A stretch of DNA of 64,000 nt from an uncultured Solibacteraceae bacterium (GTDB lineage Bacteria > Acidobacteriota > Vicinamibacteria > Vicinamibacterales > SCN-69-37). The stretch lies in contig CAZAZR010000004.1 of the NCBI GenBank assembly GCA_964489685.1, positions 2,428 through 66,427 of the forward strand. Reading direction: 5' to 3'. Both the position numbers and the translations under genes were made by a program. Numbering within the stretch: the first letter of the stretch is position 1; each line of letters begins with the position of its first letter. The notes under the pieces are model-generated. The model ran no database searches. It was not told where the DNA came from and saw nothing but the letters and a program-made list of their open reading frames with translations. This document shows, piece by piece, positions 1-64,000 of this stretch.

Positions 1-30
1 AGCGCAGTGATCGGGATACCCTAAGGACAC

Positions 31-792
31 GTGTCTGATTCATCTCTTGTCTGGGCCGCGGCGCTCGGGCTCTCGGTCGCCGGCAGCATCGGCGGCCTTC
101 TGGTCGCCGGCCTCCTCCTGCTCTTTGGCCCCGAGGTCCGCAACCGTGTGGTGCCATCGCTCGTGTCATACGCGGTTGGCACGCTCCTGGGGGCGGCCGC
201 GCTGGGGTTGATGCCGCAGGCGCTTGAAACCCTGCCACCCCCACGGGCCTTTGCGGCGCTGCTTGGGGGCATTCTTACTTTTTTCATTCTCGAAAAACTT
301 GTCCTGCTGCGCCACTGCCATGACGACGCGGAGTGCAAGGTGCATGAAAGCACTGCGACACTGGTGATCATCGGCGATGCCGTGCATACCTTCGTGGACG
401 GCGTGGCGATTGCGGCCACCACACTGGTGTCAGTGCCATTGGGCATCAGCACCGCGCTTGCGGCCATCGCCCATGAGATTCCGCAGGAGGCCGGCGACTT
501 TGCGATTCTGCTGTCGGCCGGGCACTCGCGCAAGAAGGCGCTGATGCTTAATGCGACATCGGCGATTGGCGGCGTGGCCGGCGCGCTCGCGATGCTGCTG
601 CTGGGATCGGCGATGCCGAACGTCGCGCCCTATGTGCTCGCGTTCGCGGCCGGCAATTTTCTCTATGTGGCGATGGCCGATTTGATCCCGCACCTGCACC
701 GTGGTGAAACCAACAGCCACAGCGTGCGCCAGGTCATCCTCATCGCGCTCGGTCTGCTGACCATCGCACTCGTGGATCAGCTGCTGCACTAA
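31..792 (+). CDS. ZIP family divalent-metal transporter
   Basis: 253-aa ORF with a GTG start. Multiple hydrophobic helices, a His/Cys-rich loop (HCHDDAECKVHE) and the ZIP signature HEIPQEAGDF. Confidence 0.8.
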   Translation: MSDSSLVWAAALGLSVAGSIGGLLVAGLLLLFGPEVRNRVVPSLVSYAVGTLLGAAALGLMPQALETLPPPRAFAALLGGILTFFILEKLVLLRHCHDDAECKVHESTATLVIIGDAVHTFVDGVAIAATTLVSVPLGISTALAAIAHEIPQEAGDFAILLSAGHSRKKALMLNATSAIGGVAGALAMLLLGSAMPNVAPYVLAFAAGNFLYVAMADLIPHLHRGETNSHSVRQVILIALGLLTIALVDQLLH

Positions 793-820
793 GTGCGGTA
801 TTTACACGAGGGTCTTGGCC

Positions 821-1417
821 TTACAGGTCCTTTTCCAGGCGTATCTCGTCGCGCACGGCGATGCCGGCAAAGCCGGGGCGTCCGGCGGCGCGGTTGATGA
901 GCGACCCCGGTGTCATCGACGTGATGCGGTACTGCTGGCGCTGGTAGAAATACAGCGCCGGAAGGTTGTCGTTGGATGTTGCGATCACCGCACGATGCCG
1001 ACCCGCTTCCTTCGCCAGCCGCTCGGCCTCGGTGACGAGGTGGCCGCCCACCCCTGAACGCTGCCACATCGGATCGGTCGCAAGCGCCAGCATATGCAGC
1101 GCATCCTCAGTCAGCCGGTAGGCCAGCGCGCCGGCCAGTTGATCGCCTTTGACCAGGGCCACGAGGGCAGGCATGTCCACAAGAGCGTGTTCGGCATCAA
1201 ACGCGCCCACGCGGGTGGACCCGAAGTCGCGCTGGAACAGATCGAGCACCGCCGGCCGCTCCGCGTCTTCGCACGGGCGCACCACAACCGGAGGCAGTTC
1301 GACGTGGGGCCGGCAGCCACACACCAACTGGAGCCTCGCATCAGCCCAATCCACAAATCGGCCACAACGCGAACATCGCAGCACGGACGGCTTGGCGGAA
1401 AACAGAGACGATGCCAT
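821..1417 (-). CDS. GNAT family N-acetyltransferase with an N-terminal Cys-rich (CxxC...CxC) segment
   Basis: The C-terminal half has a GNAT acetyl-CoA motif region (QRSGVGGHLVTEAERLAKEAG...ALYFYQRQQY). The N-terminus reads CSRCGRF...LVCGC. Confidence 0.7.
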   Translation of the reverse strand: MASSLFSAKPSVLRCSRCGRFVDWADARLQLVCGCRPHVELPPVVVRPCEDAERPAVLDLFQRDFGSTRVGAFDAEHALVDMPALVALVKGDQLAGALAYRLTEDALHMLALATDPMWQRSGVGGHLVTEAERLAKEAGRHRAVIATSNDNLPALYFYQRQQYRITSMTPGSLINRAAGRPGFAGIAVRDEIRLEKDL

Positions 1418-1513
1418 AGCTGGTCAATTTACCACTCTGGACCCACGCCGGTCTAAACGGTTACTTCTCCGGGGGCGTAAGCTAGGCAGACACGACGAGG
1501 CTAGGGGATCCGC

Positions 1514-3571
1514 ATGCACACATCATTCACTTTTCGCGGACTGACCACAGCCGTGGCCGCCACGGTGTTTCTGGCCGTGGGTCACGCCCAACAGGCCGGC
1601 GCGGGACGCGGCGCCCAGCCCGCCCGTGACGCGCAAACCCAACAAGTCACCGGCACCGCCATGATTCTCGGACAGGTCGTCACGGGCGACGGCGGCACAC
1701 CCGTCCGTCGCGCCCAGGTCAACCTCAGCGGTCAGGAACTACGCGGCCAGCGCACCACGTTGACCGACGATGAGGGGCGGTTTGTGTTTACGCTGCTGCC
1801 CGCCGGGCGTTACAACGTGAGCACTTCGAAGGCCGGCTTTGTGAACATCGCCTACGGCGCAAAAGCCCCGGGCCGCGCGGGCACGCCAATCCAACTCGCT
1901 GATGGCCAGAAGCTCGAAGCCAAGGCCATCTCGCTGCCGAGAGGTGGGGTCGTGACGGGCATCGTTCTCGATGAACACGGTGAGCCGGCGCCTGGCACGG
2001 CTGTGCGGGCGATGCGGGAAGTGATTCGCACCGGCGAGAAACGCCTTGAATCTGCCGGCACCGACACCACAGATGACCGTGGGATGTACCGGGTCTACGG
2101 GCTTCAGCCCGGCAAGTACATCGTCTTTGCGCAACCGCGCAATCAGGGCGGCGGAGGCCTGCAGGTCTCAATCGCCAGTGAGATCGAGGCCGCGGTTCAA
2201 CAGATGACGCAGATGCTGGGCGCCGGCGCGGCGGGCCAGGGTGGACGCGGCGGTGGCGCGGCCGGGCAACTGGGCGATTTGATCGGGCAGATGGGCGGCG
2301 GTCGCGGGCAGCAAGCGTTTGATCAGTTGCGACAGCAGCTCAACCCTGAGAGCCAGCCGGCCGCAGCGTACGCGCCGGTCTTTTATCCAGGGTCAACGTC
2401 TCCATCCAGCGCGGCCACGGTCGAGATCACGGCTGGTCAGGAACGCTTCGGCGTGGACTTTCAGTTGCAGCTCACGCAGACCTCCCAGGTGGCCGGTGTC
2501 GTGACTGGGGCCGACGGCATGACACCAACGGGCACACAGATCACGCTGGTGCCGAAAGATACGCTGCCCGGTCTTCCCGGCGGCACGATGACCGCTCGTG
2601 CGAGCCAGGATGGCCAGTTCACGTTCCGTAACGTCATTCCCGGCCAGTACTCGGTGATCGCGCGTGCGCAGATGCGAGTGGTGGATCCCGCGGCACCGGT
2701 GCAGGAAGTTCCGGCCGCCGGGCGCGGCGGGGGACGAGGCGCGGCACGCGGCCAGGGTGGTCCGCCGCCCGAAATTCTGTGGGCCATGGCCGACATTGCC
2801 GTGGACGGCAACGACCAGTCCGGCGTCAACCTGCAGCTTCAGAGAGGCATGACTATCTCTGGACGCATCGCGTTTGATGGCCAGGGTGCGCCGCCGAGTG
2901 ATCTCACACGCCTGCGCGTCAATCTGGTGACCGTCGGTGCGCCGGCCGTGGACTTCGGCAACATCCCTGCCGCCTCGGTGGATGCCAGCGGCCGGTTCAC
3001 CCTGCAGGGTGTGCCGCCGGGGCGATATTCCCTGCGCGGCACCGGTCAGGGTGGCGGCGCGGGTGTGGGTGGCGCGGCCGGAGCTGGTCGCGGAGGCGGC
3101 GCTGGAGCGGCGACCACGCCCCAGGGAACAGCCGCCAATTGGCAACTCGCGTCGGCAATGGCCGGAGGGCGAGACAGCCTCGACTTCCCACTCGTGATCG
3201 GGCCGGGCATGAATATCACCGATGCGGTTGTGACGTTTGCCGACAGGACCACCGAACTCACCGGCACACTGCAGGACGCCGCTGGCGCGGCCACGTCCGA
3301 CTATTCGATCATCGTGTTCCCGTCCGACAAGCAGTATTGGCAGCCGCAGTCGCGGCGCATTGTCTCGGTGCGACCCGGCACTGATGGCCGCTTCACCGCG
3401 CGCAACCTGCCGCCGGGCAGCTACATGATCGTGGCGGTCACGGATGTGGAGCCTGGCGAGTGGTTTGATCCAGACTTCCTCGAACAGCTCGCCGCCGCAG
3501 CCATGCGCGTCACGCTGGCCGAGGGAGAGAAGAAGACCCAGAACCTGCGGATCGCGGGCGGCGGGTATTGA
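1514..3571 (+). CDS. Exported carboxypeptidase-regulatory-like (CarboxypepD_reg) repeat protein
   Basis: Signal peptide, then repeated 'G.V.D..G.P..GA.V' beta-sandwich modules (e.g. GQVVTGDGGTPVRRAQV, GIVLDEHGEPAPGTAVRA) and 'PG.Y' motifs. Gly/Arg-rich linkers separate the modules. Confidence 0.75.
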   Translation: MHTSFTFRGLTTAVAATVFLAVGHAQQAGAGRGAQPARDAQTQQVTGTAMILGQVVTGDGGTPVRRAQVNLSGQELRGQRTTLTDDEGRFVFTLLPAGRYNVSTSKAGFVNIAYGAKAPGRAGTPIQLADGQKLEAKAISLPRGGVVTGIVLDEHGEPAPGTAVRAMREVIRTGEKRLESAGTDTTDDRGMYRVYGLQPGKYIVFAQPRNQGGGGLQVSIASEIEAAVQQMTQMLGAGAAGQGGRGGGAAGQLGDLIGQMGGGRGQQAFDQLRQQLNPESQPAAAYAPVFYPGSTSPSSAATVEITAGQERFGVDFQLQLTQTSQVAGVVTGADGMTPTGTQITLVPKDTLPGLPGGTMTARASQDGQFTFRNVIPGQYSVIARAQMRVVDPAAPVQEVPAAGRGGGRGAARGQGGPPPEILWAMADIAVDGNDQSGVNLQLQRGMTISGRIAFDGQGAPPSDLTRLRVNLVTVGAPAVDFGNIPAASVDASGRFTLQGVPPGRYSLRGTGQGGGAGVGGAAGAGRGGGAGAATTPQGTAANWQLASAMAGGRDSLDFPLVIGPGMNITDAVVTFADRTTELTGTLQDAAGAATSDYSIIVFPSDKQYWQPQSRRIVSVRPGTDGRFTARNLPPGSYMIVAVTDVEPGEWFDPDFLEQLAAAAMRVTLAEGEKKTQNLRIAGGGY

Positions 3572-3606
3572 GGAGGCGCTTCAGGTCGAAGGCTATAGTC
3601 GACCTG

Positions 3607-3996
3607 CTACGTCGGTGAGTAACATTCAACGAGTTTGAGCGCTTCCATCCGGTCGAAGTCGGCGTCGCGTGACCAGACCAAGCCGCCGATCTCCGCGGTC
3701 AACCCGGCAATCAGCAGGTCGGTGACGCTGAAGCGGTGCCCCTTGTCGGCGGCGGCGGTAATCCAGTTCTCGATCAGTCGCCAGGTGTCGTCCGACGGAA
3801 CCAACACGGGCAGGCTCGACAGCGCGCGCCTGAATGATGCGCGGTCCTTCTTCGCCAGACCGGCCAGCAGTTCCAGTCGCACGGGCAGCGCCAGCGCCAC
3901 CTCATCGGCGTCGATGAGGGCCCGCAGTGCACGCTGCGACGAGCCGTTCGGGCGTCGCGTGGCGTCCACCCACACCGACGTATCCACCACGATCAT
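3607..3996 (-). CDS. vapC: Type II toxin VapC (PIN-domain ribonuclease)
   Basis: 129 aa. N-terminal MIVVDTSVWVD with conserved acidic residues (D5, E in LELLAG, D in VTDLLIA, D in SRDADF). Overlaps the upstream antitoxin ORF by 4 nt. Confidence 0.85.
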   Translation of the reverse strand: MIVVDTSVWVDATRRPNGSSQRALRALIDADEVALALPVRLELLAGLAKKDRASFRRALSSLPVLVPSDDTWRLIENWITAAADKGHRFSVTDLLIAGLTAEIGGLVWSRDADFDRMEALKLVECYSPT

Positions 3997-4205
3997 CGTC
4001 GTGCCCGATCGCGCCTGCGGAGCGCGCTGGGATCAAACTCGAACGTCACTTTACCCAGAAGCGCCTTGAGGTCCTCGGAGCGACTGCGACGAACGACCTC
4101 TCTGAGCGCGTAGACGACGGTGTCGGTCTTTGATGTGAAGCCGAGCGCCTTCCTGGCTTCGTCGATCAAGGCCTGCGGCAGGATCAAACTAGTGCGCGTG
4201 TGCAT
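3993..4205 (-). CDS. vapB: Type II antitoxin VapB-like
   Basis: 70-aa ORF immediately upstream of the PIN gene, overlapping it by 4 nt. N-terminal 'RTSLILPQALIDEARKALG' is typical of small VapB/DUF2191-type antitoxins. Confidence 0.7.
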   Translation of the reverse strand: MHTRTSLILPQALIDEARKALGFTSKTDTVVYALREVVRRSRSEDLKALLGKVTFEFDPSALRRRDRARR

Positions 4206-4334
4206 ATGAATTAGCCTTGATCATACGTATTAGTACGTCAAGACGTGGGGTCGTCGATGCTGCAATGTGCCGTTGGCCACCAGGTAGCCGGCCTCCACCT
4301 TGCCGCCCAGCCACAGCTTCAACTGTCCTGTCGT

Positions 4335-5237
4335 CTATCTCTGGAGGCCGGTGTGCCGTCTGATCCATTCCGTGAACATGGTCTCTGACAGGGCACCAGA
4401 GGCCAGAGAGATGATCGCGGTCACCACGTCCTCGTCCGTCGCATCAAGCTCGTAGCCGTTGATGTCCAGAAACGTTGCCATGACGAGGAAACCGGTCCGT
4501 TTGTTGCCGTCGCGATAGGGATGCTTCTTCACGAGGCCGAACGCGTAAGCGGCGGCCAGGGAGTAGCGAAGCTCAAGGTCGCCGCGCCGATCCCAGCCCG
4601 TGACATCGACCACAAGAGACCCGCCTTCAATCGACCAGTCCACTTGGTTGTCGCCGGCCAGCAAGTCTACGCGCTTTGTCTGTCCGAGCCAGACGCCATC
4701 GGCGAAACTTGATAGGTACCTGGCTCCAACCCCTCGACCCGGCACAATCCGGCGCAATTGCAAAGACGCCAACGCGACGTCGGCCTTCAGACTGAGGCGT
4801 TTGTTGTACACGCTCACAATGATGTCGGCGGCGGTCCCACAAAGTTCACGGCTGACAGTCGCCAAGACTCCCCCAACGAACGGCAGCGTGATCGAGACCG
4901 CCATCGACTGGTCGGCAACCACGTCCGCCCGAACAGGCGGTCCGACGATACCTCCCTCGTAGACCGGCGATACCAAGTGCTCACCTGCCCTCAGTCCGCT
5001 TCCTACATACACACCATCGGCAACCTGTCTGAGGCTGCCTGTGTTGTCGCTCGCCGTGGAAAACCGTTTCGGCGTCACTAGACGTCGCGTCGTGCGCAGG
5101 ATCAGTTCTCCGCCTGTCGGCGGGGGCGTCAACATAAATCCCTGGCGCAGTTCAGCCGCTGCCGCAGTCCTTGGTGCGAGCATCGGCGCGATGAATCGGA
5201 CAAGGCGACCTGGGCTCGCACTGACCATCAGGCGCAT
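4335..5237 (-). CDS. Doc (death-on-curing)/Fic-motif domain fused to an unknown ~215-aa N-terminal domain
   Basis: The C-terminal ~85 aa carry the Doc-type Fic motif HPYRDGNKRTGF plus following helices. The N-terminal two-thirds have no motif I recognise. GC3 is lower than in flanking genes. The true start is uncertain (M1, M4, M35). Confidence 0.6.
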   Translation of the reverse strand: MRLMVSASPGRLVRFIAPMLAPRTAAAAELRQGFMLTPPPTGGELILRTTRRLVTPKRFSTASDNTGSLRQVADGVYVGSGLRAGEHLVSPVYEGGIVGPPVRADVVADQSMAVSITLPFVGGVLATVSRELCGTAADIIVSVYNKRLSLKADVALASLQLRRIVPGRGVGARYLSSFADGVWLGQTKRVDLLAGDNQVDWSIEGGSLVVDVTGWDRRGDLELRYSLAAAYAFGLVKKHPYRDGNKRTGFLVMATFLDINGYELDATDEDVVTAIISLASGALSETMFTEWIRRHTGLQR

Positions 5238-5285
5238 CTTGCCGGAAGTATTGATCCGCTCGTGGCGTTACGGTCCGAGTAGCCC

Positions 5286-6734
5286 CTACGTCCCGCAGAA
5301 CGTGCGGTAGGGCGTGCCGGCGTCGCCGGGCGCACTGAACTTCGCGGCACGGTCATCCGGATCAAACGGAGACCCGAGTTCGTCGAGCAGGCGTTCCATC
5401 ACCGACAAATCGCCGGCGGCTGTCGCGGCTGTGAGCGCCTCCTCCACCAGATGATTGCGCGGGATGGCAACGGGGTTGTGCTGCCGCATGAGTTCACTGG
5501 CCTCGATGCTCGATTGCGGCTGTCTTGATCGCCGCGCGTCCAGTCTCTGGTGCCACGCGACCAGGTCCGGATCCGGCTGGGCCGAAGGTGTCAGCAGGCT
5601 CGATGTGGTCAGCTTCCGAAAGGTATTGGTGAAGTCGGCGGAGTGGCGCTGCATCCACGCGAGCAGATCGTCACTCAGCGACAGGTCGTCGGGCTCCTGG
5701 GTGAACAGGCCGAGCTTGGACCGCATGCCTTGCAGCCAGCACTGGGCGAAGATAGCGTCGAAGCGGTGGAGCGATTCGGTCGCACGTGCTGCCGCTTTTT
5801 TCTGGTCCGGGTCAAACAGCGGCAGCATCGCTTCGGCCAAGCGCGCCAGGTTCCACAGCGCGATGGACGGCTGGTTGCCGTAGGCATAACGCCCGCCATG
5901 GTCGATCGAGCTGAACACGGTGGCGCGATCGTAGGCGTCCATGAACGCGCACGGTCCGTAGTCAATGGTTTCGCCCGACAGTGTCATGTTGTCGGTGTTC
6001 ATCACGCCATGGACAAAGCCGACCAACTGCCATCTCGCAATGAGCCTCGCCTGACGTTCTATCACGGCATCGAGCAGCGCCATGTGTGGATCGGCGACGT
6101 CAGCGAGTTCCGGATAGTGGCGGGCCCGCGTGTAGTATGCCAGCGCCTCCAGCGCGGCTGGGTCATCGTGCGCGGCGGCCCACTGCATCGTGCCCACCCT
6201 GATGTGGCTGGCCGCGACGCGGGTGAGCACCGCACCGTCAAGTTCCGAGTCGCGGTACACCGGCTCACCGGTGGTCACGACCGCCAGGCTCCGGGTGGTC
6301 GGAATACCGAGCGCGTGCATGGCCTCACTGATGATGTATTCCCGCAGCATGGGCCCGAGCGCGGCACGGCCGTCGCCTCGTCGAGAGAAGCGCGTGGGCC
6401 CCGCGCCTTTGAGCTGCACGTCCACGCGTGCGCCGGATGGCATCATCTGCTCGCCGAGCAGAATGGCCCGGCCATCACCGAGTGCGGTGAAGTGGCCGAA
6501 CTGGTGACCCGCGTACGCCTGCGCGATTGGCCGCGCGCCCTCAGGCAGCACGTTACCTGCGAAGATCCGGGCGCCCTCGGCCCCGTTCAAGGCAGCAGTG
6601 TCGAGGCCAAGGGCGGCCGCAAGAGGCGCGTTGAACACCACCATCTGCGGATCGCGCACGGGTGTGGGTGTCACATCGGACCAGAAGAGCGACGGCAACT
6701 CCGTATAGGTCTGTTCGAGGCGAAAGCCTGTCAT
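5286..6734 (-). CDS. selO: Protein adenylyltransferase SelO (YdiU/UPF0061 family)
   Basis: 482 aa with family hallmarks: N-terminal 'FRLEQTYTELP', AYAGHQFGHF, LGDGRAILLGE, MNTDNM. Confidence 0.9.
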   Translation of the reverse strand: MTGFRLEQTYTELPSLFWSDVTPTPVRDPQMVVFNAPLAAALGLDTAALNGAEGARIFAGNVLPEGARPIAQAYAGHQFGHFTALGDGRAILLGEQMMPSGARVDVQLKGAGPTRFSRRGDGRAALGPMLREYIISEAMHALGIPTTRSLAVVTTGEPVYRDSELDGAVLTRVAASHIRVGTMQWAAAHDDPAALEALAYYTRARHYPELADVADPHMALLDAVIERQARLIARWQLVGFVHGVMNTDNMTLSGETIDYGPCAFMDAYDRATVFSSIDHGGRYAYGNQPSIALWNLARLAEAMLPLFDPDQKKAAARATESLHRFDAIFAQCWLQGMRSKLGLFTQEPDDLSLSDDLLAWMQRHSADFTNTFRKLTTSSLLTPSAQPDPDLVAWHQRLDARRSRQPQSSIEASELMRQHNPVAIPRNHLVEEALTAATAAGDLSVMERLLDELGSPFDPDDRAAKFSAPGDAGTPYRTFCGT

Positions 6735-6759
6735 CGAACGATCATAGCGGTCACAGGTC

Positions 6760-8343
6760 TCAACGGCGGTGCGCCGGTCCGTACAACACGCGGCCCGGCC
6801 GCGCGTCGGTCATCTTCCCGCCCTCGAACGCCACCTGCCCGTTCACGATGACGAGGGTGACGCCTTCGGCATAGCTGTGCGGCTTCTCGAACGTTGCGGT
6901 GTCACGGACGAGTGCGGCGTCGAACACCGCGATGTCCGCCTTCAGGCCGGGCCGCAACACACCTCGATCCAATAGCCCGAGGCGCTGCGCGGGAAACGAC
7001 GACATCTTCTGCACCGCTGTCTCGAGCGGCAGCAACTTCTTGTCTCGCGCGTACAGACCCAGCACACGCACGAACGTGCCGTAGCTGCGCGGATGGGGAT
7101 GGTTGCGGCCGAAGATTGCCACCTCGCCGTCGGAGGCCACCATGGTCGCCGGATGCACGAGGATGCGCTGCAGGTCCTCCTCGCTGATGGCGTGGAAGAT
7201 GCCCTGCGCGCCGCCCTTCTCAACGATCCAGAGAGCGGTCTCTGCCGCGTTTTCCAGCGTCACCGGCAGATTACGACCCAGGGTGATCTCCGCGAGATTC
7301 TTGCCGGCCATCGACGGGTCCCAGGTGTTGCTGGCGACGACCACGTTCTTCGGATCGCCACCGCCCCTCTCGTCGCGGATGATGGCCAGCGTCTCGGCTT
7401 TGATCTTCGCCCGCGTGACGGGGTCGAGCAGCCGCTCCAGCGTGGCCGACCTTCCCCCCTCCTGCGCCCACGCCGGCAGAAGCGCCGCGCTGATACTGGT
7501 GCTCGACGCGGTGTAGGGATACTGGTCAATCGTCGCGTCCACGCCGCGCGCACGCGCGTCATCGATCATCCGCAGGGTCTGGACGGACTGTCCCCAGTAC
7601 TTCATGCCCACCACCTTGTGATGTGTGGCCTGCGTGGGTAATCCGCCCTGCTCGCCGATGGTGATGTTCTCGCGCACACTGTCGAGTACGCCTTTGGCCT
7701 CGTCGCGCATGTGCGAAATGTAGATACCGCCCATGCGGCCGGCGACCTTGGCGAGTTCCACCACTTCCGAGGTCGGCGTAAACGTGCCCGGCACGTAGAA
7801 CAGGCCGGCACTGAGTCCGAACGCGCCGTCCTCCATCCCTTGCCGCACCAGGCCTCGCATGCGCTCCACCTCGTCTGGCGTAGCCGCGCGATTCACGGAG
7901 CCCACCACCTGGCTGCGGATCGACCCCTGGCCAATGAAGCTGGCCATGTTCGGCGTGATGCGCGTGGCCGCAAGTTTCGCGAGAAACGGCCCCAACGGTA
8001 CGTCCGAACTCCCGTCCGGCCCTTCCACCAGCGTCGTCACACCCTGGCGCACGTAGTTGTCGGCGGTGGGCAGCTCAAAGATGCCCCGGCGCGCATGCGT
8101 GTGAATATCGATGAAGCCCGGGGCCACGACCATCCCGGTCACGTCCACCACACGACCCGCCGTGTCGGTTATGGATGGCGCGATGCGAACGATGGTGTCG
8201 CCCTTGATGGCGATGTCGGCGGTGTACCAGGGAGCGCCGGTGCCGTCGATGATGCGGCCACCGCGCAAGACAAGGTCGACAGCCGGTGTCTGGGCCGTGG
8301 TGAGGACCGGGAGCAGGAGCACGATCGGCAGCAGTCGTCGCAT
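6760..8343 (-). CDS. N-acyl-D-amino-acid deacylase (D-aminoacylase) family amidohydrolase, exported
   Basis: Start trimmed to the internal ATG at 8343 (MRRLLPIVLLLPVL signal peptide). 'DLVLRGGRIIDGTGAPWYTADIAIKGDTIVRI' and 'APGFIDIHTH' are typical of the family. The upstream 76 codons of the track ORF overlap the next gene. Confidence 0.8.
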   Translation of the reverse strand: MRRLLPIVLLLPVLTTAQTPAVDLVLRGGRIIDGTGAPWYTADIAIKGDTIVRIAPSITDTAGRVVDVTGMVVAPGFIDIHTHARRGIFELPTADNYVRQGVTTLVEGPDGSSDVPLGPFLAKLAATRITPNMASFIGQGSIRSQVVGSVNRAATPDEVERMRGLVRQGMEDGAFGLSAGLFYVPGTFTPTSEVVELAKVAGRMGGIYISHMRDEAKGVLDSVRENITIGEQGGLPTQATHHKVVGMKYWGQSVQTLRMIDDARARGVDATIDQYPYTASSTSISAALLPAWAQEGGRSATLERLLDPVTRAKIKAETLAIIRDERGGGDPKNVVVASNTWDPSMAGKNLAEITLGRNLPVTLENAAETALWIVEKGGAQGIFHAISEEDLQRILVHPATMVASDGEVAIFGRNHPHPRSYGTFVRVLGLYARDKKLLPLETAVQKMSSFPAQRLGLLDRGVLRPGLKADIAVFDAALVRDTATFEKPHSYAEGVTLVIVNGQVAFEGGKMTDARPGRVLYGPAHRR

Positions 8344-8375
8344 GCCGCGCAGTATAGGCCTGGTTGGCTTTCCGG

Positions 8376-9173
8376 TTACGTGGTGAATGTTTTCAGCCGC
8401 GCGCGTCCACGGCGAATGGTAAACCAAATCAGCAGGATGAGCAGGACCACAGCAGCAGCAAACGCGCCGGCAAACAGCGACACCGTGCGATAGAGGATGG
8501 ACTCTGTTTCTGTCCTTGCCTCCATGACGACAGGCGTGCCGATCAGCCGATCGCTCAGGCGTTGCTCCCACGTGAGGATGTTGCCGCGCTCGAGTTCGCC
8601 TTCCGAGCCGTCTTCAAGCCGCCGCACGTTGTGCCACGTCACGCGGCTCGCCAGGTGGAGCTTGAACGCCACCAGTTCGCTCCCGTTCCAGTTCTGCCCG
8701 GCCGGCGGTTTCCCTGTGGCTGCGCCGACCGTCTGCGTGTAGCGAATCTGCTCCGGCGTCACCTCGAACCCATACGCCGACCATGCGAGCGCTCCACAGG
8801 CAGACGCCTTTCGCACATCGGCCAACTCCATCCGCACCTGCACGAACCGTCTTCCGCTGCGGCGCCACGGGCGGCCGACGCGGGCGACCTCGCACCCGGC
8901 AGCCTCAAACACGCGCCGGACATCCTCACTGTTGAACCGAGACGACGAGTCGGGATCGAGCGGAAGGTTGCGCAACGCCACCAGCGCCGGCACCGACGCG
9001 GAAATCACAATCGTGGCTGACCCATCAATCCCGAGATAGGTCTGCTCGTCGTATTCGTACTGCCGGGAGAGTGGATTGGTGCACGACGCCGCCAGCAGGG
9101 CCACCACGGCAAGACTGGCCAGCAGGAGGGACGGCTTCGCGACGCGAACACGCACAGCACGAATGATATACAT
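8376..9173 (-). CDS. Hypothetical lipoprotein with a C-terminal transmembrane anchor
   Basis: Lipobox-like LLAASC after a basic/hydrophobic N-terminus, and a C-terminal hydrophobic helix (LFAGAFAAAVVLLILLIWF). The start is ambiguous (9173, 9188 or 9215). No recognisable family. Confidence 0.5.
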   Translation of the reverse strand: MYIIRAVRVRVAKPSLLLASLAVVALLAASCTNPLSRQYEYDEQTYLGIDGSATIVISASVPALVALRNLPLDPDSSSRFNSEDVRRVFEAAGCEVARVGRPWRRSGRRFVQVRMELADVRKASACGALAWSAYGFEVTPEQIRYTQTVGAATGKPPAGQNWNGSELVAFKLHLASRVTWHNVRRLEDGSEGELERGNILTWEQRLSDRLIGTPVVMEARTETESILYRTVSLFAGAFAAAVVLLILLIWFTIRRGRARLKTFTT

Positions 9174-9186
9174 TCTTCGGACCTTC

Positions 9187-11874
9187 ATGCCGCGCCTCTT
9201 TTTGATTGACGGCAACTCGCAGATGTATCGCGCCTACCACGCGATCAGGAGCCTGACCGGGCCCGACGGCAAGTCCACGAACGCAATCTACGGCTTCGTG
9301 AACATGCTGCGCAAGCTCATTGCCGACCACCATCCCGACTACCTCGTGGCCTCATTTGACCTGCCGGGCCGCACCTTTCGCGACGACCTGCTGGCCGACT
9401 ACAAGGCCAACCGTACGCCCATGCCATCCGACCTCGTCGAACAGGTGCCGTTTGTGCATGACGCGTGTGAGGCGATGGGCGTTCCGAACCTGACCTCCGA
9501 AGGCTTCGAGGCTGACGACGTGATCGGGACGCTGGCAGTGAAGGCCCATGCGGCAGGCTTCGAAGTGGCCATCGTCACCGCCGACAAAGATTTCTTCCAA
9601 CTCGTGACCGATGGCCTGCGCATCTACAACCCGAAAGACGAGGGTACCTGGTACGACGCCGAGGGGGTGGTCGCGAAGTTTGGAGTACGGCCCGACCAGG
9701 TGGTGGACATCCTGGCGCTGATGGGCGACAGCGTGGACAACATCAAGGGCGTGCCGGGGATCGGGGAAAAGGGCGCGAAGGAATTGATTGGCACGCACGG
9801 CACGCTGGACGCCCTGCTCGAGGCGGCTGCCGGGCTGCCGCAGAAGCGCTATCGCGAAGCGTTGACACAACACGCCGGTGACGCGCGCGCCAGCCGGGTG
9901 CTGGCAACGATTCGGACGGACGTGCCGGTCGAGTTTGACGCTGAAGCGCTGCGGTATCGCGGCCCAGACACTGCACGGTGTTACGCACTGTTCTCGGCGC
10001 TGGGGTTCCGTACGATGACGGCTGACTATGCTCCGACGGCGGCCACATCCACACTCGACTACACGATTGTGCAGACGCCCGACGAACTCGACGCGATCGC
10101 TGCTGAGATTCGGGCGGCCGGTCACGTCTCGATCGGCGTGGTCGCCACCAGCGCGTCGTCGATACAGGCCACGCTTGTGGGACTGGCGCTGGCGACCGTC
10201 CCAGGCCGAGCACGGTACATCCCGCTGAATCACGTGGGGCTGACCGAAACACCCAACTTGCGCGCGGCAGACGTGGTTGCGCGGCTGGGCGCGACGTTCG
10301 CCGACACCACGATTGCGAAGATCGGGCACGACCTGAAGACCATTTCAGTCCTGTGTGCGCGCGTCGGGCTGCCGCTTGCGGGCTTGGACCTGGACACGAT
10401 GGTGGCCAGCTATCTGGTGGACGCCACGGGGTCCAGCCACAGCATCGAGGAACTGGCCCTTGCGCGCACCGGGTACCGCGCCGTCACGTCTCAAGACGTG
10501 ACAGGGCGTGGCGCGAAGAGCGTGACCGAGGACGCCGTGCCTGCCGCCGCCGTACTGAACTTCGCTGGCGAACGCGCGGATCTGCCCCTGCGGATGGCCG
10601 ACGGCCTGCGCGACGACTTGAAGAAGTCCGCGCTCGACGGGATCTATCGCGACATGGAGCGGCCGCTCATTCCGATCCTGGCCGACATCGAACGCGCCGG
10701 CGTCAGGCTCGACGTGGCTGCGCTGGCGCGGCTGTCGGCGTCGATGCAGACGGAACTCGATACCCTGAGCGCGCGCATCTTCGAGCTGGCCGGCATGGAG
10801 TTCAACATCAACTCCCCGAAGCAACTGGGCGAAGTGCTCTTTGATCGCCTGCAACTGCCATCGTCGAAGAAGACCGGCAAGACAAAGACCATGTCGACGG
10901 CGGTTGACGTGCTTGAGGAGTTGGCGCAGACGCACGAGCTGCCGGGACTGGTGCTCAAGTGGCGGAGCGTGCAGAAGCTCAAAGGCGGGTACGTGGATGC
11001 GCTGCCGCAAATGGTGAACGCGGTGACGGGCCGGGTGCACACCACGTTTAATCAGGCGGTGGCGGCCACGGGCCGACTCAGCAGCAGCGACCCAGGGCTG
11101 CAGAATATTCCTGTGCGAACCGCAGCCGGCCGCGAGATTCGCGCGGCGTTTGTGGCGGAGCCTGGATTCGAGCTGATTTCAGCCGACTACTCCCAGATTG
11201 AACTGCGCGTGCTCGCCCATCTGTCAGGCGACGCCGCCCTGGTGCAGGCCTTCAAAGACGACGAGGACATTCACGACCGAACGGCCGAGCGTGTGTTCGG
11301 GCAGAACAGCGGACTCGATCCACACGAACTGCGACGCCGCGCGAAGATCATCAACTACGCGCTGCTCTATGGCAAGACGGCGTTCACGCTGGCGAAGGAC
11401 ATCGGCGTGCCGCAACAGGCCGCGCAGGAGTTCATCGACGCATACTTCGCGGGTTTCCCCGGAGTGCGCGCGTACATCGACAAGACGCTGGAGGACGCAC
11501 GCGTCTCTGGGGTCGTGCGCACCATCTCTGGCCGCCAGCGGCTGATGCCGGAGTTGACGAGCCGCAACGGCCAGATTCGCGCCGCGGCCGAACGTGAAAC
11601 GGTGAACATGCCCATCCAGGGCACCGCCGCCGACATCCTCAAGCAGGCGATGATCGACGTGGCCGCCGCGCTCATTCAGCACAACTCATCCGCCGCGCTC
11701 CCGAGCCGCATGATCCTGACGGTGCACGACGAACTGTTGTTCGAAGCGCCCGTCAGTGACGTGCCGGCGATCACAGACCTGGTGCGCGAAACGATGCAGA
11801 ACGCCTTTCCCCTGTCGGTGCCGCTGACTGTGGACGTGGGATCGGGCCCGAATTGGAATGCGGCAAAACCTTAG
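9187..11874 (+). CDS. polA: DNA polymerase I
   Basis: Start at the internal ATG (MPRLFLIDGNSQMYRAYHA, the 5'-nuclease N-terminus). Contains a 3'-5' exonuclease-like region and the Pol A motifs DYSQIELRVLAH, RRRAKIINYALLYG and QVHDELLFE-like (TVHDELLFEAP). Confidence 0.97.
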   Translation: MPRLFLIDGNSQMYRAYHAIRSLTGPDGKSTNAIYGFVNMLRKLIADHHPDYLVASFDLPGRTFRDDLLADYKANRTPMPSDLVEQVPFVHDACEAMGVPNLTSEGFEADDVIGTLAVKAHAAGFEVAIVTADKDFFQLVTDGLRIYNPKDEGTWYDAEGVVAKFGVRPDQVVDILALMGDSVDNIKGVPGIGEKGAKELIGTHGTLDALLEAAAGLPQKRYREALTQHAGDARASRVLATIRTDVPVEFDAEALRYRGPDTARCYALFSALGFRTMTADYAPTAATSTLDYTIVQTPDELDAIAAEIRAAGHVSIGVVATSASSIQATLVGLALATVPGRARYIPLNHVGLTETPNLRAADVVARLGATFADTTIAKIGHDLKTISVLCARVGLPLAGLDLDTMVASYLVDATGSSHSIEELALARTGYRAVTSQDVTGRGAKSVTEDAVPAAAVLNFAGERADLPLRMADGLRDDLKKSALDGIYRDMERPLIPILADIERAGVRLDVAALARLSASMQTELDTLSARIFELAGMEFNINSPKQLGEVLFDRLQLPSSKKTGKTKTMSTAVDVLEELAQTHELPGLVLKWRSVQKLKGGYVDALPQMVNAVTGRVHTTFNQAVAATGRLSSSDPGLQNIPVRTAAGREIRAAFVAEPGFELISADYSQIELRVLAHLSGDAALVQAFKDDEDIHDRTAERVFGQNSGLDPHELRRRAKIINYALLYGKTAFTLAKDIGVPQQAAQEFIDAYFAGFPGVRAYIDKTLEDARVSGVVRTISGRQRLMPELTSRNGQIRAAAERETVNMPIQGTAADILKQAMIDVAAALIQHNSSAALPSRMILTVHDELLFEAPVSDVPAITDLVRETMQNAFPLSVPLTVDVGSGPNWNAAKP

Positions 11875-12007
11875 GAATTTCGGGATTTGCTGAGGGCCAC
11901 CGGTTATTTGTTTGTGGTCATAACTAGCTGAATATAAAGAACTTATATCGCACTTAGGCCGCTGGTCGCCCGGAAAGACTCTGGGGTGGCCCGTATAATT
12001 CCAACTC

Positions 12008-13312
12008 GTGGTTGAGCCCGTCATCATTTCCCGCGCCGAGCACACGATTTCGCGGCGCGACATTGATCCCGACGCGCTCAAGGTGCTCTATCGCCTCCAG
12101 CAAAGTCACTTCGACGCCTACCTTGTGGGCGGCGGCGTGCGCGACCTGCTGCTGGGCCGGCGGCCGAAAGACTTCGACATCGCCACCAACGCGCATCCGT
12201 ACCAGATCAAGAAGCTGTTCAGGAACTGCTGGATCATCGGACGCCGGTTCCGCCTGGCGCACGTGAAGTTCGGGCAGAAGACGATTGAAGTGGCCACGTT
12301 CCGGCGCAACGTGCCCGACCCGCTGCCCGATGAGGCCACTGAGGTTGACGACCCGCCGGTGGTGGTGGCGTCGTCACCCGAAGCCCCCGGACGCGATGAC
12401 CAGGACGGGATCATCCGTCGCGACAACACGTTTGGCACGCCCGAAGAGGACGCGTTCCGGCGCGATTTCACAGTCAACGCGCTGGTCTACGACATCGCGA
12501 CGTATTCGATCATTGATTACGTTGGCGGCCTTGGAGACCTCGAGCGGAGGGTCATTCGATCGATAGGCAATCCGATGGTGCGCTTTGTTGAGGACCCGGT
12601 GCGCATGCTGCGCGCGGCGGTATTCAGCTCGCGGCTCGGATTCACACTCGACGAGCTGGTGCTCAAGGCCATCGCCACCCTCAAGCCGCTCATCGGCAAG
12701 GCCGCGGCGCCCCGACTGCTTGAGGAGTACTACAAGATTCTGCGCTCGGGATACGCCGAGGCCAGTTTTCGCACGCTCGACAATCTCGGGTTGCTTGAGT
12801 TGATGACACCCGAGTTGCGGAATCCGTCAGACGATGTGTGGGACTCGCTGGCGCGTCTGGATGCCTACCGGCGCCGCTTCGATGCGCCGCCACCGGAACT
12901 GACCAACGCGATTCTGGTGGGCGCGCTGCTGGTACCGGCCGGGCTCATGAGCCGCAAGGCGCCCGGGGCCACCGACACCCGTGTCAACTTCGGCATGTTG
13001 CCGATCGCACGTCGCGACATCGATCGGCTGGGGCAAATTGTGAGCCTGGTGCCGCGCATGCTGGACCCGGAGCCTTCGGCGCGGCTGACGCGCAGTCTTC
13101 CCGGGCGTCCCGCGTTCCGTGATGCGCTGCTCTGGCTCGAGATCTTCACCGATGCGCCCGACGAGCTCGCGGCGTGGATGGCGCTACGAAGCGTCGCGTC
13201 GGCGCCTGGTCCCGAGAGCGACGACGCGGCCGGGCCCGGTACCGGACGCCGCAAGCGCCGCCGTCGTGGACGCCGGCGTGGCGGTCGGGGAACGTCGGCG
13301 AAGACGGAGTAG
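12008..13312 (+). CDS. pcnB: Poly(A) polymerase I family (PcnB-like tRNA nucleotidyltransferase superfamily)
   Basis: GTG start. Contains GGGVRDLLLGRRPKDFDIATNAHP, RFRLAHV and EVATFR motifs, with a very basic C-terminal tail. Confidence 0.8.
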   Translation: MVEPVIISRAEHTISRRDIDPDALKVLYRLQQSHFDAYLVGGGVRDLLLGRRPKDFDIATNAHPYQIKKLFRNCWIIGRRFRLAHVKFGQKTIEVATFRRNVPDPLPDEATEVDDPPVVVASSPEAPGRDDQDGIIRRDNTFGTPEEDAFRRDFTVNALVYDIATYSIIDYVGGLGDLERRVIRSIGNPMVRFVEDPVRMLRAAVFSSRLGFTLDELVLKAIATLKPLIGKAAAPRLLEEYYKILRSGYAEASFRTLDNLGLLELMTPELRNPSDDVWDSLARLDAYRRRFDAPPPELTNAILVGALLVPAGLMSRKAPGATDTRVNFGMLPIARRDIDRLGQIVSLVPRMLDPEPSARLTRSLPGRPAFRDALLWLEIFTDAPDELAAWMALRSVASAPGPESDDAAGPGTGRRKRRRRGRRRGGRGTSAKTE

Positions 13313-13346
13313 CGCAGTCGGCTCGAGGGGCGAGTCAAAAGCCCGC

Positions 13347-14030
13347 TCACAAGGTCCCTGGCGCCAAGCCGGGCACGTCATGCATGACCTTCAGGTACAC
13401 AGCGCTATGCCAAGCCCACACCCAGGATACAGCGGCGTAGAACGCAAGAATGGTCGCTGGTGACGAGGAGCCCGACGCAATCGCTGCAAAGCTGACCAGA
13501 AAGCCGAGTCCGGTGATCAGCGAATAAACGCTCCACGGCGTCTGCTTCAGACTTTTGAAGCGACGGGCAAATACGAAGGACGCCCCAATGAGGGCGTAGA
13601 AGCCGAGTCCACCGAAGACGAAGTGCAGAAGTCCGCTACGGCTCATGCCAGTCGACTCCAGTGCTGCACCGGGCGGGAAGCCCAACCCGGGATCAGCGAC
13701 GAACACGCCGGCGCCGATCAGACCGACCCCGTACCCACCGAGCAGGAGGGGCGCCCACGTTCCGCCTCGGCTCCCTCTCAGCACCGTGCGGAGACCCAGT
13801 GCGCCGGCGATGACCAGGAAGCCACTCGCCAGGAAATTGAGAATCTGAATCCAACCAAGGTCGCCGTTGCTCAGCAAGCTCAGGGCATGACGCCGCGCGT
13901 CGAAGCCTTCCCGCGTCAAGACTTGGGCGAAGCCGATGATGACGTAGAAGGGCCCTGCCGCGACACCACAACGAAGAAGGTTTCGCGTAAGTCGATTGGC
14001 TGCGCTCGTTGTTGATGCGTTGTCCTGCAT
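13347..14030 (-). CDS. Polytopic membrane protein (DUF998-like)
   Basis: Start trimmed to MQDNAST (14030). About 6 hydrophobic helices. The family assignment is tentative. Confidence 0.45.
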   Translation of the reverse strand: MQDNASTTSAANRLTRNLLRCGVAAGPFYVIIGFAQVLTREGFDARRHALSLLSNGDLGWIQILNFLASGFLVIAGALGLRTVLRGSRGGTWAPLLLGGYGVGLIGAGVFVADPGLGFPPGAALESTGMSRSGLLHFVFGGLGFYALIGASFVFARRFKSLKQTPWSVYSLITGLGFLVSFAAIASGSSSPATILAFYAAVSWVWAWHSAVYLKVMHDVPGLAPGTL

Positions 14031-14142
14031 TCTTCCCTCGCTGTGTTCGCTGCGGCTAACCCTACCGGGCTGCAGTTGACGTGGGTCGTGAGCCCGCCAG
14101 GGCAGTTGCGGCACGGGCTAAAGACCGGAGTGTTTCGAGCAA

Positions 14143-16110
14143 CTACCGACGTCCGCCAACGATCCAGATCGCACTCACGCGGGCCGCGCGGCTCGGCGCA
14201 AGTGTCACAAGCGGCGTCCGTCCCACTTCCACGCGCGCGTCGAGCAGGTTCTCGACGACCAACGCGAACTCAAGGTGTCGCACCTGCGCCGACACCCGCA
14301 TGTCCACCTGAGTGGCAGCGGCGAGCTTGAACACATTCCGGTCGTCGTCAAACTGCGCGCCTACTGAACGAATGACCACACCCACACGGCCCCGGCCGGG
14401 GTGCTCCGCATCCACAGACAAGGTGCCGCTGATTGTCGGCACCTGCGGCAACTGATTGCCATCGAGCGCGGGTTCCGCAGACTGCCGGAACGTCGCGTCG
14501 GTCGCCGAGAGGGAAGCCCGCACCTGCACCCACGCCCACGGGCGCACGTCCGCGTCGGCCTCAAGGCCTCTCACGTGCGCCTCACCCGCGTTGCGCCGTT
14601 CACGCACGATTCCAGTTACCGACGGCAACGTGACATTGGCGATGGCGTCCTCAACCGTCGTGTAGAACGCCGCCACGCCGAACGTTGCACGCGACCGGCT
14701 GACCGTCAGTCCGGCATCGAGCGCCCGGGCGCGCTCGGGCTTCAGGTTGGCGTTCGGCAGCGTGTTCGTGCTGCCGACTCTGAAGCCCCGCACCAGCTCA
14801 TTGAGCGTCGGCCACCGATGACTCGTCGCGGCCGTCGCGCGCGCCACCATGGAAGGGTTGATCCTCCAGGCCGCCGTCAGCCGGCCAACCAGAGCGGTGT
14901 CGCGCTCGTCACCCGGTGTGGGGGCAGCGCGCCACTCGTGCCGCACACCGGCACCAAGCGTCAGTTCCGCGCGAGGCGACACGCCCACCTGGGCCGAGAG
15001 CGACTCGCTGTCGTCACGCACGTCCATCGTGGTGGTCGCGGTGGGGCGGACTTCATCAAAATCGGCGGTCGCGCGCGTCGCCGCGCCGCGCAGCATCAGG
15101 AACCCCTTCGGAATCGACCGCCCGTACTCCACCACCGCCCGTGTTGTGGTGACGTCAATGAACTGCGTTGACGTCAGCGCCTCGGACGCTCGTCCAGTGG
15201 CCACGGCGGAAAACGTCTGCTCAAGGCTGTTCGGACTGACGGCCACGCGCGCGGCCCATGTGCTGCCGGTTCCCACTGACTGCACGGCTGCCGCCACCGT
15301 GCTGCCGCTGTTGCGGTTGTACTGGAGCGCCGTGCCGTTGCCGCGGCGGTCGCGGCCGCTGATGCCGGTCACCGTCCAACGACGCGGACCATCGGTCACG
15401 TCGGCCCGGCCAAACGCGTTCCACCAGTGTGCCGACGCCGGTCGGTCCACCGCGCCTCGCGACGCTTCCTCGAGCGGAATCTCGCCGGCCGTGTCCACCC
15501 ACGACGCCGCCATCCACAATCCGGCGCGGCCCTTTGTGACGCCACCCGACACATCGCCAGTCCACGTCTCGCGGCTGCCGCCGCCAAAGCTCACCATCGG
15601 GCCCTCGCGCCTCGGCTCGGTCGAGCGCAGCCGAATGACGCCACCCAACGCGTCCGACCCGAACAGGTCGCCGGCCGCACCTGGAATCACCTCCACACCC
15701 TCAAGCGCGCCTGAAGGCACACGCGTCCAGGTCACCCAGCCCCCGAATCCGTCGTTAAGCGGCATGCCATCGAGCACCACCACGCCACGGCTGGCGCCAG
15801 ACGCCGACAAGCCGCGCATCGTCACGCCATGGGTTGTCGGGTTCGCCGTTCGGGAAGACGACCGTCGAAACAGCGAGAGGCCCGCAACGACGCGCAATGC
15901 TTCGTCGGTGGTGAGGGCCGGCGCCCCGTCCAGGAATTTCCGCGGGAATGCCAGGGCGCCAGTGGCCGGATCGCGCTTCGCCGCATCACCCAAAACCAGA
16001 ACCGATGCGGAAACGGCGGGAGGCGTCTGCGGTGGCTGAGTGGCCTGGGCCGGTGGCGCCGCGGCCTGCGCCGTCTGCATCAGCAGCAGGGCCAGGAGCG
16101 CAACACTCAT
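14143..16110 (-). CDS. TonB-dependent outer-membrane receptor
   Basis: Signal peptide and a plug-domain region (GVTMRGLSASGASRGVVVLDGMPLNDGFGGWVTW), followed by a long beta-barrel-like alternating sequence. Confidence 0.75.
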   Translation of the reverse strand: MSVALLALLLMQTAQAAAPPAQATQPPQTPPAVSASVLVLGDAAKRDPATGALAFPRKFLDGAPALTTDEALRVVAGLSLFRRSSSRTANPTTHGVTMRGLSASGASRGVVVLDGMPLNDGFGGWVTWTRVPSGALEGVEVIPGAAGDLFGSDALGGVIRLRSTEPRREGPMVSFGGGSRETWTGDVSGGVTKGRAGLWMAASWVDTAGEIPLEEASRGAVDRPASAHWWNAFGRADVTDGPRRWTVTGISGRDRRGNGTALQYNRNSGSTVAAAVQSVGTGSTWAARVAVSPNSLEQTFSAVATGRASEALTSTQFIDVTTTRAVVEYGRSIPKGFLMLRGAATRATADFDEVRPTATTTMDVRDDSESLSAQVGVSPRAELTLGAGVRHEWRAAPTPGDERDTALVGRLTAAWRINPSMVARATAATSHRWPTLNELVRGFRVGSTNTLPNANLKPERARALDAGLTVSRSRATFGVAAFYTTVEDAIANVTLPSVTGIVRERRNAGEAHVRGLEADADVRPWAWVQVRASLSATDATFRQSAEPALDGNQLPQVPTISGTLSVDAEHPGRGRVGVVIRSVGAQFDDDRNVFKLAAATQVDMRVSAQVRHLEFALVVENLLDARVEVGRTPLVTLAPSRAARVSAIWIVGGRR

Positions 16111-17195
16111 CCATTCCTCCGTTCAAATTCCTGCATGAACTGGACGAGAGCGGTGATGCCTTCTTCGGGGAACGCATTGTAGACCGAGGCCCGCAGACCA
16201 CCAACGGATCGATGGCCCTTCAATCCGTCGAGCCCGGCCGCCGTGGCCTCGTTGGCAAACTGCTGCTCAAGCGCCTCGGACGCCAATCTGAACGTCACGT
16301 TCATGCGCGACCGCGCGTCCACATGCGCGTGGGGCTTCCAGAACGCCGTGCGATCGAGTTCCGCATACAGCGCTGCAGCCTTGCGCTCATTGATCGTCTC
16401 GATCGCCGCCACACCACCAAGCCCCTTGAGCCACGAGAGCACCAAACGCAGGATGTAGATCCCAAACGCCGGCGGCGTGTTGTAGCGCGACCCATTCTCG
16501 GCCTGCACGCGGTAGTTCAGCATCGTCGGCAGAACGTCCGCGGATCGCGCCAGCAGATCCTTGCGGATGATGACCACCGTGACGCCTGAAGGCCCCAGGT
16601 TCTTCTGTGCGCCCGCGTAGATGAGACCATACTTCGAGACGTCAATCGGCCGCGACAGGATGTCGGAAGACATGTCGCTCACGAGCGGCACGCCATTCAC
16701 CTCTGGGAGGTGATGCCACTGCGTGCCGTGAATCGTGTTGTTCGACGTCATGTGGACGTACGCCGAACCCGGCGTGAGCCGCAGTTCGGATTGCGCGGGA
16801 ATTCGAGCGAAGTTACCTTCTTCGGTGGAAGCCGCGACCGTTGTGGCGCCCACCTTCTTCGCTTCCTTCAGCGCCTTCTTGCCCCAGTCGCCGGTGACGA
16901 TGTAGTCGGCGGTGGTGCCTGGCGTCAGCAGGTTCATGGGGACCATTGAGAACTGCAGGCTGGCACCGCCCTGAAGAAACAGAATCTCGTGGTCGTCCGA
17001 CACTCCTGCAATCGCGCGCAGGTCCGACAGGGCGCCGTGCAGGATCTCGTCGAACGGCTTCGAGCGGTGGCTGATCTCCAGCACCGACATGCCGACGCCG
17101 GGCAACGCCACGAGGTCGCGCTGGGCTTCTTCGAGTACTGGAAGCGGTAGCACTGCGGGGCCGGATGAAAAATTAAAGACGCGATGAATGCTCAT
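16107..17195 (-). CDS. serC: 3-phosphoserine/phosphohydroxythreonine aminotransferase
   Basis: 362 aa. N-terminal FNFSSGPAVLP, with PLP-aminotransferase class V features throughout. Confidence 0.92.
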   Translation of the reverse strand: MSIHRVFNFSSGPAVLPLPVLEEAQRDLVALPGVGMSVLEISHRSKPFDEILHGALSDLRAIAGVSDDHEILFLQGGASLQFSMVPMNLLTPGTTADYIVTGDWGKKALKEAKKVGATTVAASTEEGNFARIPAQSELRLTPGSAYVHMTSNNTIHGTQWHHLPEVNGVPLVSDMSSDILSRPIDVSKYGLIYAGAQKNLGPSGVTVVIIRKDLLARSADVLPTMLNYRVQAENGSRYNTPPAFGIYILRLVLSWLKGLGGVAAIETINERKAAALYAELDRTAFWKPHAHVDARSRMNVTFRLASEALEQQFANEATAAGLDGLKGHRSVGGLRASVYNAFPEEGITALVQFMQEFERRNG

Positions 17196-18409
17196 ATCTG
17201 GTGCACCAGCAGGCCGTCCCTCAGCTTGGGTTCAAACCACGTGGACTTGGGCGGCATGATGCCGCCCGCGTCGGAAATCGCCAGGAGATCGCCCACCGTC
17301 ACAGGGAACAGTGCGAACGCGACGCCGGCCTGGCCCGATGTGACCATGGCTTCGAGCGTGGCCGGTCCGCGGGCGCCTCCCACGAAATCGATACGTTTGT
17401 CAGTGCGGGGGTCGCCGATGCCCAGCACCGGCCCGAGTATCTCGCGCTGCAACACTGACACGTCCAGCGCATCTGCCCTGGCGGTGCCGGCCGGTGATTC
17501 CGGAAGGTGAATCGAAAACCACCGGCCGTCAATGAACATCGAAACGTGGCCTGGCTGGGTCGGTTCCGCCGAACCGGCGGTCACCGCGAACCGTGAATGC
17601 AGCGCGTCAAGCAGCGAGGCCGGCGTGTGGCCATTGAGGTCCTTCACCACGCGGTGATACGGCAGGATCTGAAGCTGCGAGTCTGGAAACGCGACGCCGA
17701 CAAACACATCCGCCTCAGGCGTCGGCACGCCCCGCTCGCGCATCGCGGCGCGTGCACGAGCCGCGCTCGCGGCGCGATGATGCCCGTCGGCGATGTACAG
17801 CTCGGGGATCGCGACAAACGCGTCCACGAGCACCCCGACGTCGGACGACGAGACTGGCCACACGGTGTGGCGGATGTCATCGGCTGCGGTGAAGTCGTAG
17901 AGGGGCACGCCGGTGCAGGCACACGCAGCAATGGCATCCACCGCCGCCGACGCGCGATACGTGAGAAAGACCACGCCGGTCTGCGCCCCGACCTCGATGA
18001 TGTGCCGGGTCCGATCGTCTTCCTTGTCGGGCCGCGTCTTTTCGTGTTTCTTGACCAGGTCGCGTTCATATTCGTCCACCGAGAAACACCCGGCCAGCCC
18101 AGTTTGCACGTGTGCGCCCATCTGCTGCCGGTAAAAATACAGCGTGGGCTCCACGTCCACCACAAGCGGTGCCGCGCGGCACAGGTCACGCAGGTTGGCC
18201 GCCGCACGGGCATACACCGCGTCGTCATAAGGCGACACGGTGTCGGGCAGATCGATTTCGGAACGGGTCACGCGAAGGAAACTGAGCGGTTCGCCTGCCG
18301 CCATGGCGCGCGCTTCAGCGGTGTTCACCACGTCGTATGGGACGGACGCGACGCGGGACGCAACCGGAGGCGCCGGGCGCAGTGCCCGGAATGGGGTGAG
18401 CTGAGCCAT
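17192..18409 (-). CDS. DUF1015 domain-containing protein
   Basis: N-terminal 'LTPFRALRP...SVPYDVV' is the typical DUF1015 opening. Overlaps serC by 4 nt. Confidence 0.8.
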   Translation of the reverse strand: MAQLTPFRALRPAPPVASRVASVPYDVVNTAEARAMAAGEPLSFLRVTRSEIDLPDTVSPYDDAVYARAAANLRDLCRAAPLVVDVEPTLYFYRQQMGAHVQTGLAGCFSVDEYERDLVKKHEKTRPDKEDDRTRHIIEVGAQTGVVFLTYRASAAVDAIAACACTGVPLYDFTAADDIRHTVWPVSSSDVGVLVDAFVAIPELYIADGHHRAASAARARAAMRERGVPTPEADVFVGVAFPDSQLQILPYHRVVKDLNGHTPASLLDALHSRFAVTAGSAEPTQPGHVSMFIDGRWFSIHLPESPAGTARADALDVSVLQREILGPVLGIGDPRTDKRIDFVGGARGPATLEAMVTSGQAGVAFALFPVTVGDLLAISDAGGIMPPKSTWFEPKLRDGLLVHQI

Positions 18410-18414
18410 GGCGG

Positions 18415-19674
18415 CTACTGACCTCGCGACGTCGGCGTGACGTCAGAGGCAAGGAGGGTGGTGCGGAGCGTGCCGAGCAAGCGATCACGCTCGGTCGTGA
18501 ACTGCGGCATCGCGCCGGCCGGAATCGGCACGCCAGGAGGCATGTTGCGGTGCTCGGCGACCGGATTGACGTGTGTGCCGTTCTTGATCAGTTCGTAGTG
18601 CAGATGCGTGGCCGTCACCGTACCGCTGTTGCCGACACGGCCAATCGTGCGGCCCTGATCGACGCGCGCACCTGGACTGATGCCGGCCGAGATCGTAGAC
18701 AGGTGGAAGTAGTTGCTGACGTAGCCGCTCGCATGACGAATGGAGACGCGGCGACCGGCGCCACCGGCCCAGCCGGCCGCGATCACCGTACCGGCCGACA
18801 CCGCCACCACCGGAGTGCCATACCCCGCGCTGTAGTCCACGCCTCGGTGCGCGCGGTAGGTGTTGAGCACGGGGTGCAGGCGGCGATAGGAAAAACTCGA
18901 CGTGACGCGCGGCTCGAAGCCGAGCGGCGACTTGAGGAACTGGCGCCGGAGCGACCGCCCTTGCGCGTCGTACCACGCCTGGCGGCCATCGGGTCCAAGA
19001 TGCCTGATCGCGGTCAGCACGCGGCCGTCGTTGTTGAGTGTGGCGGCCGAGACTTCTTCGTACCCGGTGAACTTGCCGTCGCGCAGGACCCGGCCGAAGA
19101 GCACTTCAAAGCGGTCGCCGGGCTGCAGGTCGGAGTTGAAGTCCACGTCGCCCGAAAACGCATCCGCCAGGAGCAAGGCGAGTTGGATGTTCTCTCCGCG
19201 ATCTTCGAGCGCGGCCCACAAGGACGGGCGCTCTTTGGTGATCTCTACGGTGACGGCGTCGATGATGACCTCTTTCGGATAGGCCACCACTTCCACATCG
19301 AACTGCGGCGCGGCCAGCGAACTGCCCACCTTCAGGGCCACCCGCAGGAACCGGTCGGCGTCCATCGTGTAACGGAACTCCCGGAAGAGACCGTCGAGCG
19401 AGGTCACGAGGTGGTAGGGCTGGTTGGCCTTGAGCCGTCGGGGGTCAAACTGCGACCGCACAGCGCCGACAATGGAATCGGCAAGATCGCTGGACGCCTG
19501 GTGGCTCCTGAGTACGCCCTGCAGCGTGGCATTGCGAGGCACCGTGGCCTCAATGATGTCCACGTCGCGGGCCAGCACCACGTCCTGGCGTCCGGATGGA
19601 TCCGCGCCGCCACGGCCGCAGGAGGCAGCCAGCGACGCGTAAACCAATATGGGCAGCAGCCACCCTGCTTTCAT
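18415..19674 (-). CDS. M23 family metallopeptidase (LytM-like), exported
   Basis: Signal/lipobox-like N-terminus. C-terminal HRGVDYSAGYGTPVVAVSAGTV ... THLHYEL zinc-binding motifs. Confidence 0.85.
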   Translation of the reverse strand: MKAGWLLPILVYASLAASCGRGGADPSGRQDVVLARDVDIIEATVPRNATLQGVLRSHQASSDLADSIVGAVRSQFDPRRLKANQPYHLVTSLDGLFREFRYTMDADRFLRVALKVGSSLAAPQFDVEVVAYPKEVIIDAVTVEITKERPSLWAALEDRGENIQLALLLADAFSGDVDFNSDLQPGDRFEVLFGRVLRDGKFTGYEEVSAATLNNDGRVLTAIRHLGPDGRQAWYDAQGRSLRRQFLKSPLGFEPRVTSSFSYRRLHPVLNTYRAHRGVDYSAGYGTPVVAVSAGTVIAAGWAGGAGRRVSIRHASGYVSNYFHLSTISAGISPGARVDQGRTIGRVGNSGTVTATHLHYELIKNGTHVNPVAEHRNMPPGVPIPAGAMPQFTTERDRLLGTLRTTLLASDVTPTSRGQ

Positions 19675-19777
19675 CGCTGATTACCTTACCATCCCCCGGT
19701 GCCCGATCCGTAGCGCGAAAAGCCCGGCGGACCGTATCATTGGACCGGATCCGGACGCCCCGAAAGGACATCACATC

Positions 19778-21457
19778 ATGAGGAAGACGCACTTATTGAC
19801 GATGGGACTCGCCACCGTAGTCTTTGCGGCGGTGGTCGCACTGCCGCTGCGAGCGGCCAACGAGGTCATCGATTACGACGGCCTCGCGAAGATCAAGACG
19901 GAGGGCATGCAGAACTCGCAGGTGATGGACCTGGCGAGCTGGCTCACTGACGTTCATGGTCCGCGCCTGAGCGGCTCGGCCAACATTCAGCGGGCCGGTG
20001 AGTGGGCCGTTGCCGAGATGAAGAAGTGGGGCCTCCAGAACGTGGCCCTCGAACCGTGGGTGGACCAGACGCGTTTCCCGCGCGGGTGGACCAACGAAAA
20101 GTTCTATCTCGCCGCCGTATCGCCGCAAGCCTTCCCCATGACGGCGATGTCGTCGGCCTGGACGCCAGGCACGAACGGCCCCATTCGCGGCGAAGCGGTG
20201 CTCATCACGACCACGGACGGCGCGGACATCATGAAGCTGGCGGGCACCCTCAAGGGCAAGTTCGTGCTGACGCAGGCGCCGCCCGACGTAGCGGCATACT
20301 GGACGCCACAGGCGCAGCGCTACACCACCGAGCAACTGGACGCGATGGAGAACGCGCCGCGCGTGGCCGAACTGGGTCTGGCCGCACCGGGCGCCGCCGG
20401 CCGCGGCGCCGCAGGCGGACGTGCCGGCGGCCCAGGCACTCCAGGCGCTGCGCCCTTCAACCGCAATGACTTCTTCCTGAAGGAAGGCGTCGCCGCCGTG
20501 CTGACCACCAATGCGCGCGGCCATGGCCTCTTCACCATCGGCGGCAGCGCCACCGCCGACCCCGCCGCCACGCTGCCGTCCATTGTCGTCGCGGCCGAAC
20601 ACTACGGACGCGTGGCGCGGATGCTGCAGAAGAACCTGCCGGTCACGATCGAGGCCGACATCAAGAACACCTACACCCCGAACCCGACCATGTTCAACGT
20701 GGTGGCCGAAATTCCGGGCACGGACAAGGCGGACGAGATCGTGATGCTGGGCGCGCACTTCGACTCGTGGCATTCGTCCACCGGCGCCACGGACAACGCC
20801 GCCGGGTCGGCCGCCATGATGGAAGCGATGCGCATCCTGAAGGCGTCTGGCGTACGCCTGCGCCGGACGGTGCGACTCGGACTGTGGAATGGCGAAGAGC
20901 AGGGCCTGATCGGCTCACGCGACTACGTGTCGAAGCACTTTGCCGGGCGCGGAGCCCCACCACCGGCTCCAGCCGGTGCAGCGCCCGCAGCGCCGGGCCG
21001 CGGCGGTCGCGGCGGCCCTGTGGGTCCGCTGGTGACGACGCCTGCGCACGCGAAGTTTGCGGGCTACTTCAACATCGACAACGGCACCGGAGCCATTCGC
21101 GGCGTGTACCAACAGGGTAATGGGGCGGTCGGTCCGATCTTCCGCGCATGGATGGAGCCATTGCGCGATCTGGGCACCACCCACCTGAACCCGGGCAACA
21201 CCGGGGGCACCGATCACCAGTCGTTTGATGGCGTCGGCCTGCCGGGCTTCCAGTTCATCCAGGATTCGGTCGAGTACAACACCGTGACGCATCACTACAA
21301 CATGGACAGCTACGAGCGACTGCAGCCCGAGGACATGCGGCGCAACGCGACGATCGCCGCCGCGTTCGCATTCCTGACGGCAAACCGCGACGAACTGCTG
21401 CCGCGCAAAGCCATGGCGCCCGCCGGCGCAGGCCGAGGCGGGCGCGGGGGGCAGTAA
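19778..21457 (+). CDS. M28 family aminopeptidase, exported
   Basis: Start trimmed to MRKTHLL (signal peptide). M28 core LGAHFDSWHSSTGATDNAAGSAAMMEAMRIL and GEEQGLIGS. Gly/Arg-rich inserts are present. Confidence 0.85.
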   Translation: MRKTHLLTMGLATVVFAAVVALPLRAANEVIDYDGLAKIKTEGMQNSQVMDLASWLTDVHGPRLSGSANIQRAGEWAVAEMKKWGLQNVALEPWVDQTRFPRGWTNEKFYLAAVSPQAFPMTAMSSAWTPGTNGPIRGEAVLITTTDGADIMKLAGTLKGKFVLTQAPPDVAAYWTPQAQRYTTEQLDAMENAPRVAELGLAAPGAAGRGAAGGRAGGPGTPGAAPFNRNDFFLKEGVAAVLTTNARGHGLFTIGGSATADPAATLPSIVVAAEHYGRVARMLQKNLPVTIEADIKNTYTPNPTMFNVVAEIPGTDKADEIVMLGAHFDSWHSSTGATDNAAGSAAMMEAMRILKASGVRLRRTVRLGLWNGEEQGLIGSRDYVSKHFAGRGAPPPAPAGAAPAAPGRGGRGGPVGPLVTTPAHAKFAGYFNIDNGTGAIRGVYQQGNGAVGPIFRAWMEPLRDLGTTHLNPGNTGGTDHQSFDGVGLPGFQFIQDSVEYNTVTHHYNMDSYERLQPEDMRRNATIAAAFAFLTANRDELLPRKAMAPAGAGRGGRGGQ

Positions 21458-21464
21458 GAAGAGT

Positions 21465-21579
21465 GTCGGGGTCCGGGGGTCCCGGGGTCGGTGGAGCGGC
21501 TGCGCCGGACTTCCTCAAAGGAAGCCCCTGCGAAGCAGGCACCACCGACTCCGGGCCCCGGGACCCCCGGACCCCGACT
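21465..21579. terminator. Long GC-rich inverted repeat filling the convergent M28-peptidase/ilvE intergenic gap; candidate bidirectional terminator or structured RNA
   Basis: The left arm (21465-21494, gtcggggtccgggggtcccggggtcggtgg) pairs with 21543-21579, perfect except for one 7-nt bulge (tccgggc). The 48-nt spacer holds two small hairpins (cttcc/ggaag and cctgc/gcagg). Confidence 0.5.
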
Positions 21580-21584
21580 TGATC

Positions 21585-22496
21585 TTACGTGAGCGTAATC
21601 CACCCTTCCGACCGCGCGTGGCCTCCGCGAACCGCCGACAGATACGCCTCACGGATGGCGCAGGTGATGGGGCCCGGGGCGCCGGCGCCCACAGGTCGGC
21701 GATCCACGCTCGTGATGCCAACGACCTCGGCGGCCGTCCCGCACACAAACACTTCGTCCACCACATAGAGGTGATCGCGGCTGAGTTGCGACTCCTGCAC
21801 GGGAATGCCCAGGTCCTGCGCGAGCGCCACGACGGTGTCGCGTGTGATGCCCTCGAGGATTGCGTCGGCGGGTGGTGTCACCAAGCGTCCGTTGCGCACG
21901 GCAAACAGGTTCGCGCCCGTGCATTCGGCCACGTAGCCCTGCGGATCCAGCATGATCGCCTCGTCGAAGCCGTTTCGCTGCGCATCGGTCTTGGCCAGGA
22001 TCGAATTCACATAGTTGCCGCTGACCTTGGCCTTGGTCATCATCGCGTTCGGATGGTGGCGCGTGAAACTCGAGACACACGCCTTGAGCCCCTCGGCCAC
22101 CGTGCTCTTCCCGCCATACACCGACTGCTCCCAGACCGTGACTGCGACGTGAGCCCTGCCCGAGTCGATCGTCAACTGCCATCCGCCCTCGGCGAGCCAG
22201 AGCAGGGGCCTGATGTAGCAATCGCCGTATCCGTTGGCGCGCACCGTGGCGCACACGGCGTCCATCATCTCGTCGATGGAATGCGGCAGGTCGAGAAAGC
22301 CGGCGATGCGCGACGAATCCTCAAAGCGCTTCATGTGTTCGCGCAGGCGGAAGACGCCGAGGCCACGCGGGGTCCTGTATGCGCGAATTCCCTCAAAGAT
22401 GGCGACGCCGTAATGCAGACCGGCCGTCAGAAAGGGCACGGTCGCGTGTTCAGTGGCGATCATCTCGCCGTTCATCCAGGTGAATCTGCTGTTCAT
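21585..22496 (-). CDS. ilvE: Branched-chain amino acid aminotransferase (class IV)
   Basis: 303 aa with N-terminal 'WMNGEMI..EHATVPFLTAGLHYGVAIFEGIRAY', a typical IlvE sequence. Confidence 0.9.
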   Translation of the reverse strand: MNSRFTWMNGEMIATEHATVPFLTAGLHYGVAIFEGIRAYRTPRGLGVFRLREHMKRFEDSSRIAGFLDLPHSIDEMMDAVCATVRANGYGDCYIRPLLWLAEGGWQLTIDSGRAHVAVTVWEQSVYGGKSTVAEGLKACVSSFTRHHPNAMMTKAKVSGNYVNSILAKTDAQRNGFDEAIMLDPQGYVAECTGANLFAVRNGRLVTPPADAILEGITRDTVVALAQDLGIPVQESQLSRDHLYVVDEVFVCGTAAEVVGITSVDRRPVGAGAPGPITCAIREAYLSAVRGGHARSEGWITLT

Positions 22497-22505
22497 GTCT
22501 GTGCT

Positions 22506-23927
22506 CTACCAAATGCCAACACGGCCCGACACTGATGCAATCAGTCTCGCGCTATCGAAACCAATACCCTGCCTGAAGACCAGTTCCACGTTCCTGACAT
22601 CGCCGATCGTGGCTGACGGGTCGCCGGCAATGACCATGAGGTCGGCCTGTTTGCCGACCGCGATCGACCCCACCGTCCTGCCCCGGCCCAGATACTCCGC
22701 GCCGTTCAGCGTCACGATGCGAATGGCCTCGACGGGCGTGAACCCGGCTTCAACCAGAAGCTCGACCGTACGCTGATTCGAGAAGCCCGGCACCACACCG
22801 CCGCCACCCGTGGGGTCGGTGCCTGCGATCAGAGTCCCACCGGCGCGCGCGAAGGCCACATCAAGTTTCAGGGCCTTCGGAAAGAGACGCGCATAGATCG
22901 ATTCGGTATTCTTCGCCGTCCGCGCATAGCCCTGTTCGAACTGCTCCCTCAGCGGCGCCACCAGCACCTCGAGCCCCGGCGGAAGCGGCCGCCCCGGTGT
23001 GAATGTCTCAAACACCGTTGGCGTCGTGGTCAGCGTGACCTTCTTGTCGATGAGCTTGCGGACGAGCGCCTTGAAGGGTTCGCCGTTTTCGTCGAGGGCT
23101 GCGATGGTCTGCTGCCCGGTCCCCTGACCCGGACACACATCAGGAAGCTTCGTGGGCACGAAGTCTGTGGCCGCAAGGAACCCGTGCTCGAGGTTGTCGA
23201 TGCCCAGGTCGGCCGCCTCGGCATAGGTAACCGAACATAAATGGCCGGTCACTTTGATGCCGCGCGTGTGGGCTTCGTCAATCGCCGCGCCGAGGTCGGC
23301 GCGCGAGATCTGCATGTACGCCTTGAACGACGTGGCGCCTTCATCTGCCCAATAGTTCACCTGCCGCCGCGCGTCGTCTGGTCCCGTGAGCGCGCGCATC
23401 TGGATGAAGGTGTTCGGGCCATTCAGGTACGGCGCCGTCGCGTCGATGGCCGGACCGGCCTTGCTGCCCGCATCGATGAGCTTCTTCATGTTGATGTCCA
23501 TGAAGCCGTTCACATTGCCGCCCGTACGGATCGTCGTCACGCCGCCAGCCAGATACAGACGCACGAAACTTTCGCCGAGCTGTCCGTACACGCCGGGGCC
23601 GGTCGGGTAATACAAGTGCTCATGCACCATGACCATGCCTGGCATGAGCGTTTTGCCCGTCAGGTCCAGCACACGAGCCCCTTCGGGCACCGCCGTGCTT
23701 GCAGTTGGTCCCATGGCCGCAATCAGGCCGTCACGCAGGATGACGGTTTGATCACTGCGAACCGCGCCGCCCGTCCCATCAATGACTCGCGCATGCGTCA
23801 GCGCGACGACGGCGGCATCCACAGTTACGAACTGTCGAATGGCGTTGCCGACAGTCGGCCGCTGTGCGTAAGCGGTCACCGATGTGGCAGCCATGACCAC
23901 AGACAAGATCCACTGTGCTGTTCGCAT
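22506..23927 (-). CDS. Amidohydrolase family protein (exported, imidazolonepropionase/prolidase-like)
   Basis: Signal peptide, 'PGMVMVHEHL' metal-binding HxH region and a C-terminal 'GSIAVGKQADLMVI' motif. Confidence 0.8.
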   Translation of the reverse strand: MRTAQWILSVVMAATSVTAYAQRPTVGNAIRQFVTVDAAVVALTHARVIDGTGGAVRSDQTVILRDGLIAAMGPTASTAVPEGARVLDLTGKTLMPGMVMVHEHLYYPTGPGVYGQLGESFVRLYLAGGVTTIRTGGNVNGFMDINMKKLIDAGSKAGPAIDATAPYLNGPNTFIQMRALTGPDDARRQVNYWADEGATSFKAYMQISRADLGAAIDEAHTRGIKVTGHLCSVTYAEAADLGIDNLEHGFLAATDFVPTKLPDVCPGQGTGQQTIAALDENGEPFKALVRKLIDKKVTLTTTPTVFETFTPGRPLPPGLEVLVAPLREQFEQGYARTAKNTESIYARLFPKALKLDVAFARAGGTLIAGTDPTGGGGVVPGFSNQRTVELLVEAGFTPVEAIRIVTLNGAEYLGRGRTVGSIAVGKQADLMVIAGDPSATIGDVRNVELVFRQGIGFDSARLIASVSGRVGIW

Positions 23928-23948
23928 GGCGCGAATTATAATCGACGA

Positions 23949-26075
23949 ATGCTTTTTCAGACGTTCGTCACCACCCTGGGCATTGCTCTGAGCGTTGTGA
24001 GCCCGGCCCCTGAAGCTCAGGCGCCCCAGGCGCCGCCAGCCGTCGTGCTCCCTGACGTCAATGTCCTGGCTCAGAAAGAGCCGGCGAAGGCTCAGACCCT
24101 GCCGATCAGCCTGACTGCGATCACGGCCGAGATGCTGCAGCGCGCGGGCGTGATGATCGTGTCTGACGCAGCCGTGCAGGCCCCCAACGTCATCTTCACC
24201 GAATTCACGGCGCGCAAGCTGAGCAACGCGCGGTTCCGCGGCGTGGGATCCAGCCCGGCGAACCCGGCGGTCACCACGTTCCTTGATGGCGTGCCGCAGC
24301 TCAACGCCAATGCGTCGAGCGTGGAACTGCTTGACGTGGACCAGATTGAATTTGTCCGCGGGCCCCAGAGCGCGCTGTACGGACGCAACACGCTCGGTGG
24401 CCTGGTCAACGTGTTGTCGGCGCGACCGTCACTCTCGGCATGGACTGGGCGAGTGATCGCGCCGCTGGGCAACTTCAACTCGCGCGACGTCCGGGCTTCT
24501 GTGTCCGGCCCCCTCGCAGCCACGGTGGGACTTGCTGTGGCGTTTGGTCATGGTGCACGTGACGGCTTTACGACAAACCAGGTCACGGGTCGGACGGTGG
24601 ATGACCGGTCGGCGTCGTTCGGCAAGGCTCAACTGCTGTGGACGCCCTCGGCGCAGTGGGAAACGCGCGTGATTGTCAGTGGAGAACGCTCACGCGACGG
24701 TGACTATGGACTGTCGGACCTGGACGGCCTGCGCGCCAACCCATTCACGGTGGCACGGGACTTCGAAGGCCGTCAGGACCGCGACATCATGTCGGGCACG
24801 CTGCATGCCCGCCGCGAAGGCTCGCGCGTGAGTCTCACCAGCACCACCGGCGTGGTTCGCTGGAAGACCCAGGATGTGACTGACCTCGACTATTCGCCGC
24901 TGCCGTTCATCACGCGCGACAACACGGAAGAAGCCACGCAATTGAGTCAGGAACTGCGTCTGGCGTCCTCTACCGGCTCGCCGGTGCGGTTGTCGGACTC
25001 GGCCACGTTCTCGTGGCAGGCCGGCGTCTTCGGCTTCAGGCACAACTACGAGCAGGACGCCGTCAACACGTACGCTCCGTTCCTGCTCTCGCAGTTCATC
25101 ACGTTCCCTGTCACCGAGCATTCTCCCCAGGGCACCATCGAGGATTTCGGGCTCGCGGCGTTTGGACATTCGACGCTGACGTTCAACAACCGGGTAGACC
25201 TCACACTGGGCGTTCGCGCGGATCGGGAACGCAAGACGGCTGACCTTCGGACATTCCTGTTGCCGGAGATTGCCCCGGGAACCGCGCTGGACGCAGAGAA
25301 GACCTGGACCAACGTCTCACCCAGTGCCGCCCTGACCTATCGGATCAACGACAGCCACAGGGTCTACGCCTCAGCCAGCCGCGGCTTCAAAGCCGGTGGC
25401 TTCAACCCTGTTGCGCCGCCGTCATCGAACATCTATGACGAAGAACAGACGTGGAACGCAGAAGGGGGCGTCAAGGCGACCTGGGCCAACGGCCGCGTGC
25501 GCACCAATGCCGCCGTGTTCTCGATCAACTGGACCGACCTTCAGCTGAACCTGCCCATCTCCAACGCGCCGGGGCAGTTCTACATTTCGAACGTAGGCGA
25601 GGCCACCAGCCGCGGTCTCGAGGTGGAAGTGGCTGCTCGAGCGGCCTCAGGCGTGGATGTGTTCGGCGCGTTCGGATACACCCGTGCCCGGTTCTCCGAC
25701 GGCAGCCTGTCCAGCGGCATCGATGTGTCGGACAATCTTGTCCCGTTCACACCCGACTTCACCGCATCGGCCGGCATCGACGTGTCACGCGCGGTGCGCC
25801 CGAACGTTCAGGTGTTTGGCCGGGCCGAAGTTGTGCGCCACGGCGCGTTCCAGTACGACGACGCGAATACGGCCGGACAGAAGGCATATTCGCTGGTCAA
25901 TATGCGCGCAGGCGTCAGCGTTCGAAAGGTCGCCATCGAAGCGTTCATCAAGAACGCCTTCGACACACGCTACATCCCGACGGCATTTGCCTACCCTGGT
26001 CTTGCACCATCGGGATTCGTCGGCGAAATGGGCCGGCCCAGGACCTTTGGGATCAGCTTGTCTGTTGGATTCTGA
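23949..26075 (+). CDS. TonB-dependent receptor
   Basis: Start trimmed to the ATG at 23949 (MLFQTFVTTLG signal); the upstream part of the track ORF is antisense to the amidohydrolase. Plug motifs (RFRGVGSS, IEFVRGPQSALYGRNTLGGLVNV) and a terminal aromatic ...LSVGF. Confidence 0.85.
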   Translation: MLFQTFVTTLGIALSVVSPAPEAQAPQAPPAVVLPDVNVLAQKEPAKAQTLPISLTAITAEMLQRAGVMIVSDAAVQAPNVIFTEFTARKLSNARFRGVGSSPANPAVTTFLDGVPQLNANASSVELLDVDQIEFVRGPQSALYGRNTLGGLVNVLSARPSLSAWTGRVIAPLGNFNSRDVRASVSGPLAATVGLAVAFGHGARDGFTTNQVTGRTVDDRSASFGKAQLLWTPSAQWETRVIVSGERSRDGDYGLSDLDGLRANPFTVARDFEGRQDRDIMSGTLHARREGSRVSLTSTTGVVRWKTQDVTDLDYSPLPFITRDNTEEATQLSQELRLASSTGSPVRLSDSATFSWQAGVFGFRHNYEQDAVNTYAPFLLSQFITFPVTEHSPQGTIEDFGLAAFGHSTLTFNNRVDLTLGVRADRERKTADLRTFLLPEIAPGTALDAEKTWTNVSPSAALTYRINDSHRVYASASRGFKAGGFNPVAPPSSNIYDEEQTWNAEGGVKATWANGRVRTNAAVFSINWTDLQLNLPISNAPGQFYISNVGEATSRGLEVEVAARAASGVDVFGAFGYTRARFSDGSLSSGIDVSDNLVPFTPDFTASAGIDVSRAVRPNVQVFGRAEVVRHGAFQYDDANTAGQKAYSLVNMRAGVSVRKVAIEAFIKNAFDTRYIPTAFAYPGLAPSGFVGEMGRPRTFGISLSVGF

Positions 26076-26080
26076 TCCCG

Positions 26081-26107
26081 GTCCAGAGTCCAGAGTCCAG
26101 AGTCCGG
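26081..26107. repeat. Tandem heptamer (GTCCAGA) x ~3.9
   Basis: gtccaga gtccaga gtccaga gtccgg, directly after the TonB-dependent receptor stop codon. Confidence 0.9.
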
Positions 26108-26200
26108 CCTTCGTACGTAGCGCGGCCTGGGTCTCAAGGCCGCAGATATCCCGCGCGCTTGAGGCCCAGCGCGCGCTACGAAATGCGAGCCACGCGCACG

Positions 26201-26965
26201 CTATCCGCGCGGGAAGCGCTTCGTCAGGATCCGTCGCATCTCAGTGATTGGTTCCGTGTGGTCGTCCACCTGGAGCCGCAACACAACATCGTTGTGCAGC
26301 CACGGCCCGCCGTCTTTCTTGACGATGAGCATGGCGGCCGATTGCATGCCGCGCGTGTCGCCACCGGCGGCCTGACCAGCTTCGAGCGCGGCCTGTAACC
26401 GGAACGCCAGCCGGCCCTTGGTCGTCTCGAACGCCTTCACCATGCCTTCAACCACCGCGGGACCGGCCAGGATGTTGCCCTGCGCCGTGCACAGGATGCC
26501 CTGTTTGTGTCCCGCCCATTCACTGGCCTGCGGCCCGGTGAACACGGCAGTCTCACCGACGGGATTAATCACCGCGAACTGACGCCCTGCCTTCGGCCAC
26601 GGTTGGTTGCGCAGTCCGGGATCGGGATCGCGCTCCCAAATCTGCTTCACGACGTCGGCGGGCTTGAGCCCCTTGCGCAACAGTTCCAGTGCCTGCGGCC
26701 CATAACTGACGTCAACAATGGCCTGTGTGGCTGCGGCACCAACCCCGGCCTCGGCCCACAACACCCCGTTGCCGACCGAGAAGACGCGTGACTGCACCGC
26801 GCCGCCGAGTTCACCCGACTCCGGGTCGTAGCCGAGGATGGAAAACGTCGCCACAGGATCAGCGGGCAGTGCCGGCCGCTGCGACGCGGCGGAATGCGAA
26901 ACGGCCACCGCGGCGAATGCGGCAAGAACCAACAGGACGCGACGGCTGACTGTGTGTGTCGTCAT
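26201..26965 (-). CDS. DUF1028 domain-containing protein (Ntn-hydrolase fold), exported
   Basis: 'TFSILGYDPESGELGGAVQSRVFSVGNGVLWAEAGVGAAATQA' matches the DUF1028 N-terminal signature. A signal peptide precedes it. Confidence 0.75.
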   Translation of the reverse strand: MTTHTVSRRVLLVLAAFAAVAVSHSAASQRPALPADPVATFSILGYDPESGELGGAVQSRVFSVGNGVLWAEAGVGAAATQAIVDVSYGPQALELLRKGLKPADVVKQIWERDPDPGLRNQPWPKAGRQFAVINPVGETAVFTGPQASEWAGHKQGILCTAQGNILAGPAVVEGMVKAFETTKGRLAFRLQAALEAGQAAGGDTRGMQSAAMLIVKKDGGPWLHNDVVLRLQVDDHTEPITEMRRILTKRFPRG

Positions 26966-27417
26966 CGAAAGACCTCCCGAATCACCTGCTCACGATAGTC
27001 GAAGATGCGGCTGACCTGACGCCGGACGATGGGCAACACGATCTCACCCATCGGCCATAGGGGCAACTGGTACTGCACGTGGTCAAGGACCTCGGTGCCG
27101 TCTGCATTTTCCACGAACCGGTGGGTATGAATCCACTGCCGGTACGGCCCCTTGACCTGTTCATCGATGAACAGCCGCGGCGGTTCCCACGTGGAGATCA
27201 GCGTCTGCCAGCCGAACCCGACGCCGAAAAGCGACAGTCGGTAGTCAAGCCTGGTGCCCTGTGTCATCAATACGGGCTGCGGGGTCAGGATGTGGAAATT
27301 GAGTTCCGGCGGAGTGATACGCTCGAGGTTGCCGGCCTCGGAGAAGAACGAAAAGACCTCATCGATCGCGCGAGGGATGACGATCCGGCGGTTGAGGTGG
27401 TGCGATTGTTCGATCAT
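26962..27417 (-). CDS. SRPBCC family (START/cyclase-dehydrase-like) protein
   Basis: Start trimmed to MIEQSH (27417). About 150 aa with a typical SRPBCC length and pattern (VFSFFSEAGNLERITPP...). Confidence 0.6.
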   Translation of the reverse strand: MIEQSHHLNRRIVIPRAIDEVFSFFSEAGNLERITPPELNFHILTPQPVLMTQGTRLDYRLSLFGVGFGWQTLISTWEPPRLFIDEQVKGPYRQWIHTHRFVENADGTEVLDHVQYQLPLWPMGEIVLPIVRRQVSRIFDYREQVIREVFR

Positions 27418-27424
27418 TGTCCCC

Positions 27425-28342
27425 TCAGCGCCGCACCGCGCCCGGGCGCGTGATGAATTCTGCGACAGCACTGATGAAGGACGCGTGGGTGTCTTCAAGC
27501 TGAGCGGCGTGATCACCACCAGGCAACTGTGTCCATTGCCGCTGGGGGGACCCGATTTTCGCGAAGAACCTGGCCGTTACATCGGCAGGCACGCCCGGAT
27601 CGCTCGATCCATGCAGCACCATCGTCGGCATCGTGAGACGCGCGGGATCGAGGGCGTTGAATTCGTCTTCGCGGATCCAGTCCACGCGCACCGGATCGGC
27701 GGCCACCGCCTGCGCGGCGAACGCCCTCATTACAGCCGGGGGAGTCACTGCCGGCGAAATGAAGTCGCTGAGCGCGTCTTCGGGCGTCGTCTTGGCGAAG
27801 GCCGGACGCTCAGGTACCGGCAACGCTGCGTATTTCAGCCCCGGGTCCATCGTGAACCCGAAGAGGACCAGCGCAGACAACGTCACTCCGGGCGTCTGCG
27901 CCGTCAGATGCGCCACCGCGCCGCCCTGCGACCAGCCGAGAAGCGCGGGCGGTGGCAGCGACGGATGGCGCGCAGCGGCCCACCGCACCACCGCGCTCAC
28001 GTCGGCCGCGGCCCGTCGCGGGGTGAGAAACCCGGTGGCATCCCGTCGAGTTTCGCCGTAACCACGCAGGTCAACAGCGTACGCAGCGATGCCCTGGGCC
28101 GCGAGTGAACTCAGCACAGACCGTTGCAGTCCGGGCACCTGAAGATCGAAGTCTGGACGGCTGCTCCACGTGCGGCCATGCACCAGCACGATGACCGCGC
28201 GCGGCGCGGTTGGCCCTCGCGACCACACGACGAGCGGATGGCCGTCTGAGAGAACGAGATGGCGTGCAGGCGGCGGCTGCGCCAGGGCCGCCACAGGAAG
28301 GCAAAGGGTGAGCAGGAACAGGCCCGCAGCCACGATGCGCAC
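27425..28342 (-). CDS. Alpha/beta hydrolase, exported
   Basis: Signal peptide, HG oxyanion region (VLVHGRTW), nucleophile elbow GWSQGG and a C-terminal GGDHA. Confidence 0.65.
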   Translation of the reverse strand: MRIVAAGLFLLTLCLPVAALAQPPPARHLVLSDGHPLVVWSRGPTAPRAVIVLVHGRTWSSRPDFDLQVPGLQRSVLSSLAAQGIAAYAVDLRGYGETRRDATGFLTPRRAAADVSAVVRWAAARHPSLPPPALLGWSQGGAVAHLTAQTPGVTLSALVLFGFTMDPGLKYAALPVPERPAFAKTTPEDALSDFISPAVTPPAVMRAFAAQAVAADPVRVDWIREDEFNALDPARLTMPTMVLHGSSDPGVPADVTARFFAKIGSPQRQWTQLPGGDHAAQLEDTHASFISAVAEFITRPGAVRR

Positions 28343-28345
28343 AGT

Positions 28346-29449
28346 CTACACGTTGAACTTGAAGAGCAGCACGTCGCCGTCGGCCACGACGTACTCCTTG
28401 CCTTCCATGCGGTACAGGCCCTTGTCGCGAGCGGCGGCAACCGAGCCACACGAGACCAAATCGGTGTAGGCCACGGTTTCGGCCTTGATGAAACCTCGTT
28501 CGAAATCCGAGTGGATTACGCCCGCCGCCTGTGGCGCCGTGTCACCGGCGTGAATCGTCCACGCGCGCACTTCCTTTTCACCTGCGGTGAAGTAGGTGCG
28601 CAGGCCGAGCAGGTGGAACGTGGCGCGAATCAGCGATCCGAGGCCGCTCTCGGCAACGCCAAGTTCCTTGAGGAACGCCTGGGCTTCGTCGGGCTCCAGA
28701 TCCACCAGGTCGCTCTCGATCTGGGCGCTGATCACCACGGCTTCACACGCCAGGTGTGCCTTGACGTATTCCCGAACCTTGATGACGTAGGGATTGGTGT
28801 CGGCGGTGGCGAGGTCGCCTTCCTTCACGTTGCACGCAAAGATCGTCGGCTTGTCGGTGAGCAGGAACAGGGCGCGCGACAGCGCCCGCTCCTCCGGCGT
28901 CAGGTCCACCATCAGCGCGGGCCTCCCGGAGTCGAGCACCGGTTCCACTTTGGCGAGCGCGACTTCTTCGGCGGCCGCGGCTTTATCGCCGCGCTTCACG
29001 TCTTTGGCAAGACGCTCGCGGCGCTTCCTGACCGACTCCAGGTCGGCCAGAATCAGCTCGGTGTTGATGATCTCGATGTCGCGGACCGGGTCCACCGTGC
29101 CGGACACGTGGTGCACGTCTTCGTCTTCAAAGCACCGCACCACCTGCACGATAGCGTCTACTTCGCGGATGTGCGTCAGGAACTTGTTACCCAGTCCCTC
29201 GCCCGTGCTCGCGCCCTTGACCAGCCCGGCGATATCCACGAACTCAATCGCGGCCGGAATCACCACATTGGTTTTGGCGATTTTCTGCAGCTCGGACAAC
29301 CGCGCATCGGGCACGGTGACGATTCCCACGTTGGGGTCGATGGTGCAGAACGGATAGTTGGCGGCCTCGGCCTTCCGAGTACGCGTGACGGCGTTAAATA
29401 GTGTGGACTTGCCCACGTTGGGCAGGCCCACGATCCCGGCTGTCAGCAT
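28346..29449 (-). CDS. ychF: Redox-regulated ATPase YchF
   Basis: 367 aa with the [17 protein letters not shown]-loop and a conserved C-terminal TGS-like segment ([13 protein letters not shown]). Confidence 0.95.
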
Positions 29450-29458
29450 GGCAGCGCT

Positions 29459-30007
29459 TCAGTTCTTCGGCGCCGGAGCCGGAGCGGCCGTCCGCGCCTG
29501 GCGCGCACGCGTCAGGTGCGGCACGACGCCAACTAACCGCTGGCAGACCATCAACTGGGCGCGATGGTGCATCTCGTGTTCTTTGGTGCCCATCAGCATT
29601 TCGAACCGCGTTTTGGACGGCGGATCGAGGGGAGCCGGGAAGCCGACGCGCTCGGCCAAATCGGACTCGCTCAGGCCATCGAGGAACGCGGCAAACGTCT
29701 CGCCGTCAACCTCGAGGGCGCGCAGCACCGCGTCGCGCGTGTCCATCGCCTGTTCAAAGGCCTTGGCCGCACCGATGTAGGCGCCAAAATCCTCGAAGGT
29801 GACAAACGTCTTTTTGTCCTGCCCATGCAGCTTGAGCTGCCAGGTGGTGGAAGCGGCCAGATGCGCCAGCATCTCGTGCACGCTCATCGATTCCGGCGTG
29901 GCGCGAAAGCCCCACTGCCCGGCCGGAATATCCATGGCCACCTGAATCGTGTTCTTACGCACAGTGCGGAACGCCCGCCCAAAGTCAGTACCGGAGTAGC
30001 TCGTCAT
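29459..30007 (-). CDS. DinB family protein
   Basis: Start trimmed to MTSYSG (30007). Four-helix-bundle pattern with a His triad (MLAHLA..., HEMHHRAQL). Confidence 0.65.
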   Translation of the reverse strand: MTSYSGTDFGRAFRTVRKNTIQVAMDIPAGQWGFRATPESMSVHEMLAHLAASTTWQLKLHGQDKKTFVTFEDFGAYIGAAKAFEQAMDTRDAVLRALEVDGETFAAFLDGLSESDLAERVGFPAPLDPPSKTRFEMLMGTKEHEMHHRAQLMVCQRLVGVVPHLTRARQARTAAPAPAPKN

Positions 30008-30027
30008 AGCGTTTGATCGTACACCAA

Positions 30028-30089
30028 GGGGAACTGGGGAACTGGGGCACCCCACTTCCCCTCTTCCCCAGCCTCAGTTCCCCAGTTCC
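30028..30089. repeat. G-tract octamer repeats forming a 15-bp inverted repeat
   Basis: GGGGAACT x2.5 (30028-30047). The perfect inverted repeat ggaactggggaactg (30030-30044) pairs with cagttccccagttcc (30075-30089). The minus strand reads GGGG-N10-GGGG-N4-GGGG-N4-GGGG. Confidence 0.85.
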
Positions 30090-30097
30090 TAACTTCC

Positions 30098-31078
30098 TCA
30101 TTTCCGTCTGAAGCGGTCCTTCGGCTCCAGCACACCGAGCGCTCCGTTTCCCTCGAGCCAGACTCTTGCTGCCGGATCCTGCCGAAGGAAGGCATCCCAG
30201 AGGGCCGTGCTGAGGGCCATGATCGCGCGGTGATGATTCGGGTTCCGCTCCACCTTGTCGCCCGGCAGATCGCGGTCGGTGAAGGCCGAGTGCTGACCGT
30301 CGAACAGCACGAGTTCGTACTTGTTGCCAGGCGGGAGCGCGGGAAACACCTGGAGCCGCGACTCGAAGGTGGCGCCACCAATCAATGACTCGTCGCGCGT
30401 GCCGGTCATGAGCAACCAGGGAATTGCGACCTTCCCGAATGCCGCCTGTGGGGTGCCGGCAGCAGGAACACTGGGGCTCATCACGATGGCGGCCTTGATT
30501 CGAGCATCGGTCAAACGGAGCGACGGAAGGTTGCTCGTCTGTCCGCTCACTGCCTGAGTGGTGACCCCACCAAACGAATGGCCCGACATCCCGACGCGCG
30601 CCATGTCCAACCGGCCGCGCAATGGGTGGCCGGCCTCATGAGTCCAGCGCGTCAGTACATCCAACACCGCCTTCACATCCTGGGCCCGCCACAGGTAGTT
30701 CTCGGCGTTCGCAGCGCGCTGCATCGCCGCCAGGCGCCGAAGCGGCTCCACGTCCTGCCAGACCGATTCGTCGCTTCCCTTGTGCTGGAGGAACACGGCG
30801 ACGTATCCCCGCGCGGCCCAATGACGGCCGAGGAACGCCGACCCTGTGCGCGCGCCTCCCAGCCCGTGACTGAACAGCACGACAGGGGCCTCACTCTGGC
30901 CGGACGGCAAATAGACAAGGACCGGAATGTCTCGCCTCCGCTCATCGTCGCGCACAACGAGATCGCGAGGCTCGGGCTGCGCCTCGCGAGTGAGCACCAA
31001 CGGGTCGTACGGCTGAACCGCGATAACGGCACCGACGACCGCCGCAGTGAACCAAGGGTGTCTCACGAGAGCGACCAT
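30098..31078 (-). CDS. Alpha/beta hydrolase (dienelactone hydrolase / PAF-acetylhydrolase-like)
   Basis: Start trimmed to MVALVRHPWF (31078). The upstream 30 codons of the track ORF are just a translated tandem repeat. Contains VLFSHGLGG and the nucleophile elbow GHSFGG. Confidence 0.6.
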   Translation of the reverse strand: MVALVRHPWFTAAVVGAVIAVQPYDPLVLTREAQPEPRDLVVRDDERRRDIPVLVYLPSGQSEAPVVLFSHGLGGARTGSAFLGRHWAARGYVAVFLQHKGSDESVWQDVEPLRRLAAMQRAANAENYLWRAQDVKAVLDVLTRWTHEAGHPLRGRLDMARVGMSGHSFGGVTTQAVSGQTSNLPSLRLTDARIKAAIVMSPSVPAAGTPQAAFGKVAIPWLLMTGTRDESLIGGATFESRLQVFPALPPGNKYELVLFDGQHSAFTDRDLPGDKVERNPNHHRAIMALSTALWDAFLRQDPAARVWLEGNGALGVLEPKDRFRRK

Positions 31079-31127
31079 CACACAACCTCCACAGAGCGAC
31101 CTTGGGGACCTGGGAACTGGTGAGCCA

Positions 31128-31167
31128 ACTTCCCCACTTCCCCACTTCCCCACTTCCCCACTTCCCA
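31128..31167. repeat. Tandem octamer (ACTTCCCC; GGGGAAGT on the minus strand) x ~4.9
   Basis: Four exact 8-bp copies plus one partial copy, lying between the SDR stop codon (31169) and the hydrolase start (31078). Confidence 0.95.
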
Positions 31168-31168
31168 A

Positions 31169-32719
31169 CTACCAGTTCGTCGGCTTGTAGTCCTTCAGGA
31201 ACTGCCCCCAGATGTGCACGCCGGTATTGATGCCCGAGATGATGGGATCGACGATGCGGGCGGCGCCGTCGACGATGTCGAGCGGCGGATGGAACCGGTG
31301 TTCTGCCGTCTTGCGGGCCGCCACCTCCGCCGGATCCTCATCGGTCACCCATCCGGTGTCCACGCTGTTCATGTGGATACCGTCGGTCTGATAATCGGCC
31401 GCAGCCGTGCGCGTCATCATGTTGAGCGCCGCCTTGGCCATGTTCGTGTGCGGATGGCGTGTGGTTTTGAAGCTGCGGTAGAACTGCCCCTCAACTGCCG
31501 ACACGTTCACGATGTGTTTGTCGCGGTTCGCCGTGCGCAGCATCAGCGGCTTCAGCCGCGCATTGAGCACAAAGGGTGCGACCGCGTTCACCAGATGCAC
31601 TTCGAGCAACTCGACGGCCGGCACTTCGTCCATCAGCAGCCGCCACGAGTTGCGATCTCTCAGGTCGATCTGCTGCAGGTCCTGGTCCAGTCGGCCTTGC
31701 GGAAACAGGCTCTTCTGCGCCTGCAACTCCTCGGGCAGCAACGCCACTTGCGACAGCGCGGCGGCATGCGTCAGGCCGGCCACCTCCGACAGACTTGTCG
31801 CCAACGCGCCCTGGGGCGCCTCGGGCAGCAGGTGATAGCCGCGCAGCCCTTCATAGGCGCCCACGAGTTTGCGCACAGGCTCGGGCATCGTATGCAACGC
31901 CGCCGTTTCGCCGTCCATCATGTGCGCGTAAAACTCGGGAGGCCGGCGCACGGTCTGACACGCGTTGTTGACGATGAAGTCGAGACGGGTGCGGGTGGCG
32001 AGCATCTCGCGACAAAACGCCTCCACCGACGGCGTGTGCCTGAGATCCAGACCGAAGACCTCGAGTCGGTGGCCCCACTGATCGAAGTCAGGCTCGCTCG
32101 CGTAGCGCATGGCGGAATCGCGCGGGAACCTGGTGGTGACAATCAGGTGCGCGCCGGCACGCAGCAGTTTGAGGCCTGCCTGGTAGCCAATTTTGACGCG
32201 ACCGCCCGTGAGCAGCGCGACGCGGCCAGTCAGGTCAGCCAACTCGGTGCGCTTCCGGAAGTTGAACTCGGCACACGACGGGCAAAGCTGGTCGTAGAAG
32301 TGATGCACCTGGGTGAAGCGGGTCTTGCAGGCGTAACAGTGGCGCTCATCCGCCAGGTGCGTTCTGGCTGCAGTGCCTGAAGCGTCGAGGGGCTCACCTT
32401 GTTCAGTGGCCGGTGGTGGAAAGACGTTCGGTGTCGTGAACACCGGCTTGCGCCGCAATTCGCGGATGCCCGTCACCTCGCGCACGTGTTCGTCGCGCTG
32501 CGTCCTTTCGACTTTCCGCAGGCGTACCACCGCTTTCACCATACGGCGCCGTGCGGCCTGATCGGGAATATAGACTGCGCCAACCGCGATCAGCAGGCGC
32601 TTTCGTTCATCCGGCGTCAAGGCCGCCAGCAATCGGCGGTCCGCCGCGATCGACTCCAGGGTTTCGACGGTGGATCGCAGTCGCGCGATCAGGTCCGCGT
32701 CAATGGCGTCTTCAATCAT
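31169..32719 (-). CDS. SDR family oxidoreductase with an N-terminal extension containing a CxxC...CxxC motif
   Basis: Rossmann motif [17 protein letters not shown] motif (VNNACQ), and a Zn-ribbon-like HCYACKT...CPSCAEF upstream. Confidence 0.7.
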
Positions 32720-32722
32720 GGG

Positions 32723-34903
32723 CTACCGTCGGATGAGATACGCCAGCTTCACAAAGAACCCATCAGAGGTCCGACGCAGGGCCTCGGTAGCAAACCGGTT
32801 GGGGTCACGTTCCTGACTCGCGCCGTACCCGAGGAACACGACTGTGCCCGGTGTCGGTTCAAATGACAGCAGCCAGTCGGATCGCAGCCCCTTGAACGTC
32901 TGGGCAGCCCGCACCTCCGACCGATACTCCGCGATGACGCGGAAGAACAGCGACCGCCGCGGCTGGTACTCGGCCTTGACTCTGGGAATGGTGGACCGGG
33001 CAAACTCGGTATCGTCACGCTCGCGATGAATGCGCGACGACACCAGGCTCGCCTCGATTCGCGCCGATCGCGTCGGCCGCATCCCCACCGTGGTCGTGAC
33101 GCGCGTTTCGCGACCGTCGGCGCCTTCCACGAAGATCGCGGTGCCGCCGGTCCGCACATCGACCTTGGCGTTGAACTTCTCGAACACGGGTGTGGTGACC
33201 GAGAATGTGCCGCTCAGGTTGCTCACGTACGGGTCCTGCCCGCCCTGCTCAAAGTGCACAAAGTCGCGCGCCGGCCTGGCGCTGAGCGACCAGCCGCCGC
33301 GCAGCGTCGCCGAAAGGCTCAAAGACTCGCCACCTTCAATAGCGTGTGCCTTGCCGAAATCAGAATAGCGCCAGATGCGGGTGGGACCGGCGAACGCCGT
33401 GATGCCCTCCACGAGCGAACCCCGGCTGCCGTAGTAGCTCACCCTGTTGAAGGCCTGGAACTCCACGATGTTGTTGCGCGGCACAAAGCCCGATGCCGCC
33501 TCGAAGCCTTCGCCAATGCCGCCGAGCTTGTAGTGGAATCCCCACAAGCGGGCCGTACGGTCAGCTTCCACTGTCCACATCGGCGCCGACACCGCACCAC
33601 TGCCGTTGTCGGTCCACGACCCGCCGACTTGTCCGAGCACATAGTAGAGCCGCTTGAAGACAATGCGCGCATCGGTGGCAAGGACACGGTTGGACCCGCC
33701 ATCGGATGTTCGATCGGTATAGGTCACGCCCGCCAGCGAGTCTTTGCCGACATCCCGACGGATGCGGGCCAGGTTCACCCACGTCCAGTCGGGCCCAGCC
33801 TCGTCCATCGCCGAGAGGAACGCCAGTCCCGTTCTGCCGACTTTGCCGGTGAGTTTGGCGCCCGCGATTGGATCAGCGATGCGCCGGGTGTACACCAGTT
33901 GCCCCGGCGTGGCGAACAGTTCAATTCCCTCAAGAAAGAAGGGACGCTTCTCGGCAAAGAACAAGGCGAACCGTTCGTTGACCGTCACCTGGGCGGCGTC
34001 CGACTCCACCTGACTGAAGTCGGGATTCACGGTGGCATCCAGCGAGAGGTTCGTGAAGCCAAGGCGCAGATTGACGCCAGGCTCCACATCGACCCCGCCG
34101 CGCGAAAACCGGCCATCCGCCGCGCGTGTACCGTTGGTGGCGCCCGTGACAAAGGGCTGCACTTCGGTCACGACCCCACGCTCCATGTCATGAAGCCCGG
34201 TCATCGTGCCGGTCTGGCCCAGGAAACTCGCCACCCGCTTCGCGTCCGTCCACGTGTCTTCTCGGCCGGTGCGCTGGGTCTTGCGCAGCACATTGATGCC
34301 CCACTTCACTTCGGCAGCCGACGGATACCTGAGGCTCTTGAAGGGAATCCGGACCTCGACAACGTAGCCGTCGGGGGTCAACTGGCCGCGTGAGTCGAAC
34401 TGATAGTCGGGGCTGAGGTCCACAACGCCGCCGAAAGTGCGCCCCGCACTGAACGCGCCCTCGGTCTGCACGCCATCTTCCTGCGCGCCCAGCGGGTTCA
34501 CGCCGAAGACAAAGGCTCGACGCCGATCGTTAAAGGTGTCGAGATAGATGCGGACAGAGTCCTCCCGATCGAGGTTGTCTCGATCGGCCTGCGTCGCTCG
34601 CACCGACGAGGGGTCGGAATCGTGCGCGATGATGCCGAAGTGCAACGCGTCGGGCGAATACCAGACCAGCACGTCGGTGCGTTCACTGGCCCGCTGGCTG
34701 TCTACCGGGCGATATTCGGAGAAACCCGTGAGCCGGGTCGCCTTTGCCCAGGCCGACTCATCCAGCCGGCCATCGATGACGACGGTGTCTTCAATGCGTG
34801 GAATAGAGAACGACGGGGAGCCGGCGCCATCTACCGCGATCGGAGCTTGCGGCGGCGCGGCCGCCTGGGCCAGGGCAAATACAAGAAGGAATGGCAGAGT
34901 CAT
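32723..34903 (-). CDS. DUF5916/CBM9-like domain-containing exported protein
   Basis: Start trimmed to MTLPFLLVFALAQA (34903). N-terminal 'IDGRLDESAWAKATRLTGF..YRP' is carbohydrate-binding family 9-like, followed by a long beta-rich region. Confidence 0.55.
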   Translation of the reverse strand: MTLPFLLVFALAQAAAPPQAPIAVDGAGSPSFSIPRIEDTVVIDGRLDESAWAKATRLTGFSEYRPVDSQRASERTDVLVWYSPDALHFGIIAHDSDPSSVRATQADRDNLDREDSVRIYLDTFNDRRRAFVFGVNPLGAQEDGVQTEGAFSAGRTFGGVVDLSPDYQFDSRGQLTPDGYVVEVRIPFKSLRYPSAAEVKWGINVLRKTQRTGREDTWTDAKRVASFLGQTGTMTGLHDMERGVVTEVQPFVTGATNGTRAADGRFSRGGVDVEPGVNLRLGFTNLSLDATVNPDFSQVESDAAQVTVNERFALFFAEKRPFFLEGIELFATPGQLVYTRRIADPIAGAKLTGKVGRTGLAFLSAMDEAGPDWTWVNLARIRRDVGKDSLAGVTYTDRTSDGGSNRVLATDARIVFKRLYYVLGQVGGSWTDNGSGAVSAPMWTVEADRTARLWGFHYKLGGIGEGFEAASGFVPRNNIVEFQAFNRVSYYGSRGSLVEGITAFAGPTRIWRYSDFGKAHAIEGGESLSLSATLRGGWSLSARPARDFVHFEQGGQDPYVSNLSGTFSVTTPVFEKFNAKVDVRTGGTAIFVEGADGRETRVTTTVGMRPTRSARIEASLVSSRIHRERDDTEFARSTIPRVKAEYQPRRSLFFRVIAEYRSEVRAAQTFKGLRSDWLLSFEPTPGTVVFLGYGASQERDPNRFATEALRRTSDGFFVKLAYLIRR

Positions 34904-34940
34904 CACCAGCCATACAGCATACCGCTGACTGGTGAGTGGT

Positions 34941-36380
34941 TCACTGTGTCGCTGTGCGTTCGGTCCGCATGAACACGAGGTACAAGACGAAGCTGAGCGC
35001 GAACGTGACAAACCACGCGTAGGTATACAGGTCGTCCAGAAGGCCCGGGCTGGGCACCTGTCCTCCTGGCGTCATGGCCGCGCGGATAAACCCGGGGGCC
35101 ACCGGCACGATCGCCAGCACCAGCGCCGCCACGGCCTTCCAATTCGTGCCATTCGTGTAGTGGTACCTGCCGGCAACCTTGAAGAGATCGGGCACCGACA
35201 GCTGTTGCCTCCGCAGCACCCAGTAATCGGCAATCAGGATGCCGCCGATCGCGCCCATCAGGCTTGAGTACCCGATGAGCCAGGTGAAGATGTACGCCGA
35301 GGCGTCCGCGTACAGCTTCCACGGCATCATGGCGATGCCGATGAATGCTGTGAGCAGTCCGCCCATGACATAGGTGATACGCCTGGGCGCCAGGCTCGAA
35401 AAGTCATTCGCCGGCGACACGACATTGGCCGCCATGTTTGTGGTCAACTGCGCCACCAGCACGATAAGCGCGCCAAGAATGATCACTCCCGGGTTGCCGA
35501 TGCGCGTGAGCAGGACGACGGGATCCCAGATGGCCTCGCCGAACACCACGACCGTTGCGCTGGTGACAGCGACGCCGATGAACGCAAACGCGGTCATCGT
35601 GGTGGGCAATCCCAACGCCTGTCCGAGCACCTGGGAGCGCTGACTTTTTGCATACCGCGTGAAGTCGGGGATGTTGAGGCTCAGCGTCGCCCAGTAGCCG
35701 ACGTTTGCGGTCAGCGCTGCAGGAAAGAGGGCCCAGAACGATTGCTGTCCCTGCTGCAACCGGACAGACCCGTCCAAGGCCGCGCGCAGGCCGCCGGTCT
35801 GCCCGACGGCCCACCACAGGAGCAACACGCCACCTCCGAGCAGCAAGGGCGCAGACCAACTCTGCAGCCGGCGGATGCCTTCAAGCCCGCGCAGGATGAG
35901 CCACACCTGCACGAGCCAGAACGCGCCAAACGCGATCCATTCGCTGCCGGCGAGATTCCGCCAGGCCGGCCAGGCCGCCGTGAGCAGCGCGTCCAGCGCT
36001 AGACCGCCAATCCATGTCTGAATGCCGAACCACCCACACGCCACCAGCGCACGGAGCATCGCCGGCAGATTCGCCCCGGTCGTCCCGAAACTCGCGCGGC
36101 ACAAGACCGGGAACGACACGCCGTACTTGGTTCCCGCATGCGCGTTGAGCACCATCGGGACCAGCACGATGGCATTGCCCAACAGGATCGTGAACAGCGC
36201 CTGCGCCCACGTCATGCCTTGCTGCATCAGGCCGGACGCCAGCGTGTAGGTGGTAATCACCACGCTCATGCCGATCCACAGCGCGGCGATGTTGTAGGTG
36301 GTCCAGGTACGCGCCGACAGCGGCGTCGGCGCCAGATCGGGGTTCCAGAGCGGGCTGCCGGACAGATCGTCAGTAGCCAT
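34941..36380 (-). CDS. NCS1 family nucleobase/hydantoin:cation symporter
   Basis: 479 aa with 12 predicted helices. The N-terminal 'NPDLAPTPLSARTWTTYNIAALWIGMSV' signature marks cytosine/uracil/allantoin/hydantoin permeases. Confidence 0.85.
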   Translation of the reverse strand: MATDDLSGSPLWNPDLAPTPLSARTWTTYNIAALWIGMSVVITTYTLASGLMQQGMTWAQALFTILLGNAIVLVPMVLNAHAGTKYGVSFPVLCRASFGTTGANLPAMLRALVACGWFGIQTWIGGLALDALLTAAWPAWRNLAGSEWIAFGAFWLVQVWLILRGLEGIRRLQSWSAPLLLGGGVLLLWWAVGQTGGLRAALDGSVRLQQGQQSFWALFPAALTANVGYWATLSLNIPDFTRYAKSQRSQVLGQALGLPTTMTAFAFIGVAVTSATVVVFGEAIWDPVVLLTRIGNPGVIILGALIVLVAQLTTNMAANVVSPANDFSSLAPRRITYVMGGLLTAFIGIAMMPWKLYADASAYIFTWLIGYSSLMGAIGGILIADYWVLRRQQLSVPDLFKVAGRYHYTNGTNWKAVAALVLAIVPVAPGFIRAAMTPGGQVPSPGLLDDLYTYAWFVTFALSFVLYLVFMRTERTATQ

Positions 36381-37498
36381 CAGCGTTTCTCTTCCGGCGA
36401 GACGGCGTAGCCTTCGGCGTCATGGCCGCCGTGATAGGCCTTCGCGTCCGGCCGTCGAATCTTCGAATGCGTCACGACACGATCGCGGCGAATCCCACGG
36501 AAGTCCTCAAGGGTTGAGTAGCCGTGTTTCTCCATGAACGCGAGCATGTCCCGGTTGAGCGCCGCAATCACGTTCGGCCCAATCGCGTGATCCAGCATCG
36601 CCGCCGTACACACCTGCACGGTACCGCCACCGAGAAGGAAGTAGTTCAGCGCCTGGGCGAACTCGGCGACGCCGCCAATGCCGGAGAACGACCTGTCGGG
36701 GAACGCCTGCGTCAGTTGCGACATCTTGGCCAGTGACTGCGGCAGAATGGCCGGTCCGCCAAGGCCGCCGCTCGACGTGTAGCCGTCCACGTTCATCTCG
36801 AACTCGAGCGTGTCAGGGTCGATGAGGGTGATTGACGGAAACGTGTTCGACGACACCACCGCGTCGGCGCCGCCCAGAAACGCGCCCCGCGCTTCGATGA
36901 CGATGTCGGTGGTGGATGGCGTGAGTTTCGCCCAGACGGGCACCGTGGCCACTTCCTTGACGACCTTGGTGACGATCGAGATCTGGGCCTGGTCCTTGCC
37001 GATGTTCGATCCCATGTCCATTCGATCCATGTGCGGGCACGAGAGATTCAGTTCGAGCGCATCGGCGCCCTCGTCCTGGCACGTTTTGGCCAGTGTCTGC
37101 CAGTGCCGCAGTTCCTCGTCTGAGCCGGAGCCGGCCATGATCGACGCCACCAGGATGCGCGTCGGGTGCGCCAGCTTGATGCGTGCGATGCGCGGCGCCC
37201 ACCAGTCGAGCGGCTTGTCGGAAATGAGCTCCCAGTTCCACGAGGAGTGCAGCGCCATGCCGGGCTTGCGCTTCATTGACAGATGTGGCGACTCGGGCAT
37301 GGCCCGAAGAAACTTCGTCTTCGGTCCATCGACGTTGACCACTGGATGCAGCCCGATCGTCTTGGTCACAACCCCACCCCAGCCGGCGTCGAATGCGCGC
37401 AGGATATTGCTTTCGGATTCCGTGGGGGGTGCAGACGACAGCAGGAATGGGTTCTCGAAACGCAGGCCGGTGAACGTGACACCGAGCGAAGCAGCCAT
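36380..37498 (-). CDS. Dihydropyrimidine dehydrogenase PreA-like / class-1 dihydroorotate-dehydrogenase-like FMN barrel (no Fe-S domain)
   Basis: Start trimmed to MAASLGV (37498). Contains 'GLRFENPFLLSSAPP', the active-site 'LNLSCPH' and 'GIGGV'. No CxxCxxCxxxC clusters. Its stop overlaps the permease start by 1 nt. Confidence 0.7.
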   Translation of the reverse strand: MAASLGVTFTGLRFENPFLLSSAPPTESESNILRAFDAGWGGVVTKTIGLHPVVNVDGPKTKFLRAMPESPHLSMKRKPGMALHSSWNWELISDKPLDWWAPRIARIKLAHPTRILVASIMAGSGSDEELRHWQTLAKTCQDEGADALELNLSCPHMDRMDMGSNIGKDQAQISIVTKVVKEVATVPVWAKLTPSTTDIVIEARGAFLGGADAVVSSNTFPSITLIDPDTLEFEMNVDGYTSSGGLGGPAILPQSLAKMSQLTQAFPDRSFSGIGGVAEFAQALNYFLLGGGTVQVCTAAMLDHAIGPNVIAALNRDMLAFMEKHGYSTLEDFRGIRRDRVVTHSKIRRPDAKAYHGGHDAEGYAVSPEEKR

Positions 37499-37753
37499 GG
37501 GTCTCTCCCCTTCCGTCAGAACAAGGCCACTATAGCGCACGGGCGCGCCCAACGGAGCGCTGCTATGGGAAGACGGGGCCTCACACGAGACGTGAAGGTA
37601 TGCAGGTGCCTTTCCTGGCGCAGGAACGGATTAGAATGGGCGCCTCTTCATGCAACCCAAGCGGCTCGCGCCACCGACCGTCGCCGACATCGCGGCCTTC
37701 CCTGCTGATGCCGCGCCAGTCAGGGAACACCTGGAACGGGCGAAAGGCACGTT

Positions 37754-38458
37754 GTGACACCAAACGTCGGCCGATCGTACGGGCGCGCTCATTGGTATTT
37801 CCTCGCCGCTCTCGCGGCCATCGTCGCGGGCTTCTGGCCGTCGTTCTTTCAGCCGCTCACTGGCGGCAGTCCGGCGCACACGGTGCATGGTGTCTCGGCC
37901 ACGCTCTGGGTCGTGGTACTCATCACGCAGTCGTGGCTGATGTCGCGGGGCCTCGTGTGGTGGCACCGACGCGTGGCCTTCTTTGGAATCGCACTGCTCC
38001 CGGTCCTCGTGTTCAGCGCGCTCTTGATGGTGAAAGCGATGCTGGTGAACCCGCAGATGCCGCCATTCCTTCCGCCGCTCCTGGCGTTCATCGACCTTCC
38101 GTCGCTCGCCTTCCTGCTGGTACTGGTCGGGCTCGGCCTGAGGAATATCCGTACGCCTTCGGCCCACAAGCGGTTCATGGCGGCGACAATCCTCTTGTCT
38201 TTTCCACCCGCGTTGACGCGCCTCTACGCGCGGGTCTTCGAGCCCCACGTAGACTTCATGATGGCGCTGCACGGCAGCTTCGTGACTGTTGAAGTCATCC
38301 TTGTGGGCCTGATCGCCTCCGACTGGCGATCGCGAGAGCGCGGTGCGGCCTATCCCCTCTCGCTTGGGTTCTTCGTCTCGGTCCACGCGCTCATGACGCC
38401 GGTGACCGCGTCGGGTTGGTGGCAGGGCTTCCTCGCCTGGTACGGCGCACTGCTTTAG
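37754..38458 (+). CDS. Hypothetical polytopic membrane protein
   Basis: 234 aa with about 6 hydrophobic helices. It is the only frame here giving a membrane-like, non-Arg/Pro-biased product. No recognised family. Confidence 0.5.
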   Translation: MTPNVGRSYGRAHWYFLAALAAIVAGFWPSFFQPLTGGSPAHTVHGVSATLWVVVLITQSWLMSRGLVWWHRRVAFFGIALLPVLVFSALLMVKAMLVNPQMPPFLPPLLAFIDLPSLAFLLVLVGLGLRNIRTPSAHKRFMAATILLSFPPALTRLYARVFEPHVDFMMALHGSFVTVEVILVGLIASDWRSRERGAAYPLSLGFFVSVHALMTPVTASGWWQGFLAWYGALL

Positions 38459-38560
38459 CGGGCTGCTGCAGAAGCATTCACACGCGGCATGAAGGCATTG
38501 TAGGTGCCGAGCCTCGGATCCTTCATGCCTCGTGTGGGGATCTTTGAGCAGGCTCTGAGA

Positions 38561-39517
38561 TCAGAACGTCAGGCCCAGGTGGGTCTGCGCGAACGCCGCA
38601 AGGGCTCGGACCAGATTGCCGGCAAACGACGCGCGACTGTTCGCCGAGTCGCGAATGCCAGTGAAGTTGCACTCGATCTGCAGGCCCGGCAGGATCGTTG
38701 TGTGCCGGCTGGTGCTGTACCCACCGTTGAAGTAGTCATCGGCGCCCGGGGTTGGAATGGACGGGCTCGGCACGGAGGGCACTGCGGGCTCAAGCAACCC
38801 CCCAAGACTCGTGGGTCCTCGGAGCAGGGCCGAAAACGGGAGCGGTGACGACTGCGCAATGAGCCGCAGGCTGCTGGCGGCGGCGACAGATGATGCGTTG
38901 AGTTGCTGGTCGGTGCCGTCAAGTGTGGACGCCGACAGCAGGTAACCCAGTTCGAGCCGCTGCTTGGCGTGTCCGTGCCCGTGCAAGTCGATGTAGAAGC
39001 CCGTCCCGGATCGCTGGCGGGACGCCTCCATGGCCTGAGCAACAAAGGCGTGGTACTCGGTCCAGGCCTGAATCGCCTCGGCATTCCCTGCCGCGCCTTC
39101 AACCACTTCCCTGTTCGCGTCGAGCTTTGTTCGACGAAGATGCACGACGACCAGGTGCGGCGTGCGGCCAGCACGGGTTGCCAGCGCGGTCGAAATCGCG
39201 CGAGCCAGTTCGATGGTGTTCGAGTCGGTGACGGTTGTCCCTACTGTGCGGTTGGGGATCGATGCCGGCGTCAGCGCGCCGCCGTGCGGCACGCTGATCA
39301 CGATCGGCAGATCACCCGGGATGTACTCGATGTAGTTGTTGATCCCGAAACATGAGACGCCCGGCGTACTGCAGGCGACGGGCGCCGGCGGCTGCGGGGT
39401 CGCCGGCAGGGGCGCGCCAGGCGGCGGAGTCGCGGAAGGCGCGGCGGGGCCGGCGCACGACAAGACTGCCGCCGTGACGACACCGTGGGCAATGGCGAGA
39501 AGTGTCCGCTTCTTCAC
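38561..39517 (-). CDS. N-formylglutamate-amidohydrolase-family (FGase-like) lipoprotein
   Basis: GTG start. Lipobox (VLSCAG) and a Pro-rich linker, then 'ISVPHGG', 'KLDANRE' and 'IDLHGHGH', which resemble the FGase/zinc-hydrolase motifs. The family call is tentative. Confidence 0.45.
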   Translation of the reverse strand: MKKRTLLAIAHGVVTAAVLSCAGPAAPSATPPPGAPLPATPQPPAPVACSTPGVSCFGINNYIEYIPGDLPIVISVPHGGALTPASIPNRTVGTTVTDSNTIELARAISTALATRAGRTPHLVVVHLRRTKLDANREVVEGAAGNAEAIQAWTEYHAFVAQAMEASRQRSGTGFYIDLHGHGHAKQRLELGYLLSASTLDGTDQQLNASSVAAASSLRLIAQSSPLPFSALLRGPTSLGGLLEPAVPSVPSPSIPTPGADDYFNGGYSTSRHTTILPGLQIECNFTGIRDSANSRASFAGNLVRALAAFAQTHLGLTF

Positions 39518-39554
39518 TGTTGGCGAAGGCTAGTATACGGCGTAGACTCGGCCC

Positions 39555-41003
39555 ATGCAGGCGCAGACCCTCTCGAACTTCATCGGCGGCCGCTGGGTTC
39601 CATCCACCGGCAGCCGCACGATCGACGTCCACAACCCCGCGACGGGACAGACCATCGCGCGCACGCCGCTCTCGGGCGGCGCCGACGTGAACGCCGCTGT
39701 GCTGGCCGCGACTGCGGCCTTCCCGGGATGGAGGGAAACGCCGCCCGTGGTTCGCGCGCGGTCGATGTTCACCTTCAAGGCGCTGCTTGAAGCCCACGCC
39801 GAAGAGATCGCGCGCATTGTCACGACCGAACACGGCAAGACCCTGGATGAGTCGCGCGGCAGCGTGCGACGCGCGATCGAGTGTGTCGAAGTGGCGTGCG
39901 GCGCCCCGTCGATGCTGATGGGTGACGCGCTGGAAAACGTCGGCGCAGGCATCGACTGCACGGCAATGCGCCAGCCGATTGGCGTGTGTGCGGCGATTGC
40001 GCCATTCAATTTTCCGGCGATGGTGCCGCTCTGGTTCCTGCCGTTTGCAGTGGTGTCGGGCAACCCCTTTGTGCTGAAGCCTTCGGAGCAGGTGCCCCTG
40101 TCGCAACAGAAGATGTTCGAACTGTTGGAACAGTGCGACCTTCCGCCTGGCGTTGTGAATCTGGTGCATGGCGGCCGAGAGGTGTCAGAAGCCATCTGCG
40201 ACCATCCGGGCATTCGCGCGGTGTCGTTCGTCGGGTCCACTGCTGTGGCCCGCGCGGTGTATCAGCGGGCCACCCACGCAGGCAAACGCGTGCAGGCCCT
40301 GGGCGGCGCCAAGAACTTCATTATCGTCATGCCCGATGCGGATTTGGATCGCGCCATTCCCATCATCAGCGAGTCGTTTTTTGGGTGCGCCGGCGAGCGC
40401 TGCCTCGCGGGAAGCATCCTGGTGCCTGTGGGTCCTGTGCATGCCGACGCGCGCGACCGCCTGGTCGAATCGGCCCGCACCATGAAGGTGGGCGACGGCA
40501 TGGAAGCCGGTGTGGACATGGGTCCGGTGATCAGCGCGGCGCACCGAGACCGAGTGCTCGGATATGTGGAACGCGGGGCGACCGAGGGCGCGAAGCTTGC
40601 CCTGGACGGGCGTCAGCGCACGTTGCCGAAAGACGGCTATTTCGTGGGCCCCTCGGTGTTCGACGCGGTCACTCCCGCGATGACCATCGGACACGAGGAG
40701 ATCTTCGGGCCTGTCGCGGCCATCTGCCCGGTGGCGCGATTGGAGGACGTGTTTACGCTGATGGAGGCGCATCCGAACGCGAACGCGACGTCCATCTTCA
40801 CGTCGAGCGGGAAGGCCGCCCGCGAGTTTGCGCATCGGGCGACGGCATCGATGGTGGGCGTCAATATCGGCGTGGCCGCGCCGATGGCCTACTTTCCGTT
40901 TGGCGGCGCGCGCGACAGCTTTTTCGGGGACCTCAAGGTTCATGGACGCGACGCGTTCGAGTTCTACACGGACAAGAAGGTCACGATTAGCCGGTGGTTC
41001 TAG
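39555..41003 (+). CDS. mmsA: CoA-acylating methylmalonate/malonate-semialdehyde dehydrogenase
   Basis: 482 aa aldehyde dehydrogenase. N-terminal 'NFIGGRWV...HNPATG', catalytic-Cys region 'FGCAGERCLAGS', and a typical MmsA C-terminus (KVTISRWF). Confidence 0.9.
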   Translation: MQAQTLSNFIGGRWVPSTGSRTIDVHNPATGQTIARTPLSGGADVNAAVLAATAAFPGWRETPPVVRARSMFTFKALLEAHAEEIARIVTTEHGKTLDESRGSVRRAIECVEVACGAPSMLMGDALENVGAGIDCTAMRQPIGVCAAIAPFNFPAMVPLWFLPFAVVSGNPFVLKPSEQVPLSQQKMFELLEQCDLPPGVVNLVHGGREVSEAICDHPGIRAVSFVGSTAVARAVYQRATHAGKRVQALGGAKNFIIVMPDADLDRAIPIISESFFGCAGERCLAGSILVPVGPVHADARDRLVESARTMKVGDGMEAGVDMGPVISAAHRDRVLGYVERGATEGAKLALDGRQRTLPKDGYFVGPSVFDAVTPAMTIGHEEIFGPVAAICPVARLEDVFTLMEAHPNANATSIFTSSGKAAREFAHRATASMVGVNIGVAAPMAYFPFGGARDSFFGDLKVHGRDAFEFYTDKKVTISRWF

Positions 41004-41017
41004 ACGGGAGTGAGCGA

Positions 41018-41890
41018 ATGCCACGAAAGGTTCTCGGGGGCCTGATTCAGGCCGCGTCACCACTGACAGACCCGTCGCTGCCGATCGACAGGATCCGGCA
41101 GGCGTCGATCGACGCGCATGTGCCCTTCATCGAAGAGGCTGGAAAGCTCGGAGTGCAGATTCTGGGTCTGCAGGAAATCTTCAACGGTCCGTATTTCTGC
41201 CCGTCGCAAGACTCTCACTGGTATGACATCGCCGAGGCTGTGCCGGGGCCCACGACTGAATTGATGGGCCGCTTCGCAAAACAGTACGGCATGGCGATGG
41301 TTGTCCCCGTGTACGAGCGGGAACAGGCTGGCGTCTACTACAACACGGCCGCCGTCTACGACAACGACGGCTCGTATCTGGGCAAGTATCGCAAGAACCA
41401 CATTCCGCATACGTCAGGGTTCTGGGAGAAGTACTTCTTCAAGCCGGGTAATCTGGGCTACCCGGTCTTTCAGACCCGCCATGCGAAAGTCGGGGTCTAT
41501 ATCTGCTACGACCGGCATTTCCCAGAGGGCGCCCGGCTCCTGGGCCTGAACGGCGCCGAGATCGTGTTCAACCCGTCGGCGACCGTAGCGGGACTGTCGC
41601 AGTATCTCTGGAAACTGGAACAGCCGGCTCATGCAGTGGCCAACGGATACTTTGTGGCGGCCTCCAACCGCGTCGGGACCGAGGAGCCCTGGAACATCGG
41701 CAAGTTCTACGGATCTTCGTACTTTGTTGACCCGCGCGGCCAGTTCCTGTCGGTGGGCTCTGAGGACAGGAACGAGCTGGTCACCGCCGAGATGGACCTG
41801 GACATGATTGAAGAGGTGCGCCGCACCTGGCAGTTCTTCCGTGATCGGCGGCCCGAAACGTACGGTCCGATGGCGGAGCTGAAGTCATGA
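41018..41890 (+). CDS. Nitrilase-superfamily beta-ureidopropionase / N-carbamoyl-amino-acid amidohydrolase
   Basis: Start trimmed to MPRKV (GGGAG upstream). CN-hydrolase triad context: 'LGLQEIF' (Glu), 'YRKNHIP' (Lys) and 'VYICYDRHFPE' (Cys). Confidence 0.75.
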   Translation: MPRKVLGGLIQAASPLTDPSLPIDRIRQASIDAHVPFIEEAGKLGVQILGLQEIFNGPYFCPSQDSHWYDIAEAVPGPTTELMGRFAKQYGMAMVVPVYEREQAGVYYNTAAVYDNDGSYLGKYRKNHIPHTSGFWEKYFFKPGNLGYPVFQTRHAKVGVYICYDRHFPEGARLLGLNGAEIVFNPSATVAGLSQYLWKLEQPAHAVANGYFVAASNRVGTEEPWNIGKFYGSSYFVDPRGQFLSVGSEDRNELVTAEMDLDMIEEVRRTWQFFRDRRPETYGPMAELKS

Positions 41891-43263
41891 GCATCCTCAT
41901 CACCGGCGGCCGCATCATCACGGCCACCGACGACTACGTCGGCGACATCTTCATCGAGGACGATCGGATCACGGCCATTGGCACGACGCTGCCCATGAAG
42001 GCCGATCGCACGATCGACGCGCGCGGCAAATTCGTCTTCCCCGGCGGCATCGACGTACATACGCACCTCGACATGCCGTTCGGCGGGTCCACATCGGCCG
42101 ACGACTTCGAGACGGGCACCATCGCCGCCGCCTTCGGGGGCACCACATCAATTGTCGACTTCGCCATCCAGTACAGGGGCCAGACGTTGCACCATGCCTG
42201 GGAGACGTGGATGAAGAAGGCCGACGGGAAGGCGGCCATCGACTACGGATTCCACATGATCATGACCGAGCTCAACGATCAGGTGGAACTGGAGATGGAC
42301 GCGCTGGTGCGGCAAGGCGTGACGTCGTTCAAGCTGTTCATGGCCTACCCCGGCGTGTTCATGCTGGACGATGCGAGCATCTTCAAGGCGATGTTGCGGA
42401 CTGGACAAAACGGCGGGACGATCTGCATGCACGCCGAGAATGGCGGCGTGATCGACGTGCTGGTGCAGCGGGCGCTGGCCGAAGGCAAGACCGCGCCGAA
42501 GTATCACGCGCTCACGCGGCCTGCCCGAGCCGAAGGTGAGGCTACCCACCGGGCGATCGCGTTGGCGGAGATGGCCGACGTGCCCGTCTACATCGTGCAC
42601 TTGTCAGCGGCCGAAGCCCTGGAGATGGTGACCGAGGCCCGCGACCGGGGCCTGCCGGCGTTTGCCGAAACGTGTCCGCAGTACCTGTTCCTGTCGTACG
42701 ACAACTACGAGGAGCCCGGCTTTGAAGGCGCCAAGTACGTGATGAGTCCGCCGCTCAGGCAGAAGGAGACACAGAACCGGCTCTGGCGCGGGTTGGCCGG
42801 CAACGACCTTCAGGCGATCGCCACCGACCACTGCCCCTTCTGTATGAAGGAAAAGCATCTTGGGGACGGAGACTTTTCGAAGATTCCGAATGGTGCGCCC
42901 GGGATCGAGACGCGCATGAGCCTGGTGTATGACGGGGGCGTGCGGACAGGGAAGATCTCGTTGAATCGGTTCGTGGAGCTCACGTCCACCTCGCCGGCAA
43001 AGATCTTCGGCCTGTTTCCGCGAAAAGGCACAGTGGCGCCCGGGTCCGATGCCGACCTCGTGATCTTCGATCCCGAGAAGACGATGACACTGCGGGCGAA
43101 GACGCTGCACATGAACGTGGACTACAACCCGTACGAAGGGCGCGAGGTCACCGGCGTGACCGAGACGGTATTGTCGCGAGGTCGAGTCATCATCGATGGG
43201 GGCACGTTCACGGGCCGCCCGGGCGCCGGATCCTTTATCAAACGTCAGCCGAGGTTACTGTGA
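41887..43263 (+). CDS. hydA: Dihydropyrimidinase (D-hydantoinase)
   Basis: 458 aa with 'ILITGGRIIT', 'PGGIDVHTHLDMPFGG' and 'SFKLFMAY' (carboxylated-Lys region). Overlaps the upstream gene by 4 nt. Confidence 0.9.
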   Translation: MSILITGGRIITATDDYVGDIFIEDDRITAIGTTLPMKADRTIDARGKFVFPGGIDVHTHLDMPFGGSTSADDFETGTIAAAFGGTTSIVDFAIQYRGQTLHHAWETWMKKADGKAAIDYGFHMIMTELNDQVELEMDALVRQGVTSFKLFMAYPGVFMLDDASIFKAMLRTGQNGGTICMHAENGGVIDVLVQRALAEGKTAPKYHALTRPARAEGEATHRAIALAEMADVPVYIVHLSAAEALEMVTEARDRGLPAFAETCPQYLFLSYDNYEEPGFEGAKYVMSPPLRQKETQNRLWRGLAGNDLQAIATDHCPFCMKEKHLGDGDFSKIPNGAPGIETRMSLVYDGGVRTGKISLNRFVELTSTSPAKIFGLFPRKGTVAPGSDADLVIFDPEKTMTLRAKTLHMNVDYNPYEGREVTGVTETVLSRGRVIIDGGTFTGRPGAGSFIKRQPRLL

Positions 43264-44588
43264 TGGGGAACAGTGGAAGCATGAGCGGCCCGGAAATGAT
43301 CGCGCTTTCCAAACGCCACACCATTTTCGAATGGTCCGCTCAGGGCGCGATGGATCCGATTCCGGTGGCGCGGGCCAGCGGCGTCTACTTCTACACCCCT
43401 GACGGCAAGCGGTACCTCGACTTCAACAGCCAGTTGATGTGCGTGAACATCGGTCACGGCGACGTCCGGGTCGTCAAGGCTATCGAAGCCCAACTTGCCG
43501 TGCTGCCGTACGCCAACCCCTTCATGGCCACAGAGTCGCGGGCGAAGCTGGGCGCGACACTGGCGGGTGTGACGCCCGGAGACATCGACTGCTTCTTCTT
43601 CACGAACGGTGGAGCCGAGGCCAATGAAAACGCGATCAAGATCGCGCGCGCGTACACCGGCCGCCAGAAAATCCTGGCGCGATATCGCTCGTATCACGGC
43701 GGCACGGCGGCGGCCATTGCCGTCACGGGCGATCCTCGACGATGGACCGAACCCCCGATGCCGGGCATCGTGCATGTCCTGCATCCGTACCACGGCATCG
43801 AACGGGGCTGGGAGTCGGCGGCCGAGGCCCTTGAGTATCTCGAGGAAGTCATCCAGCTCGAAGGGCCGAAACAGATCGCCGCATTTATCCTCGAGCCCAT
43901 TACCGGCACAAACGGCATTCTGATTCCGCCAGACGGCTACCTCGAAGGCGTTCGGGCCATTTGCGACAAGTACGGAATCCTCATGATCTGCGATGAGGTC
44001 ATGTCGGGATTTGGCCGCACTGGCGAGTGGTTCGCTGTTGATCACTGGAATGTCGTGCCCGACCTGATGACCATGGCGAAGGGGCTGACGAGCGCGTACG
44101 TCCCCCTGGGCGCCGTTGGCCTGCGCCGACACATCGCCGATCATTTCGCCGAGAGGGTGTTCCCGAGCGGCCTGACCTACAACAGTCACCCGCTGGGATG
44201 CGCTGCGGCACTGGCCACACTCGCGGTCTACGAAGAAGATGGCCTCATCGCCCGCGCGAAGGCACGGGGTGTGCTGATGCAGTCGCTGCTCGAGGACCTG
44301 GCGGCGAAGCACCCTTCGGTCGGCGCCGTTCGCTCCATCGGCCTGTTCGGCATTGTTGAACTTGTGCGCGACAGGGCGAAGAAGGTCCCACTGGCGCCCT
44401 TTGCCGGGTCGGCACCGGAAATGTCCGCACTCGGACGTTTCTTCAGAGACGAGGGGTTATACACATTCGTCCGGTGGAACTCGTTCTTCACGAATCCACC
44501 GTTGACGATCACCGAGGACGAGCTGCGCGAAGGCTTCGCGATTATCGATCGCGGCCTGGCAATCACGGATGCCGCAGTGCAAGACTAG
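43260..44588 (+). CDS. Class-III (omega) aminotransferase, probable beta-alanine/beta-aminoisobutyrate:pyruvate transaminase
   Basis: 442 aa. Contains 'DFNSQLMCVNIGHG', 'ILEPITGTNG', 'DEVMSGFGRTG' and 'MAKGLTSAY' (PLP Lys). The start is GTG 43260 or ATG 43263, overlapping the hydA stop. Confidence 0.8.
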   Translation: MMGNSGSMSGPEMIALSKRHTIFEWSAQGAMDPIPVARASGVYFYTPDGKRYLDFNSQLMCVNIGHGDVRVVKAIEAQLAVLPYANPFMATESRAKLGATLAGVTPGDIDCFFFTNGGAEANENAIKIARAYTGRQKILARYRSYHGGTAAAIAVTGDPRRWTEPPMPGIVHVLHPYHGIERGWESAAEALEYLEEVIQLEGPKQIAAFILEPITGTNGILIPPDGYLEGVRAICDKYGILMICDEVMSGFGRTGEWFAVDHWNVVPDLMTMAKGLTSAYVPLGAVGLRRHIADHFAERVFPSGLTYNSHPLGCAAALATLAVYEEDGLIARAKARGVLMQSLLEDLAAKHPSVGAVRSIGLFGIVELVRDRAKKVPLAPFAGSAPEMSALGRFFRDEGLYTFVRWNSFFTNPPLTITEDELREGFAIIDRGLAITDAAVQD

Positions 44589-44592
44589 TGGC

Positions 44593-45342
44593 ATGCGGCT
44601 ACTGACAGCAGTCTTCGCCCTTGTGGCGACGCTGCCCGGCCTCGCGATGGCGCAGCCACCCGATCCGCCTCGGGCTGAACTCGGCGTTCAGGTGTCCACA
44701 CAGACCGGGCAGGCACGTGCGGTCACGTGGTCTCCACAAATCACACTGAACCTCACGCCGATCACGGCGATTGAGGGCTCAGCGGACTTCCAGCTCGCGA
44801 GGACCGATCCCTTCGGCACGCGCACATCGGGGCGGGCGTTCAGTCTGCACTGGCGCCAGGCGCTGTTCACCTCGGGGCGCTGGCTGGTCTTCGGCGTGTT
44901 CGGCGCGGGCGACAGTCGGCAAGTCTTCGAGTTTCCGGAGCGGATCGTGGAAGGGCGTGACGGCCCCGAAATGTTCCCGGCGCAAAAGTACGTTGATACC
45001 GGTCTGGCCGTCCAGCTGGGACCGGCCGTGCAGTTCGAGGCTGCACCCTGGCTGGCGCTGCGCGGCGACCTGCGCCTCACTGCGGGCGACAACGGCGGAC
45101 TGCGGGGCATGGTGGGGGCAGTGGTTCCGGTCGGGCGCTTCCGCGCGGGCGACCGGCCGGGCGTGTCCAGTCAGACGCCGCCCCTGGCCGCCTGGCATCG
45201 TCTGAAGGCGGGACGCGAAGTGTGGGTCACCACCTCGTCTGGAGCGTTGGTGCACGGCGAGGTGTCAACGATTTCCGACCGCAGCCTCGGTGCGTTGCGC
45301 AAAACCGACTGGCCGGCTCACGTACGAGCCAGGTCGATATAG
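44593..45342 (+). CDS. Hypothetical exported protein (outer-membrane beta-barrel-like)
   Basis: Start trimmed to MRLLTAVFALVATLPGLAMAQ (signal peptide), followed by an alternating beta-strand pattern. The 3' end overlaps the convergent gene by 25 nt. Confidence 0.45.
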   Translation: MRLLTAVFALVATLPGLAMAQPPDPPRAELGVQVSTQTGQARAVTWSPQITLNLTPITAIEGSADFQLARTDPFGTRTSGRAFSLHWRQALFTSGRWLVFGVFGAGDSRQVFEFPERIVEGRDGPEMFPAQKYVDTGLAVQLGPAVQFEAAPWLALRGDLRLTAGDNGGLRGMVGAVVPVGRFRAGDRPGVSSQTPPLAAWHRLKAGREVWVTTSSGALVHGEVSTISDRSLGALRKTDWPAHVRARSI

Positions 45343-46547
45343 TTCGTCACCAGCAGGCCGGTCAGCACAATGAACAGCGTCAAGGCCAGCGCGCGGCGCT
45401 CGGCGAGCAGGTCCTGCACCTCGGGCTGGGCCAGCCAGAAGGCCAGACAAAACGCGGCTGGAAACAACAACCCGAAGTCGAACAGATACGGGTGAATCGA
45501 TACCGCCTGGGGAAACACGACGATCCAGAGGAGAGCTGGCGACCAGCAGAAGAGGAGCTGCCGGAACATGCGCGCGGCCAGAGGCCGAGCGAGCGCGAAG
45601 GTGCCGGCCGCCACGGCAGGGGCGGTTGCGATCAGCGGGTAGAAGCGCCAGTCTCTCCCACCTGCATCAAACGGGTGGGTCACGGCCTGAAGCATGGAGG
45701 TGAAGTACTGAGTGCCGCCATCGAGACCCGACCTGAAGAAGACGCTGCTCCCGATACCCCGCCAACCACCAAGCCACACCATCACGTACGGAATGACAAT
45801 GCCAAGGGCGATCAGGACGCCAAAGATGAGCCCTTGCGACCGCCAGCCCTCCCACCGTACGCCTGCAAACCTGGTCCCGCCCAATGGTGTGGCGAAGAAG
45901 ACAAGGGTGATAAACAGGCACGCGGCATACATCGGCGCAATGAGGGCGACGCCCACCACGGTGAGGAATCCCGCTCGGCCAAGCGGCCTTGCCTGAAAAT
46001 CGAGCACGCTGATGAACGCCACGCCGATTGCGGCGAGGAACCGGTGGTGGTCCTCAGGATTTCCGACGATCGAGGCCACCCAGAGCGAAGGCAGCGTGGC
46101 GACGACCGAGAAACCCAGCACGACCAGGGGAAACCAGATCATCCACATGGCCACAGGGTCGGTCGGGCTGTCGCGGTGCGACAGCGACAGCGCGGCTGAG
46201 ATCATCCACAACAGGACGCCGAAAGTCAGGAATACAACGACGTTCTGGCCGGTCGCATAGGGCACGCCCAGCCACGTCAGCGGCTTCATGAAGACATACA
46301 CAAACCCCAGCCACGCCGGAGTCAGATGCTGATAGGCGCGCCCGAGCGCCACATCCTCCGGGACGTTGAACGACAGTCCCAGATGGCGGGTGACAGACGT
46401 GTTATCCCAATAGCCAAACGTCGTCGGCAGCATGACGTACTCGCTTGGAGACGTGAGCGCGCGTCTCATACTGCCCAGCTGAAGGCCGAGACCTGCCGAC
46501 ACGAGACACGCGATCAGCACGAGGGCGGGCAGAGTCGCGCGTTTCAT
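45318..46547 (-). CDS. Polytopic membrane protein (about 10 helices; Wzy / GT-C-like role is possible but unsupported)
   Basis: 409 aa, strongly hydrophobic throughout, with no recognised motif. Sits at the edge of the glycosyltransferase/PqqD cluster. Confidence 0.55.
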   Translation of the reverse strand: MKRATLPALVLIACLVSAGLGLQLGSMRRALTSPSEYVMLPTTFGYWDNTSVTRHLGLSFNVPEDVALGRAYQHLTPAWLGFVYVFMKPLTWLGVPYATGQNVVVFLTFGVLLWMISAALSLSHRDSPTDPVAMWMIWFPLVVLGFSVVATLPSLWVASIVGNPEDHHRFLAAIGVAFISVLDFQARPLGRAGFLTVVGVALIAPMYAACLFITLVFFATPLGGTRFAGVRWEGWRSQGLIFGVLIALGIVIPYVMVWLGGWRGIGSSVFFRSGLDGGTQYFTSMLQAVTHPFDAGGRDWRFYPLIATAPAVAAGTFALARPLAARMFRQLLFCWSPALLWIVVFPQAVSIHPYLFDFGLLFPAAFCLAFWLAQPEVQDLLAERRALALTLFIVLTGLLVTNYIDLART

Positions 46548-46620
46548 GCCGAGAGCTTATAGCAGGTCTTCCACCCACGGACCGCCTTGACTCCACTCCG
46601 TCCAGCCGCGTACAACCAGA

Positions 46621-47712
46621 TTGATGCGTCGAGACTGGCGGCCCGATGCACCACAGGAACTCCTGCTCCGTGCGGCCCTGTGCGAGACACCTGCCGCCCT
46701 GACGGCATGGCGCGAGTGGCAGGCCGCTGCCGACCACGATGGCCTGGACTGGGGTTCGCGACGGTTGCTGCCGCTCGTCCATGACAGTGTCGGGGAGCCG
46801 CAGGATCCGCAGACGTGGATCGAGAACCAGTTGCTCTTCCAGGAAACGGCATCGCTCGTCACCTTGCTGCGTGAGGTGGGTATTGAAGTCCTGGTGCTCA
46901 AGGGCGTTGCACTGGCTGTGCTCTACTACCAGGATGCCGCGCTCCGGCCGATGACCGACGTCGATCTGCTCGTGCGGCCCGAGGACGCCGGCAGGGCAAT
47001 CGCCGCGATGCTGGGAGCCGGGTGGACCACTCGTTACCGTGTTCCAGAACGCCTGATTCCGTTTGGGCGAACGGTGGAGCTTCGGAATGGCAACGGGACA
47101 CTCTGCGATTTACACTGGCGGGCATTCCGACAGGGACGGCATCGAGAAGATGACGATCTGTGGGAACGCGCGATCGGACTGGAAGTGGCGGGTACGGCTA
47201 CACACACGCTCGAAGCCGCAGACCAGTTGCTGCTGGTCTGTGTCCACGGCACGGACTGGAACGACATGCCCTCAATACGCTGGGTCGCTGATGCCACGAT
47301 GCTCATCCGCGCTCGTGTGGACTGGCCACGGGTCGTCGAGCACACACGAGGCCGACGCCTCATGCTGCAGATGGTCGATTCGCTGACGTATCTACAGCAC
47401 TTCGCGACCGTACCTGGCGCCGTACTGGACACGATTCGACGAATGCCCGTGACGCGCCTGGAACGCCTCGACTACCGGGCCCGAACCAGCCCGAATCCGG
47501 CGCTGCATTCGCTTCTGCTCGTGGCGTTCTGGGAACGGTGCTGGCGTGTTCTTCCGGAGCGCCGATTCGGGAGAAAGGTCACGGTGTTCCTGCGTTATTT
47601 GCAGTCGCTCTGGAACGTCGAGCACCTGTGGCAGACGCCGTTTCGGCTGTTCTACAAGTGCCTGGAAGTGTCGGGTCGGATGATCTTTCGATCCTCAGCC
47701 CGACATCTGTGA
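46621..47712 (+). CDS. Uncharacterised nucleotidyltransferase family protein (NTP_transf_5 / PF14907-like)
   Basis: 363 aa. 'VLVLKGVALAVLYYQDAALRPMTDVDLLVRPEDAGRAIAAMLGAGW' fits the family core (LKG...R...D.DLLV). Confidence 0.7.
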   Translation: MMRRDWRPDAPQELLLRAALCETPAALTAWREWQAAADHDGLDWGSRRLLPLVHDSVGEPQDPQTWIENQLLFQETASLVTLLREVGIEVLVLKGVALAVLYYQDAALRPMTDVDLLVRPEDAGRAIAAMLGAGWTTRYRVPERLIPFGRTVELRNGNGTLCDLHWRAFRQGRHREDDDLWERAIGLEVAGTATHTLEAADQLLLVCVHGTDWNDMPSIRWVADATMLIRARVDWPRVVEHTRGRRLMLQMVDSLTYLQHFATVPGAVLDTIRRMPVTRLERLDYRARTSPNPALHSLLLVAFWERCWRVLPERRFGRKVTVFLRYLQSLWNVEHLWQTPFRLFYKCLEVSGRMIFRSSARHL

Positions 47713-47832
47713 GAGTTGCCGCATGTTGCCATGGCGGGTGATCCGCGGCTTGCTCCAGACCTTCGCAGCTTTGGTTCCCGCACCAGCAACGGTGCCGGCT
47801 TTCGGTGTGCTTGGCTTGCCAGCTGGTTTCAT
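47695..47832 (-). CDS. Candidate small peptide gene (45 aa; possible RiPP-type or RRE-recognised peptide)
   Basis: Hand-translated as MKPAGKPSTPKAGTVAGAGTKAAKVWSKPRITRHGNMRQLSQMSG*. An AGGA lies 7 nt upstream of the ATG, and an in-frame TAG lies 4 codons upstream. It is below the 60-aa cutoff of the ORF track. Residues W26-x2-P-x-I-x3-G-x5-S-Q match the spacing of the lasso leader motif. Codon usage is atypical (several A/T-ending codons). Confidence 0.4.
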   Translation of the reverse strand: MKPAGKPSTPKAGTVAGAGTKAAKVWSKPRITRHGNMRQLSQMSG

Positions 47833-47846
47833 AAAATGATCCTAAC

Positions 47847-48983
47847 ATGCGAGGTCTAATCAGCACATGTCTCATCGTGCGCAACGAAGAACAGCTGCTT
47901 GCCAATTGTCTGGCGAGCGCGGCTCCTTTCTCTGATGAAATCGTCGTTGTGGATACCGGGTCCACGGATCGGACGCCGGATATCGCGCGGTCGTTCGGCG
48001 CGCGACTGATCCGCAAGTCCTGGATGAACTACAGCGATGCGCGCAGCACCTACATCGAAGCCGCACGATGCCGATGGATTCTCGTGCTCGACGCCGACGA
48101 AGCCATTGCCCCCAGGGACCACGGGGCCGTCGTCCGGCTTGCCAGAAGCCGGACGCCTATCGGCTACCGGCTCACGGTCAGGAACTACACCGACGAACAC
48201 GACCTCATGTGGCGATGGTTCCCCAACGATCGCCGCTATCTGAAGGAGGAACGGTTCTCGCAGTGTTCCGGCTGGATGAAGACTCGCGCGTTGCGCCTGT
48301 TTCGGAACCTGCCGGCTGTTCGCTACCAGGAGGGCCCCACGCCACATCCGACACCGCTCGAGTCGTTGAAGCAGCACCGAGGCCTGATTGAGGACTGCGA
48401 CGACGTCACGATCCACCATTTTCAGTACCTGAAGGGCGGCGCCAGATTCGTCGCCGCCAAACAACGTGAGCGCCTGAAGGGGGAACGCGCGCACCTGAAG
48501 CGCTTTCCCGGGCAGACGTACCCGTACCTCAACGTGGCCCGGACTCTCTTCGCAGAAGGCCGCGATGCCGAGGCGCTCAGGCACCTGAATCGGGCGCTGA
48601 AACACGACCCGGAGTTTCATGACGCCTGGCAGCTCCATGGGATGATCGACTTCGAAAACGGACGGTACCGGTCCGCCGAGCGGGCCCTGCGCCGTGCGAT
48701 TGCAATCGACCCCGGCTCTTCCGACGCCTGGGCGTTGCTCGGCATGGTGCTGGTGGACGCGGGCGAACCGGTTGCGGCCCGTGAGGCACTGCAGACAGCG
48801 ATCGGCCTCCACCCGGGCCACTTGCTCGCGCACAACTCGCTCGGCGTGCTCTATGAGGACCTCGGCCATCAGACCCGGGCGCGCCGGCAGTTCAGGACGG
48901 CCATGCGTCTCCACCCCGGATTCAGGCCAGCCTCTGCGAACCTGCGGCGCCTTGAGCGCTCTCTCGGGAAGACCCGCGCATGA
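47847..48983 (+). CDS. Family-2 glycosyltransferase fused to C-terminal TPR repeats
   Basis: N-terminal 'ISTCLIVRNEEQLLANCLASAAPFSDEIVVVDTGSTDRT' and 'LVLDADE' (DxD). The C-terminal ~130 aa form TPR-like repeats (DAWQLHGMIDFENGRY..., DAWALLGMVLVDAGE...). Confidence 0.8.
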   Translation: MRGLISTCLIVRNEEQLLANCLASAAPFSDEIVVVDTGSTDRTPDIARSFGARLIRKSWMNYSDARSTYIEAARCRWILVLDADEAIAPRDHGAVVRLARSRTPIGYRLTVRNYTDEHDLMWRWFPNDRRYLKEERFSQCSGWMKTRALRLFRNLPAVRYQEGPTPHPTPLESLKQHRGLIEDCDDVTIHHFQYLKGGARFVAAKQRERLKGERAHLKRFPGQTYPYLNVARTLFAEGRDAEALRHLNRALKHDPEFHDAWQLHGMIDFENGRYRSAERALRRAIAIDPGSSDAWALLGMVLVDAGEPVAAREALQTAIGLHPGHLLAHNSLGVLYEDLGHQTRARRQFRTAMRLHPGFRPASANLRRLERSLGKTRA

Positions 48984-50200
48984 CCCTGCGCCGACTGGCC
49001 GGCCGTTGGCTCCGACGGCTCGGCTGGAGGCGATCCACCGACAGACAGGCACCGCGCGTGCGAGCATCCGAACGCCTGCGCGACGTCCCGACGAAAGTCA
49101 CGATTCGAGACGATCGGACCCTCCTGGTTAACGGCGAGCCGTTTTTCCCGAACGGCCTGTATTACGCCAGAGACCAGATCGCGGATGCGAGTGGGGATGG
49201 CCTGCGCGCCTTGCGCGACATGGGATTCAACAGCGTCTTTGTGGATGGCGACATCGAGTCGGTCGATGACCTCGACCGCATCCATCGCGCGGGCTTGTAC
49301 GTCTGCTGTCGGCCTGGAGGACGCCTCTACAGCCAGTTCCAGCATCTAAAAACCATCGTCGCCATCTACGGGGCTCACCCGGCACTGCTCTTCTGGGAGA
49401 TGGACGATGAGCCGGTGCTCAATCATGTGCCGCTGGAGGAGACGAAGCAGGGTTGCCAACTGGTTCGCGCCATCGACCCGTTTCATCCTATTCTCTGCAA
49501 CCAGTGGCTCTCGACGATGGCTGAAGAGCAGGAGATGCGCGACTGGGGACAATTGGCTGACGTTTATGGCTTCAGTTGCTACCCGGTTCCCTCGGCGCGA
49601 TGGGGCAGCCGGATGCGGCTGGTCGAAGAGGGCTGGCCGCACTCGATCGCGGTGGTGGGCACGCAGACGAGGGCCTGGCGGTCATACGCCCCAGGCAAGC
49701 CCATCGTACCCGTGCTGCAGGCGTGGGCGTGGAACTGCCTCGAGGATGGCGACGCGGCGTATCCGTCGCTTCACGAGGCGCGCTTCATGACGTACCAGGC
49801 GGTCATTCAGGGTGCGAATGGCCTTCATCACTATGGCGTGGTCAATCCGACCCGGCCACATCTTGCTTGCGGCATCCCCCCGGTGCTGCGCGAGGACCTC
49901 GACCGTACCCACGCCGACTTCGAGGAGGCGCAGTGGCGCAACCGGATCTTCTGGACGTACTATTCGTCCGTGGTTGAGGAGATCGCGCGCATGGGCGCGG
50001 TGTTCACCTCACGCGACAGTGAATGGCGGCCAGGGCCCCTGCCCGCTTCCATTGAATATCGCGTGAAGCACCATGATGGGATGAACGTGATCCTGCTGGT
50101 GAACGCGTCGGCCGAACCGGTGGCGCTGCGGATTGAGGGCGTCACCGACGAGGTCGTCGAGGGGTTCGGCGTCAGGGTCTATTCAGGAGGAACACGGTGA
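48980..50200 (+). CDS. Hypothetical protein, TIM-barrel glycoside-hydrolase-like
   Basis: 406 aa. 'LVNGEPFFPNGLYY', 'GFNSVFV' and 'LLFWEMDDEP' resemble clan GH-A features ([ND]-E-P acid/base). ATGA overlap with the upstream gene. The assignment is tentative. Confidence 0.4.
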   Translation: MTLRRLAGRWLRRLGWRRSTDRQAPRVRASERLRDVPTKVTIRDDRTLLVNGEPFFPNGLYYARDQIADASGDGLRALRDMGFNSVFVDGDIESVDDLDRIHRAGLYVCCRPGGRLYSQFQHLKTIVAIYGAHPALLFWEMDDEPVLNHVPLEETKQGCQLVRAIDPFHPILCNQWLSTMAEEQEMRDWGQLADVYGFSCYPVPSARWGSRMRLVEEGWPHSIAVVGTQTRAWRSYAPGKPIVPVLQAWAWNCLEDGDAAYPSLHEARFMTYQAVIQGANGLHHYGVVNPTRPHLACGIPPVLREDLDRTHADFEEAQWRNRIFWTYYSSVVEEIARMGAVFTSRDSEWRPGPLPASIEYRVKHHDGMNVILLVNASAEPVALRIEGVTDEVVEGFGVRVYSGGTR

Positions 50201-50472
50201 TTCCGACGAAACACAGGCACGTGAAGTGGAAGAAGACCGGCTCAACCGGCGTGCTGTTGAATCTGGTGAGTGGTGACTATTACGAACTGGACGGCACTGC
50301 GATCGCGATCTGGAACGCCATCGATGGCCGGACGCCGGTGGCGGGGATCGTCAGAAAGATCGCGACCGCGTACCGTGTGGCGCCAAAGACCGTGGAAAAA
50401 GACGTGACGAGCTTCCTGGCGGCACTGCACAAACGAACACTCATTCAGTCGATCGGAGGGCACGGGCTTTAG
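50197..50472 (+). CDS. PqqD family protein (RRE-type peptide-binding chaperone), copy 1
   Basis: 91 aa with a GTG start overlapping the upstream stop (GTGA). 'VLLNLVSGDYYELDGTAIAIWNAIDGRTPVAGIVRKIATAY...VEKDVTSFLAALHKRTLI' fits the PqqD pattern. Confidence 0.75.
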   Translation: MIPTKHRHVKWKKTGSTGVLLNLVSGDYYELDGTAIAIWNAIDGRTPVAGIVRKIATAYRVAPKTVEKDVTSFLAALHKRTLIQSIGGHGL

Positions 50473-51185
50473 CCCGTACCATACCGGCGCCGAATGGCCT
50501 CGTCGCGGATCTTGTTGACGTCGCGATGCCAGTTCCGGTCGGTCTGCGTGAGGCTCGATGGGTGACGACGCCAGAGGTAGTAGACCTCTCCCCGCAGATA
50601 TTTGAAACGAGCCACCTCGGCCACTTTCATCCAGAGGCTCCAGTCATCCACTGAATACACCGACTCGTCATAGCCGCCAACCTGACGAACCAGAGCCGTG
50701 CGGCTCAATGACCCTGCGTGGTTGACGGTGTTTTCGACCAGGTCCCAGGCGGCATGGGCATCCTTGCCATGGATCGCGGCCGGTCCAAGCACTCGGTTCC
50801 TGCCGTCCGTCATGACCTCCAGCACCGCCCCATACACGACGCCAATCTTCGGATGTGCATCCAGGTAGTCACTGAGGCGTCGCAGGGCGCCCGGCAGCAA
50901 CAGGTCGTCGGCATCACAGGGCATCACGTATCGGCCGCGCGCAAGCGACAGCAGCCGGTTCCTGGTCGCGCCGGCGCCGCGGTTCGTGTCATTCCGAAAC
51001 AGCCGGACCTTCTCGTGTCCCGCATACTTCTGCAAGCGCTGCCACGTCGCATCGCACGACGCGTCGTCGACAATCAGGAGTTCGAAGGAGCCGAACTTCT
51101 GGGCCAGAACACTCTGAATGGCCTCGTCAATAAATGTCGCAGCATTAAACGCCGGCATCGCGATGGTGACCTTCATCCGCCCCAC
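50469..51185 (-). CDS. Family-2 glycosyltransferase
   Basis: 'VTIAMPAFNAATFIDEAIQSVLAQKFGSFELLIVDDASCDAT' and 'CDADD'. Overlaps the upstream asnB-like gene by 13 nt. Confidence 0.85.
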   Translation of the reverse strand: MGRMKVTIAMPAFNAATFIDEAIQSVLAQKFGSFELLIVDDASCDATWQRLQKYAGHEKVRLFRNDTNRGAGATRNRLLSLARGRYVMPCDADDLLLPGALRRLSDYLDAHPKIGVVYGAVLEVMTDGRNRVLGPAAIHGKDAHAAWDLVENTVNHAGSLSRTALVRQVGGYDESVYSVDDWSLWMKVAEVARFKYLRGEVYYLWRRHPSSLTQTDRNWHRDVNKIRDEAIRRRYGTG

Positions 51186-52888
51186 CTCCGCTGCCAGCTT
51201 TCGAACATGAACAGTGTCCAGAACTTGTACCCGTGCACACGCTCGAGCCGGTCGTGTTCGCGCTGCATCCGTTCGAGCATCATCATGTCGAACAACCCGC
51301 GTCGGCGCAGCGAATCACTGAACACCGTGTCGTAGACCATATCGCGCCACGGTCCCTTCTCCCAAAGCCACACGTCCATCGGAATGCTGAAGCCCTTCTT
51401 GGGACGCTGGAGGACCTCGCTCGGCAACATGTCTCTCATGGCTTCGCGCAGCAGGTACTTCCGGACGCCGCTGCGGACCTTCATCTGATCCGGAAGCCGC
51501 AGGGCGAACTGCGCAAGCTGGTGGTTGAGAAACGGCACCCGGAGTTCCAGTGAGTGCATCATCGAGACGCGGTCGGACTTGAGCAGGATGTCGGACGGCA
51601 GGTACGTCTTCAGATCGTCCAGGAGTGAGTGCTTGAGGGGCGAGAGTCCATGAGCCGGTGCGGGACGTCGCTTCGTCCGCCTCCACACTGACGCGTACAG
51701 CTGGTCGCGCTCCTCCCGGGTGAAGACCGCCCGCGATGGATGACCATCCGACCGGCGCGACCCGTGCCAGGGATACCCACCAAATAGCTCGTCAGCCCCT
51801 TCGCCTGACAACGCGGTCTTCACGACCTGACTCGCCGCCTGGCACACAGCGAACATCGGGATCGACGACGAATCTGCGAATGGCTCGTCAAAGTGTTCGA
51901 TCAATTGGAGCGCAATCTCAGTCGCCGTCGACTTCGTGACCAGAACCTCGTGGTGCCGTGTGCCGAACCGCTTCGCCACCAACCGCGCCCAGGGGCCCTC
52001 GTCGAAGTCGCCCTCTCGGAACGCCGCCGAAAACGTGTGCAGCCTGGTTTCACTCGCGCGCGAGGCGACCGCCGTGACCGTGCTCGAATCGAGTCCGCCG
52101 CTCAGTAACACACCGACCGGGACATCACTTCTCAGGCTGATGCGAACGCTTCGCTCGATCTCGTTCTGCAGTCGGGCCACCGGATTGGCGAGTGGCCTCC
52201 TGCTGGCAATTTCTGGCACCGGGTTCCAGTACCGCGTCTGCTTCACGCGGCCCCGCCTCACGGTCAGGACATGCCCTGGTGCAAGTTTGTGCACATGCCT
52301 GAACACCGTCTGCGGCTCCGGGAGCGCGAGTGTGCCGAAATAGCTGTCGAGGGCGCCCCGATCGAGTGCGCGATCCACACCGCGATATTGCAGCAGTGCC
52401 TTCAACTCCGAGGCGAACAGGAAGGCCGACTGGTCATGGTAGTAGTACAGCGGCTTCACGCCAAACCGATCGCGGGCGAGATACAACGAGTCGGCTGCCT
52501 CGTCCCAGATCGCGATCGCGAACATTCCCTCGAGGCGCAGAAAGCCGGCCACGCCCTCGGCCGCGAACAATCTCAGGATCACTTCCGTGTCGCTGCGGGA
52601 CACGAACTGGTGGCCCGACTCCTCGAGTTCGCAACGCAGTTCAACGTAGTTGTAGATTTCGCTGTTGGACACAAGGCGCAGGGGGCGGGGGCCCCGTAGT
52701 GTCATGGGCTGTGCGCCACCCGCCGCATCGATGATCGAGAGGCGCCGGTGCCCCAGGCCAACGGCGCCATCAAAATGAAACCGCTCATCGTCGGGCCCGC
52801 GGTGCGCGAGCGCGCGCGTCATCCGCCGCACAAGCGCGCGATCAACGGGCGTCGCATCGAACTTCACCTGACCGCTGATACCGCACAT
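51173..52888 (-). CDS. asnB: Asparagine synthase (glutamine-hydrolysing) family amidotransferase
   Basis: 571 aa. Intact N-terminal nucleophile MCGI, 'HRGPDD', 'RRLSIID' and the PP-loop 'LLSGGLDSS'. Confidence 0.85.
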   Translation of the reverse strand: MCGISGQVKFDATPVDRALVRRMTRALAHRGPDDERFHFDGAVGLGHRRLSIIDAAGGAQPMTLRGPRPLRLVSNSEIYNYVELRCELEESGHQFVSRSDTEVILRLFAAEGVAGFLRLEGMFAIAIWDEAADSLYLARDRFGVKPLYYYHDQSAFLFASELKALLQYRGVDRALDRGALDSYFGTLALPEPQTVFRHVHKLAPGHVLTVRRGRVKQTRYWNPVPEIASRRPLANPVARLQNEIERSVRISLRSDVPVGVLLSGGLDSSTVTAVASRASETRLHTFSAAFREGDFDEGPWARLVAKRFGTRHHEVLVTKSTATEIALQLIEHFDEPFADSSSIPMFAVCQAASQVVKTALSGEGADELFGGYPWHGSRRSDGHPSRAVFTREERDQLYASVWRRTKRRPAPAHGLSPLKHSLLDDLKTYLPSDILLKSDRVSMMHSLELRVPFLNHQLAQFALRLPDQMKVRSGVRKYLLREAMRDMLPSEVLQRPKKGFSIPMDVWLWEKGPWRDMVYDTVFSDSLRRRGLFDMMMLERMQREHDRLERVHGYKFWTLFMFESWQRRWGG

Positions 52889-52910
52889 AAACGCGTGTTA
52901 GGATTCTACC

Positions 52911-53195
52911 GTGATGAGCAGCCTGCGTGGCCGTGTGCCGGCCAGAGGCGAATCGGTTCAGTGGCGTGAGTTCGGCGCAGAGGCCATCCTGCTCGACCCG
53001 GTGACCGGTCAGTTCGCACAAGTCAACGACTCAGGGATGGCCATCTGGGCCCGCATCGACGGGTGTCGAACGATCGAGGACATCGGCCGGGAGATCGCCG
53101 GGGAATGTGAAGTCGATCCAGCGGACATTGTGACGGACGTTCAGGCGTTCATCGATGACTTGGTCGACAAGCGCCTGCTCACACTCGCGTCATGA
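52911..53195 (+). CDS. PqqD family protein (RRE-type), copy 2
   Basis: 94 aa, starting at GTG 52911 or ATG 52914. 'AILLDPVTGQFAQVNDSGMAIWARIDGCRTIEDIGREIAGECEVDPADIVTDVQAFIDDLVDKRLL'. Confidence 0.75.
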   Translation: MMSSLRGRVPARGESVQWREFGAEAILLDPVTGQFAQVNDSGMAIWARIDGCRTIEDIGREIAGECEVDPADIVTDVQAFIDDLVDKRLLTLAS

Positions 53196-54136
53196 CCGAC
53201 GCCTTCCGCATCGCCGGCGTGGAGATTCACGTCGAGACGGACGACGGCGCGCTCCGCGCACTGGTCATGACACATTGGGAGCCCTTTGCCGTTGGCCGCG
53301 CAGGCCGGCGCAAGCCCGGCGCCATCTTCCGTTTTACCGACCACGGTGGTCCGACGCTGTCCCGCCTGAAGACCTGGGCCTCCTTCTCGAACGACCGGGT
53401 CATCTTCCTCACCGACGGGAAGCGCTACCTCCTGACGGGCTATTGCTATGACCGTCCGTGGCAATTCGATTGCCGATCGCTGCCGGCGTGGAACGCCGAT
53501 TTCGTTTATTACTACGTCTTCGAACCGGTGTTGCACGACGTGCTGAAGCGCCTGGGTGTGCTCGCCTGGCACTGCGCGGCACTGGAGCGAGGGGGGGCCG
53601 CAGCCCTTCTTCCTGGAGTATCGGGCAGTGGAAAATCCACCACCACCCTCAACCTGCTCACCTGCGGGTTCCGCTTTATGGCTGACGACGCGGCGTTCTT
53701 GCGAGTGAAGGGGCGAACGCTGGAGGTATTCGGGCTCGACACGGGCGTCTATGTGACGGAGCGGTCGTTGCGCCTGCTGCCAGAGTGGCGTCCATCCGTT
53801 CTACCCGGCCGGCATCGAAAGGGTCGGCAATGGAAATACCACGTGAACCTGACAGATCGACGATCGAAGCGCCGTTCGCCGCCTATCGTGAAGTACTTGT
53901 TGTTCCCGCGAATTGCAGAAGGCCTCACCACGAGGATCGAGAGGCTCACACCAGCTGAGGCCCTGCTCGAGTGTCTGAAGCAGACGCCCAAGGAGTTCCC
54001 CTCGTCGCTCATCGGACCAGCGGCCGTCGAGGCACAGTTCGAGATCTATTCCCTCCTCTCGCGTTCAGCCGCCGCTTATCGAGTGCATCTGGGCTCCGAT
54101 CAGGATGGAGTTCGGACCGCACTCTCGCGCCTCTGA
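53192..54136 (+). CDS. HPr-kinase-like (HprK-related) P-loop kinase
   Basis: 314 aa. 'HCAALERGGAAALLPGVSGSGKSTTTLNLLTCGFRFMADDAAFL' matches the HprK C-terminal catalytic-domain pattern. ATGA overlap with the PqqD gene. Confidence 0.7.
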   Translation: MTDAFRIAGVEIHVETDDGALRALVMTHWEPFAVGRAGRRKPGAIFRFTDHGGPTLSRLKTWASFSNDRVIFLTDGKRYLLTGYCYDRPWQFDCRSLPAWNADFVYYYVFEPVLHDVLKRLGVLAWHCAALERGGAAALLPGVSGSGKSTTTLNLLTCGFRFMADDAAFLRVKGRTLEVFGLDTGVYVTERSLRLLPEWRPSVLPGRHRKGRQWKYHVNLTDRRSKRRSPPIVKYLLFPRIAEGLTTRIERLTPAEALLECLKQTPKEFPSSLIGPAAVEAQFEIYSLLSRSAAAYRVHLGSDQDGVRTALSRL

Positions 54137-55227
54137 TGAGCGTGCCCATTCTGTTCGAGATCCATCCCGCCACCTTTGGCGGCACCGAACGTTTTCTCTC
54201 GCTGCTGCTTCCACGCCTGGACCGGCGCCGCTTTGCGCCCATGGTGATTGCACCGCGAGCCGGTGCGCCTCTCGCACGTATTGCGGCCCTCGGAGTACCG
54301 ACCGTGGTCGTCGAGCACTATTTCTCGCAACGCGGCATCCGGGCGATTGCGAGCGTCATCCGGGAACACCGAATCGGCCTGGTGCAGTCGAACTACTACG
54401 CCTCACACCTGGCGATGGCGGCCAACCTCGCGGAGGTGCCACACATCTGGCGCCTGGGCGGGCACGTCGGCGTTGGCAGCGGCGCGAGCAGCGTCGCGGA
54501 CGAACATTTGACGCTCAAGATGATTCAACTGCTTTCACAGGTGGTCGTCTGCAACTCCCAGTTCATCCGCCACCAGTTCGGCCGCGCCAAGGCGTCGGTC
54601 CAGGTCATTCCGAACGGCGTCGAGATTCCCCCTGTTCGACCAGGGCGCAACCGGCAGGGACCGTACCGGATCGGCATGATTGCCCACTTCACGGCACAGA
54701 AGCGGCATGAGGACTTCATCGAGGCGGCCGCCGCGGTTGCCTCCGGGCGCGACGACGTGACGTTCACGATCCTCGGTCGCGAGTATGCACACGGCGAGAG
54801 CCGCCGCTATGCGGCCCGGATGCGGCGCCTTGCTCGCGACGTGCCTCGAGTGACCCTGGGCGAGTTCTCCGACGGCCACGCGGCTCGAGATTTCGACATC
54901 CTTGTGCTGCCGTCGATCGGCGAGAGTCACAGCAATGCCGTGCTCGAGGCCATGGCGGCGGGCGTGCCCGTCGTTGCTGCCCGATCGGGCGGTAACGCTG
55001 AGTTGGTGCGGCACAAGGTAACGGGCCTTCTGGTCGCTCCGCAGCATCCTCAGGCGCTGGCCAAGGCTGTGATCGCCCTCCTTGATGCCCCGTCAACGCG
55101 TCAGGCCATGGGTGCGGCTGCCCGTACAGATGCGCGTGACAGGTTCTCGATTGGCGGCTGCGTCAGGCGGTATGAGAATCTCTATCGCACGATCCTGCGA
55201 GGGACACTCCCTACGGCCGAATCGTGA
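54136..55227 (+). CDS. Family-4 (GT-B) glycosyltransferase
   Basis: Start trimmed to MSVPILFEI (TGATG overlap with the kinase stop). N-terminal 'FGGTERF' and the C-terminal 'LPSIGESHSNAVLEAMAAGVPVVAARSGGNAELV' EX7E region. Confidence 0.85.
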   Translation: MSVPILFEIHPATFGGTERFLSLLLPRLDRRRFAPMVIAPRAGAPLARIAALGVPTVVVEHYFSQRGIRAIASVIREHRIGLVQSNYYASHLAMAANLAEVPHIWRLGGHVGVGSGASSVADEHLTLKMIQLLSQVVVCNSQFIRHQFGRAKASVQVIPNGVEIPPVRPGRNRQGPYRIGMIAHFTAQKRHEDFIEAAAAVASGRDDVTFTILGREYAHGESRRYAARMRRLARDVPRVTLGEFSDGHAARDFDILVLPSIGESHSNAVLEAMAAGVPVVAARSGGNAELVRHKVTGLLVAPQHPQALAKAVIALLDAPSTRQAMGAAARTDARDRFSIGGCVRRYENLYRTILRGTLPTAES

Positions 55228-55834
55228 CCTTCTTGATCACCTGGGGTGTCACGGGCGCGCTCATGTTGCCATCCCCACCCATCCTCGTTGGGGTATTGGC
55301 AATCGCGTCAACGACGTCGAGGCCCGCGGTCACCTTGCCGAAGATCACGTAGTTGGGCGGCAGCGGATAGTCGTCGTGCATGATGAAGAACTGGCTGCCG
55401 TTGGTGTTCGCGCCGCTGTTGGCCATCGCCACAATTCCCCGGCGGTAGCCGGCCCGGTAGAGGGCTGAGTCCGCGATTTCGTCCGCGAAGGACGCGCCCC
55501 ACGCACTCTGCCCGCCCGAGCCGTCACCCGCAGGGTCGCCGCCCTGGAGCATGAAGCCTTTGATGATGCGGTGAAAGGTCAGGCCGTCGTAGTAGCCGTG
55601 CTCGGCGAGCAACCGGAAGTTCTCCACCGCCTTGGGCGCATCAGTGGCGAAGAATTCAATCTCGACGGCGCCCATGCCTGTCTCGACGATCGCGTGTTGT
55701 CCGCCCGAACTCTTGGCGCCCGCAGGCACCCTCGGATTGCCGACCTCAGGGGGTGGCGGCGCCGCACTGCACGCGGCCAGCATCAACAGCACAAGAGTCA
55801 GACAACAGCTCAGTCGGCGCGATCTCATGGTCAT
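55211..55834 (-). CDS. Cyclophilin-type peptidyl-prolyl cis-trans isomerase, lipoprotein
   Basis: Lipobox LMLAACS, then 'FHRIIKGFMLQGGDP' and 'NGSQFFI'. Confidence 0.9.
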   Translation of the reverse strand: MTMRSRRLSCCLTLVLLMLAACSAAPPPPEVGNPRVPAGAKSSGGQHAIVETGMGAVEIEFFATDAPKAVENFRLLAEHGYYDGLTFHRIIKGFMLQGGDPAGDGSGGQSAWGASFADEIADSALYRAGYRRGIVAMANSGANTNGSQFFIMHDDYPLPPNYVIFGKVTAGLDVVDAIANTPTRMGGDGNMSAPVTPQVIKKVTIRP

Positions 55835-55911
55835 CAAGTTAACACGAGCGCGGCCAACGAAGGCGTGAACGGCCGGGTTGCCATCCATGCCAACCAGTCC
55901 GATAATGAGAC

Positions 55912-56133
55912 ATGCACATCGTAGGGCGACGAACCGTGGACGGCCACGCCCTCGCCGACCAGGGGGCGCTCGCCAGGACGGCGGCGTTGCTGCGCGGCAC
56001 CTCGGCGATCGTGCCTCGGGGCGTGTACCGATTCTCCAGCTTCGACGAGGCCGACACGTGGATGACCAACGCGATTCGGAGTACGCACGAGCGCCTGAGC
56101 CGGCCGACCTCCTCCGCCTCTGTCGGGCGCTGA
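55912..56133 (+). CDS. Small hypothetical protein
   Basis: 73 aa. The segment 'VPRGVYRFSSFDEADTWM' resembles a small conserved protein I recall seeing in other genomes. Overlaps the next ORF by 76 nt in another frame. Confidence 0.4.
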   Translation: MHIVGRRTVDGHALADQGALARTAALLRGTSAIVPRGVYRFSSFDEADTWMTNAIRSTHERLSRPTSSASVGR

Positions 56134-56552
56134 ATCACGAGGACGCACGGTACGTCCTGATCGGCGGCTTTGCCGTCATCGTGCATGGTGCCGGGCGCTT
56201 TACGAAAGACATCGATCTGCTGATTGATGACGCTCCCTCAAACGTGGCACGGGTCAAGCGGGCACTTGGCGTCCTCGCCGACAATGCGGCGGCGGACGTG
56301 CTCGACACCGACGTCCGGGATCACGTGGTCGTGCGCATCGCGGATGAAGTGGTGATCGACCTGATGGGTCGCGCCTGCGGGCTGTCGTACGAGGACGTCA
56401 TCAAGGATGCGGAGTGGTTCGATCTGGAAGGCGTCCGCGTGCCGGTGGCCAGTCCGGCCGCGCTGATTCGCACCAAGGACACGTACCGGCCGCAAGATGC
56501 GATCGACCGCGCGTTCCTGGAGGGGCTTCGTAAGAAGGACGACCGGCAGTAG
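56058..56552 (+). CDS. Small nucleotidyltransferase-fold protein
   Basis: 'LLRLCRALNHEDARYVLIGGFAVIVHGAGRFTKDIDLLID' is an NTase GG...D.D core. There is no ATG upstream of the core, so the nearest in-frame start is GTG 56058. Confidence 0.5.
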   Translation: MDDQRDSEYARAPEPADLLRLCRALNHEDARYVLIGGFAVIVHGAGRFTKDIDLLIDDAPSNVARVKRALGVLADNAAADVLDTDVRDHVVVRIADEVVIDLMGRACGLSYEDVIKDAEWFDLEGVRVPVASPAALIRTKDTYRPQDAIDRAFLEGLRKKDDRQ

Positions 56553-56570
56553 GCACTCACAGTGGCTGCG

Positions 56571-57707
56571 CTACTTCGACACGCCGCGGTGCGTCGTGAG
56601 GTACGTCGCGAAACTGCCGAGCCAATGTCCGCCGGCATAGTGCTCGCCGGTCACCGCCGCCAGTCCACTGGCGGCATGCGTTCGAGCGGCAGCCAGAAGC
56701 GACTGGCGGCGCGCGTCTCGCTCGGGCAGGCCCGAGGCAATGCCTTCGAGCATCCACGCGCGACTGAGGTTGAGACCGTCCAGGTGGGCGAGTTTGCCAT
56801 CGGTCTTGTCGGTCACGACACCAATTGGCAGCCAGGTATCAGTGGCGGTCTTCGGCAGTCGTGGCAGACACTCCGTGAGCCACGTCGCAAACTCGCCGGG
56901 CTGGAGTACTCGTCGCATCACGTCTGCCTCGGCAAGGCACGGCGACAGAAAGTCCTGTCCGGATGGCTCGTATCCGATCGGGCAGTCGCGATCCTTGAGA
57001 TGAAACTCTCGAATCCTGCTCTTGACGAGCACCTCGAGCGCCACGTCGTGGCCGCGCGCATAGTCGAGGATCAACCCAAAGGCGAATGCGGTCTGGGGAT
57101 GCTCACCTTCGCGAATCGGATACGCGAGCCTGGGCAACCAGGCCTTCAGCCGGCCGAGCACAGCGGCCTCGAGCGGCGCCAGTGTGGCCGAGAGCCGAGC
57201 GGCCTCGGGCGACTGCCACTCGCGCAGTTCAGCGGCCAACTGCAGCAGCCACGCCAGTCCGTACGGCCGCTCGAACGACTCGCGCCCCGTCCCGTTCAGG
57301 TACGCCACTTCGTCGGCGATGTGTGCGGGCGTCAGATTCGCTTCGAGTGCGGCCATGGCATTCGCGGCGAACGGCGCATCGGAGAACGTGCGTGTCAGCC
57401 GGGCCAGCAGCCAGTGGCCATGCACGGACGAGTGCCAGTCGAAACACCCATAAAACGCAGGCGTCAGCTCATGCGGCGCCTTCACGTCCTCAGGCGAATT
57501 CAGGACGTGGGCGATTTTGTTCGGGTATTCCTTCTGCACGCACGAGAGCGCAAGCGCCGCAAACCGGCCGGCCGTCTCCTGCGAGAGGACGGGCGCAACC
57601 GTGAAGCTGACATCGGCGACTGGTGACTGGTCCCCGGATCCGGAACAGGCGGAAGCCACCAAGCCTGGCAGCACCAGAAGACTGATGATAATTCGAATGG
57701 TCCTCAC
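56571..57707 (-). CDS. DUF2891 domain-containing protein, lipoprotein
   Basis: Start trimmed to GTG 57707 (RTIRIIISLLVLPGLVASAC lipobox). 'YGCFDWHSSVHGHWLLARL' is a DUF2891-like signature. Confidence 0.55.
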   Translation of the reverse strand: MRTIRIIISLLVLPGLVASACSGSGDQSPVADVSFTVAPVLSQETAGRFAALALSCVQKEYPNKIAHVLNSPEDVKAPHELTPAFYGCFDWHSSVHGHWLLARLTRTFSDAPFAANAMAALEANLTPAHIADEVAYLNGTGRESFERPYGLAWLLQLAAELREWQSPEAARLSATLAPLEAAVLGRLKAWLPRLAYPIREGEHPQTAFAFGLILDYARGHDVALEVLVKSRIREFHLKDRDCPIGYEPSGQDFLSPCLAEADVMRRVLQPGEFATWLTECLPRLPKTATDTWLPIGVVTDKTDGKLAHLDGLNLSRAWMLEGIASGLPERDARRQSLLAAARTHAASGLAAVTGEHYAGGHWLGSFATYLTTHRGVSK

Positions 57708-57836
57708 AGAGAGGACTCTACCCCAACATCGCGCACGTCTTCGGCGCCGCAGATTTGCTCCCGAAGATACACGCAGCCGGCATCGTCCACGACAGGGCTG
57801 GCCCAAGGGGCGTCGCCGGTGTCACAATGACCCGCC

Positions 57837-60629
57837 ATGCCACTGACCGCAGGAACCCGACTGGGCACGTACGAGATTCTCGCGGCCATCGGGGCCGGTG
57901 GGATGGGCGAGGTCTATCGCGCCCGCGATACCAAGCTCAACCGCGACGTCGCCCTGAAAATTCTGACTGAGGCGTTTGCCGGCGATGCCGATCGGCTGGC
58001 CCGCTTCACGCGCGAAGCCGAAACGCTGGCGGCGCTCAATCACCCCAACATCGCCCACGTCTACGACGCCGGGAAGCCCGACGCGTCATCATCGGCCGCC
58101 TATCTGGTCATGGAACTCGTCGAAGGCGAGGACCTGTCCGCGGTCATCGGTCGCGGTCCGATCGCCCTGGCCGATGCAGTCGCCATCGCACGCCAGATTG
58201 CCGACGCGCTCGAAGCCGCCCACGACCAGGGCATCGTCCATCGCGACCTCAAGCCGGCCAACGTGAAGGTGAAAGCGGACGGCACGGTGAAGGTGCTGGA
58301 TTTCGGATTGGCCAAAGCGCTGGGGTCGGATCCGTCCGGCACGTCGGCCGGCGCGATGAACTCGCCGACGCTGACCGCACGCGCGACGCAGATGGGCATG
58401 ATCATCGGCACGGCGGCCTACATGGCGCCGGAACAGGCGCGCGGGCGCGCCGTCGATCGGCGCGCCGATGTGTGGGCGTTCGGCGTCGTGCTCTATGAAA
58501 TGCTGACCGGCCGGCGCGCGTTTGAGGGCGACGACATCTCGATCACCCTCGCGAGCGTGCTCAAGGAAGACGTGCGCTGGGACGCGCTACCGGCGGACCT
58601 GCCGGCGCCCCTGCGCCGTCTCCTCCGCCGCTGTCTCGAGAAGGATCCCAAACGCCGGCTGAGTGCGATTGCAGATGCGCGACTCGAGCTGGACGACATC
58701 AGCGCGGGCGCCGATCGGGACTCCACGCTCACACCCCTCGCGCCCCTGACTCCGGCAGTTGCTGTTCCCGCGTGGCGGCGCGCGCTGCCGTGGGCGACGA
58801 CGGCGGCAAGCCTCGCGGCTGCGATCGGCATACTCGCACTGTGGGCGCCCTGGCGCTCGGAACCGACGCCGTCGCTGCGCAAGTTTCTGGTGAACATCGG
58901 CGCGAACGCGTCACTGCAGACCAACGTCGGCGCCGCGGCGATTCTGTCGCCTGACGGCACGACACTGGCGTTTGTCGGCCAGCAGGCGGGCGCCCTGCGA
59001 CTGTTTGTGAGGAAGCTCGACCAGTTGCAGGCCGCCCCGCTTGCAGGCACGGAAGACGCGGTGAACCCGTTCTTTTCGCCGAACGGCGAATGGATTGCTT
59101 TTTTTGCCGGCGGCAAGTTGAAGAAGGTTGCGGTCACTGGCGGCGCAGCGCTCACGCTGTGTGACGCGCCGTCGGGACGCGGCGGCACGTGGACAGACAA
59201 CGAGGAGATCATCTTCACGCCCAATTCCACATCTAATGTGACACTCATGCGCGTGTCGGCCTCGGGCGGCAAGACCGCCACGGCCTTCGGCGTGCTGAGC
59301 GAGGGAGCCGTTACGCAGCGCTGGCCGCAGGCACTACCCGGCCGGCGCGGCATCCTCTACAGCGAGAGCGCGAACACCGGCTTGTGGGACTCGGCGAATT
59401 TGGTCGTCGCGCCCGCCGATGGCGGCGCGGGGAAGGTCGTCGTACGCGGCGGCTACTACGGGCGGTTCGTGCCGAGCGGGCCGGGCGCGCCCAACCGCGC
59501 GGACCGCGCCGATGGGCACCTGCTGTACTTGCAGCAGGGCACGGTGTTTGCCGTGCGCTTCAACCTCGACCGCCTCGAGACCGTGGGCGAGGCCAGGCCG
59601 GTGCTCGACGGTGTTGCCGCCAGCGAGGGAACGGGTGGAGCCCAGCCGGCCTTTTCTGACGAGGGCACGCTGGTCTACGTGCCAGGTTCCGTAGTCGGAG
59701 CGTCCAATCCCATCAATTGGATGACGCGTGACGGCAAGACCTCTGTGCTTCGCGCCGCCACTGCGGATTGGTCGCAGCCGAGCTTCTCGCCGAACGGCCA
59801 GCGGCTGGCCGTGGCGATGGGCAGCGGCAGCAATAATCGCGACATCTGGGTGTATGACTGGGCGGGCGACGCCATGTCGCAACTGACCATCGACGCCGGC
59901 AACGACAGCAACCCGGTCTGGTCGCCGAGCGGTCAGCATATTGTCTTCACGTCGGACCGCAGCGGCGTGGCGAACTTGTACGTCGCCAACAGCGACGGTA
60001 CCGGCGCGGTGTCGCGGCTCACCAATAGCCCCAACGTGCAGCAGGTGTGGTCGTTTCATCCCAGTGGGAAGTTTCTCGCCTTCCAGGAGACCAGCAAGGA
60101 CATCTCGGGGATCGACTTGATGATCCTGCCTCTCGAGAACGATCCCGCCCGGGGATGGATCGCCGGCACGCCGACGGTCTTTCTCAAAACCCCGGGGACC
60201 GAGCTGCAGCCCATGTTCTCGCCCGATGGGAACTGGATCGCGTACTTCTCGAATGAAGCAGGCAACACGACGGATGTGCATGTGCGCCCGTTTCCGGGCC
60301 CTGGCGGCCAGTGGCGGGTGTCGAACGAAGGCGGTCGGTTCCCGCGGTGGTCCAGGACGTCGAACGAGCTCCTGTATCTGAACCAGGGCACGGTGATGGT
60401 GGCGCCCTATTCGGTGGTGGGCAATTCGTTCCGGCGGGAAAAGCCGACGATCTGGTCGCCGGCCAAGTACATGCCGCTGGGCAACCGGAGCCCCTACGAC
60501 ATCCATCCGGACGGCAAGCGGCTGGCGCTCGTCGCAGCGCCGGATCAAACCACGGACGTGCTGGACCAAATCGTCGTCGTGTCGAACTTCTTCGACTATC
60601 TCTGGCAGATCGCCCCGGGACGAAAGTAA
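57837..60629 (+). CDS. Ser/Thr protein kinase with a TM helix and a C-terminal TolB-like (PD40/WD40-like) beta-propeller
   Basis: The kinase domain has GAGGMGEVYRA, VALK, HRDLKPANV, DFGLAK and APEQ. A TM segment follows (WATTAASLAAAIGILALWAPW). Repeated 'SPDG/SPNG' propeller blades fill the C-terminal part. Confidence 0.9.
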   Translation: MPLTAGTRLGTYEILAAIGAGGMGEVYRARDTKLNRDVALKILTEAFAGDADRLARFTREAETLAALNHPNIAHVYDAGKPDASSSAAYLVMELVEGEDLSAVIGRGPIALADAVAIARQIADALEAAHDQGIVHRDLKPANVKVKADGTVKVLDFGLAKALGSDPSGTSAGAMNSPTLTARATQMGMIIGTAAYMAPEQARGRAVDRRADVWAFGVVLYEMLTGRRAFEGDDISITLASVLKEDVRWDALPADLPAPLRRLLRRCLEKDPKRRLSAIADARLELDDISAGADRDSTLTPLAPLTPAVAVPAWRRALPWATTAASLAAAIGILALWAPWRSEPTPSLRKFLVNIGANASLQTNVGAAAILSPDGTTLAFVGQQAGALRLFVRKLDQLQAAPLAGTEDAVNPFFSPNGEWIAFFAGGKLKKVAVTGGAALTLCDAPSGRGGTWTDNEEIIFTPNSTSNVTLMRVSASGGKTATAFGVLSEGAVTQRWPQALPGRRGILYSESANTGLWDSANLVVAPADGGAGKVVVRGGYYGRFVPSGPGAPNRADRADGHLLYLQQGTVFAVRFNLDRLETVGEARPVLDGVAASEGTGGAQPAFSDEGTLVYVPGSVVGASNPINWMTRDGKTSVLRAATADWSQPSFSPNGQRLAVAMGSGSNNRDIWVYDWAGDAMSQLTIDAGNDSNPVWSPSGQHIVFTSDRSGVANLYVANSDGTGAVSRLTNSPNVQQVWSFHPSGKFLAFQETSKDISGIDLMILPLENDPARGWIAGTPTVFLKTPGTELQPMFSPDGNWIAYFSNEAGNTTDVHVRPFPGPGGQWRVSNEGGRFPRWSRTSNELLYLNQGTVMVAPYSVVGNSFRREKPTIWSPAKYMPLGNRSPYDIHPDGKRLALVAAPDQTTDVLDQIVVVSNFFDYLWQIAPGRK

Positions 60630-61508
60630 GGGCAACGATGCCGCGTTGAGGCGATAGCCTCATTCTTTACCGCACTCGCTCTTTGAGACTCAGCCAGCCA
60701 GTTCACAATGATCTCGAACCGCGTCACCGGCTCGCGCCTGCGTTGAATGGCAAGGAACCGCCCGTTGGGCGCGACGCCGACGACGGTGAGGTTCGGACGC
60801 GCGAAGACGTTGCGAGGCTCGGAAAAAGGTGGCGGCAGCTCGATCGGACGCGCCTCCGGGCACATCGTCGGTGACAACAAGCCACTTGCCATCTGGAGAG
60901 AGAGACCAGCCACGAACGGCTCGGTCGGGTGGAATACTGACTTGCCGCTCCGGCGCTCCCAGCACTGACGTCTGATACAGACCCGCTTTCTCGCGCCAGG
61001 CCGAGAAGAACACCTGCGCGCCATCCTTCGACACGACCGGGCTGTAGTCTTCCCCTCTCGTGTTGGTCAGTCGTGCGCGGCGACCGGCGGTGACGTCGAA
61101 GGTCCAGAACTTTTTTTCGCGCGTGGCCTGTGTGCTGACGAACACGATGTGCCGGCCATCTGTCGATAGCCGCGCCGCCCCGATCTGCGGATCCTGGAAC
61201 AGGGTTTCGATGCGGCCGTCGGCCGTCACCCAGCGACTGATAAGGCCGGTTATGTCAGGGACAACTCCTCAATACGGCCTATCGGCCGCCGCGATGTTCG
61301 GGTGATTGAGGGACGCCAGCACCTGCGCCTCGCGCTTGAAGCGCGCGACGCGATCCGTATCTGTCGCGAACGACTCAGGCAGAATTTTGAGCGCCACGTC
61401 TCGATCGAGCTTCGTATCGCGCGCGCGATAGACCTCGCCCATGCCGCCCGCGCCCAGTGGCGAAAGGACTTCGTAGGGGCCGACTTTCGAGCCGGGGGGC
61501 AGGGCCAT
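60596..61508 (-). pseudogene. Decayed paralog of the Ser/Thr-kinase/beta-propeller genes
   Basis: The N-terminal 80 aa (MALPPGSKVGPYEVLSPLGAGGMGEVYRARDT...LNHPNIA) stop abruptly at 61269. Propeller-blade fragments follow in a second frame (60690-61229). A family-typical C-terminus (APNGRFLAIQ...EIIVNWLAE) lies in a third frame. Confidence 0.65.
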
Positions 61509-61568
61509 GGAGTAACGGATTATAGGCGCCCGGGCGCCGTCGCGTGACACCGCCGCCGACCTCGCCGA

Positions 61569-64000
61569 CTACTTCGCACGGGCCCCGATCGCGCGAAGCT
61601 CGTCGAACCAGTGCAGTACGAGTTTGATCGACGCTCGGTCTTCTGAGGGAAGCGCCGACGTCGACGGTTTGGTCCACACGAACGTCTGGCCACCCGGCAG
61701 GACGTCGTAGTTGAGCGGCGCGCGCGCTGATGTGTTCGTGGGCAACAACGCGACCAACGGTACTGCCTTCCCGAATGTGGGCGTCAGTCCAAGCGTGACG
61801 GGCGCGGACACGACACGCGACCCCGAGATCCCGAAGTAGAACAACTCGTCGCCGCGAGGCGACCAGAACGGGTGGTGTCCGGCCTCGCCATCGGGCGACA
61901 CCTGGTACATCGCGCCGGTCGCCGGCACAGGCTGTACAAAAATCCGGGCACTGAAGCCCAGGTCCGCGGTCCGGCTCGTATAGGCCACCCATTGCCCGTT
62001 GGGTGAAAACGCGGCATTCAAGGGATCGGTCGAGGCCAGATCGCCAAACCGCTCGGTCTTCTTCGCCGCCCACGAGTAGAACCAGAGCTGCACCCCATCG
62101 TTCGCCACTCTCGAGAACCCAAGGTATCGGTCGTCACTGGACCAGGACTCCGCATGGTGCTCGGTGCCGGGCTCTGCCGTGGTCAATCGTTCCTCGTCAC
62201 CATGACCATCGGCCCGTCGCACGAAGAGGCCGCGGCCGCCGTCGCGCGCCGACTCGAACGCGATCCGGTCGCCAGTGGGCGACCACACCGGCATCCGATT
62301 GCTGCCGGTAAAGGTCAGCTTGCGCGGGGCGATCTTCCCTGCCACATCGTAAATCCAGATGGCCGAGGTCTCCCCTTCCGTCACCGTCACGGCCAACTGC
62401 TTTCCGCTCGGCGAGATCCGCGGCGACTTGTACCGCCTGGGCACGGCCTCAATCACGCGTTCGACACCCAGGCGACTGGTTTGGACCAGCGTCCCCTTGT
62501 CAGAGAGGTCGACCGGCCCAGGCACGTAGGCCAGCGTTCCTGAATCCGAGATCCCCGCCACCATGTTGTAGGATCGGCGGCCCGAGGTCGAGCCACGATC
62601 GATCCCCTGCACCAGGGCACGTGGCAGACCGCTGACGCGCCGGCTGGTGGGATCAAATGCCACCCCGAACATGACGCCGCCCACCGCGTAGACCAGGTGC
62701 CCGGTCGGCAGATACCGTCCATCGCTTCCCAGAGGGAAGACGACGTCCCGCGTTCCGGATGCGATCGACTGCGCGACAATTTTTGCCTGGTCCCAATCTG
62801 GCCGCGGCGTTCCGATCGCGAGCGTGAACAAGATCACGTCGCCATCGGGCATCATCTGAGGCCTGGCGGCATGTTCGCCCGGCTGCAGCACAACGACTTG
62901 CGCGGGCGCTCCGCCGCCGGCTGCCAGACGCACGATCCCTTTCTCGCCGAGGCCCACGAGCAAGTCATCGCCATCCCAGGTGATCCCGAACGGTAGGCCG
63001 GCAAGCGTGGCGAGATCAAGCGGCACGCCTCCGGCCGCCGGCATGCGCTTCACGACGTTCCCCACGCTGAACACCAGCGATTCACCATCGGTCGAGAAGA
63101 TGAGGTTCGCCAGTCCTGCCGCGTCCACGCCAGCGACGGACGTCGCCTGAAAACTGTCGAGTGATCGCAGCAGGAGCTGTCCACCTGTTACTGCCGCCAC
63201 GCGGCGGCCGTCAGGCGATATCGCAAGGCGACCGGAATAACCCGGGAGATCCATCGACAGGCGTCCCACGAGGCGATCGGTCTGTGAGGGGGCGCCCCAA
63301 TTGCTGAGGAGCGCACCGACCACCGCGGCGCCGCCGAGCGCACTGCCGAGCAGCGGCCACGCTCGTTGCCACAGCGCCGGCCTCGCCGCGACAGGTACTA
63401 CGGGTGAAACCACGTCAGCGTCTCCGGCACTCGTCAACGCGACGCGCGCTTCGCCGATATGTTGCAAACGCGTCTTCGGGTTGCGATCGAGACAACGCCC
63501 GATGAGGCGGCGAATATGTGCAGGCGTTCCGGCCGGCAGCGCTGCGATGTCGATCTCTGCGCGCAGAACCGCGGCCAGCACTTCACTCACGGTCTCAGCT
63601 TTGAAGAGCTGTTGCCCGGTGAGCATTTCGTAACACACCACACCGAACGCCCAGATGTCCGCGCGGTGATCGACCGGGCGGCCCTTTGCCTGCTCCGGAC
63701 TCATGTAGGCCGCCGTGCCGAGGATCATGCCCATGGCGGTCATCGCGGGTGACGTCATGGTTGGAGATTCGTAGGGCGTGGCTTTAGCCACGCCATCCAC
63801 GCCAGGGTCGGCGCGGCTAAAGCCACGCCCTACGGGTTCCATCGCCTTCGCGAGCCCGAAGTCCAGCACCTTCACCGTGCCGTCGGCGCGCACCTTGATG
63901 TTCGCCGGCTTGAGGTCGCGATGGACGATGCCCTGCTCGTGCGCCGCCTCGAGCGCCTCGGCGATCTGCCGCGCGATGGGGAGCGCGTCGACGAGCGGCA
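61569..64000 (-). CDS. Ser/Thr protein kinase with a TolB-like beta-propeller (5' end outside the window)
   Basis: The reading frame continues upstream of the track ORF to the window edge (...IARQIAEALEAAHEQGIVHRDLKPANIKVRADGTVKVLDFGLAK). The C-terminal propeller has SPDG repeats and ends ...HWFDELRAIGARAK. Confidence 0.9.
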   Translation of the reverse strand, partial: PLVDALPIARQIAEALEAAHEQGIVHRDLKPANIKVRADGTVKVLDFGLAKAMEPVGRGFSRADPGVDGVAKATPYESPTMTSPAMTAMGMILGTAAYMSPEQAKGRPVDHRADIWAFGVVCYEMLTGQQLFKAETVSEVLAAVLRAEIDIAALPAGTPAHIRRLIGRCLDRNPKTRLQHIGEARVALTSAGDADVVSPVVPVAARPALWQRAWPLLGSALGGAAVVGALLSNWGAPSQTDRLVGRLSMDLPGYSGRLAISPDGRRVAAVTGGQLLLRSLDSFQATSVAGVDAAGLANLIFSTDGESLVFSVGNVVKRMPAAGGVPLDLATLAGLPFGITWDGDDLLVGLGEKGIVRLAAGGGAPAQVVVLQPGEHAARPQMMPDGDVILFTLAIGTPRPDWDQAKIVAQSIASGTRDVVFPLGSDGRYLPTGHLVYAVGGVMFGVAFDPTSRRVSGLPRALVQGIDRGSTSGRRSYNMVAGISDSGTLAYVPGPVDLSDKGTLVQTSRLGVERVIEAVPRRYKSPRISPSGKQLAVTVTEGETSAIWIYDVAGKIAPRKLTFTGSNRMPVWSPTGDRIAFESARDGGRGLFVRRADGHGDEERLTTAEPGTEHHAESWSSDDRYLGFSRVANDGVQLWFYSWAAKKTERFGDLASTDPLNAAFSPNGQWVAYTSRTADLGFSARIFVQPVPATGAMYQVSPDGEAGHHPFWSPRGDELFYFGISGSRVVSAPVTLGLTPTFGKAVPLVALLPTNTSARAPLNYDVLPGGQTFVWTKPSTSALPSEDRASIKLVLHWFDELRAIGARAK
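63770..63834. repeat. Perfect 20-bp inverted repeat (REP-like palindrome) inside the kinase coding sequence
   Basis: cgtagggcgtggctttagcc (63770-63789) and ggctaaagccacgccctacg (63815-63834) are exact reverse complements, separated by a 25-nt spacer. Confidence 0.9.

Follow-up and report, generated by a model that had tools for sequence, protein, structure and literature searches.

In a stretch of soil acidobacterial DNA, we identified a conserved 11-gene cluster that most likely phosphorylates, glycosylates and perhaps amidates a tiny ribosomal peptide, although this chemistry is inferred from sequence and structure predictions and there is no experiment on this cluster. The cluster, which lies in the 64,000-nucleotide window analyzed here, shares its core (a PqqD-type RiPP recognition element (RRE), an HprK-like kinase and an NTP_transf_5 nucleotidyltransferase) with the “linear polyphosphorylated peptides” (LPP), a peptide family first reported in 2026 and from Bacillota only (Popov et al., Nat Commun 2026, PMC13381572). 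However, it lacks the SpI-like peptidase that defines LPP clusters, it always carries an AsnB amidotransferase with an intact glutaminase site and three cytoplasmic glycosyltransferases (one of them GmaR/SunS-like), and in its main subtype (type 1) it also carries a GH-A-like enzyme with its own RRE and a GT-C-like membrane protein. A preliminary description of this region had inferred a hybrid pathway, in which a small peptide or a glycan carrier is recognized by RRE proteins, then phosphorylated, nucleotidylated or glycosylated, and amidated; this interpretation was supported, as each computational test it proposed came out in its favor.

Table. Features of the cluster, with positions numbered along the window
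Position	Strand	Size	Feature
45318-46547	-	409 aa	Multi-TM protein, about 11-12 helices, predicted GT-C-like fold
46624-47712	+		NTP_transf_5 (PF14907) nucleotidyltransferase; ORF opens at TTG 46621
47695-47832	-	45 aa	Predicted precursor/scaffold peptide gene, MKPAGKPSTPKAGTVAGAGTKAAKVWSKPRITRHGNMRQLSQMSG
47698-47757	-	20 residues	Conserved C-terminal 20-mer of the peptide (W26-G45), WSKPRITRHGNMRQLSQMSG
47847-48983	+		GT2 (GT-A) domain plus C-terminal TPR domain; candidate peptide glycosyltransferase
48980-50200	+	406 aa	Clan GH-A-like TIM-barrel protein (predicted)
50197-50472	+		PqqD-type RRE 1
50469-51185	-		Soluble GT2 glycosyltransferase; alternative start at ATG 51176
51173-52888	-		AsnB-family glutamine-dependent amidotransferase
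52911-53195	+		PqqD-type RRE 2
53192-54136	+		HprK/PEPCK-fold P-loop kinase (predicted peptide Ser/Thr kinase)
54136-55227	+		GT4 (GT-B) glycosyltransferase

All eleven ORFs and their domain assignments were confirmed with small corrections. The start/stop overlaps previously noted at 48980-48983, 50197-50200, 53192-53195 and 54134-54138 and the convergent overlap at 50469-50472 are exact; RRE 1 is translationally coupled to the GH-A-like gene, RRE 2 to the kinase, and the TGATG of the GT4 gene overlaps the kinase stop. Of the two short divergent junctions, the 14-bp one (47833-46) lies between the small ORF, which is on the minus strand, and the GT2-TPR gene, and the 22-bp one (52889-52910) between AsnB and RRE 2, while the gap between the membrane protein and the nucleotidyltransferase is about 76 bp. 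The 13-nt overlap described between AsnB and GT2 would instead be an ATGA overlap if GT2 starts at its alternative ATG. This arrangement is more than chance, as the same gene order recurs at 48-83% kinase identity in other Acidobacteriota.

Having confirmed the gene content, we then explored the 45-aa ORF, which proved to be a conserved gene that recurs at the same position and orientation in every related locus long enough to show it, 15 loci in all. It overlaps the 3' end of the nucleotidyltransferase gene by 18 nt, has an AGGA Shine-Dalgarno-like element about 7 nt upstream, and is called as an unnamed gene in public data. The peptide was present in 5 of 5 kinase-seeded loci long enough to show it (the related loci L001, L002, L004 and L007, plus L008 with a type-2 form), and a DNA-pattern scan of metagenomes gave 9 independent hits, with recognizable cluster genes beside the peptide in 8. 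Its last 19-20 residues are almost invariant (W/Y-x-K-P-x-I-x-R-H-G-N-M/L-R-x-L/M-T/S-Q-M-S-G/A), the stop position is conserved, and variation is overwhelmingly synonymous (340 synonymous versus 124 non-synonymous codon differences in the last 20 codons), which indicates purifying selection. A degenerate DNA pattern for this tail matched once in the window, against 0 expected.

Interestingly, this tail comprises a [W/Y]xxPx[I] motif, then RHGN, then L-[S/T]-Q-M-S-[G/A], and matches the lasso/LPP RRE-binding consensus [Y/W]xxPx[L/V/I/F/A] (PMC13381572). It also aligns with the LPP leader motif YxxPxVLxHQxIxFETxxS, which is cleaved after T16 and phosphorylated on S19, at positions 1, 4, 6, 9, 12, 16 and 19, placing Ser44 at the experimentally phosphorylated Ser3 of LPP. 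Notably, position 19 is Ser only in type 1, whereas type 2 has Glu (…MTQLE) and one outlier (L047) has Cys, yet their kinases keep the P-loop; Ser44 therefore cannot be the universal phospho-site.

Both PqqD ORFs are RRE-type (PF05402, E 3.5e-18 for RRE 1 and 1.5e-16 for RRE 2), with the lasso B1 proteins TbiB1 and TfuB1, PqqD and the “lasso peptide biosynthesis PqqD family chaperone” 9x90 as their nearest solved relatives. For RRE 1, the best PDB hit was TbiB1 (E 5e-7) and the best NCBIfam hit was the lasso PqqD chaperone, below its cut-off; RRE 2, related to PqqD, 9x90, TfuB1 and TbiB1, is the one retained in all subtypes. The kinase was weak by sequence (Hpr_kinase_C 22.9 bits, below the cut-off of 33.3; TIGR04352 55.8, below 200), but its P-loop SGSGKSTT is invariant in 27 homologues, a profile hit HPr kinases 1ko7 and 1jb1 at E 1e-5, and a confident AF2 model (pLDDT 91.6) matched PEPCK (E 4e-10) and HprK 1knx (E 4e-6) in Foldseek. 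The nucleotidyltransferase (PF14907, E 9e-38) has the G...DVD Pol-beta-type motif, is conserved in all subtypes, belongs to the same Pfam family as LppN of the LPP clusters, and also sits next to a lasso B2 protease in L015. HprK-like kinases phosphorylate precursor Ser in paeninodin, and PF14907-type nucleotidyltransferases add hexoses to phospho-Ser in pseudomycoidin (reviewed in PMC8498205), although the PF14907 enzyme of the published LPP system showed no activity in the heterologous host, so its chemistry is unproven there too.

Among the remaining enzymes, the GT2-TPR protein, always divergent from the peptide gene, has as its nearest solved GT-A domains the flagellin O-GlcNAc transferase GmaR (E 7.7e-18) and the peptide S-glycosyltransferase SunS (E 7e-10). 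The second GT2 (PF00535, E 7e-29) is 53-83% identical in related loci of both subtypes, and the GT4 (Glyco_trans_1_4, E 4.5e-26) is always directly downstream of the kinase. AsnB (Asn_synthase, E 5e-101, plus GATase_7) is, as previously suggested, of a true-amidotransferase type: it scored 494 bits against TIGR01536 (above the cut-off of 267) but 265 against the lasso cyclase model NF033535 (below 525), its best match was TIGR03108 (522, below 817), and its N-terminal MCG nucleophile and SGG[LV]DS PP-loop are conserved in six loci, including type 2. It also scored well against AsnO-type TIGR03104 (N-acetylglutaminylglutamine amidotransferase, 411 bits, below cut-off), a family that appears to amidate a dipeptide. 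The GH-A-like protein, present only in type-1 loci together with RRE 1, had no Pfam or NCBIfam hit and no evident signal peptide, but carries the invariant motif FWEMDDEP, and a 5-sequence profile hit GH158 (9oro, E 2e-6), GH5 mannanases and GH2 TIM barrels. The membrane protein, found in L001, L004, L007, L042, L044 and L045, had no Pfam hit but has conserved FRSGLDG and SIHPYxxD loops; for its AF2 model (pLDDT 84, pTM 0.87), seven of the nine best Foldseek hits, including the top seven, were GT-C enzymes (STT3B with prob 1.0 and TMq 0.54, AftA, STT3A, AftD and ALG9). This GT-C assignment is tentative, as the E-values are weak (0.015-0.16) and no invariant first-loop acidic residue was seen. 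In L007, a DUF2142/PMT_2 protein is added next to it.

We consider an RRE-dependent, RiPP-like pathway of the LPP/paeninodin tailoring type the most likely explanation, with reasonable though not high confidence. We infer that the peptide is the substrate, that its [W/Y]xxPxI motif docks onto the PqqD-type RREs, and that RRE 2 presents the tail to the coupled kinase, which phosphorylates a hydroxyl residue in L-[S/T]-Q-M-S, most likely Ser44 (motif position 19) or alternatively Ser/Thr41 (position 16). The nucleotidyltransferase and the GT2-TPR, GT2 and GT4 enzymes would then add sugar(s) to that phosphate or to the peptide, yielding a phospho-glycosylated linear peptide, and AsnB would use glutamine-derived ammonia to amidate an ATP-activated carboxylate, either the C-terminal one of the peptide (the only carboxylate in the conserved type-1 tail) or one on a sugar acid. 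In type-1 clusters, a second RRE may recruit the GH-A-like enzyme for glycan trimming or remodeling, while the GT-C-like protein, and the ABC exporter that follows RRE 1 in L004 and L007, may act at or across the membrane. The order of these steps and the final product are likewise inferred; the cluster has no leader peptidase, and the window has no exporter.

The glycosyltransferases, AsnB and the GT-C-like protein could nevertheless serve a glycan that is never attached to the peptide. In such a peptide-independent glycan or cell-surface glycoconjugate cluster, these proteins and the GH-like enzyme would build an amidated oligo- or polysaccharide, and the PqqD/kinase/nucleotidyltransferase/peptide module would only regulate or accompany it, for example as a phospho-switch or chaperone. 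Four glycosyltransferase-type genes and a GH-like gene dominate the cluster, the best NCBIfam matches of AsnB and GT4 are the XrtA/PEP-CTERM EPS-associated families TIGR03108 and TIGR03088 (both below cut-off), and LPP and paeninodin clusters in Bacilli are themselves embedded in capsule loci with an unknown role. However, we consider this unlikely, as no priming phosphoglycosyltransferase, Wzx, Wzy, Wzz or Wza, or other flippase, polymerase, chain-length or export genes were found in the window or in the flanks of relatives, which differ from genome to genome (IS elements in L002), and the peptide and an RRE are retained in every subtype, with RREs coupled to the kinase and the GH-like enzyme and a GT2-TPR resembling protein/peptide glycosyltransferases.

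Two other readings appear less probable still. With pearlin-like logic, the 20-mer would be a pure recognition handle and a small molecule would be assembled on its last one to four residues, then released by a protease encoded elsewhere; only 2-4 residues follow the leader-type [S/T]-Q position (MSG, MSA, LE), the N-terminal part varies in length and composition (Lys-rich in type 1, Pro/Ala/Glu-rich in type 2), and AsnB-type activation of a C-terminal carboxylate would fit such chemistry. This remains doubtful, since the cluster has no peptidase and no aminoacyl-tRNA-dependent ligase, most of its enzymes are glycosyltransferases, and nothing here indicates release. A decayed or non-canonical lasso-peptide cluster, in which AsnB acts as a cyclase (for example by joining the C-terminus to a Lys side chain), could account for the lasso-type leader motif, B1-type RREs, AsnB homologue, kinase and nucleotidyltransferase known from paeninodin-type clusters, and the Lys-rich N-terminus. 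It is already largely refuted, because the core after the leader is 3 residues with no Asp/Glu in type 1, there is no Transglut_core3 B2 protease, AsnB passes the asparagine-synthase equivalog cut-off, fails the lasso-cyclase model and keeps the glutaminase Cys, and the gene and its stop codon are under purifying selection across orders, so this is not decay.

The preliminary description had found no known class to fit the cluster, which needs updating given that LPP is a close published analogue. Beyond the shared core and motif, an MsbA-like ABC exporter is present in some relatives (L004 and L007) and the association with glycosyltransferases is shared. In contrast to LPP, the motif here sits at the extreme C-terminus, with one residue after the putative phospho-Ser instead of a variable core, AsnB, GT2-TPR, GT2 and GT4 are fixed core genes, and the host phylum is Acidobacteriota, whereas LPP was described as restricted to Bacillota. 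Paeninodin/pseudomycoidin-type lasso clusters similarly combine a leader motif, a B1-type RRE, an HprK-like kinase acting on a Ser near the C-terminus of the linear precursor, a nucleotidyltransferase that glycosylates the phosphate, and an AsnB-family gene, but here the B2 protease is absent, the AsnB is not of the lasso cyclase type, and the core is far too short for a lasso. The “HPr-rel-A system” (TIGR04352 kinase A, TIGR04353 PqqD chaperone), a name raised in the preliminary description and present in NCBIfam, and the SynChlorMet cassette ScmC/ScmD also pair a PqqD-family chaperone with an HprK-related P-loop protein, and a broad, multi-phylum set of PqqD-HprK-like-GT2-NTP_transf_5 cassettes exists. 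The window proteins score far below those models' cut-offs (55.8 against 200; 17.1 against 35), and those cassettes, as sampled here, lack AsnB and a detectable peptide of this family. Finally, the GT2-TPR protein shares with SunS and GmaR an N-terminal GT-A domain fused to a TPR-type substrate-binding domain, with only a weak hit to the SunS model TIGR04195 (37.7 against a cut-off of 350), but its inferred substrate is delivered with separate RREs, has no Cys, and is not a helix-hairpin glycocin.

The preliminary description of this region as a compact block of eleven tightly packed ORFs was confirmed, and the four start/stop overlaps, the convergent overlap, and the 22-bp AsnB/PqqD divergent junction that it listed were all exact. 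Some details needed adjustment: the 14-bp junction lies between the small ORF, which is on the minus strand, and the GT2-TPR gene; the divergent gap between the membrane-protein and NTase genes is about 76 bp; and the GT2 gene may start at a downstream ATG, which would give an ATGA overlap with AsnB rather than the 13 nt reported. Pfam and NCBIfam searches identified NTP_transf_5 (E 9e-38), two PqqD proteins (E 3.5e-18 and 1.5e-16), AsnB (Asn_synthase, E 5e-101; TIGR01536, 494 bits against a cut-off of 267), GT2, GT2+TPR, and GT4. No solved structure matched the NTase by sequence. Three further assignments required additional work. The kinase scored below the Pfam and NCBIfam cut-offs, but its P-loop is invariant in 27 homologues, its profile hits HPr kinases in the PDB, and a structural model with pLDDT 91.6 matches PEPCK and HprK folds. 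The 406-aa protein has no family hit, while a 5-sequence profile matches GH158, GH5, and GH2 TIM barrels, and the protein carries an invariant FWEMDDEP motif. The 409-aa membrane protein was modelled confidently (pLDDT 84, pTM 0.87) and its seven best structural matches are all GT-C glycosyltransferases (STT3B, AftA, STT3A, AftD, and ALG9), though the E-values are weak and no invariant first-loop acidic residue was seen.

Having established the gene content, we then searched for related loci. The kinase has about 39 close homologues (48-83% identity), essentially all from Acidobacteria MAGs, and the longer loci keep the same gene order, including those from an Acidobacteria bacterium (locus L001), from two further relatives (L002 and L004), and from Pyrinomonadales (L007); a short Vicinamibacterales fragment (L006), at 82% identity, also shows a consistent gene order. 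The flanks differ in every genome. In L002, the cluster copy is bracketed by IS66- and IS110-family transposase genes with a PKS locus beyond, which suggests that the cluster moves as a unit. L004 and L007 insert an ABC exporter after PqqD1, L004 adds an epimerase, and L007 adds a DUF2142/PMT_2 membrane protein. Besides this main form (type 1), a diverged subtype that we call type 2 (L008, L043, and L045; kinase about 36% identical) keeps the peptide, one PqqD, the kinase, NTase, GT4, GT2-TPR, GT2, and AsnB, but lacks the GH-like/PqqD1 pair. Judged by eye, the type-2 locus L045 appears to add an oxygenase resembling PhyH-type Fe(II)/2-oxoglutarate dioxygenases.

Coordinates of the cluster, its junctions, and other features in the window and in related loci
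Sequence	Position	Strand	Feature
Window	3607-6734	-	PIN-domain protein, Fic/DOC-domain protein, and SelO-type protein adenylyltransferase in a row
Window	22506-23927 / 23241-26075	- / +	Overlapping TonB-dependent receptor and amidohydrolase ORFs
Window	34941-44588		Run of genes resembling a reductive pyrimidine/hydantoin catabolism set: cytosine/purine/uracil-type permease, DHO_dh-like protein, aldehyde dehydrogenase, CN-hydrolase, amidohydrolase, and class-III aminotransferase
Window	45318-55227		Eleven-ORF cluster
Window	47695-47832	-	Small ORF (peptide)
Window	48980-48983		Start/stop overlap
Window	50197-50200		Start/stop overlap
Window	50469-50472		Convergent overlap
Window	51176		Alternative ATG start of GT2
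Window	53192-53195		Start/stop overlap
Window	54134-54138		Start/stop overlap
Window	55878-56552	+	AbiEii-like nucleotidyltransferase ORF
Window	55888		Start of the divergent cyclophilin
Window	57837-60629	+	Large Ser/Thr protein kinase fused to PD40/WD40-like beta-propeller repeats
Window	61569-63893	-	Large Ser/Thr protein kinase fused to PD40/WD40-like beta-propeller repeats
L002	1-317 and 12233-13270		IS66- and IS110-family transposase genes
L015	9086-14293		Thermodesulfovibrionia locus encoding a peptide with a lasso-type leader
L020	10013-10309		Small ORF in a Sandaracinaceae locus
L045	3071-3900	-	Extra ORF between the kinase and PqqD
L047	1383-1505		Outlier peptide

The small ORF is the key finding. 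The window peptide is MKPAGKPSTPKAGTVAGAGTKAAKVWSKPRITRHGNMRQLSQMSG, and the same gene lies divergent from GT2-TPR and convergent with the NTase in L001, L002, L004, and L007. A degenerate DNA pattern for the conserved tail matches once in the window, against 0 expected, and gave nine hits in the metagenome collection, eight of which lie next to recognisable cluster genes, while the ninth contig (L041, 1.1 kb) holds little more than the peptide. The N-terminal half varies in length and composition, whereas the last 20 residues are almost invariant (W/Y-x-K-P-R/K-I-T-R-H-G-N-M-R-Q/R-L-S/T-Q-M-S-G/A). Across ten distinct DNA versions, the last 20 codons show 340 synonymous against 124 non-synonymous codon differences, with 54, 98, and 404 differences at the three codon positions, respectively, and the stop codon is fixed. 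Type-2 peptides end …Y-x-K-P-T-I-S/A-R-H-G-N-L-R-M/L-M-T-Q-L-E. One outlier from a contig of only 2 kb (L047), MFAKRKYVKPQIKRHGNLRSITQLCPIERAPRKRKRG, which has a PqqD gene next to it, shows the same leader-type motif but has Cys at motif position 19 and a basic 12-residue extension (…T-Q-L-C-P-I-E-R-A-P-R-K-R-K-R-G). The window peptide is present, unnamed, in public protein sets, but protein-database searches with the peptide returned very few hits (4 in one search, and 5 among 1.8 billion representatives in another), and the family is therefore rare or rarely called; the DNA-pattern scan was more productive. A promoter/terminator scan around the peptide gene found nothing and is uninformative.

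We also looked for similar peptides in about 30 distant PqqD-HprK-GT2-NTP_transf_5 cassettes, using relaxed motif and HMM searches, and found only those of L008 (type 2), a Thermodesulfovibrionia locus (L015), and possibly a Sandaracinaceae locus (L020), while the other hits look like chance. The L015 peptide, …FIEPKLIKHGDATKITAGFFGGFSPSA, has a lasso-type leader and a 10-11-residue core with no acidic residue, and beside it lie an HprK-like kinase, a GNAT, a radical-SAM enzyme, PqqD, a B2 protease (Transglut_core3), and NTP_transf_5, with no AsnB seen among the ORFs scanned (about 5-15 kb of the locus), so that this looks like another linear, kinase-tailored RiPP variant. The small ORF in L020 reads …KLRYEAPRITRKRSLTRAVLFSGGATTGTSSSGATATGLTADG, lies about 2.3 kb from an HprK-like gene, and may be a related precursor with a long Gly/Thr/Ser core. 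Such PqqD-HprK-like-GT2-NTP_transf_5 cassettes form a broad multi-phylum set, and the cluster studied here is thus one branch of a larger and mostly unexplored superfamily.

Previous work offers close points of comparison. HprK-like kinases phosphorylate the C-terminal Ser of linear paeninodin-type precursors, and a nucleotidyltransferase adds hexoses to that phosphate in pseudomycoidin (reviewed in PMC8498205). More recently, Popov et al. 2026 (PMC13381572) defined the linear polyphosphorylated peptides (LPP) in Bacillota, whose precursors carry YxxPxVLxHQxIxFETxxS, are cleaved after T(-1), and are polyphosphorylated on core Ser3. The LPP clusters are embedded in capsule loci, and their transferase, which the supplement of that study equates with Pfam NTP_transf_5 (and the RRE with PqqD), was inactive heterologously. 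The acidobacterial tail aligns in register with the LPP motif at seven positions (aromatic at position 1, P4, aliphatic 6, H9, hydrophobic 12, T/S16, and S19), which puts window Ser44 at the LPP phospho-Ser position, although here the motif is C-terminal and only 1 residue follows S19. Both PqqD proteins are nearest to lasso B1 RREs, PqqD, and a "lasso peptide biosynthesis PqqD family chaperone" structure, and the GT-A domain of GT2-TPR is nearest to GmaR (flagellin O-GlcNAc transferase) and SunS (peptide S-glycosyltransferase).

Overall, the cluster appears to work like an LPP/paeninodin tailoring system, and it shares with LPP a discrete PqqD-type RRE, an HprK-like kinase, and an NTP_transf_5 transferase in one cluster, but it is not a member of LPP as defined. 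The SpI peptidase is absent, as no peptidase domain was found in any cluster gene, among the other ORFs of the window scanned against Pfam, or in L001, L002, or L004; only one residue follows the putative phospho-site; and the MsbA-like ABC exporter is missing from the window cluster, though it is present in L004 and L007. Nor is this a lasso BGC. The tail does carry the lasso-type leader pattern (W26-x-x-P-x-I...G...S41-Q42) recognised by B1 RREs, but only MSG/MSA/LE follows the leader position, which is too short for a 7-9-residue macrolactam with Asp/Glu at position 7-9; the B2 transglutaminase-like leader peptidase (PF13471) is absent; and AsnB scores only 265 bits against the lasso cyclase model NF033535 (cut-off 525) and keeps Cys1. 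Membership of the HPr-rel-A system (NCBIfam TIGR04352/TIGR04353) was rejected on the curated cut-offs (kinase, 55.8 against 200; PqqD1, 17.1 against 35; no hit for PqqD2), which a distant betaproteobacterial cassette (L031) also fails. The GT2-TPR protein likewise falls below the SunS-family cut-off (TIGR04195, 37.7 against 350), and the peptide has no Cys, unlike a glycocin precursor. A classical Wzx/Wzy- or ABC-dependent EPS/O-antigen locus was rejected because no priming phosphoglycosyltransferase, flippase/polymerase or ABC pair, chain-length regulator, or outer-membrane export genes occur among the ORFs of the 64-kb window scanned against Pfam or in the ±10-kb flanks of L001, L002, and L004. 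We found no paper describing the acidobacterial cluster.

Mechanistically, we infer that the [W/Y]xxPxI tail of the peptide most likely docks on the RREs, and that RRE 2 presents it to the translationally coupled kinase, which would phosphorylate Ser44 or Ser/Thr41. The PF14907 enzyme and the GTs would then build sugar(s) on the phosphate or the peptide, and AsnB, which has an intact glutaminase Cys and PP-loop in both subtypes, would amidate an activated carboxylate; in type 1, the only carboxylate in the conserved tail is the C-terminus. RRE 1 is inferred to recruit the GH-A-like enzyme, a pair found only in type 1, while the GT-C-like protein, and the ABC pump where present, likely act at the membrane. 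Several points weigh against these details, as position 19 is Glu or Cys in other subtypes, no peptidase or exporter is found among the window ORFs scanned against Pfam, the PF14907 activity is unproven even in LPP, and the glycan enzymes could in principle work independently of the peptide. If this reading is right, RRE/HprK-kinase/PF14907-based peptide tailoring extends beyond the Bacillota, to which the LPP family was said to be restricted, into abundant and largely uncultured soil Acidobacteriota. It would also offer a minimal natural substrate, a 20-residue invariant tail with essentially no core, that could help work out what the PF14907 transferase does. The fixed association with three glycosyltransferases, a true amidotransferase, an RRE-coupled GH-like enzyme, and a GT-C-like membrane protein points to a phospho-glycopeptide chemistry that has not been described, and gives a concrete, testable link between RiPP machinery and glycan biosynthesis.

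Other explanations appear less likely. A peptide-independent glycan cluster with a regulatory RRE/kinase module is improbable though not excluded, being weakened by the lack of any priming or export machinery among the ORFs and flanks scanned and by the obligate retention of the peptide and RRE, and a scaffold-peptide route to a released small molecule seems more doubtful still. A decayed or non-canonical lasso cluster is very unlikely, as it is contradicted by purifying selection, the 3-residue "core", the absent B2, and the amidotransferase-type AsnB. With low probability, the ribosomal peptide might act as a protein-phosphate primer or carrier for glycan assembly, in which the kinase plus PF14907 transferase would create a Ser/Thr-O-phosphate-sugar linkage playing the role normally taken by undecaprenyl phosphate plus a priming phosphoglycosyltransferase. 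In this scenario, the cytoplasmic GT2-TPR, GT2, and GT4 enzymes would extend the chain on the peptide, with AsnB amidation, and the GT-C-like membrane protein would transfer or further decorate it at the envelope, providing a lipid-carrier-independent, RRE-guided route to a surface or secreted phosphoglycan in Acidobacteria.

Within the window, the cluster is an island. Upstream lie the pyrimidine-catabolism-type genes, which directly precede the cluster and are not part of it, and an unknown secreted protein, and downstream lie a cyclophilin, the AbiEii-like ORF, DUF2891, and the PD40 Ser/Thr kinases, while the rest of the window is housekeeping. None of the ORFs scanned against Pfam is a Wzx, Wzy, Wzz, Wza, signal-peptidase-like, B2, or ABC-exporter gene. 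The AbiEii-like ORF (Pfam E 1.8e-7), whose true start is uncertain and whose longest reading overlaps the divergent cyclophilin start by 11 nt, is not conserved next to the cluster in L001, so it is probably unrelated. Elsewhere in the window, the longest ORF of a TonB-dependent receptor overlaps an amidohydrolase ORF on the other strand by about 690 nt, and the real start of the receptor is probably further downstream.

What the first reader, a model, noticed from the sequence alone, without database searches (positions are those of the whole stretch)
47695..47832. Unannotated 45-codon ORF whose C-terminal half matches the lasso-leader RRE recognition motif, followed by only three residues
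My hand translation of the minus strand gives MKPAGKPSTPKAGTVAGAGTKAAKVWSKPRITRHGNMRQLSQMSG*. The sequence shows an ATG at 47830-47832, an AGGA 7 nt upstream, and an in-frame TAG four codons upstream that fixes the start. The stop is TGA at 47695-47697, so the ORF overlaps the convergent nucleotidyltransferase gene by 18 nt. It lies 14 bp from the GT2-TPR start.

The segment W26-S-K-P29-R-I31-T-R-H-G35-N-M-R-Q-L-S41-Q42 has exactly the spacing of the conserved lasso leader motif Y-x2-P-x-L-x3-G-x5-T-x that PqqD-type RREs bind (W for Y, I for L, S for T). In a lasso precursor a 15-25-aa core would follow. Here only M-S-G follows, and the peptide has no Asp or Glu at all (net charge about +9), so a macrolactam ring is impossible.

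Three readings are possible:
- A scaffold peptide whose C-terminal tripeptide (with Ser44 as a kinase target and the Gly45 carboxylate as an amidotransferase target) is the modified unit.
- A Lys/Pro/Thr-rich N-terminal 'core' with a C-terminal follower/recognition sequence.
- A leader-only decoy or regulator.

Caveats: the ORF is short, uses several rare A/T-ending codons, and the motif match could be chance (a rough estimate is about 1e-4 per aromatic residue).
Basis: partly seen in the sequence, partly recalled or inferred. Interest (0 to 1): 0.8.

Follow-up and report, generated by a model that had tools for sequence, protein, structure and literature searches.

The report
Conserved lasso-leader-like mini precursor peptide
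The 45-codon ORF is a real, strongly conserved small gene whose product looks like the "leader" of a lasso-peptide precursor followed by only 2-3 more residues, and it always sits beside a peptide-type glycosyltransferase, a peptide-type kinase and PqqD chaperones, so it is probably the substrate of an undescribed peptide-modification pathway in soil Acidobacteria.

Summary
The ORF at 47695-47832 (-) exists exactly as described and is a real gene. I recovered about 27 homologues (35-55 aa) from metagenomes. Each has a variable, Lys-rich N-terminus followed by a nearly invariant C-terminus, [WY]xKP[RK]ITRHGNMRQ[LI][ST]Q-M-S-(G/A/none)-stop. In the conserved block, 16 of 19 third codon positions vary while the amino acids do not, which shows purifying selection on the protein. 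In 12 of 12 loci where both genes are visible, the peptide gene lies head-to-head with an orthologous GT2-TPR gene. The AlphaFold model of that GT2-TPR protein best matches the peptide glycosyltransferases SunS and ThuS.

A ten-gene core is conserved: the peptide, a SunS-like GT2-TPR, a soluble GH-like protein, two PqqD proteins, GT2, GT4, a glutamine-dependent AsnB, an HPr-kinase homologue and NTP_transf_5. There is no lasso cyclase and no B2 protease.

The only curated families the peptides touch are lasso precursors, through the leader part and below cutoff. A distant relative carries a 10-residue core after the same "TQ", which fixes the leader/core boundary.

Best reading, inferred and not shown: a RiPP-like substrate whose C-terminal Ser is phosphorylated and/or glycosylated. 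This would be a new variant of known RiPP chemistry. No literature match was found.

The parts
47695..47832 (-). Small peptide gene (45 aa plus stop): the candidate precursor or substrate peptide.
   Evidence: Translation. Homologue family. Codon-level purifying selection. Conserved synteny.
47840..47843 (-). Shine-Dalgarno-like AGGA, 7 nt before the ATG.
   Evidence: Purine-rich SD-like stretches also lie upstream of most homologues.
47758..47832 (-). Codons 1-25: a variable, Lys-rich (about 25% K), low-complexity N-terminal tail. Its composition and positive charge are conserved, but its sequence is not.
47707..47757 (-). Codons 26-42 (WSKPRITRHGNMRQLSQ): a lasso-type leader / RRE recognition motif (Y/W-xx-P-x-L/I-xxx-G-xxxxx-T/S-x). 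It is nearly invariant across the family.
   Evidence: The leader/core boundary after T/S-Q is supported by the L103 relative.
47698..47706 (-). Codons 43-45 (M-S-G): a mini 'core'. Ser44 is conserved in every member, at core position 2 or 3, and is the proposed modification site.
   Evidence: Precedent for Ser phosphorylation by HPr-kinase homologues in PMC8498205 and PMC10368454.
47847..47983 (+). 5' part of the GT2-TPR gene, which must also hold the promoter region of the divergent peptide gene, since the intergenic gap is only 14 bp.
   Evidence: Geometry. The sigma-70 consensus scan found nothing. This part is inferred only.
47847..48983 (+). GT2-TPR glycosyltransferase with SunS/ThuS-like architecture and an invariant DxD motif. 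It lies head-to-head with the peptide gene in all loci.
   Evidence: Pfam. TIGR04195 SunS model at 1e-9, below cutoff. AF2 model with pLDDT 93. Foldseek top hits are SunS and ThuS, E 1.5e-15, TM 0.62-0.70. Invariant D82/D84/E85.
48980..50200 (+). Protein X (406 aa): a soluble clan GH-A TIM-barrel glycosidase-like protein specific to this system, translationally coupled to the GT2-TPR and PqqD-1 genes.
   Evidence: No Pfam hit. About 40 homologues only. GH158 at E 9e-10. AF2 pLDDT 89.9. GH35/GH5/GH158 folds. No TM segment or signal peptide.
50197..50472 (+). PqqD-1 (RRE-type chaperone): always basic, with its best NCBIfam matches to lasso B1 proteins.
50469..51185 (-). GT2 glycosyltransferase.
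51173..52888 (-). Glutamine-hydrolysing asparagine-synthase-type amidotransferase with an intact MCGI N-terminus. It is not a lasso cyclase.
   Evidence: TIGR01536 scores 494, above its cutoff of 267; the lasso cyclase model scores 265, below its cutoff of 525. N-terminus.
52911..53195 (+). PqqD-2 (RRE-type chaperone): always acidic, translationally coupled to the kinase. It is the proposed binder of the basic peptide.
53192..54136 (+). HPr-kinase homologue (peptide-kinase type).
   Evidence: 27% identity over 220 aa to BsfK, with the H...GxSGxGKST...ADD motif conserved.
54136..55227 (+). GT4 glycosyltransferase.
46621..47712 (+). NTP_transf_5 (PF14907) nucleotidyltransferase, convergent with the peptide gene and overlapping it by 18 nt.
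   Evidence: Putative or predicted nucleotidyltransferase genes sit in phosphorylated lasso peptide clusters (bsfN, psmN), and PsmN attaches hexoses to the phosphorylated peptide (PMC8498205, PMC10368454). Whether those enzymes are PF14907 members was not checked.
45318..46547 (-). Polytopic membrane protein (about 10 TM segments). It is present in only some loci (window, L095, L099, probably L101) and is an optional accessory.

Best explanation
The ORF encodes a real 45-residue peptide that serves as the ribosomal substrate (precursor or scaffold) of a conserved, fully soluble ten-gene modification pathway in Acidobacteriota.

The peptide has three parts:
- a disordered polycationic N-terminal tail;
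- a lasso-type leader motif (W26-Q42);
- a 2-3-residue 'core' (M-S-G).

Proposed mechanism, with shown and inferred steps kept apart:
1. Shown by comparative sequence analysis: the peptide is translated and under strong purifying selection, and it is genetically locked to the cluster.
2. Inferred: the leader motif is bound by a PqqD-type RRE. The most likely binder is the acidic PqqD-2, which is translationally coupled to the kinase.
3. Inferred by homology to PadeK/BsfK: the HPr-kinase homologue phosphorylates the conserved C-terminal-proximal Ser44.
4. Inferred from the fold match to SunS/ThuS and from the invariant head-to-head gene pairing: the GT2-TPR enzyme glycosylates the peptide directly on a Ser/Thr hydroxyl. 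In addition or instead, the NTP_transf_5 enzyme may add hexose to the phosphoserine, as PsmN does in pseudomycoidin.
5. Speculative: GT2 and GT4 extend the glycan, the GH-like protein X remodels or trims it, and the AsnB-type amidotransferase amidates a carboxylate (a uronic acid or the peptide C-terminus). Loci that encode an ABC exporter export the product.

No leader protease or cyclase is conserved, so the product probably keeps the whole peptide. It is not a lasso peptide.
For: Real gene:
- There are 22 database homologues plus 5 uncalled ones with a nearly invariant C-terminus.
- 16 of 19 third codon positions vary, against 6 of 19 first and 4 of 19 second positions.
- SD-like sequences lie upstream of most members. 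There is no Rfam match.

Linkage to the cluster:
- The peptide gene is divergent from orthologous GT2-TPR in 12 of 12 loci.
- A ten-gene core is conserved at 32-83% identity.
- In L102 the peptide forms an operon with the kinase and GT4.
- Eighty paralogue loci gave zero hits.

Leader nature:
- Only lasso precursor models are hit, and through their leader part.
- The family resembles the BsfA leader, with 5 of 5000 shuffles scoring as well.
- L103 carries the same leader followed by a 10-aa core, in a cluster with a B2-like Transglut_core3 domain.

Kinase:
- The catalytic motif of lasso-precursor kinases is conserved.
- Such kinases phosphorylate the C-terminal Ser, or Ser3 of the core, and an RRE accelerates the reaction (PMC8498205; PMC10368454).

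Glycosyltransferase:
- SunS and ThuS are the best structural matches. ThuS O-glycosylates Ser (PMC10373908).

Charge complementarity:
- The peptide carries +5 to +12, PqqD-2 carries -6 to -11, and PqqD-1 carries +6 to +13, in every locus examined.

Soluble pathway:
- No TM segments, priming GT, flippase or polymerase occur in the conserved core. This fits a peptide acceptor rather than a lipid acceptor.
Against: - There is no direct evidence of translation, binding or modification.
- GC3 of the ORF is low at 0.65.
- The window's own peptide gives no hit to the lasso precursor models. The hits from other members are weak, at most 18 bits against a cutoff of 33.
- In BsfA, alanine replacement of the YxxPxL residues did not abolish phosphorylation (PMC10368454), so the motif need not be what the kinase system reads.
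- L102 has no PqqD within 14.5 kb, so an RRE is not obligatory for the family.
- Any GT-A+TPR protein may retrieve SunS/ThuS as the only solved proteins with this architecture, so the fold match does not prove a peptide acceptor.
- AsnB scores best against EPS-type amidotransferases (TIGR03108), and three GTs plus a GH also fit an ordinary glycan pathway.
- Most members have Ser penultimate rather than C-terminal. Paeninodin-type kinases were reported to prefer a C-terminal Ser.
Confidence: 0.6

Rival explanations
1. Follower-type architecture. The conserved C-terminus is purely a recognition (follower) sequence. The variable Lys/Thr/Ser/Ala-rich N-terminal 23-29 residues are the real 'core', multiply O-glycosylated in a mucin-like way by the three glycosyltransferases.
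For: 'Conserved recognition part plus hypervariable part' is the usual RiPP leader/core pattern. Every member has 1-7 Ser/Thr in the N-terminal tail. Three GTs and a GH are present. SunS/ThuS-like enzymes act on internal residues of their substrates.
Against: - Lasso-type RREs present the residues C-terminal to the motif.
- The last residues (Q-M-S) are as conserved as the motif itself, and a Ser at core position 2-3 is universal.
- Some tails have only 1-2 Ser/Thr (P0144, P0146, P0130, P0142).
- Tail length and sequence vary freely, with no conserved sequon.
- L103 has a very short N-terminus and a C-terminal core.
Confidence: 0.13
2. Leader-only adaptor or regulator. The peptide is not modified. 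It binds the PqqD proteins and/or the TPR domain and acts in trans as an allosteric activator, assembly factor or decoy for enzymes that build a glycan on another acceptor.
For: Relative to lasso_cyano, the peptide ends at the leader/core junction. AsnB and the GTs resemble EPS-type enzymes. Extreme conservation fits a multi-partner binding peptide.
Against: - No other acceptor-priming enzyme (lipid-phosphate GT), flippase or polymerase is in the conserved core, and all core proteins are soluble.
- The conserved Ser sits next to a kinase of the peptide-kinase type.
- The head-to-head partner resembles peptide glycosyltransferases.
- Some loci have a McjD-like ABC exporter.
Confidence: 0.12
3. 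Scaffold (carrier) peptide for a released small product. A phospho-sugar or oligosaccharide is assembled on the C-terminal Ser and then cleaved off, for example by the GH-like protein X, and the peptide is recycled. This would be analogous to pearlin-type or mycofactocin-type pathways, in which only the C-terminal residues end up in a small molecule.
For: The core is 2-3 residues. PqqD-type RREs occur in the PQQ and mycofactocin pathways. A soluble system-specific GH-fold protein is translationally coupled to PqqD-1. PqqD-1 is basic, so it could handle an anionic intermediate.
Against: There is no protease, radical SAM or other releasing enzyme in the core set. No precedent for such chemistry was found in the searched literature. 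This explanation is entirely inferential.
Confidence: 0.12
4. Chance ORF in a promoter or terminator-containing intergenic region, with no gene.
For: GC3 is low at 0.65. The ORF is antisense to the flanking co-directional genes and overlaps one of them. It was called in only 3 of 6 assemblies.
Against: A protein-level conservation pattern runs across about 27 sequences and 12 syntenic loci. There is no RNA family match.
Confidence: 0.02

Closest known systems
Phosphorylated / phosphoglycosylated lasso peptide systems (paeninodin PadeA-PadeK; Bradymonas BsfA-BsfB1-BsfK-BsfN; pseudomycoidin PsmA-PsmK-PsmN)
   Same: - The leader motif is Y/W-xx-P-x-L/I with T/S at -2.
- A discrete PqqD RRE is present.
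- The HPr-kinase homologue has the same catalytic motif.
- A nucleotidyltransferase gene sits in the cluster (here PF14907; the family of BsfN/PsmN was not checked).
- The Ser target lies at the C-terminus or just after the leader junction.
- Some loci have a McjD-like ABC exporter.
   Different: - There is no lasso cyclase. AsnB keeps its glutaminase Cys and scores below the cyclase cutoff.
- There is no B2 protease.
- The core is only 2-3 residues with no Asp/Glu, so no macrolactam or threading is possible.
- There are two PqqD proteins of opposite charge.
- Extras are a SunS-like GT, GT2, GT4 and a GH-like protein.
Glycocins (sublancin SunA/SunS, thurandacin ThuA/ThuS)
   Same: The enzyme encoded next to the peptide gene has the GT-A plus helical-repeat architecture of SunS/ThuS, and ThuS O-glycosylates Ser.
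   Different: - The peptide has no Cys, no helical hairpin or disulfide core, and no double-Gly leader or C39 exporter.
- Sequence identity to SunS is only 18-20%, and the TIGR04195 score of 37.7 is far below its cutoff of 350.
- Glycocin clusters lack PqqD, HprK and AsnB.
PQQ and mycofactocin pathways (PqqA/PqqD; MftA/MftB/MftF)
   Same: A short precursor is recognised by a PqqD-type RRE. The chemistry is confined to the last few C-terminal residues. Mycofactocin is further glycosylated by a GT2 (own knowledge). The W-x-K-P start of the motif resembles PqqA (own knowledge).
   Different: There is no radical SAM enzyme or peptidase, and no Glu/Tyr or Val-Tyr C-terminus. The GT2 hit to MftF models is generic (1e-14, far below cutoff).
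HprK-related kinase / PqqD pairs defined in TIGRFAMs/NCBIfam (HprK_rel_A TIGR04352; SynChlorMet ScmC-ScmD)
   Same: An adjacent, translationally coupled PqqD-HprK-like gene pair. PqqD-2 scores best against ScmD and the kinase scores best against HprK_rel_A.
   Different: Scores are far below the cutoffs (55.8 against 200; 47 against 100). To my knowledge no substrate peptide has been described for those systems. No paper using the name was found.
Asparagine-synthetase-like enzymes acting on RiPP C-termini (TsrC, ScdTA amidation; PesC nitrile formation)
   Same: An AS-like enzyme with ATP- and Gln-dependent chemistry sits in a RiPP-like cluster. The peptide's only carboxylate, in the window's clade, is its C-terminus (PMC13060819).
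   Different: There is no evidence that this AsnB acts on the peptide. Its best family match is the EPS-type XrtA/PEP-CTERM amidotransferase.

Membership tests
Lasso peptide precursor / lasso BGC | Leader with the Y-xx-P-x-L-xxx-G-xxxxx-T-x motif recognised by a PqqD-type RRE. | tested here: met
   W26, P29, I31, G35 and S/T41 are conserved family-wide. Weak hits go only to lasso precursor models, in their leader part. The resemblance to the BsfA leader gives p of about 0.001 by shuffling. Two PqqD genes score 66 and 61 bits, above the Pfam cutoff of 23.4.
Lasso peptide precursor / lasso BGC | Core of about 15-25 residues with Asp/Glu at position 7-9 for macrolactam formation. | tested here: not met
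   Only M-S-G (2-4 residues across the family) follows the T/S-Q junction, with no acidic residue.
Lasso peptide precursor / lasso BGC | Lasso cyclase (an AS-like enzyme above the NF033535/NF033561 cutoffs). | tested here: not met
   NF033535 scores 265 bits against a cutoff of 525, and NF033561 scores 92 against 300. The true AsnB model TIGR01536 scores 494 against 267. The nucleophile Cys2 (MCGI) is intact.
Lasso peptide precursor / lasso BGC | B2 leader peptidase (transglutaminase-core, PF13471). | tested here: not met
   No such domain was found in any ORF of the window cluster or of L087, L088, L095, L097, L099 or L101. It occurs only in the distant L103 cluster.
NCBIfam lasso precursor families (NF033528 lasso_cyano, NF033534 rhodolasso) | Score at or above the curated cutoff (33 and 30 bits). 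| tested here: not met
   The best score is 18.2 bits. The window peptide itself gives no hit at E<=10.
HPr-kinase-homologue peptide kinases of RiPP clusters (PadeK/BsfK type) | Conserved motif H...G-x-S-G-x-G-K-S...D-D (H148, G163, G166, G168, K169, S170, D186, D187 in BsfK). | tested here: met
   BLASTP alignment to BsfK gives 27% identity over 220 aa, E 4e-5. It aligns WHCAAL with LHGSAV, GVSGSGKST with GRSGAGKST, and MADD with LADD.
HPr-kinase-homologue peptide kinases of RiPP clusters (PadeK/BsfK type) | Phosphorylates a Ser of the precursor peptide. | not testable with these tools
   A conserved Ser at core position 2-3 is present in all members. There is no biochemical test.
Glycocin S/O-glycosyltransferases (SunS family, TIGR04195) | Sequence score at or above the family cutoff. 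| tested here: not met
   37.7 bits against a cutoff of 350. Only the N-terminal GT-A part matches.
Glycocin S/O-glycosyltransferases (SunS family, TIGR04195) | GT-A domain followed by a helical-repeat substrate-binding domain (SunS/ThuS fold). | tested here: met
   The AF2 model has pLDDT 93. The Foldseek top six hits are all SunS/ThuS chains, E 1.5e-15 to 1.7e-14, with TMq 0.62-0.64 and TMt up to 0.70. The DxD motif is invariant.
HprK-related kinase A system (TIGR04352) / SynChlorMet cassette (ScmC, ScmD) | Scores above the curated cutoffs for the kinase and the PqqD partner. | tested here: not met
   HprK_rel_A scores 55.8 against 200, ScmC 28.3 against 125, and ScmD 47.1 against 100.
Wzx/Wzy- or synthase-type polysaccharide locus | Membrane-embedded priming glycosyltransferase, flippase/polymerase or synthase in the conserved gene set. 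| tested here: not met
   None was found among the ten conserved genes, all of which are predicted soluble. A 10-TM protein of unknown family is present in only some loci.

The most novel reading that the evidence does not exclude
This is the founding member of an undescribed RiPP class. A lasso-derived leader has lost its lasso core and machinery, and now acts as a cytoplasmic carrier. On the carrier's C-terminal Ser, a kinase, a nucleotidyltransferase, a SunS-like GT, two further GTs, a GH-fold enzyme and an amidotransferase assemble a phospho-oligosaccharide. The two oppositely charged PqqD chaperones hand the peptide over before and after it acquires anionic groups. The product is either an exported polycationic phosphoglycopeptide or a glycan released from a recycled scaffold.
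Probability: 0.25. Interest if true: 0.85.

Novelty: new variant of a known kind. Interest (0 to 1): 0.68.

Why it matters
If the inference holds, it shows three things:
- A lasso-type leader/RRE recognition module has been reused outside lasso biosynthesis to direct phosphorylation and glycosylation of a 2-3-residue core.
- It names a concrete substrate for an orphan combination of PqqD, HPr-kinase-like and PF14907 genes. That combination recurs in genomes with, to my knowledge, no described peptide partner.
- It adds Acidobacteriota, a phylum with few characterised RiPPs, as a source of a compact and fully soluble ten-gene pathway.

The pathway can be tested directly by co-expression and mass spectrometry. 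The family is small and its C-terminus is invariant, so one synthetic 20-mer would serve for binding and enzyme assays across all members.

Tried and rejected
- The genome-contig scan with the GT2-TPR alignment returned only distant paralogues (at most 41% identity). Those 80 loci later served as a negative control.
- The metagenome-contig scan with the peptide alignment found only 6 loci.
- Pfam and NCBIfam gave nothing above cutoff for the peptide. The few weak Pfam hits to individual members (DUF5544, UL135 and others) look like noise.
- Rfam gave no match in the region or in the whole window.
- The sigma-70 and terminator consensus scans found nothing. This says little for Acidobacteria.
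- PDB sequence searches for NTP_transf_5 gave no hit, and for the kinase only marginal HprK hits.
- Literature searches for the HprK/PqqD/nucleotidyltransferase combination outside lasso peptides found nothing. The library holds only open-access papers and preprints.
- I considered a true lasso precursor and rejected it, because there is no cyclase, no B2 and no acidic core residue.
- I considered a PqqA or mycofactocin precursor and rejected it, because there is no radical SAM.
- I considered an ordinary EPS locus with a chance ORF and rejected it, because of the protein-level conservation and the soluble gene set.
Full report
**Observation.** The minus-strand ORF at 47695-47832 reads MKPAGKPSTPKAGTVAGAGTKAAKVWSKPRITRHGNMRQLSQMSG*.
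- AGGA lies 7 nt upstream of the ATG, and an in-frame TAG lies four codons upstream.
- The ORF overlaps the convergent PF14907 gene by 18 nt.
- It lies 14 bp from the divergent GT2-TPR start.

The window has 64.5% G+C. The ORF's GC3 is 0.65, against about 0.8 in neighbouring genes, so composition does not argue for coding. The window is a metagenomic contig. Six public assemblies carry a 99.95-100% identical region, and gene callers called the 45-aa ORF in three of them.

**Gene context.**
- 45318-46547 (-): a membrane protein with about 10 TM segments.
- 46621-47712 (+): NTP_transf_5 (PF14907).
- 47695-47832 (-): the peptide gene.
- 47847-48983 (+): GT2-TPR.
- 48980-50200 (+): protein X, with no Pfam hit.
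- 50197-50472 (+): PqqD-1.
- 50469-51185 (-): GT2.
- 51173-52888 (-): AsnB.
- 52911-53195 (+): PqqD-2.
- 53192-54136 (+): an HPr-kinase homologue.
- 54136-55227 (+): GT4.

AsnB is a genuine glutamine-hydrolysing enzyme. TIGR01536 scores 494 bits against a cutoff of 267, and the N-terminus is MCGI. It falls well below the lasso-cyclase cutoffs. No transglutaminase-type B2 protease is present.

**The ORF is a real, conserved gene.**
- An exhaustive phmmer search of 1.84 billion representative proteins found three small homologues.
- A profile search of 5.8 billion clusters raised this to 21.
- HMM searches of fetched loci added five uncalled copies.
- All members are 35-55 aa. Each has a variable, Lys-rich (25% K), low-complexity N-terminus and a nearly invariant C-terminus, [WY]-x-K-P-[RK]-I-T-R-H-G-N-M-R-Q-[LI]-[ST]-Q-M-S-(G/A/none)-stop.
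- Across 11 loci, 16 of 19 third codon positions in the conserved block vary, against 6 of 19 first and 4 of 19 second positions. The three invariant third positions belong to two ATG codons and one GGC codon. This is the signature of selection on the protein in this frame, not on DNA or RNA.
- Rfam finds nothing.
- SD-like purine runs precede most starts.

**Synteny.**
- In every locus where the neighbour is visible, the peptide gene is head-to-head with an ortholog of the GT2-TPR gene. These are the window, L087, L088, L090, L093, L095, L097, L099, L100, L101, L102 and L103, with GT2-TPR identity down to 39%.
- tblastn shows a ten-gene core in all sufficiently long loci of the main clade: peptide, NTP_transf_5, GT2-TPR, X, PqqD-1, GT2, AsnB, PqqD-2, kinase and GT4.
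- L087, L099 and L101 add a McjD-type ABC exporter after PqqD-1.
- L102 is a minimal version in which peptide, kinase and GT4 form one operon divergent from GT2-TPR, with no PqqD in 14.5 kb.
- Eighty loci with only distant GT2-TPR paralogues gave no peptide hit at E<=1.
- Protein X has only about 40 homologues in the whole collection, all without Pfam domains. Several come from contigs of the same lengths as those carrying the peptide or GT2-TPR homologues.
- Source names on homologues point to Acidobacteriota, specifically Blastocatellia.

**What the peptide resembles.**
- The conserved columns are exactly those of the lasso leader motif: Y(-17) xx P(-14) x L(-12) xxx G(-8) xxxxx T(-2) x. Here they are W26, P29, I31, G35 and S/T41, with Q42 at -1.
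- Against 18,950 NCBIfam models at E<=10, the family touches only lasso precursor families. These are lasso_cyano (16 of 22 members, best E 0.0018) and rhodolasso (4 of 22).
- The alignments cover profile positions 2-24 of 35, which is the leader up to the core junction.
- All scores are below the curated cutoffs, and the window's own peptide gives no hit. This is resemblance, not membership.
- The experimentally studied precursor BsfA (PMC10368454) has ...YKKPQLTYHSTLAAIIR|GTS..., against the family's WKKPRITRHGNMRQLTQ|MS. Its score against the family HMM is reached by 5 of 5000 shuffles.
- The distant L103 peptide, MKNKRKYTTPQIKLRGNLRLMTQ-LCPVEKKRKN, has the same leader followed by a 10-residue Cys-containing core. 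Its cluster holds B12-radical-SAM enzymes and a radical-SAM/Transglut_core3 (B2-like) fusion.
- The L103 peptide supports placing the leader/core boundary after T/S-Q. The window's core is therefore M-S-G.
- A Ser at core position 2 or 3 occurs in every member: MS, MSG, MSA, TSPA, NSG, LS or AAS.

**The enzymes.**
- *Kinase.* It aligns with BsfK at 27% identity over 220 residues and keeps the H...GxSGxGKST...ADD motif defined for lasso-precursor kinases. Those kinases phosphorylate the C-terminal Ser of precursors (paeninodin), or Ser3 of the core (BsfA). BsfB1, the RRE, strongly accelerates the BsfA reaction. In pseudomycoidin, the cluster's nucleotidyltransferase adds one or two hexoses to the phosphate (PMC8498205; PMC10368454).
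- *GT2-TPR.* The AlphaFold model (pLDDT 93) has as its six best PDB matches the glycocin peptide glycosyltransferases SunS and ThuS, with E 1.5e-15 and TM 0.62-0.70. ThuS also O-glycosylates Ser (PMC10373908). The DxD motif is invariant.
- *Protein X.* It models confidently (pLDDT 89.9) as a clan GH-A TIM barrel with a C-terminal beta-sandwich, resembling GH158, GH35 and GH5. It has no signal peptide.
- *Solubility.* All ten core proteins are predicted soluble, and the core contains no priming GT, flippase or polymerase. This fits a soluble peptide acceptor better than a lipid-linked polysaccharide pathway.
- *The two PqqD proteins.* They differ systematically. PqqD-1 is basic (+6 to +13) and PqqD-2 is acidic (-6 to -11) in every locus, while the peptide is always strongly basic at +5 to +12. 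I infer that PqqD-2, which is translationally coupled to the kinase, binds the unmodified peptide.

**Mechanism.**
- Shown: the gene is real, it is under protein-level selection, and it is locked to the cluster.
- Inferred by homology: the leader motif is captured by an RRE, Ser44 is phosphorylated by the HPr-kinase homologue, and the peptide is glycosylated by the SunS-like GT and/or on the phosphate by NTP_transf_5.
- Speculative: GT2 and GT4 extend the glycan, protein X remodels it, and AsnB amidates either a sugar acid or the peptide C-terminus. AS-like enzymes do amidate RiPP C-termini (TsrC, ScdTA, PesC; PMC13060819). Some loci would then export the product by an ABC transporter.
- No leader protease is conserved, so the product probably retains the whole polycationic peptide.

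Rivals are a follower-type peptide glycosylated in its N-terminal tail, an unmodified leader-only adaptor, and a recycled scaffold from which a small glycan is released. None is excluded.

**Comparison and novelty.** The system works like the tailoring half of phosphorylated lasso-peptide clusters combined with a glycocin-type glycosyltransferase. It fails the defining tests of both families:
- It has no cyclase, no B2 and no macrolactam-capable core.
- It has no Cys or hairpin core, and no SunS-family score.

No Pfam or NCBIfam family covers the peptide. The searchable literature holds no description of such a cluster. That library is limited to open-access papers and preprints, so absence is not proof. 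I rate it a new variant of a known kind (an RRE-dependent RiPP-like pathway), with a 0.25 chance that it represents a distinct class.

Noticed in passing
L103:9815-9931 (-) and L103:8474-21158: A distant relative of the peptide (MKNKRKYTTPQIKLRGNLRLMTQLCPVEKKRKN) has the same leader and a 10-residue Cys-containing core. It also lies head-to-head with a GT2-TPR gene. Its cluster holds three radical-SAM genes (two with a B12-binding domain, one of those fused to a B2-like Transglut_core3 domain), PqqD, GT2, GT4 and AsnB. It looks like a separate uncharacterised RiPP cluster type that uses the same leader family.
   Followed up: partly
L102:2732-6218: A minimal version of the system. The peptide (MPKKEKESKSRGQKESYKKPMISKRGNLRLITQLS), the HprK-like kinase and GT4 form one operon divergent from GT2-TPR. 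No PqqD, AsnB or NTP_transf_5 lies on the 14.5-kb contig, which suggests the RRE is dispensable in some relatives.
   Followed up: partly
window 50197-50472 and 52911-53195 (and orthologues in L087-L101): The two PqqD paralogues have opposite net charge in every locus (PqqD-1 +6 to +13; PqqD-2 -6 to -11). This is unexplained. It might reflect handling of the cationic peptide before and after anionic modification.
   Followed up: partly
window 34941-44588: This gene set looks like a reductive pyrimidine or beta-amino-acid catabolism cluster. It comprises an NCS1 nucleobase symporter, a PreA-like dihydropyrimidine dehydrogenase subunit, an aldehyde dehydrogenase, a CN-hydrolase, an amidohydrolase (dihydropyrimidinase-like) and a class-III aminotransferase. 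It is conserved next to the peptide cluster in L095 but not in more distant loci, so it is probably unrelated.
   Followed up: partly
window 45318-46547 (-): A 409-aa protein with about 10 predicted TM segments and no Pfam or NCBIfam match. It has homologues beside NTP_transf_5 in L095 (81%) and L099 (29%), and a similarly placed 403-aa gene exists in L101. It could be an accessory exporter or a GT-C-like enzyme of the system.
   Followed up: partly
window about 56058-56552 (+) and 57837-60629 (+): A short AbiEii-domain ORF (164 aa in public gene calls) has no obvious AbiEi partner. There is also a 930-aa Ser/Thr protein kinase with PD40/Tricorn-like beta-propeller repeats. A similar kinase lies near the cluster in L101.
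   Followed up: no
L095:2575-4591: In the closest NCBI genome (GCA_963853495.1), the kinase and GT4 genes appear truncated or split (261 aa; 177 + 111 aa). This reflects either frameshift errors in the assembly or decay of the pathway in that strain, while the peptide gene is intact.
   Followed up: no
L088:11677-14411: A third PqqD gene with two small ORFs (46 and 70 aa) lies next to a PQQ-repeat dehydrogenase just beyond the cluster. I did not examine whether it is a genuine pqq remnant or another RRE-peptide pair.
   Followed up: no
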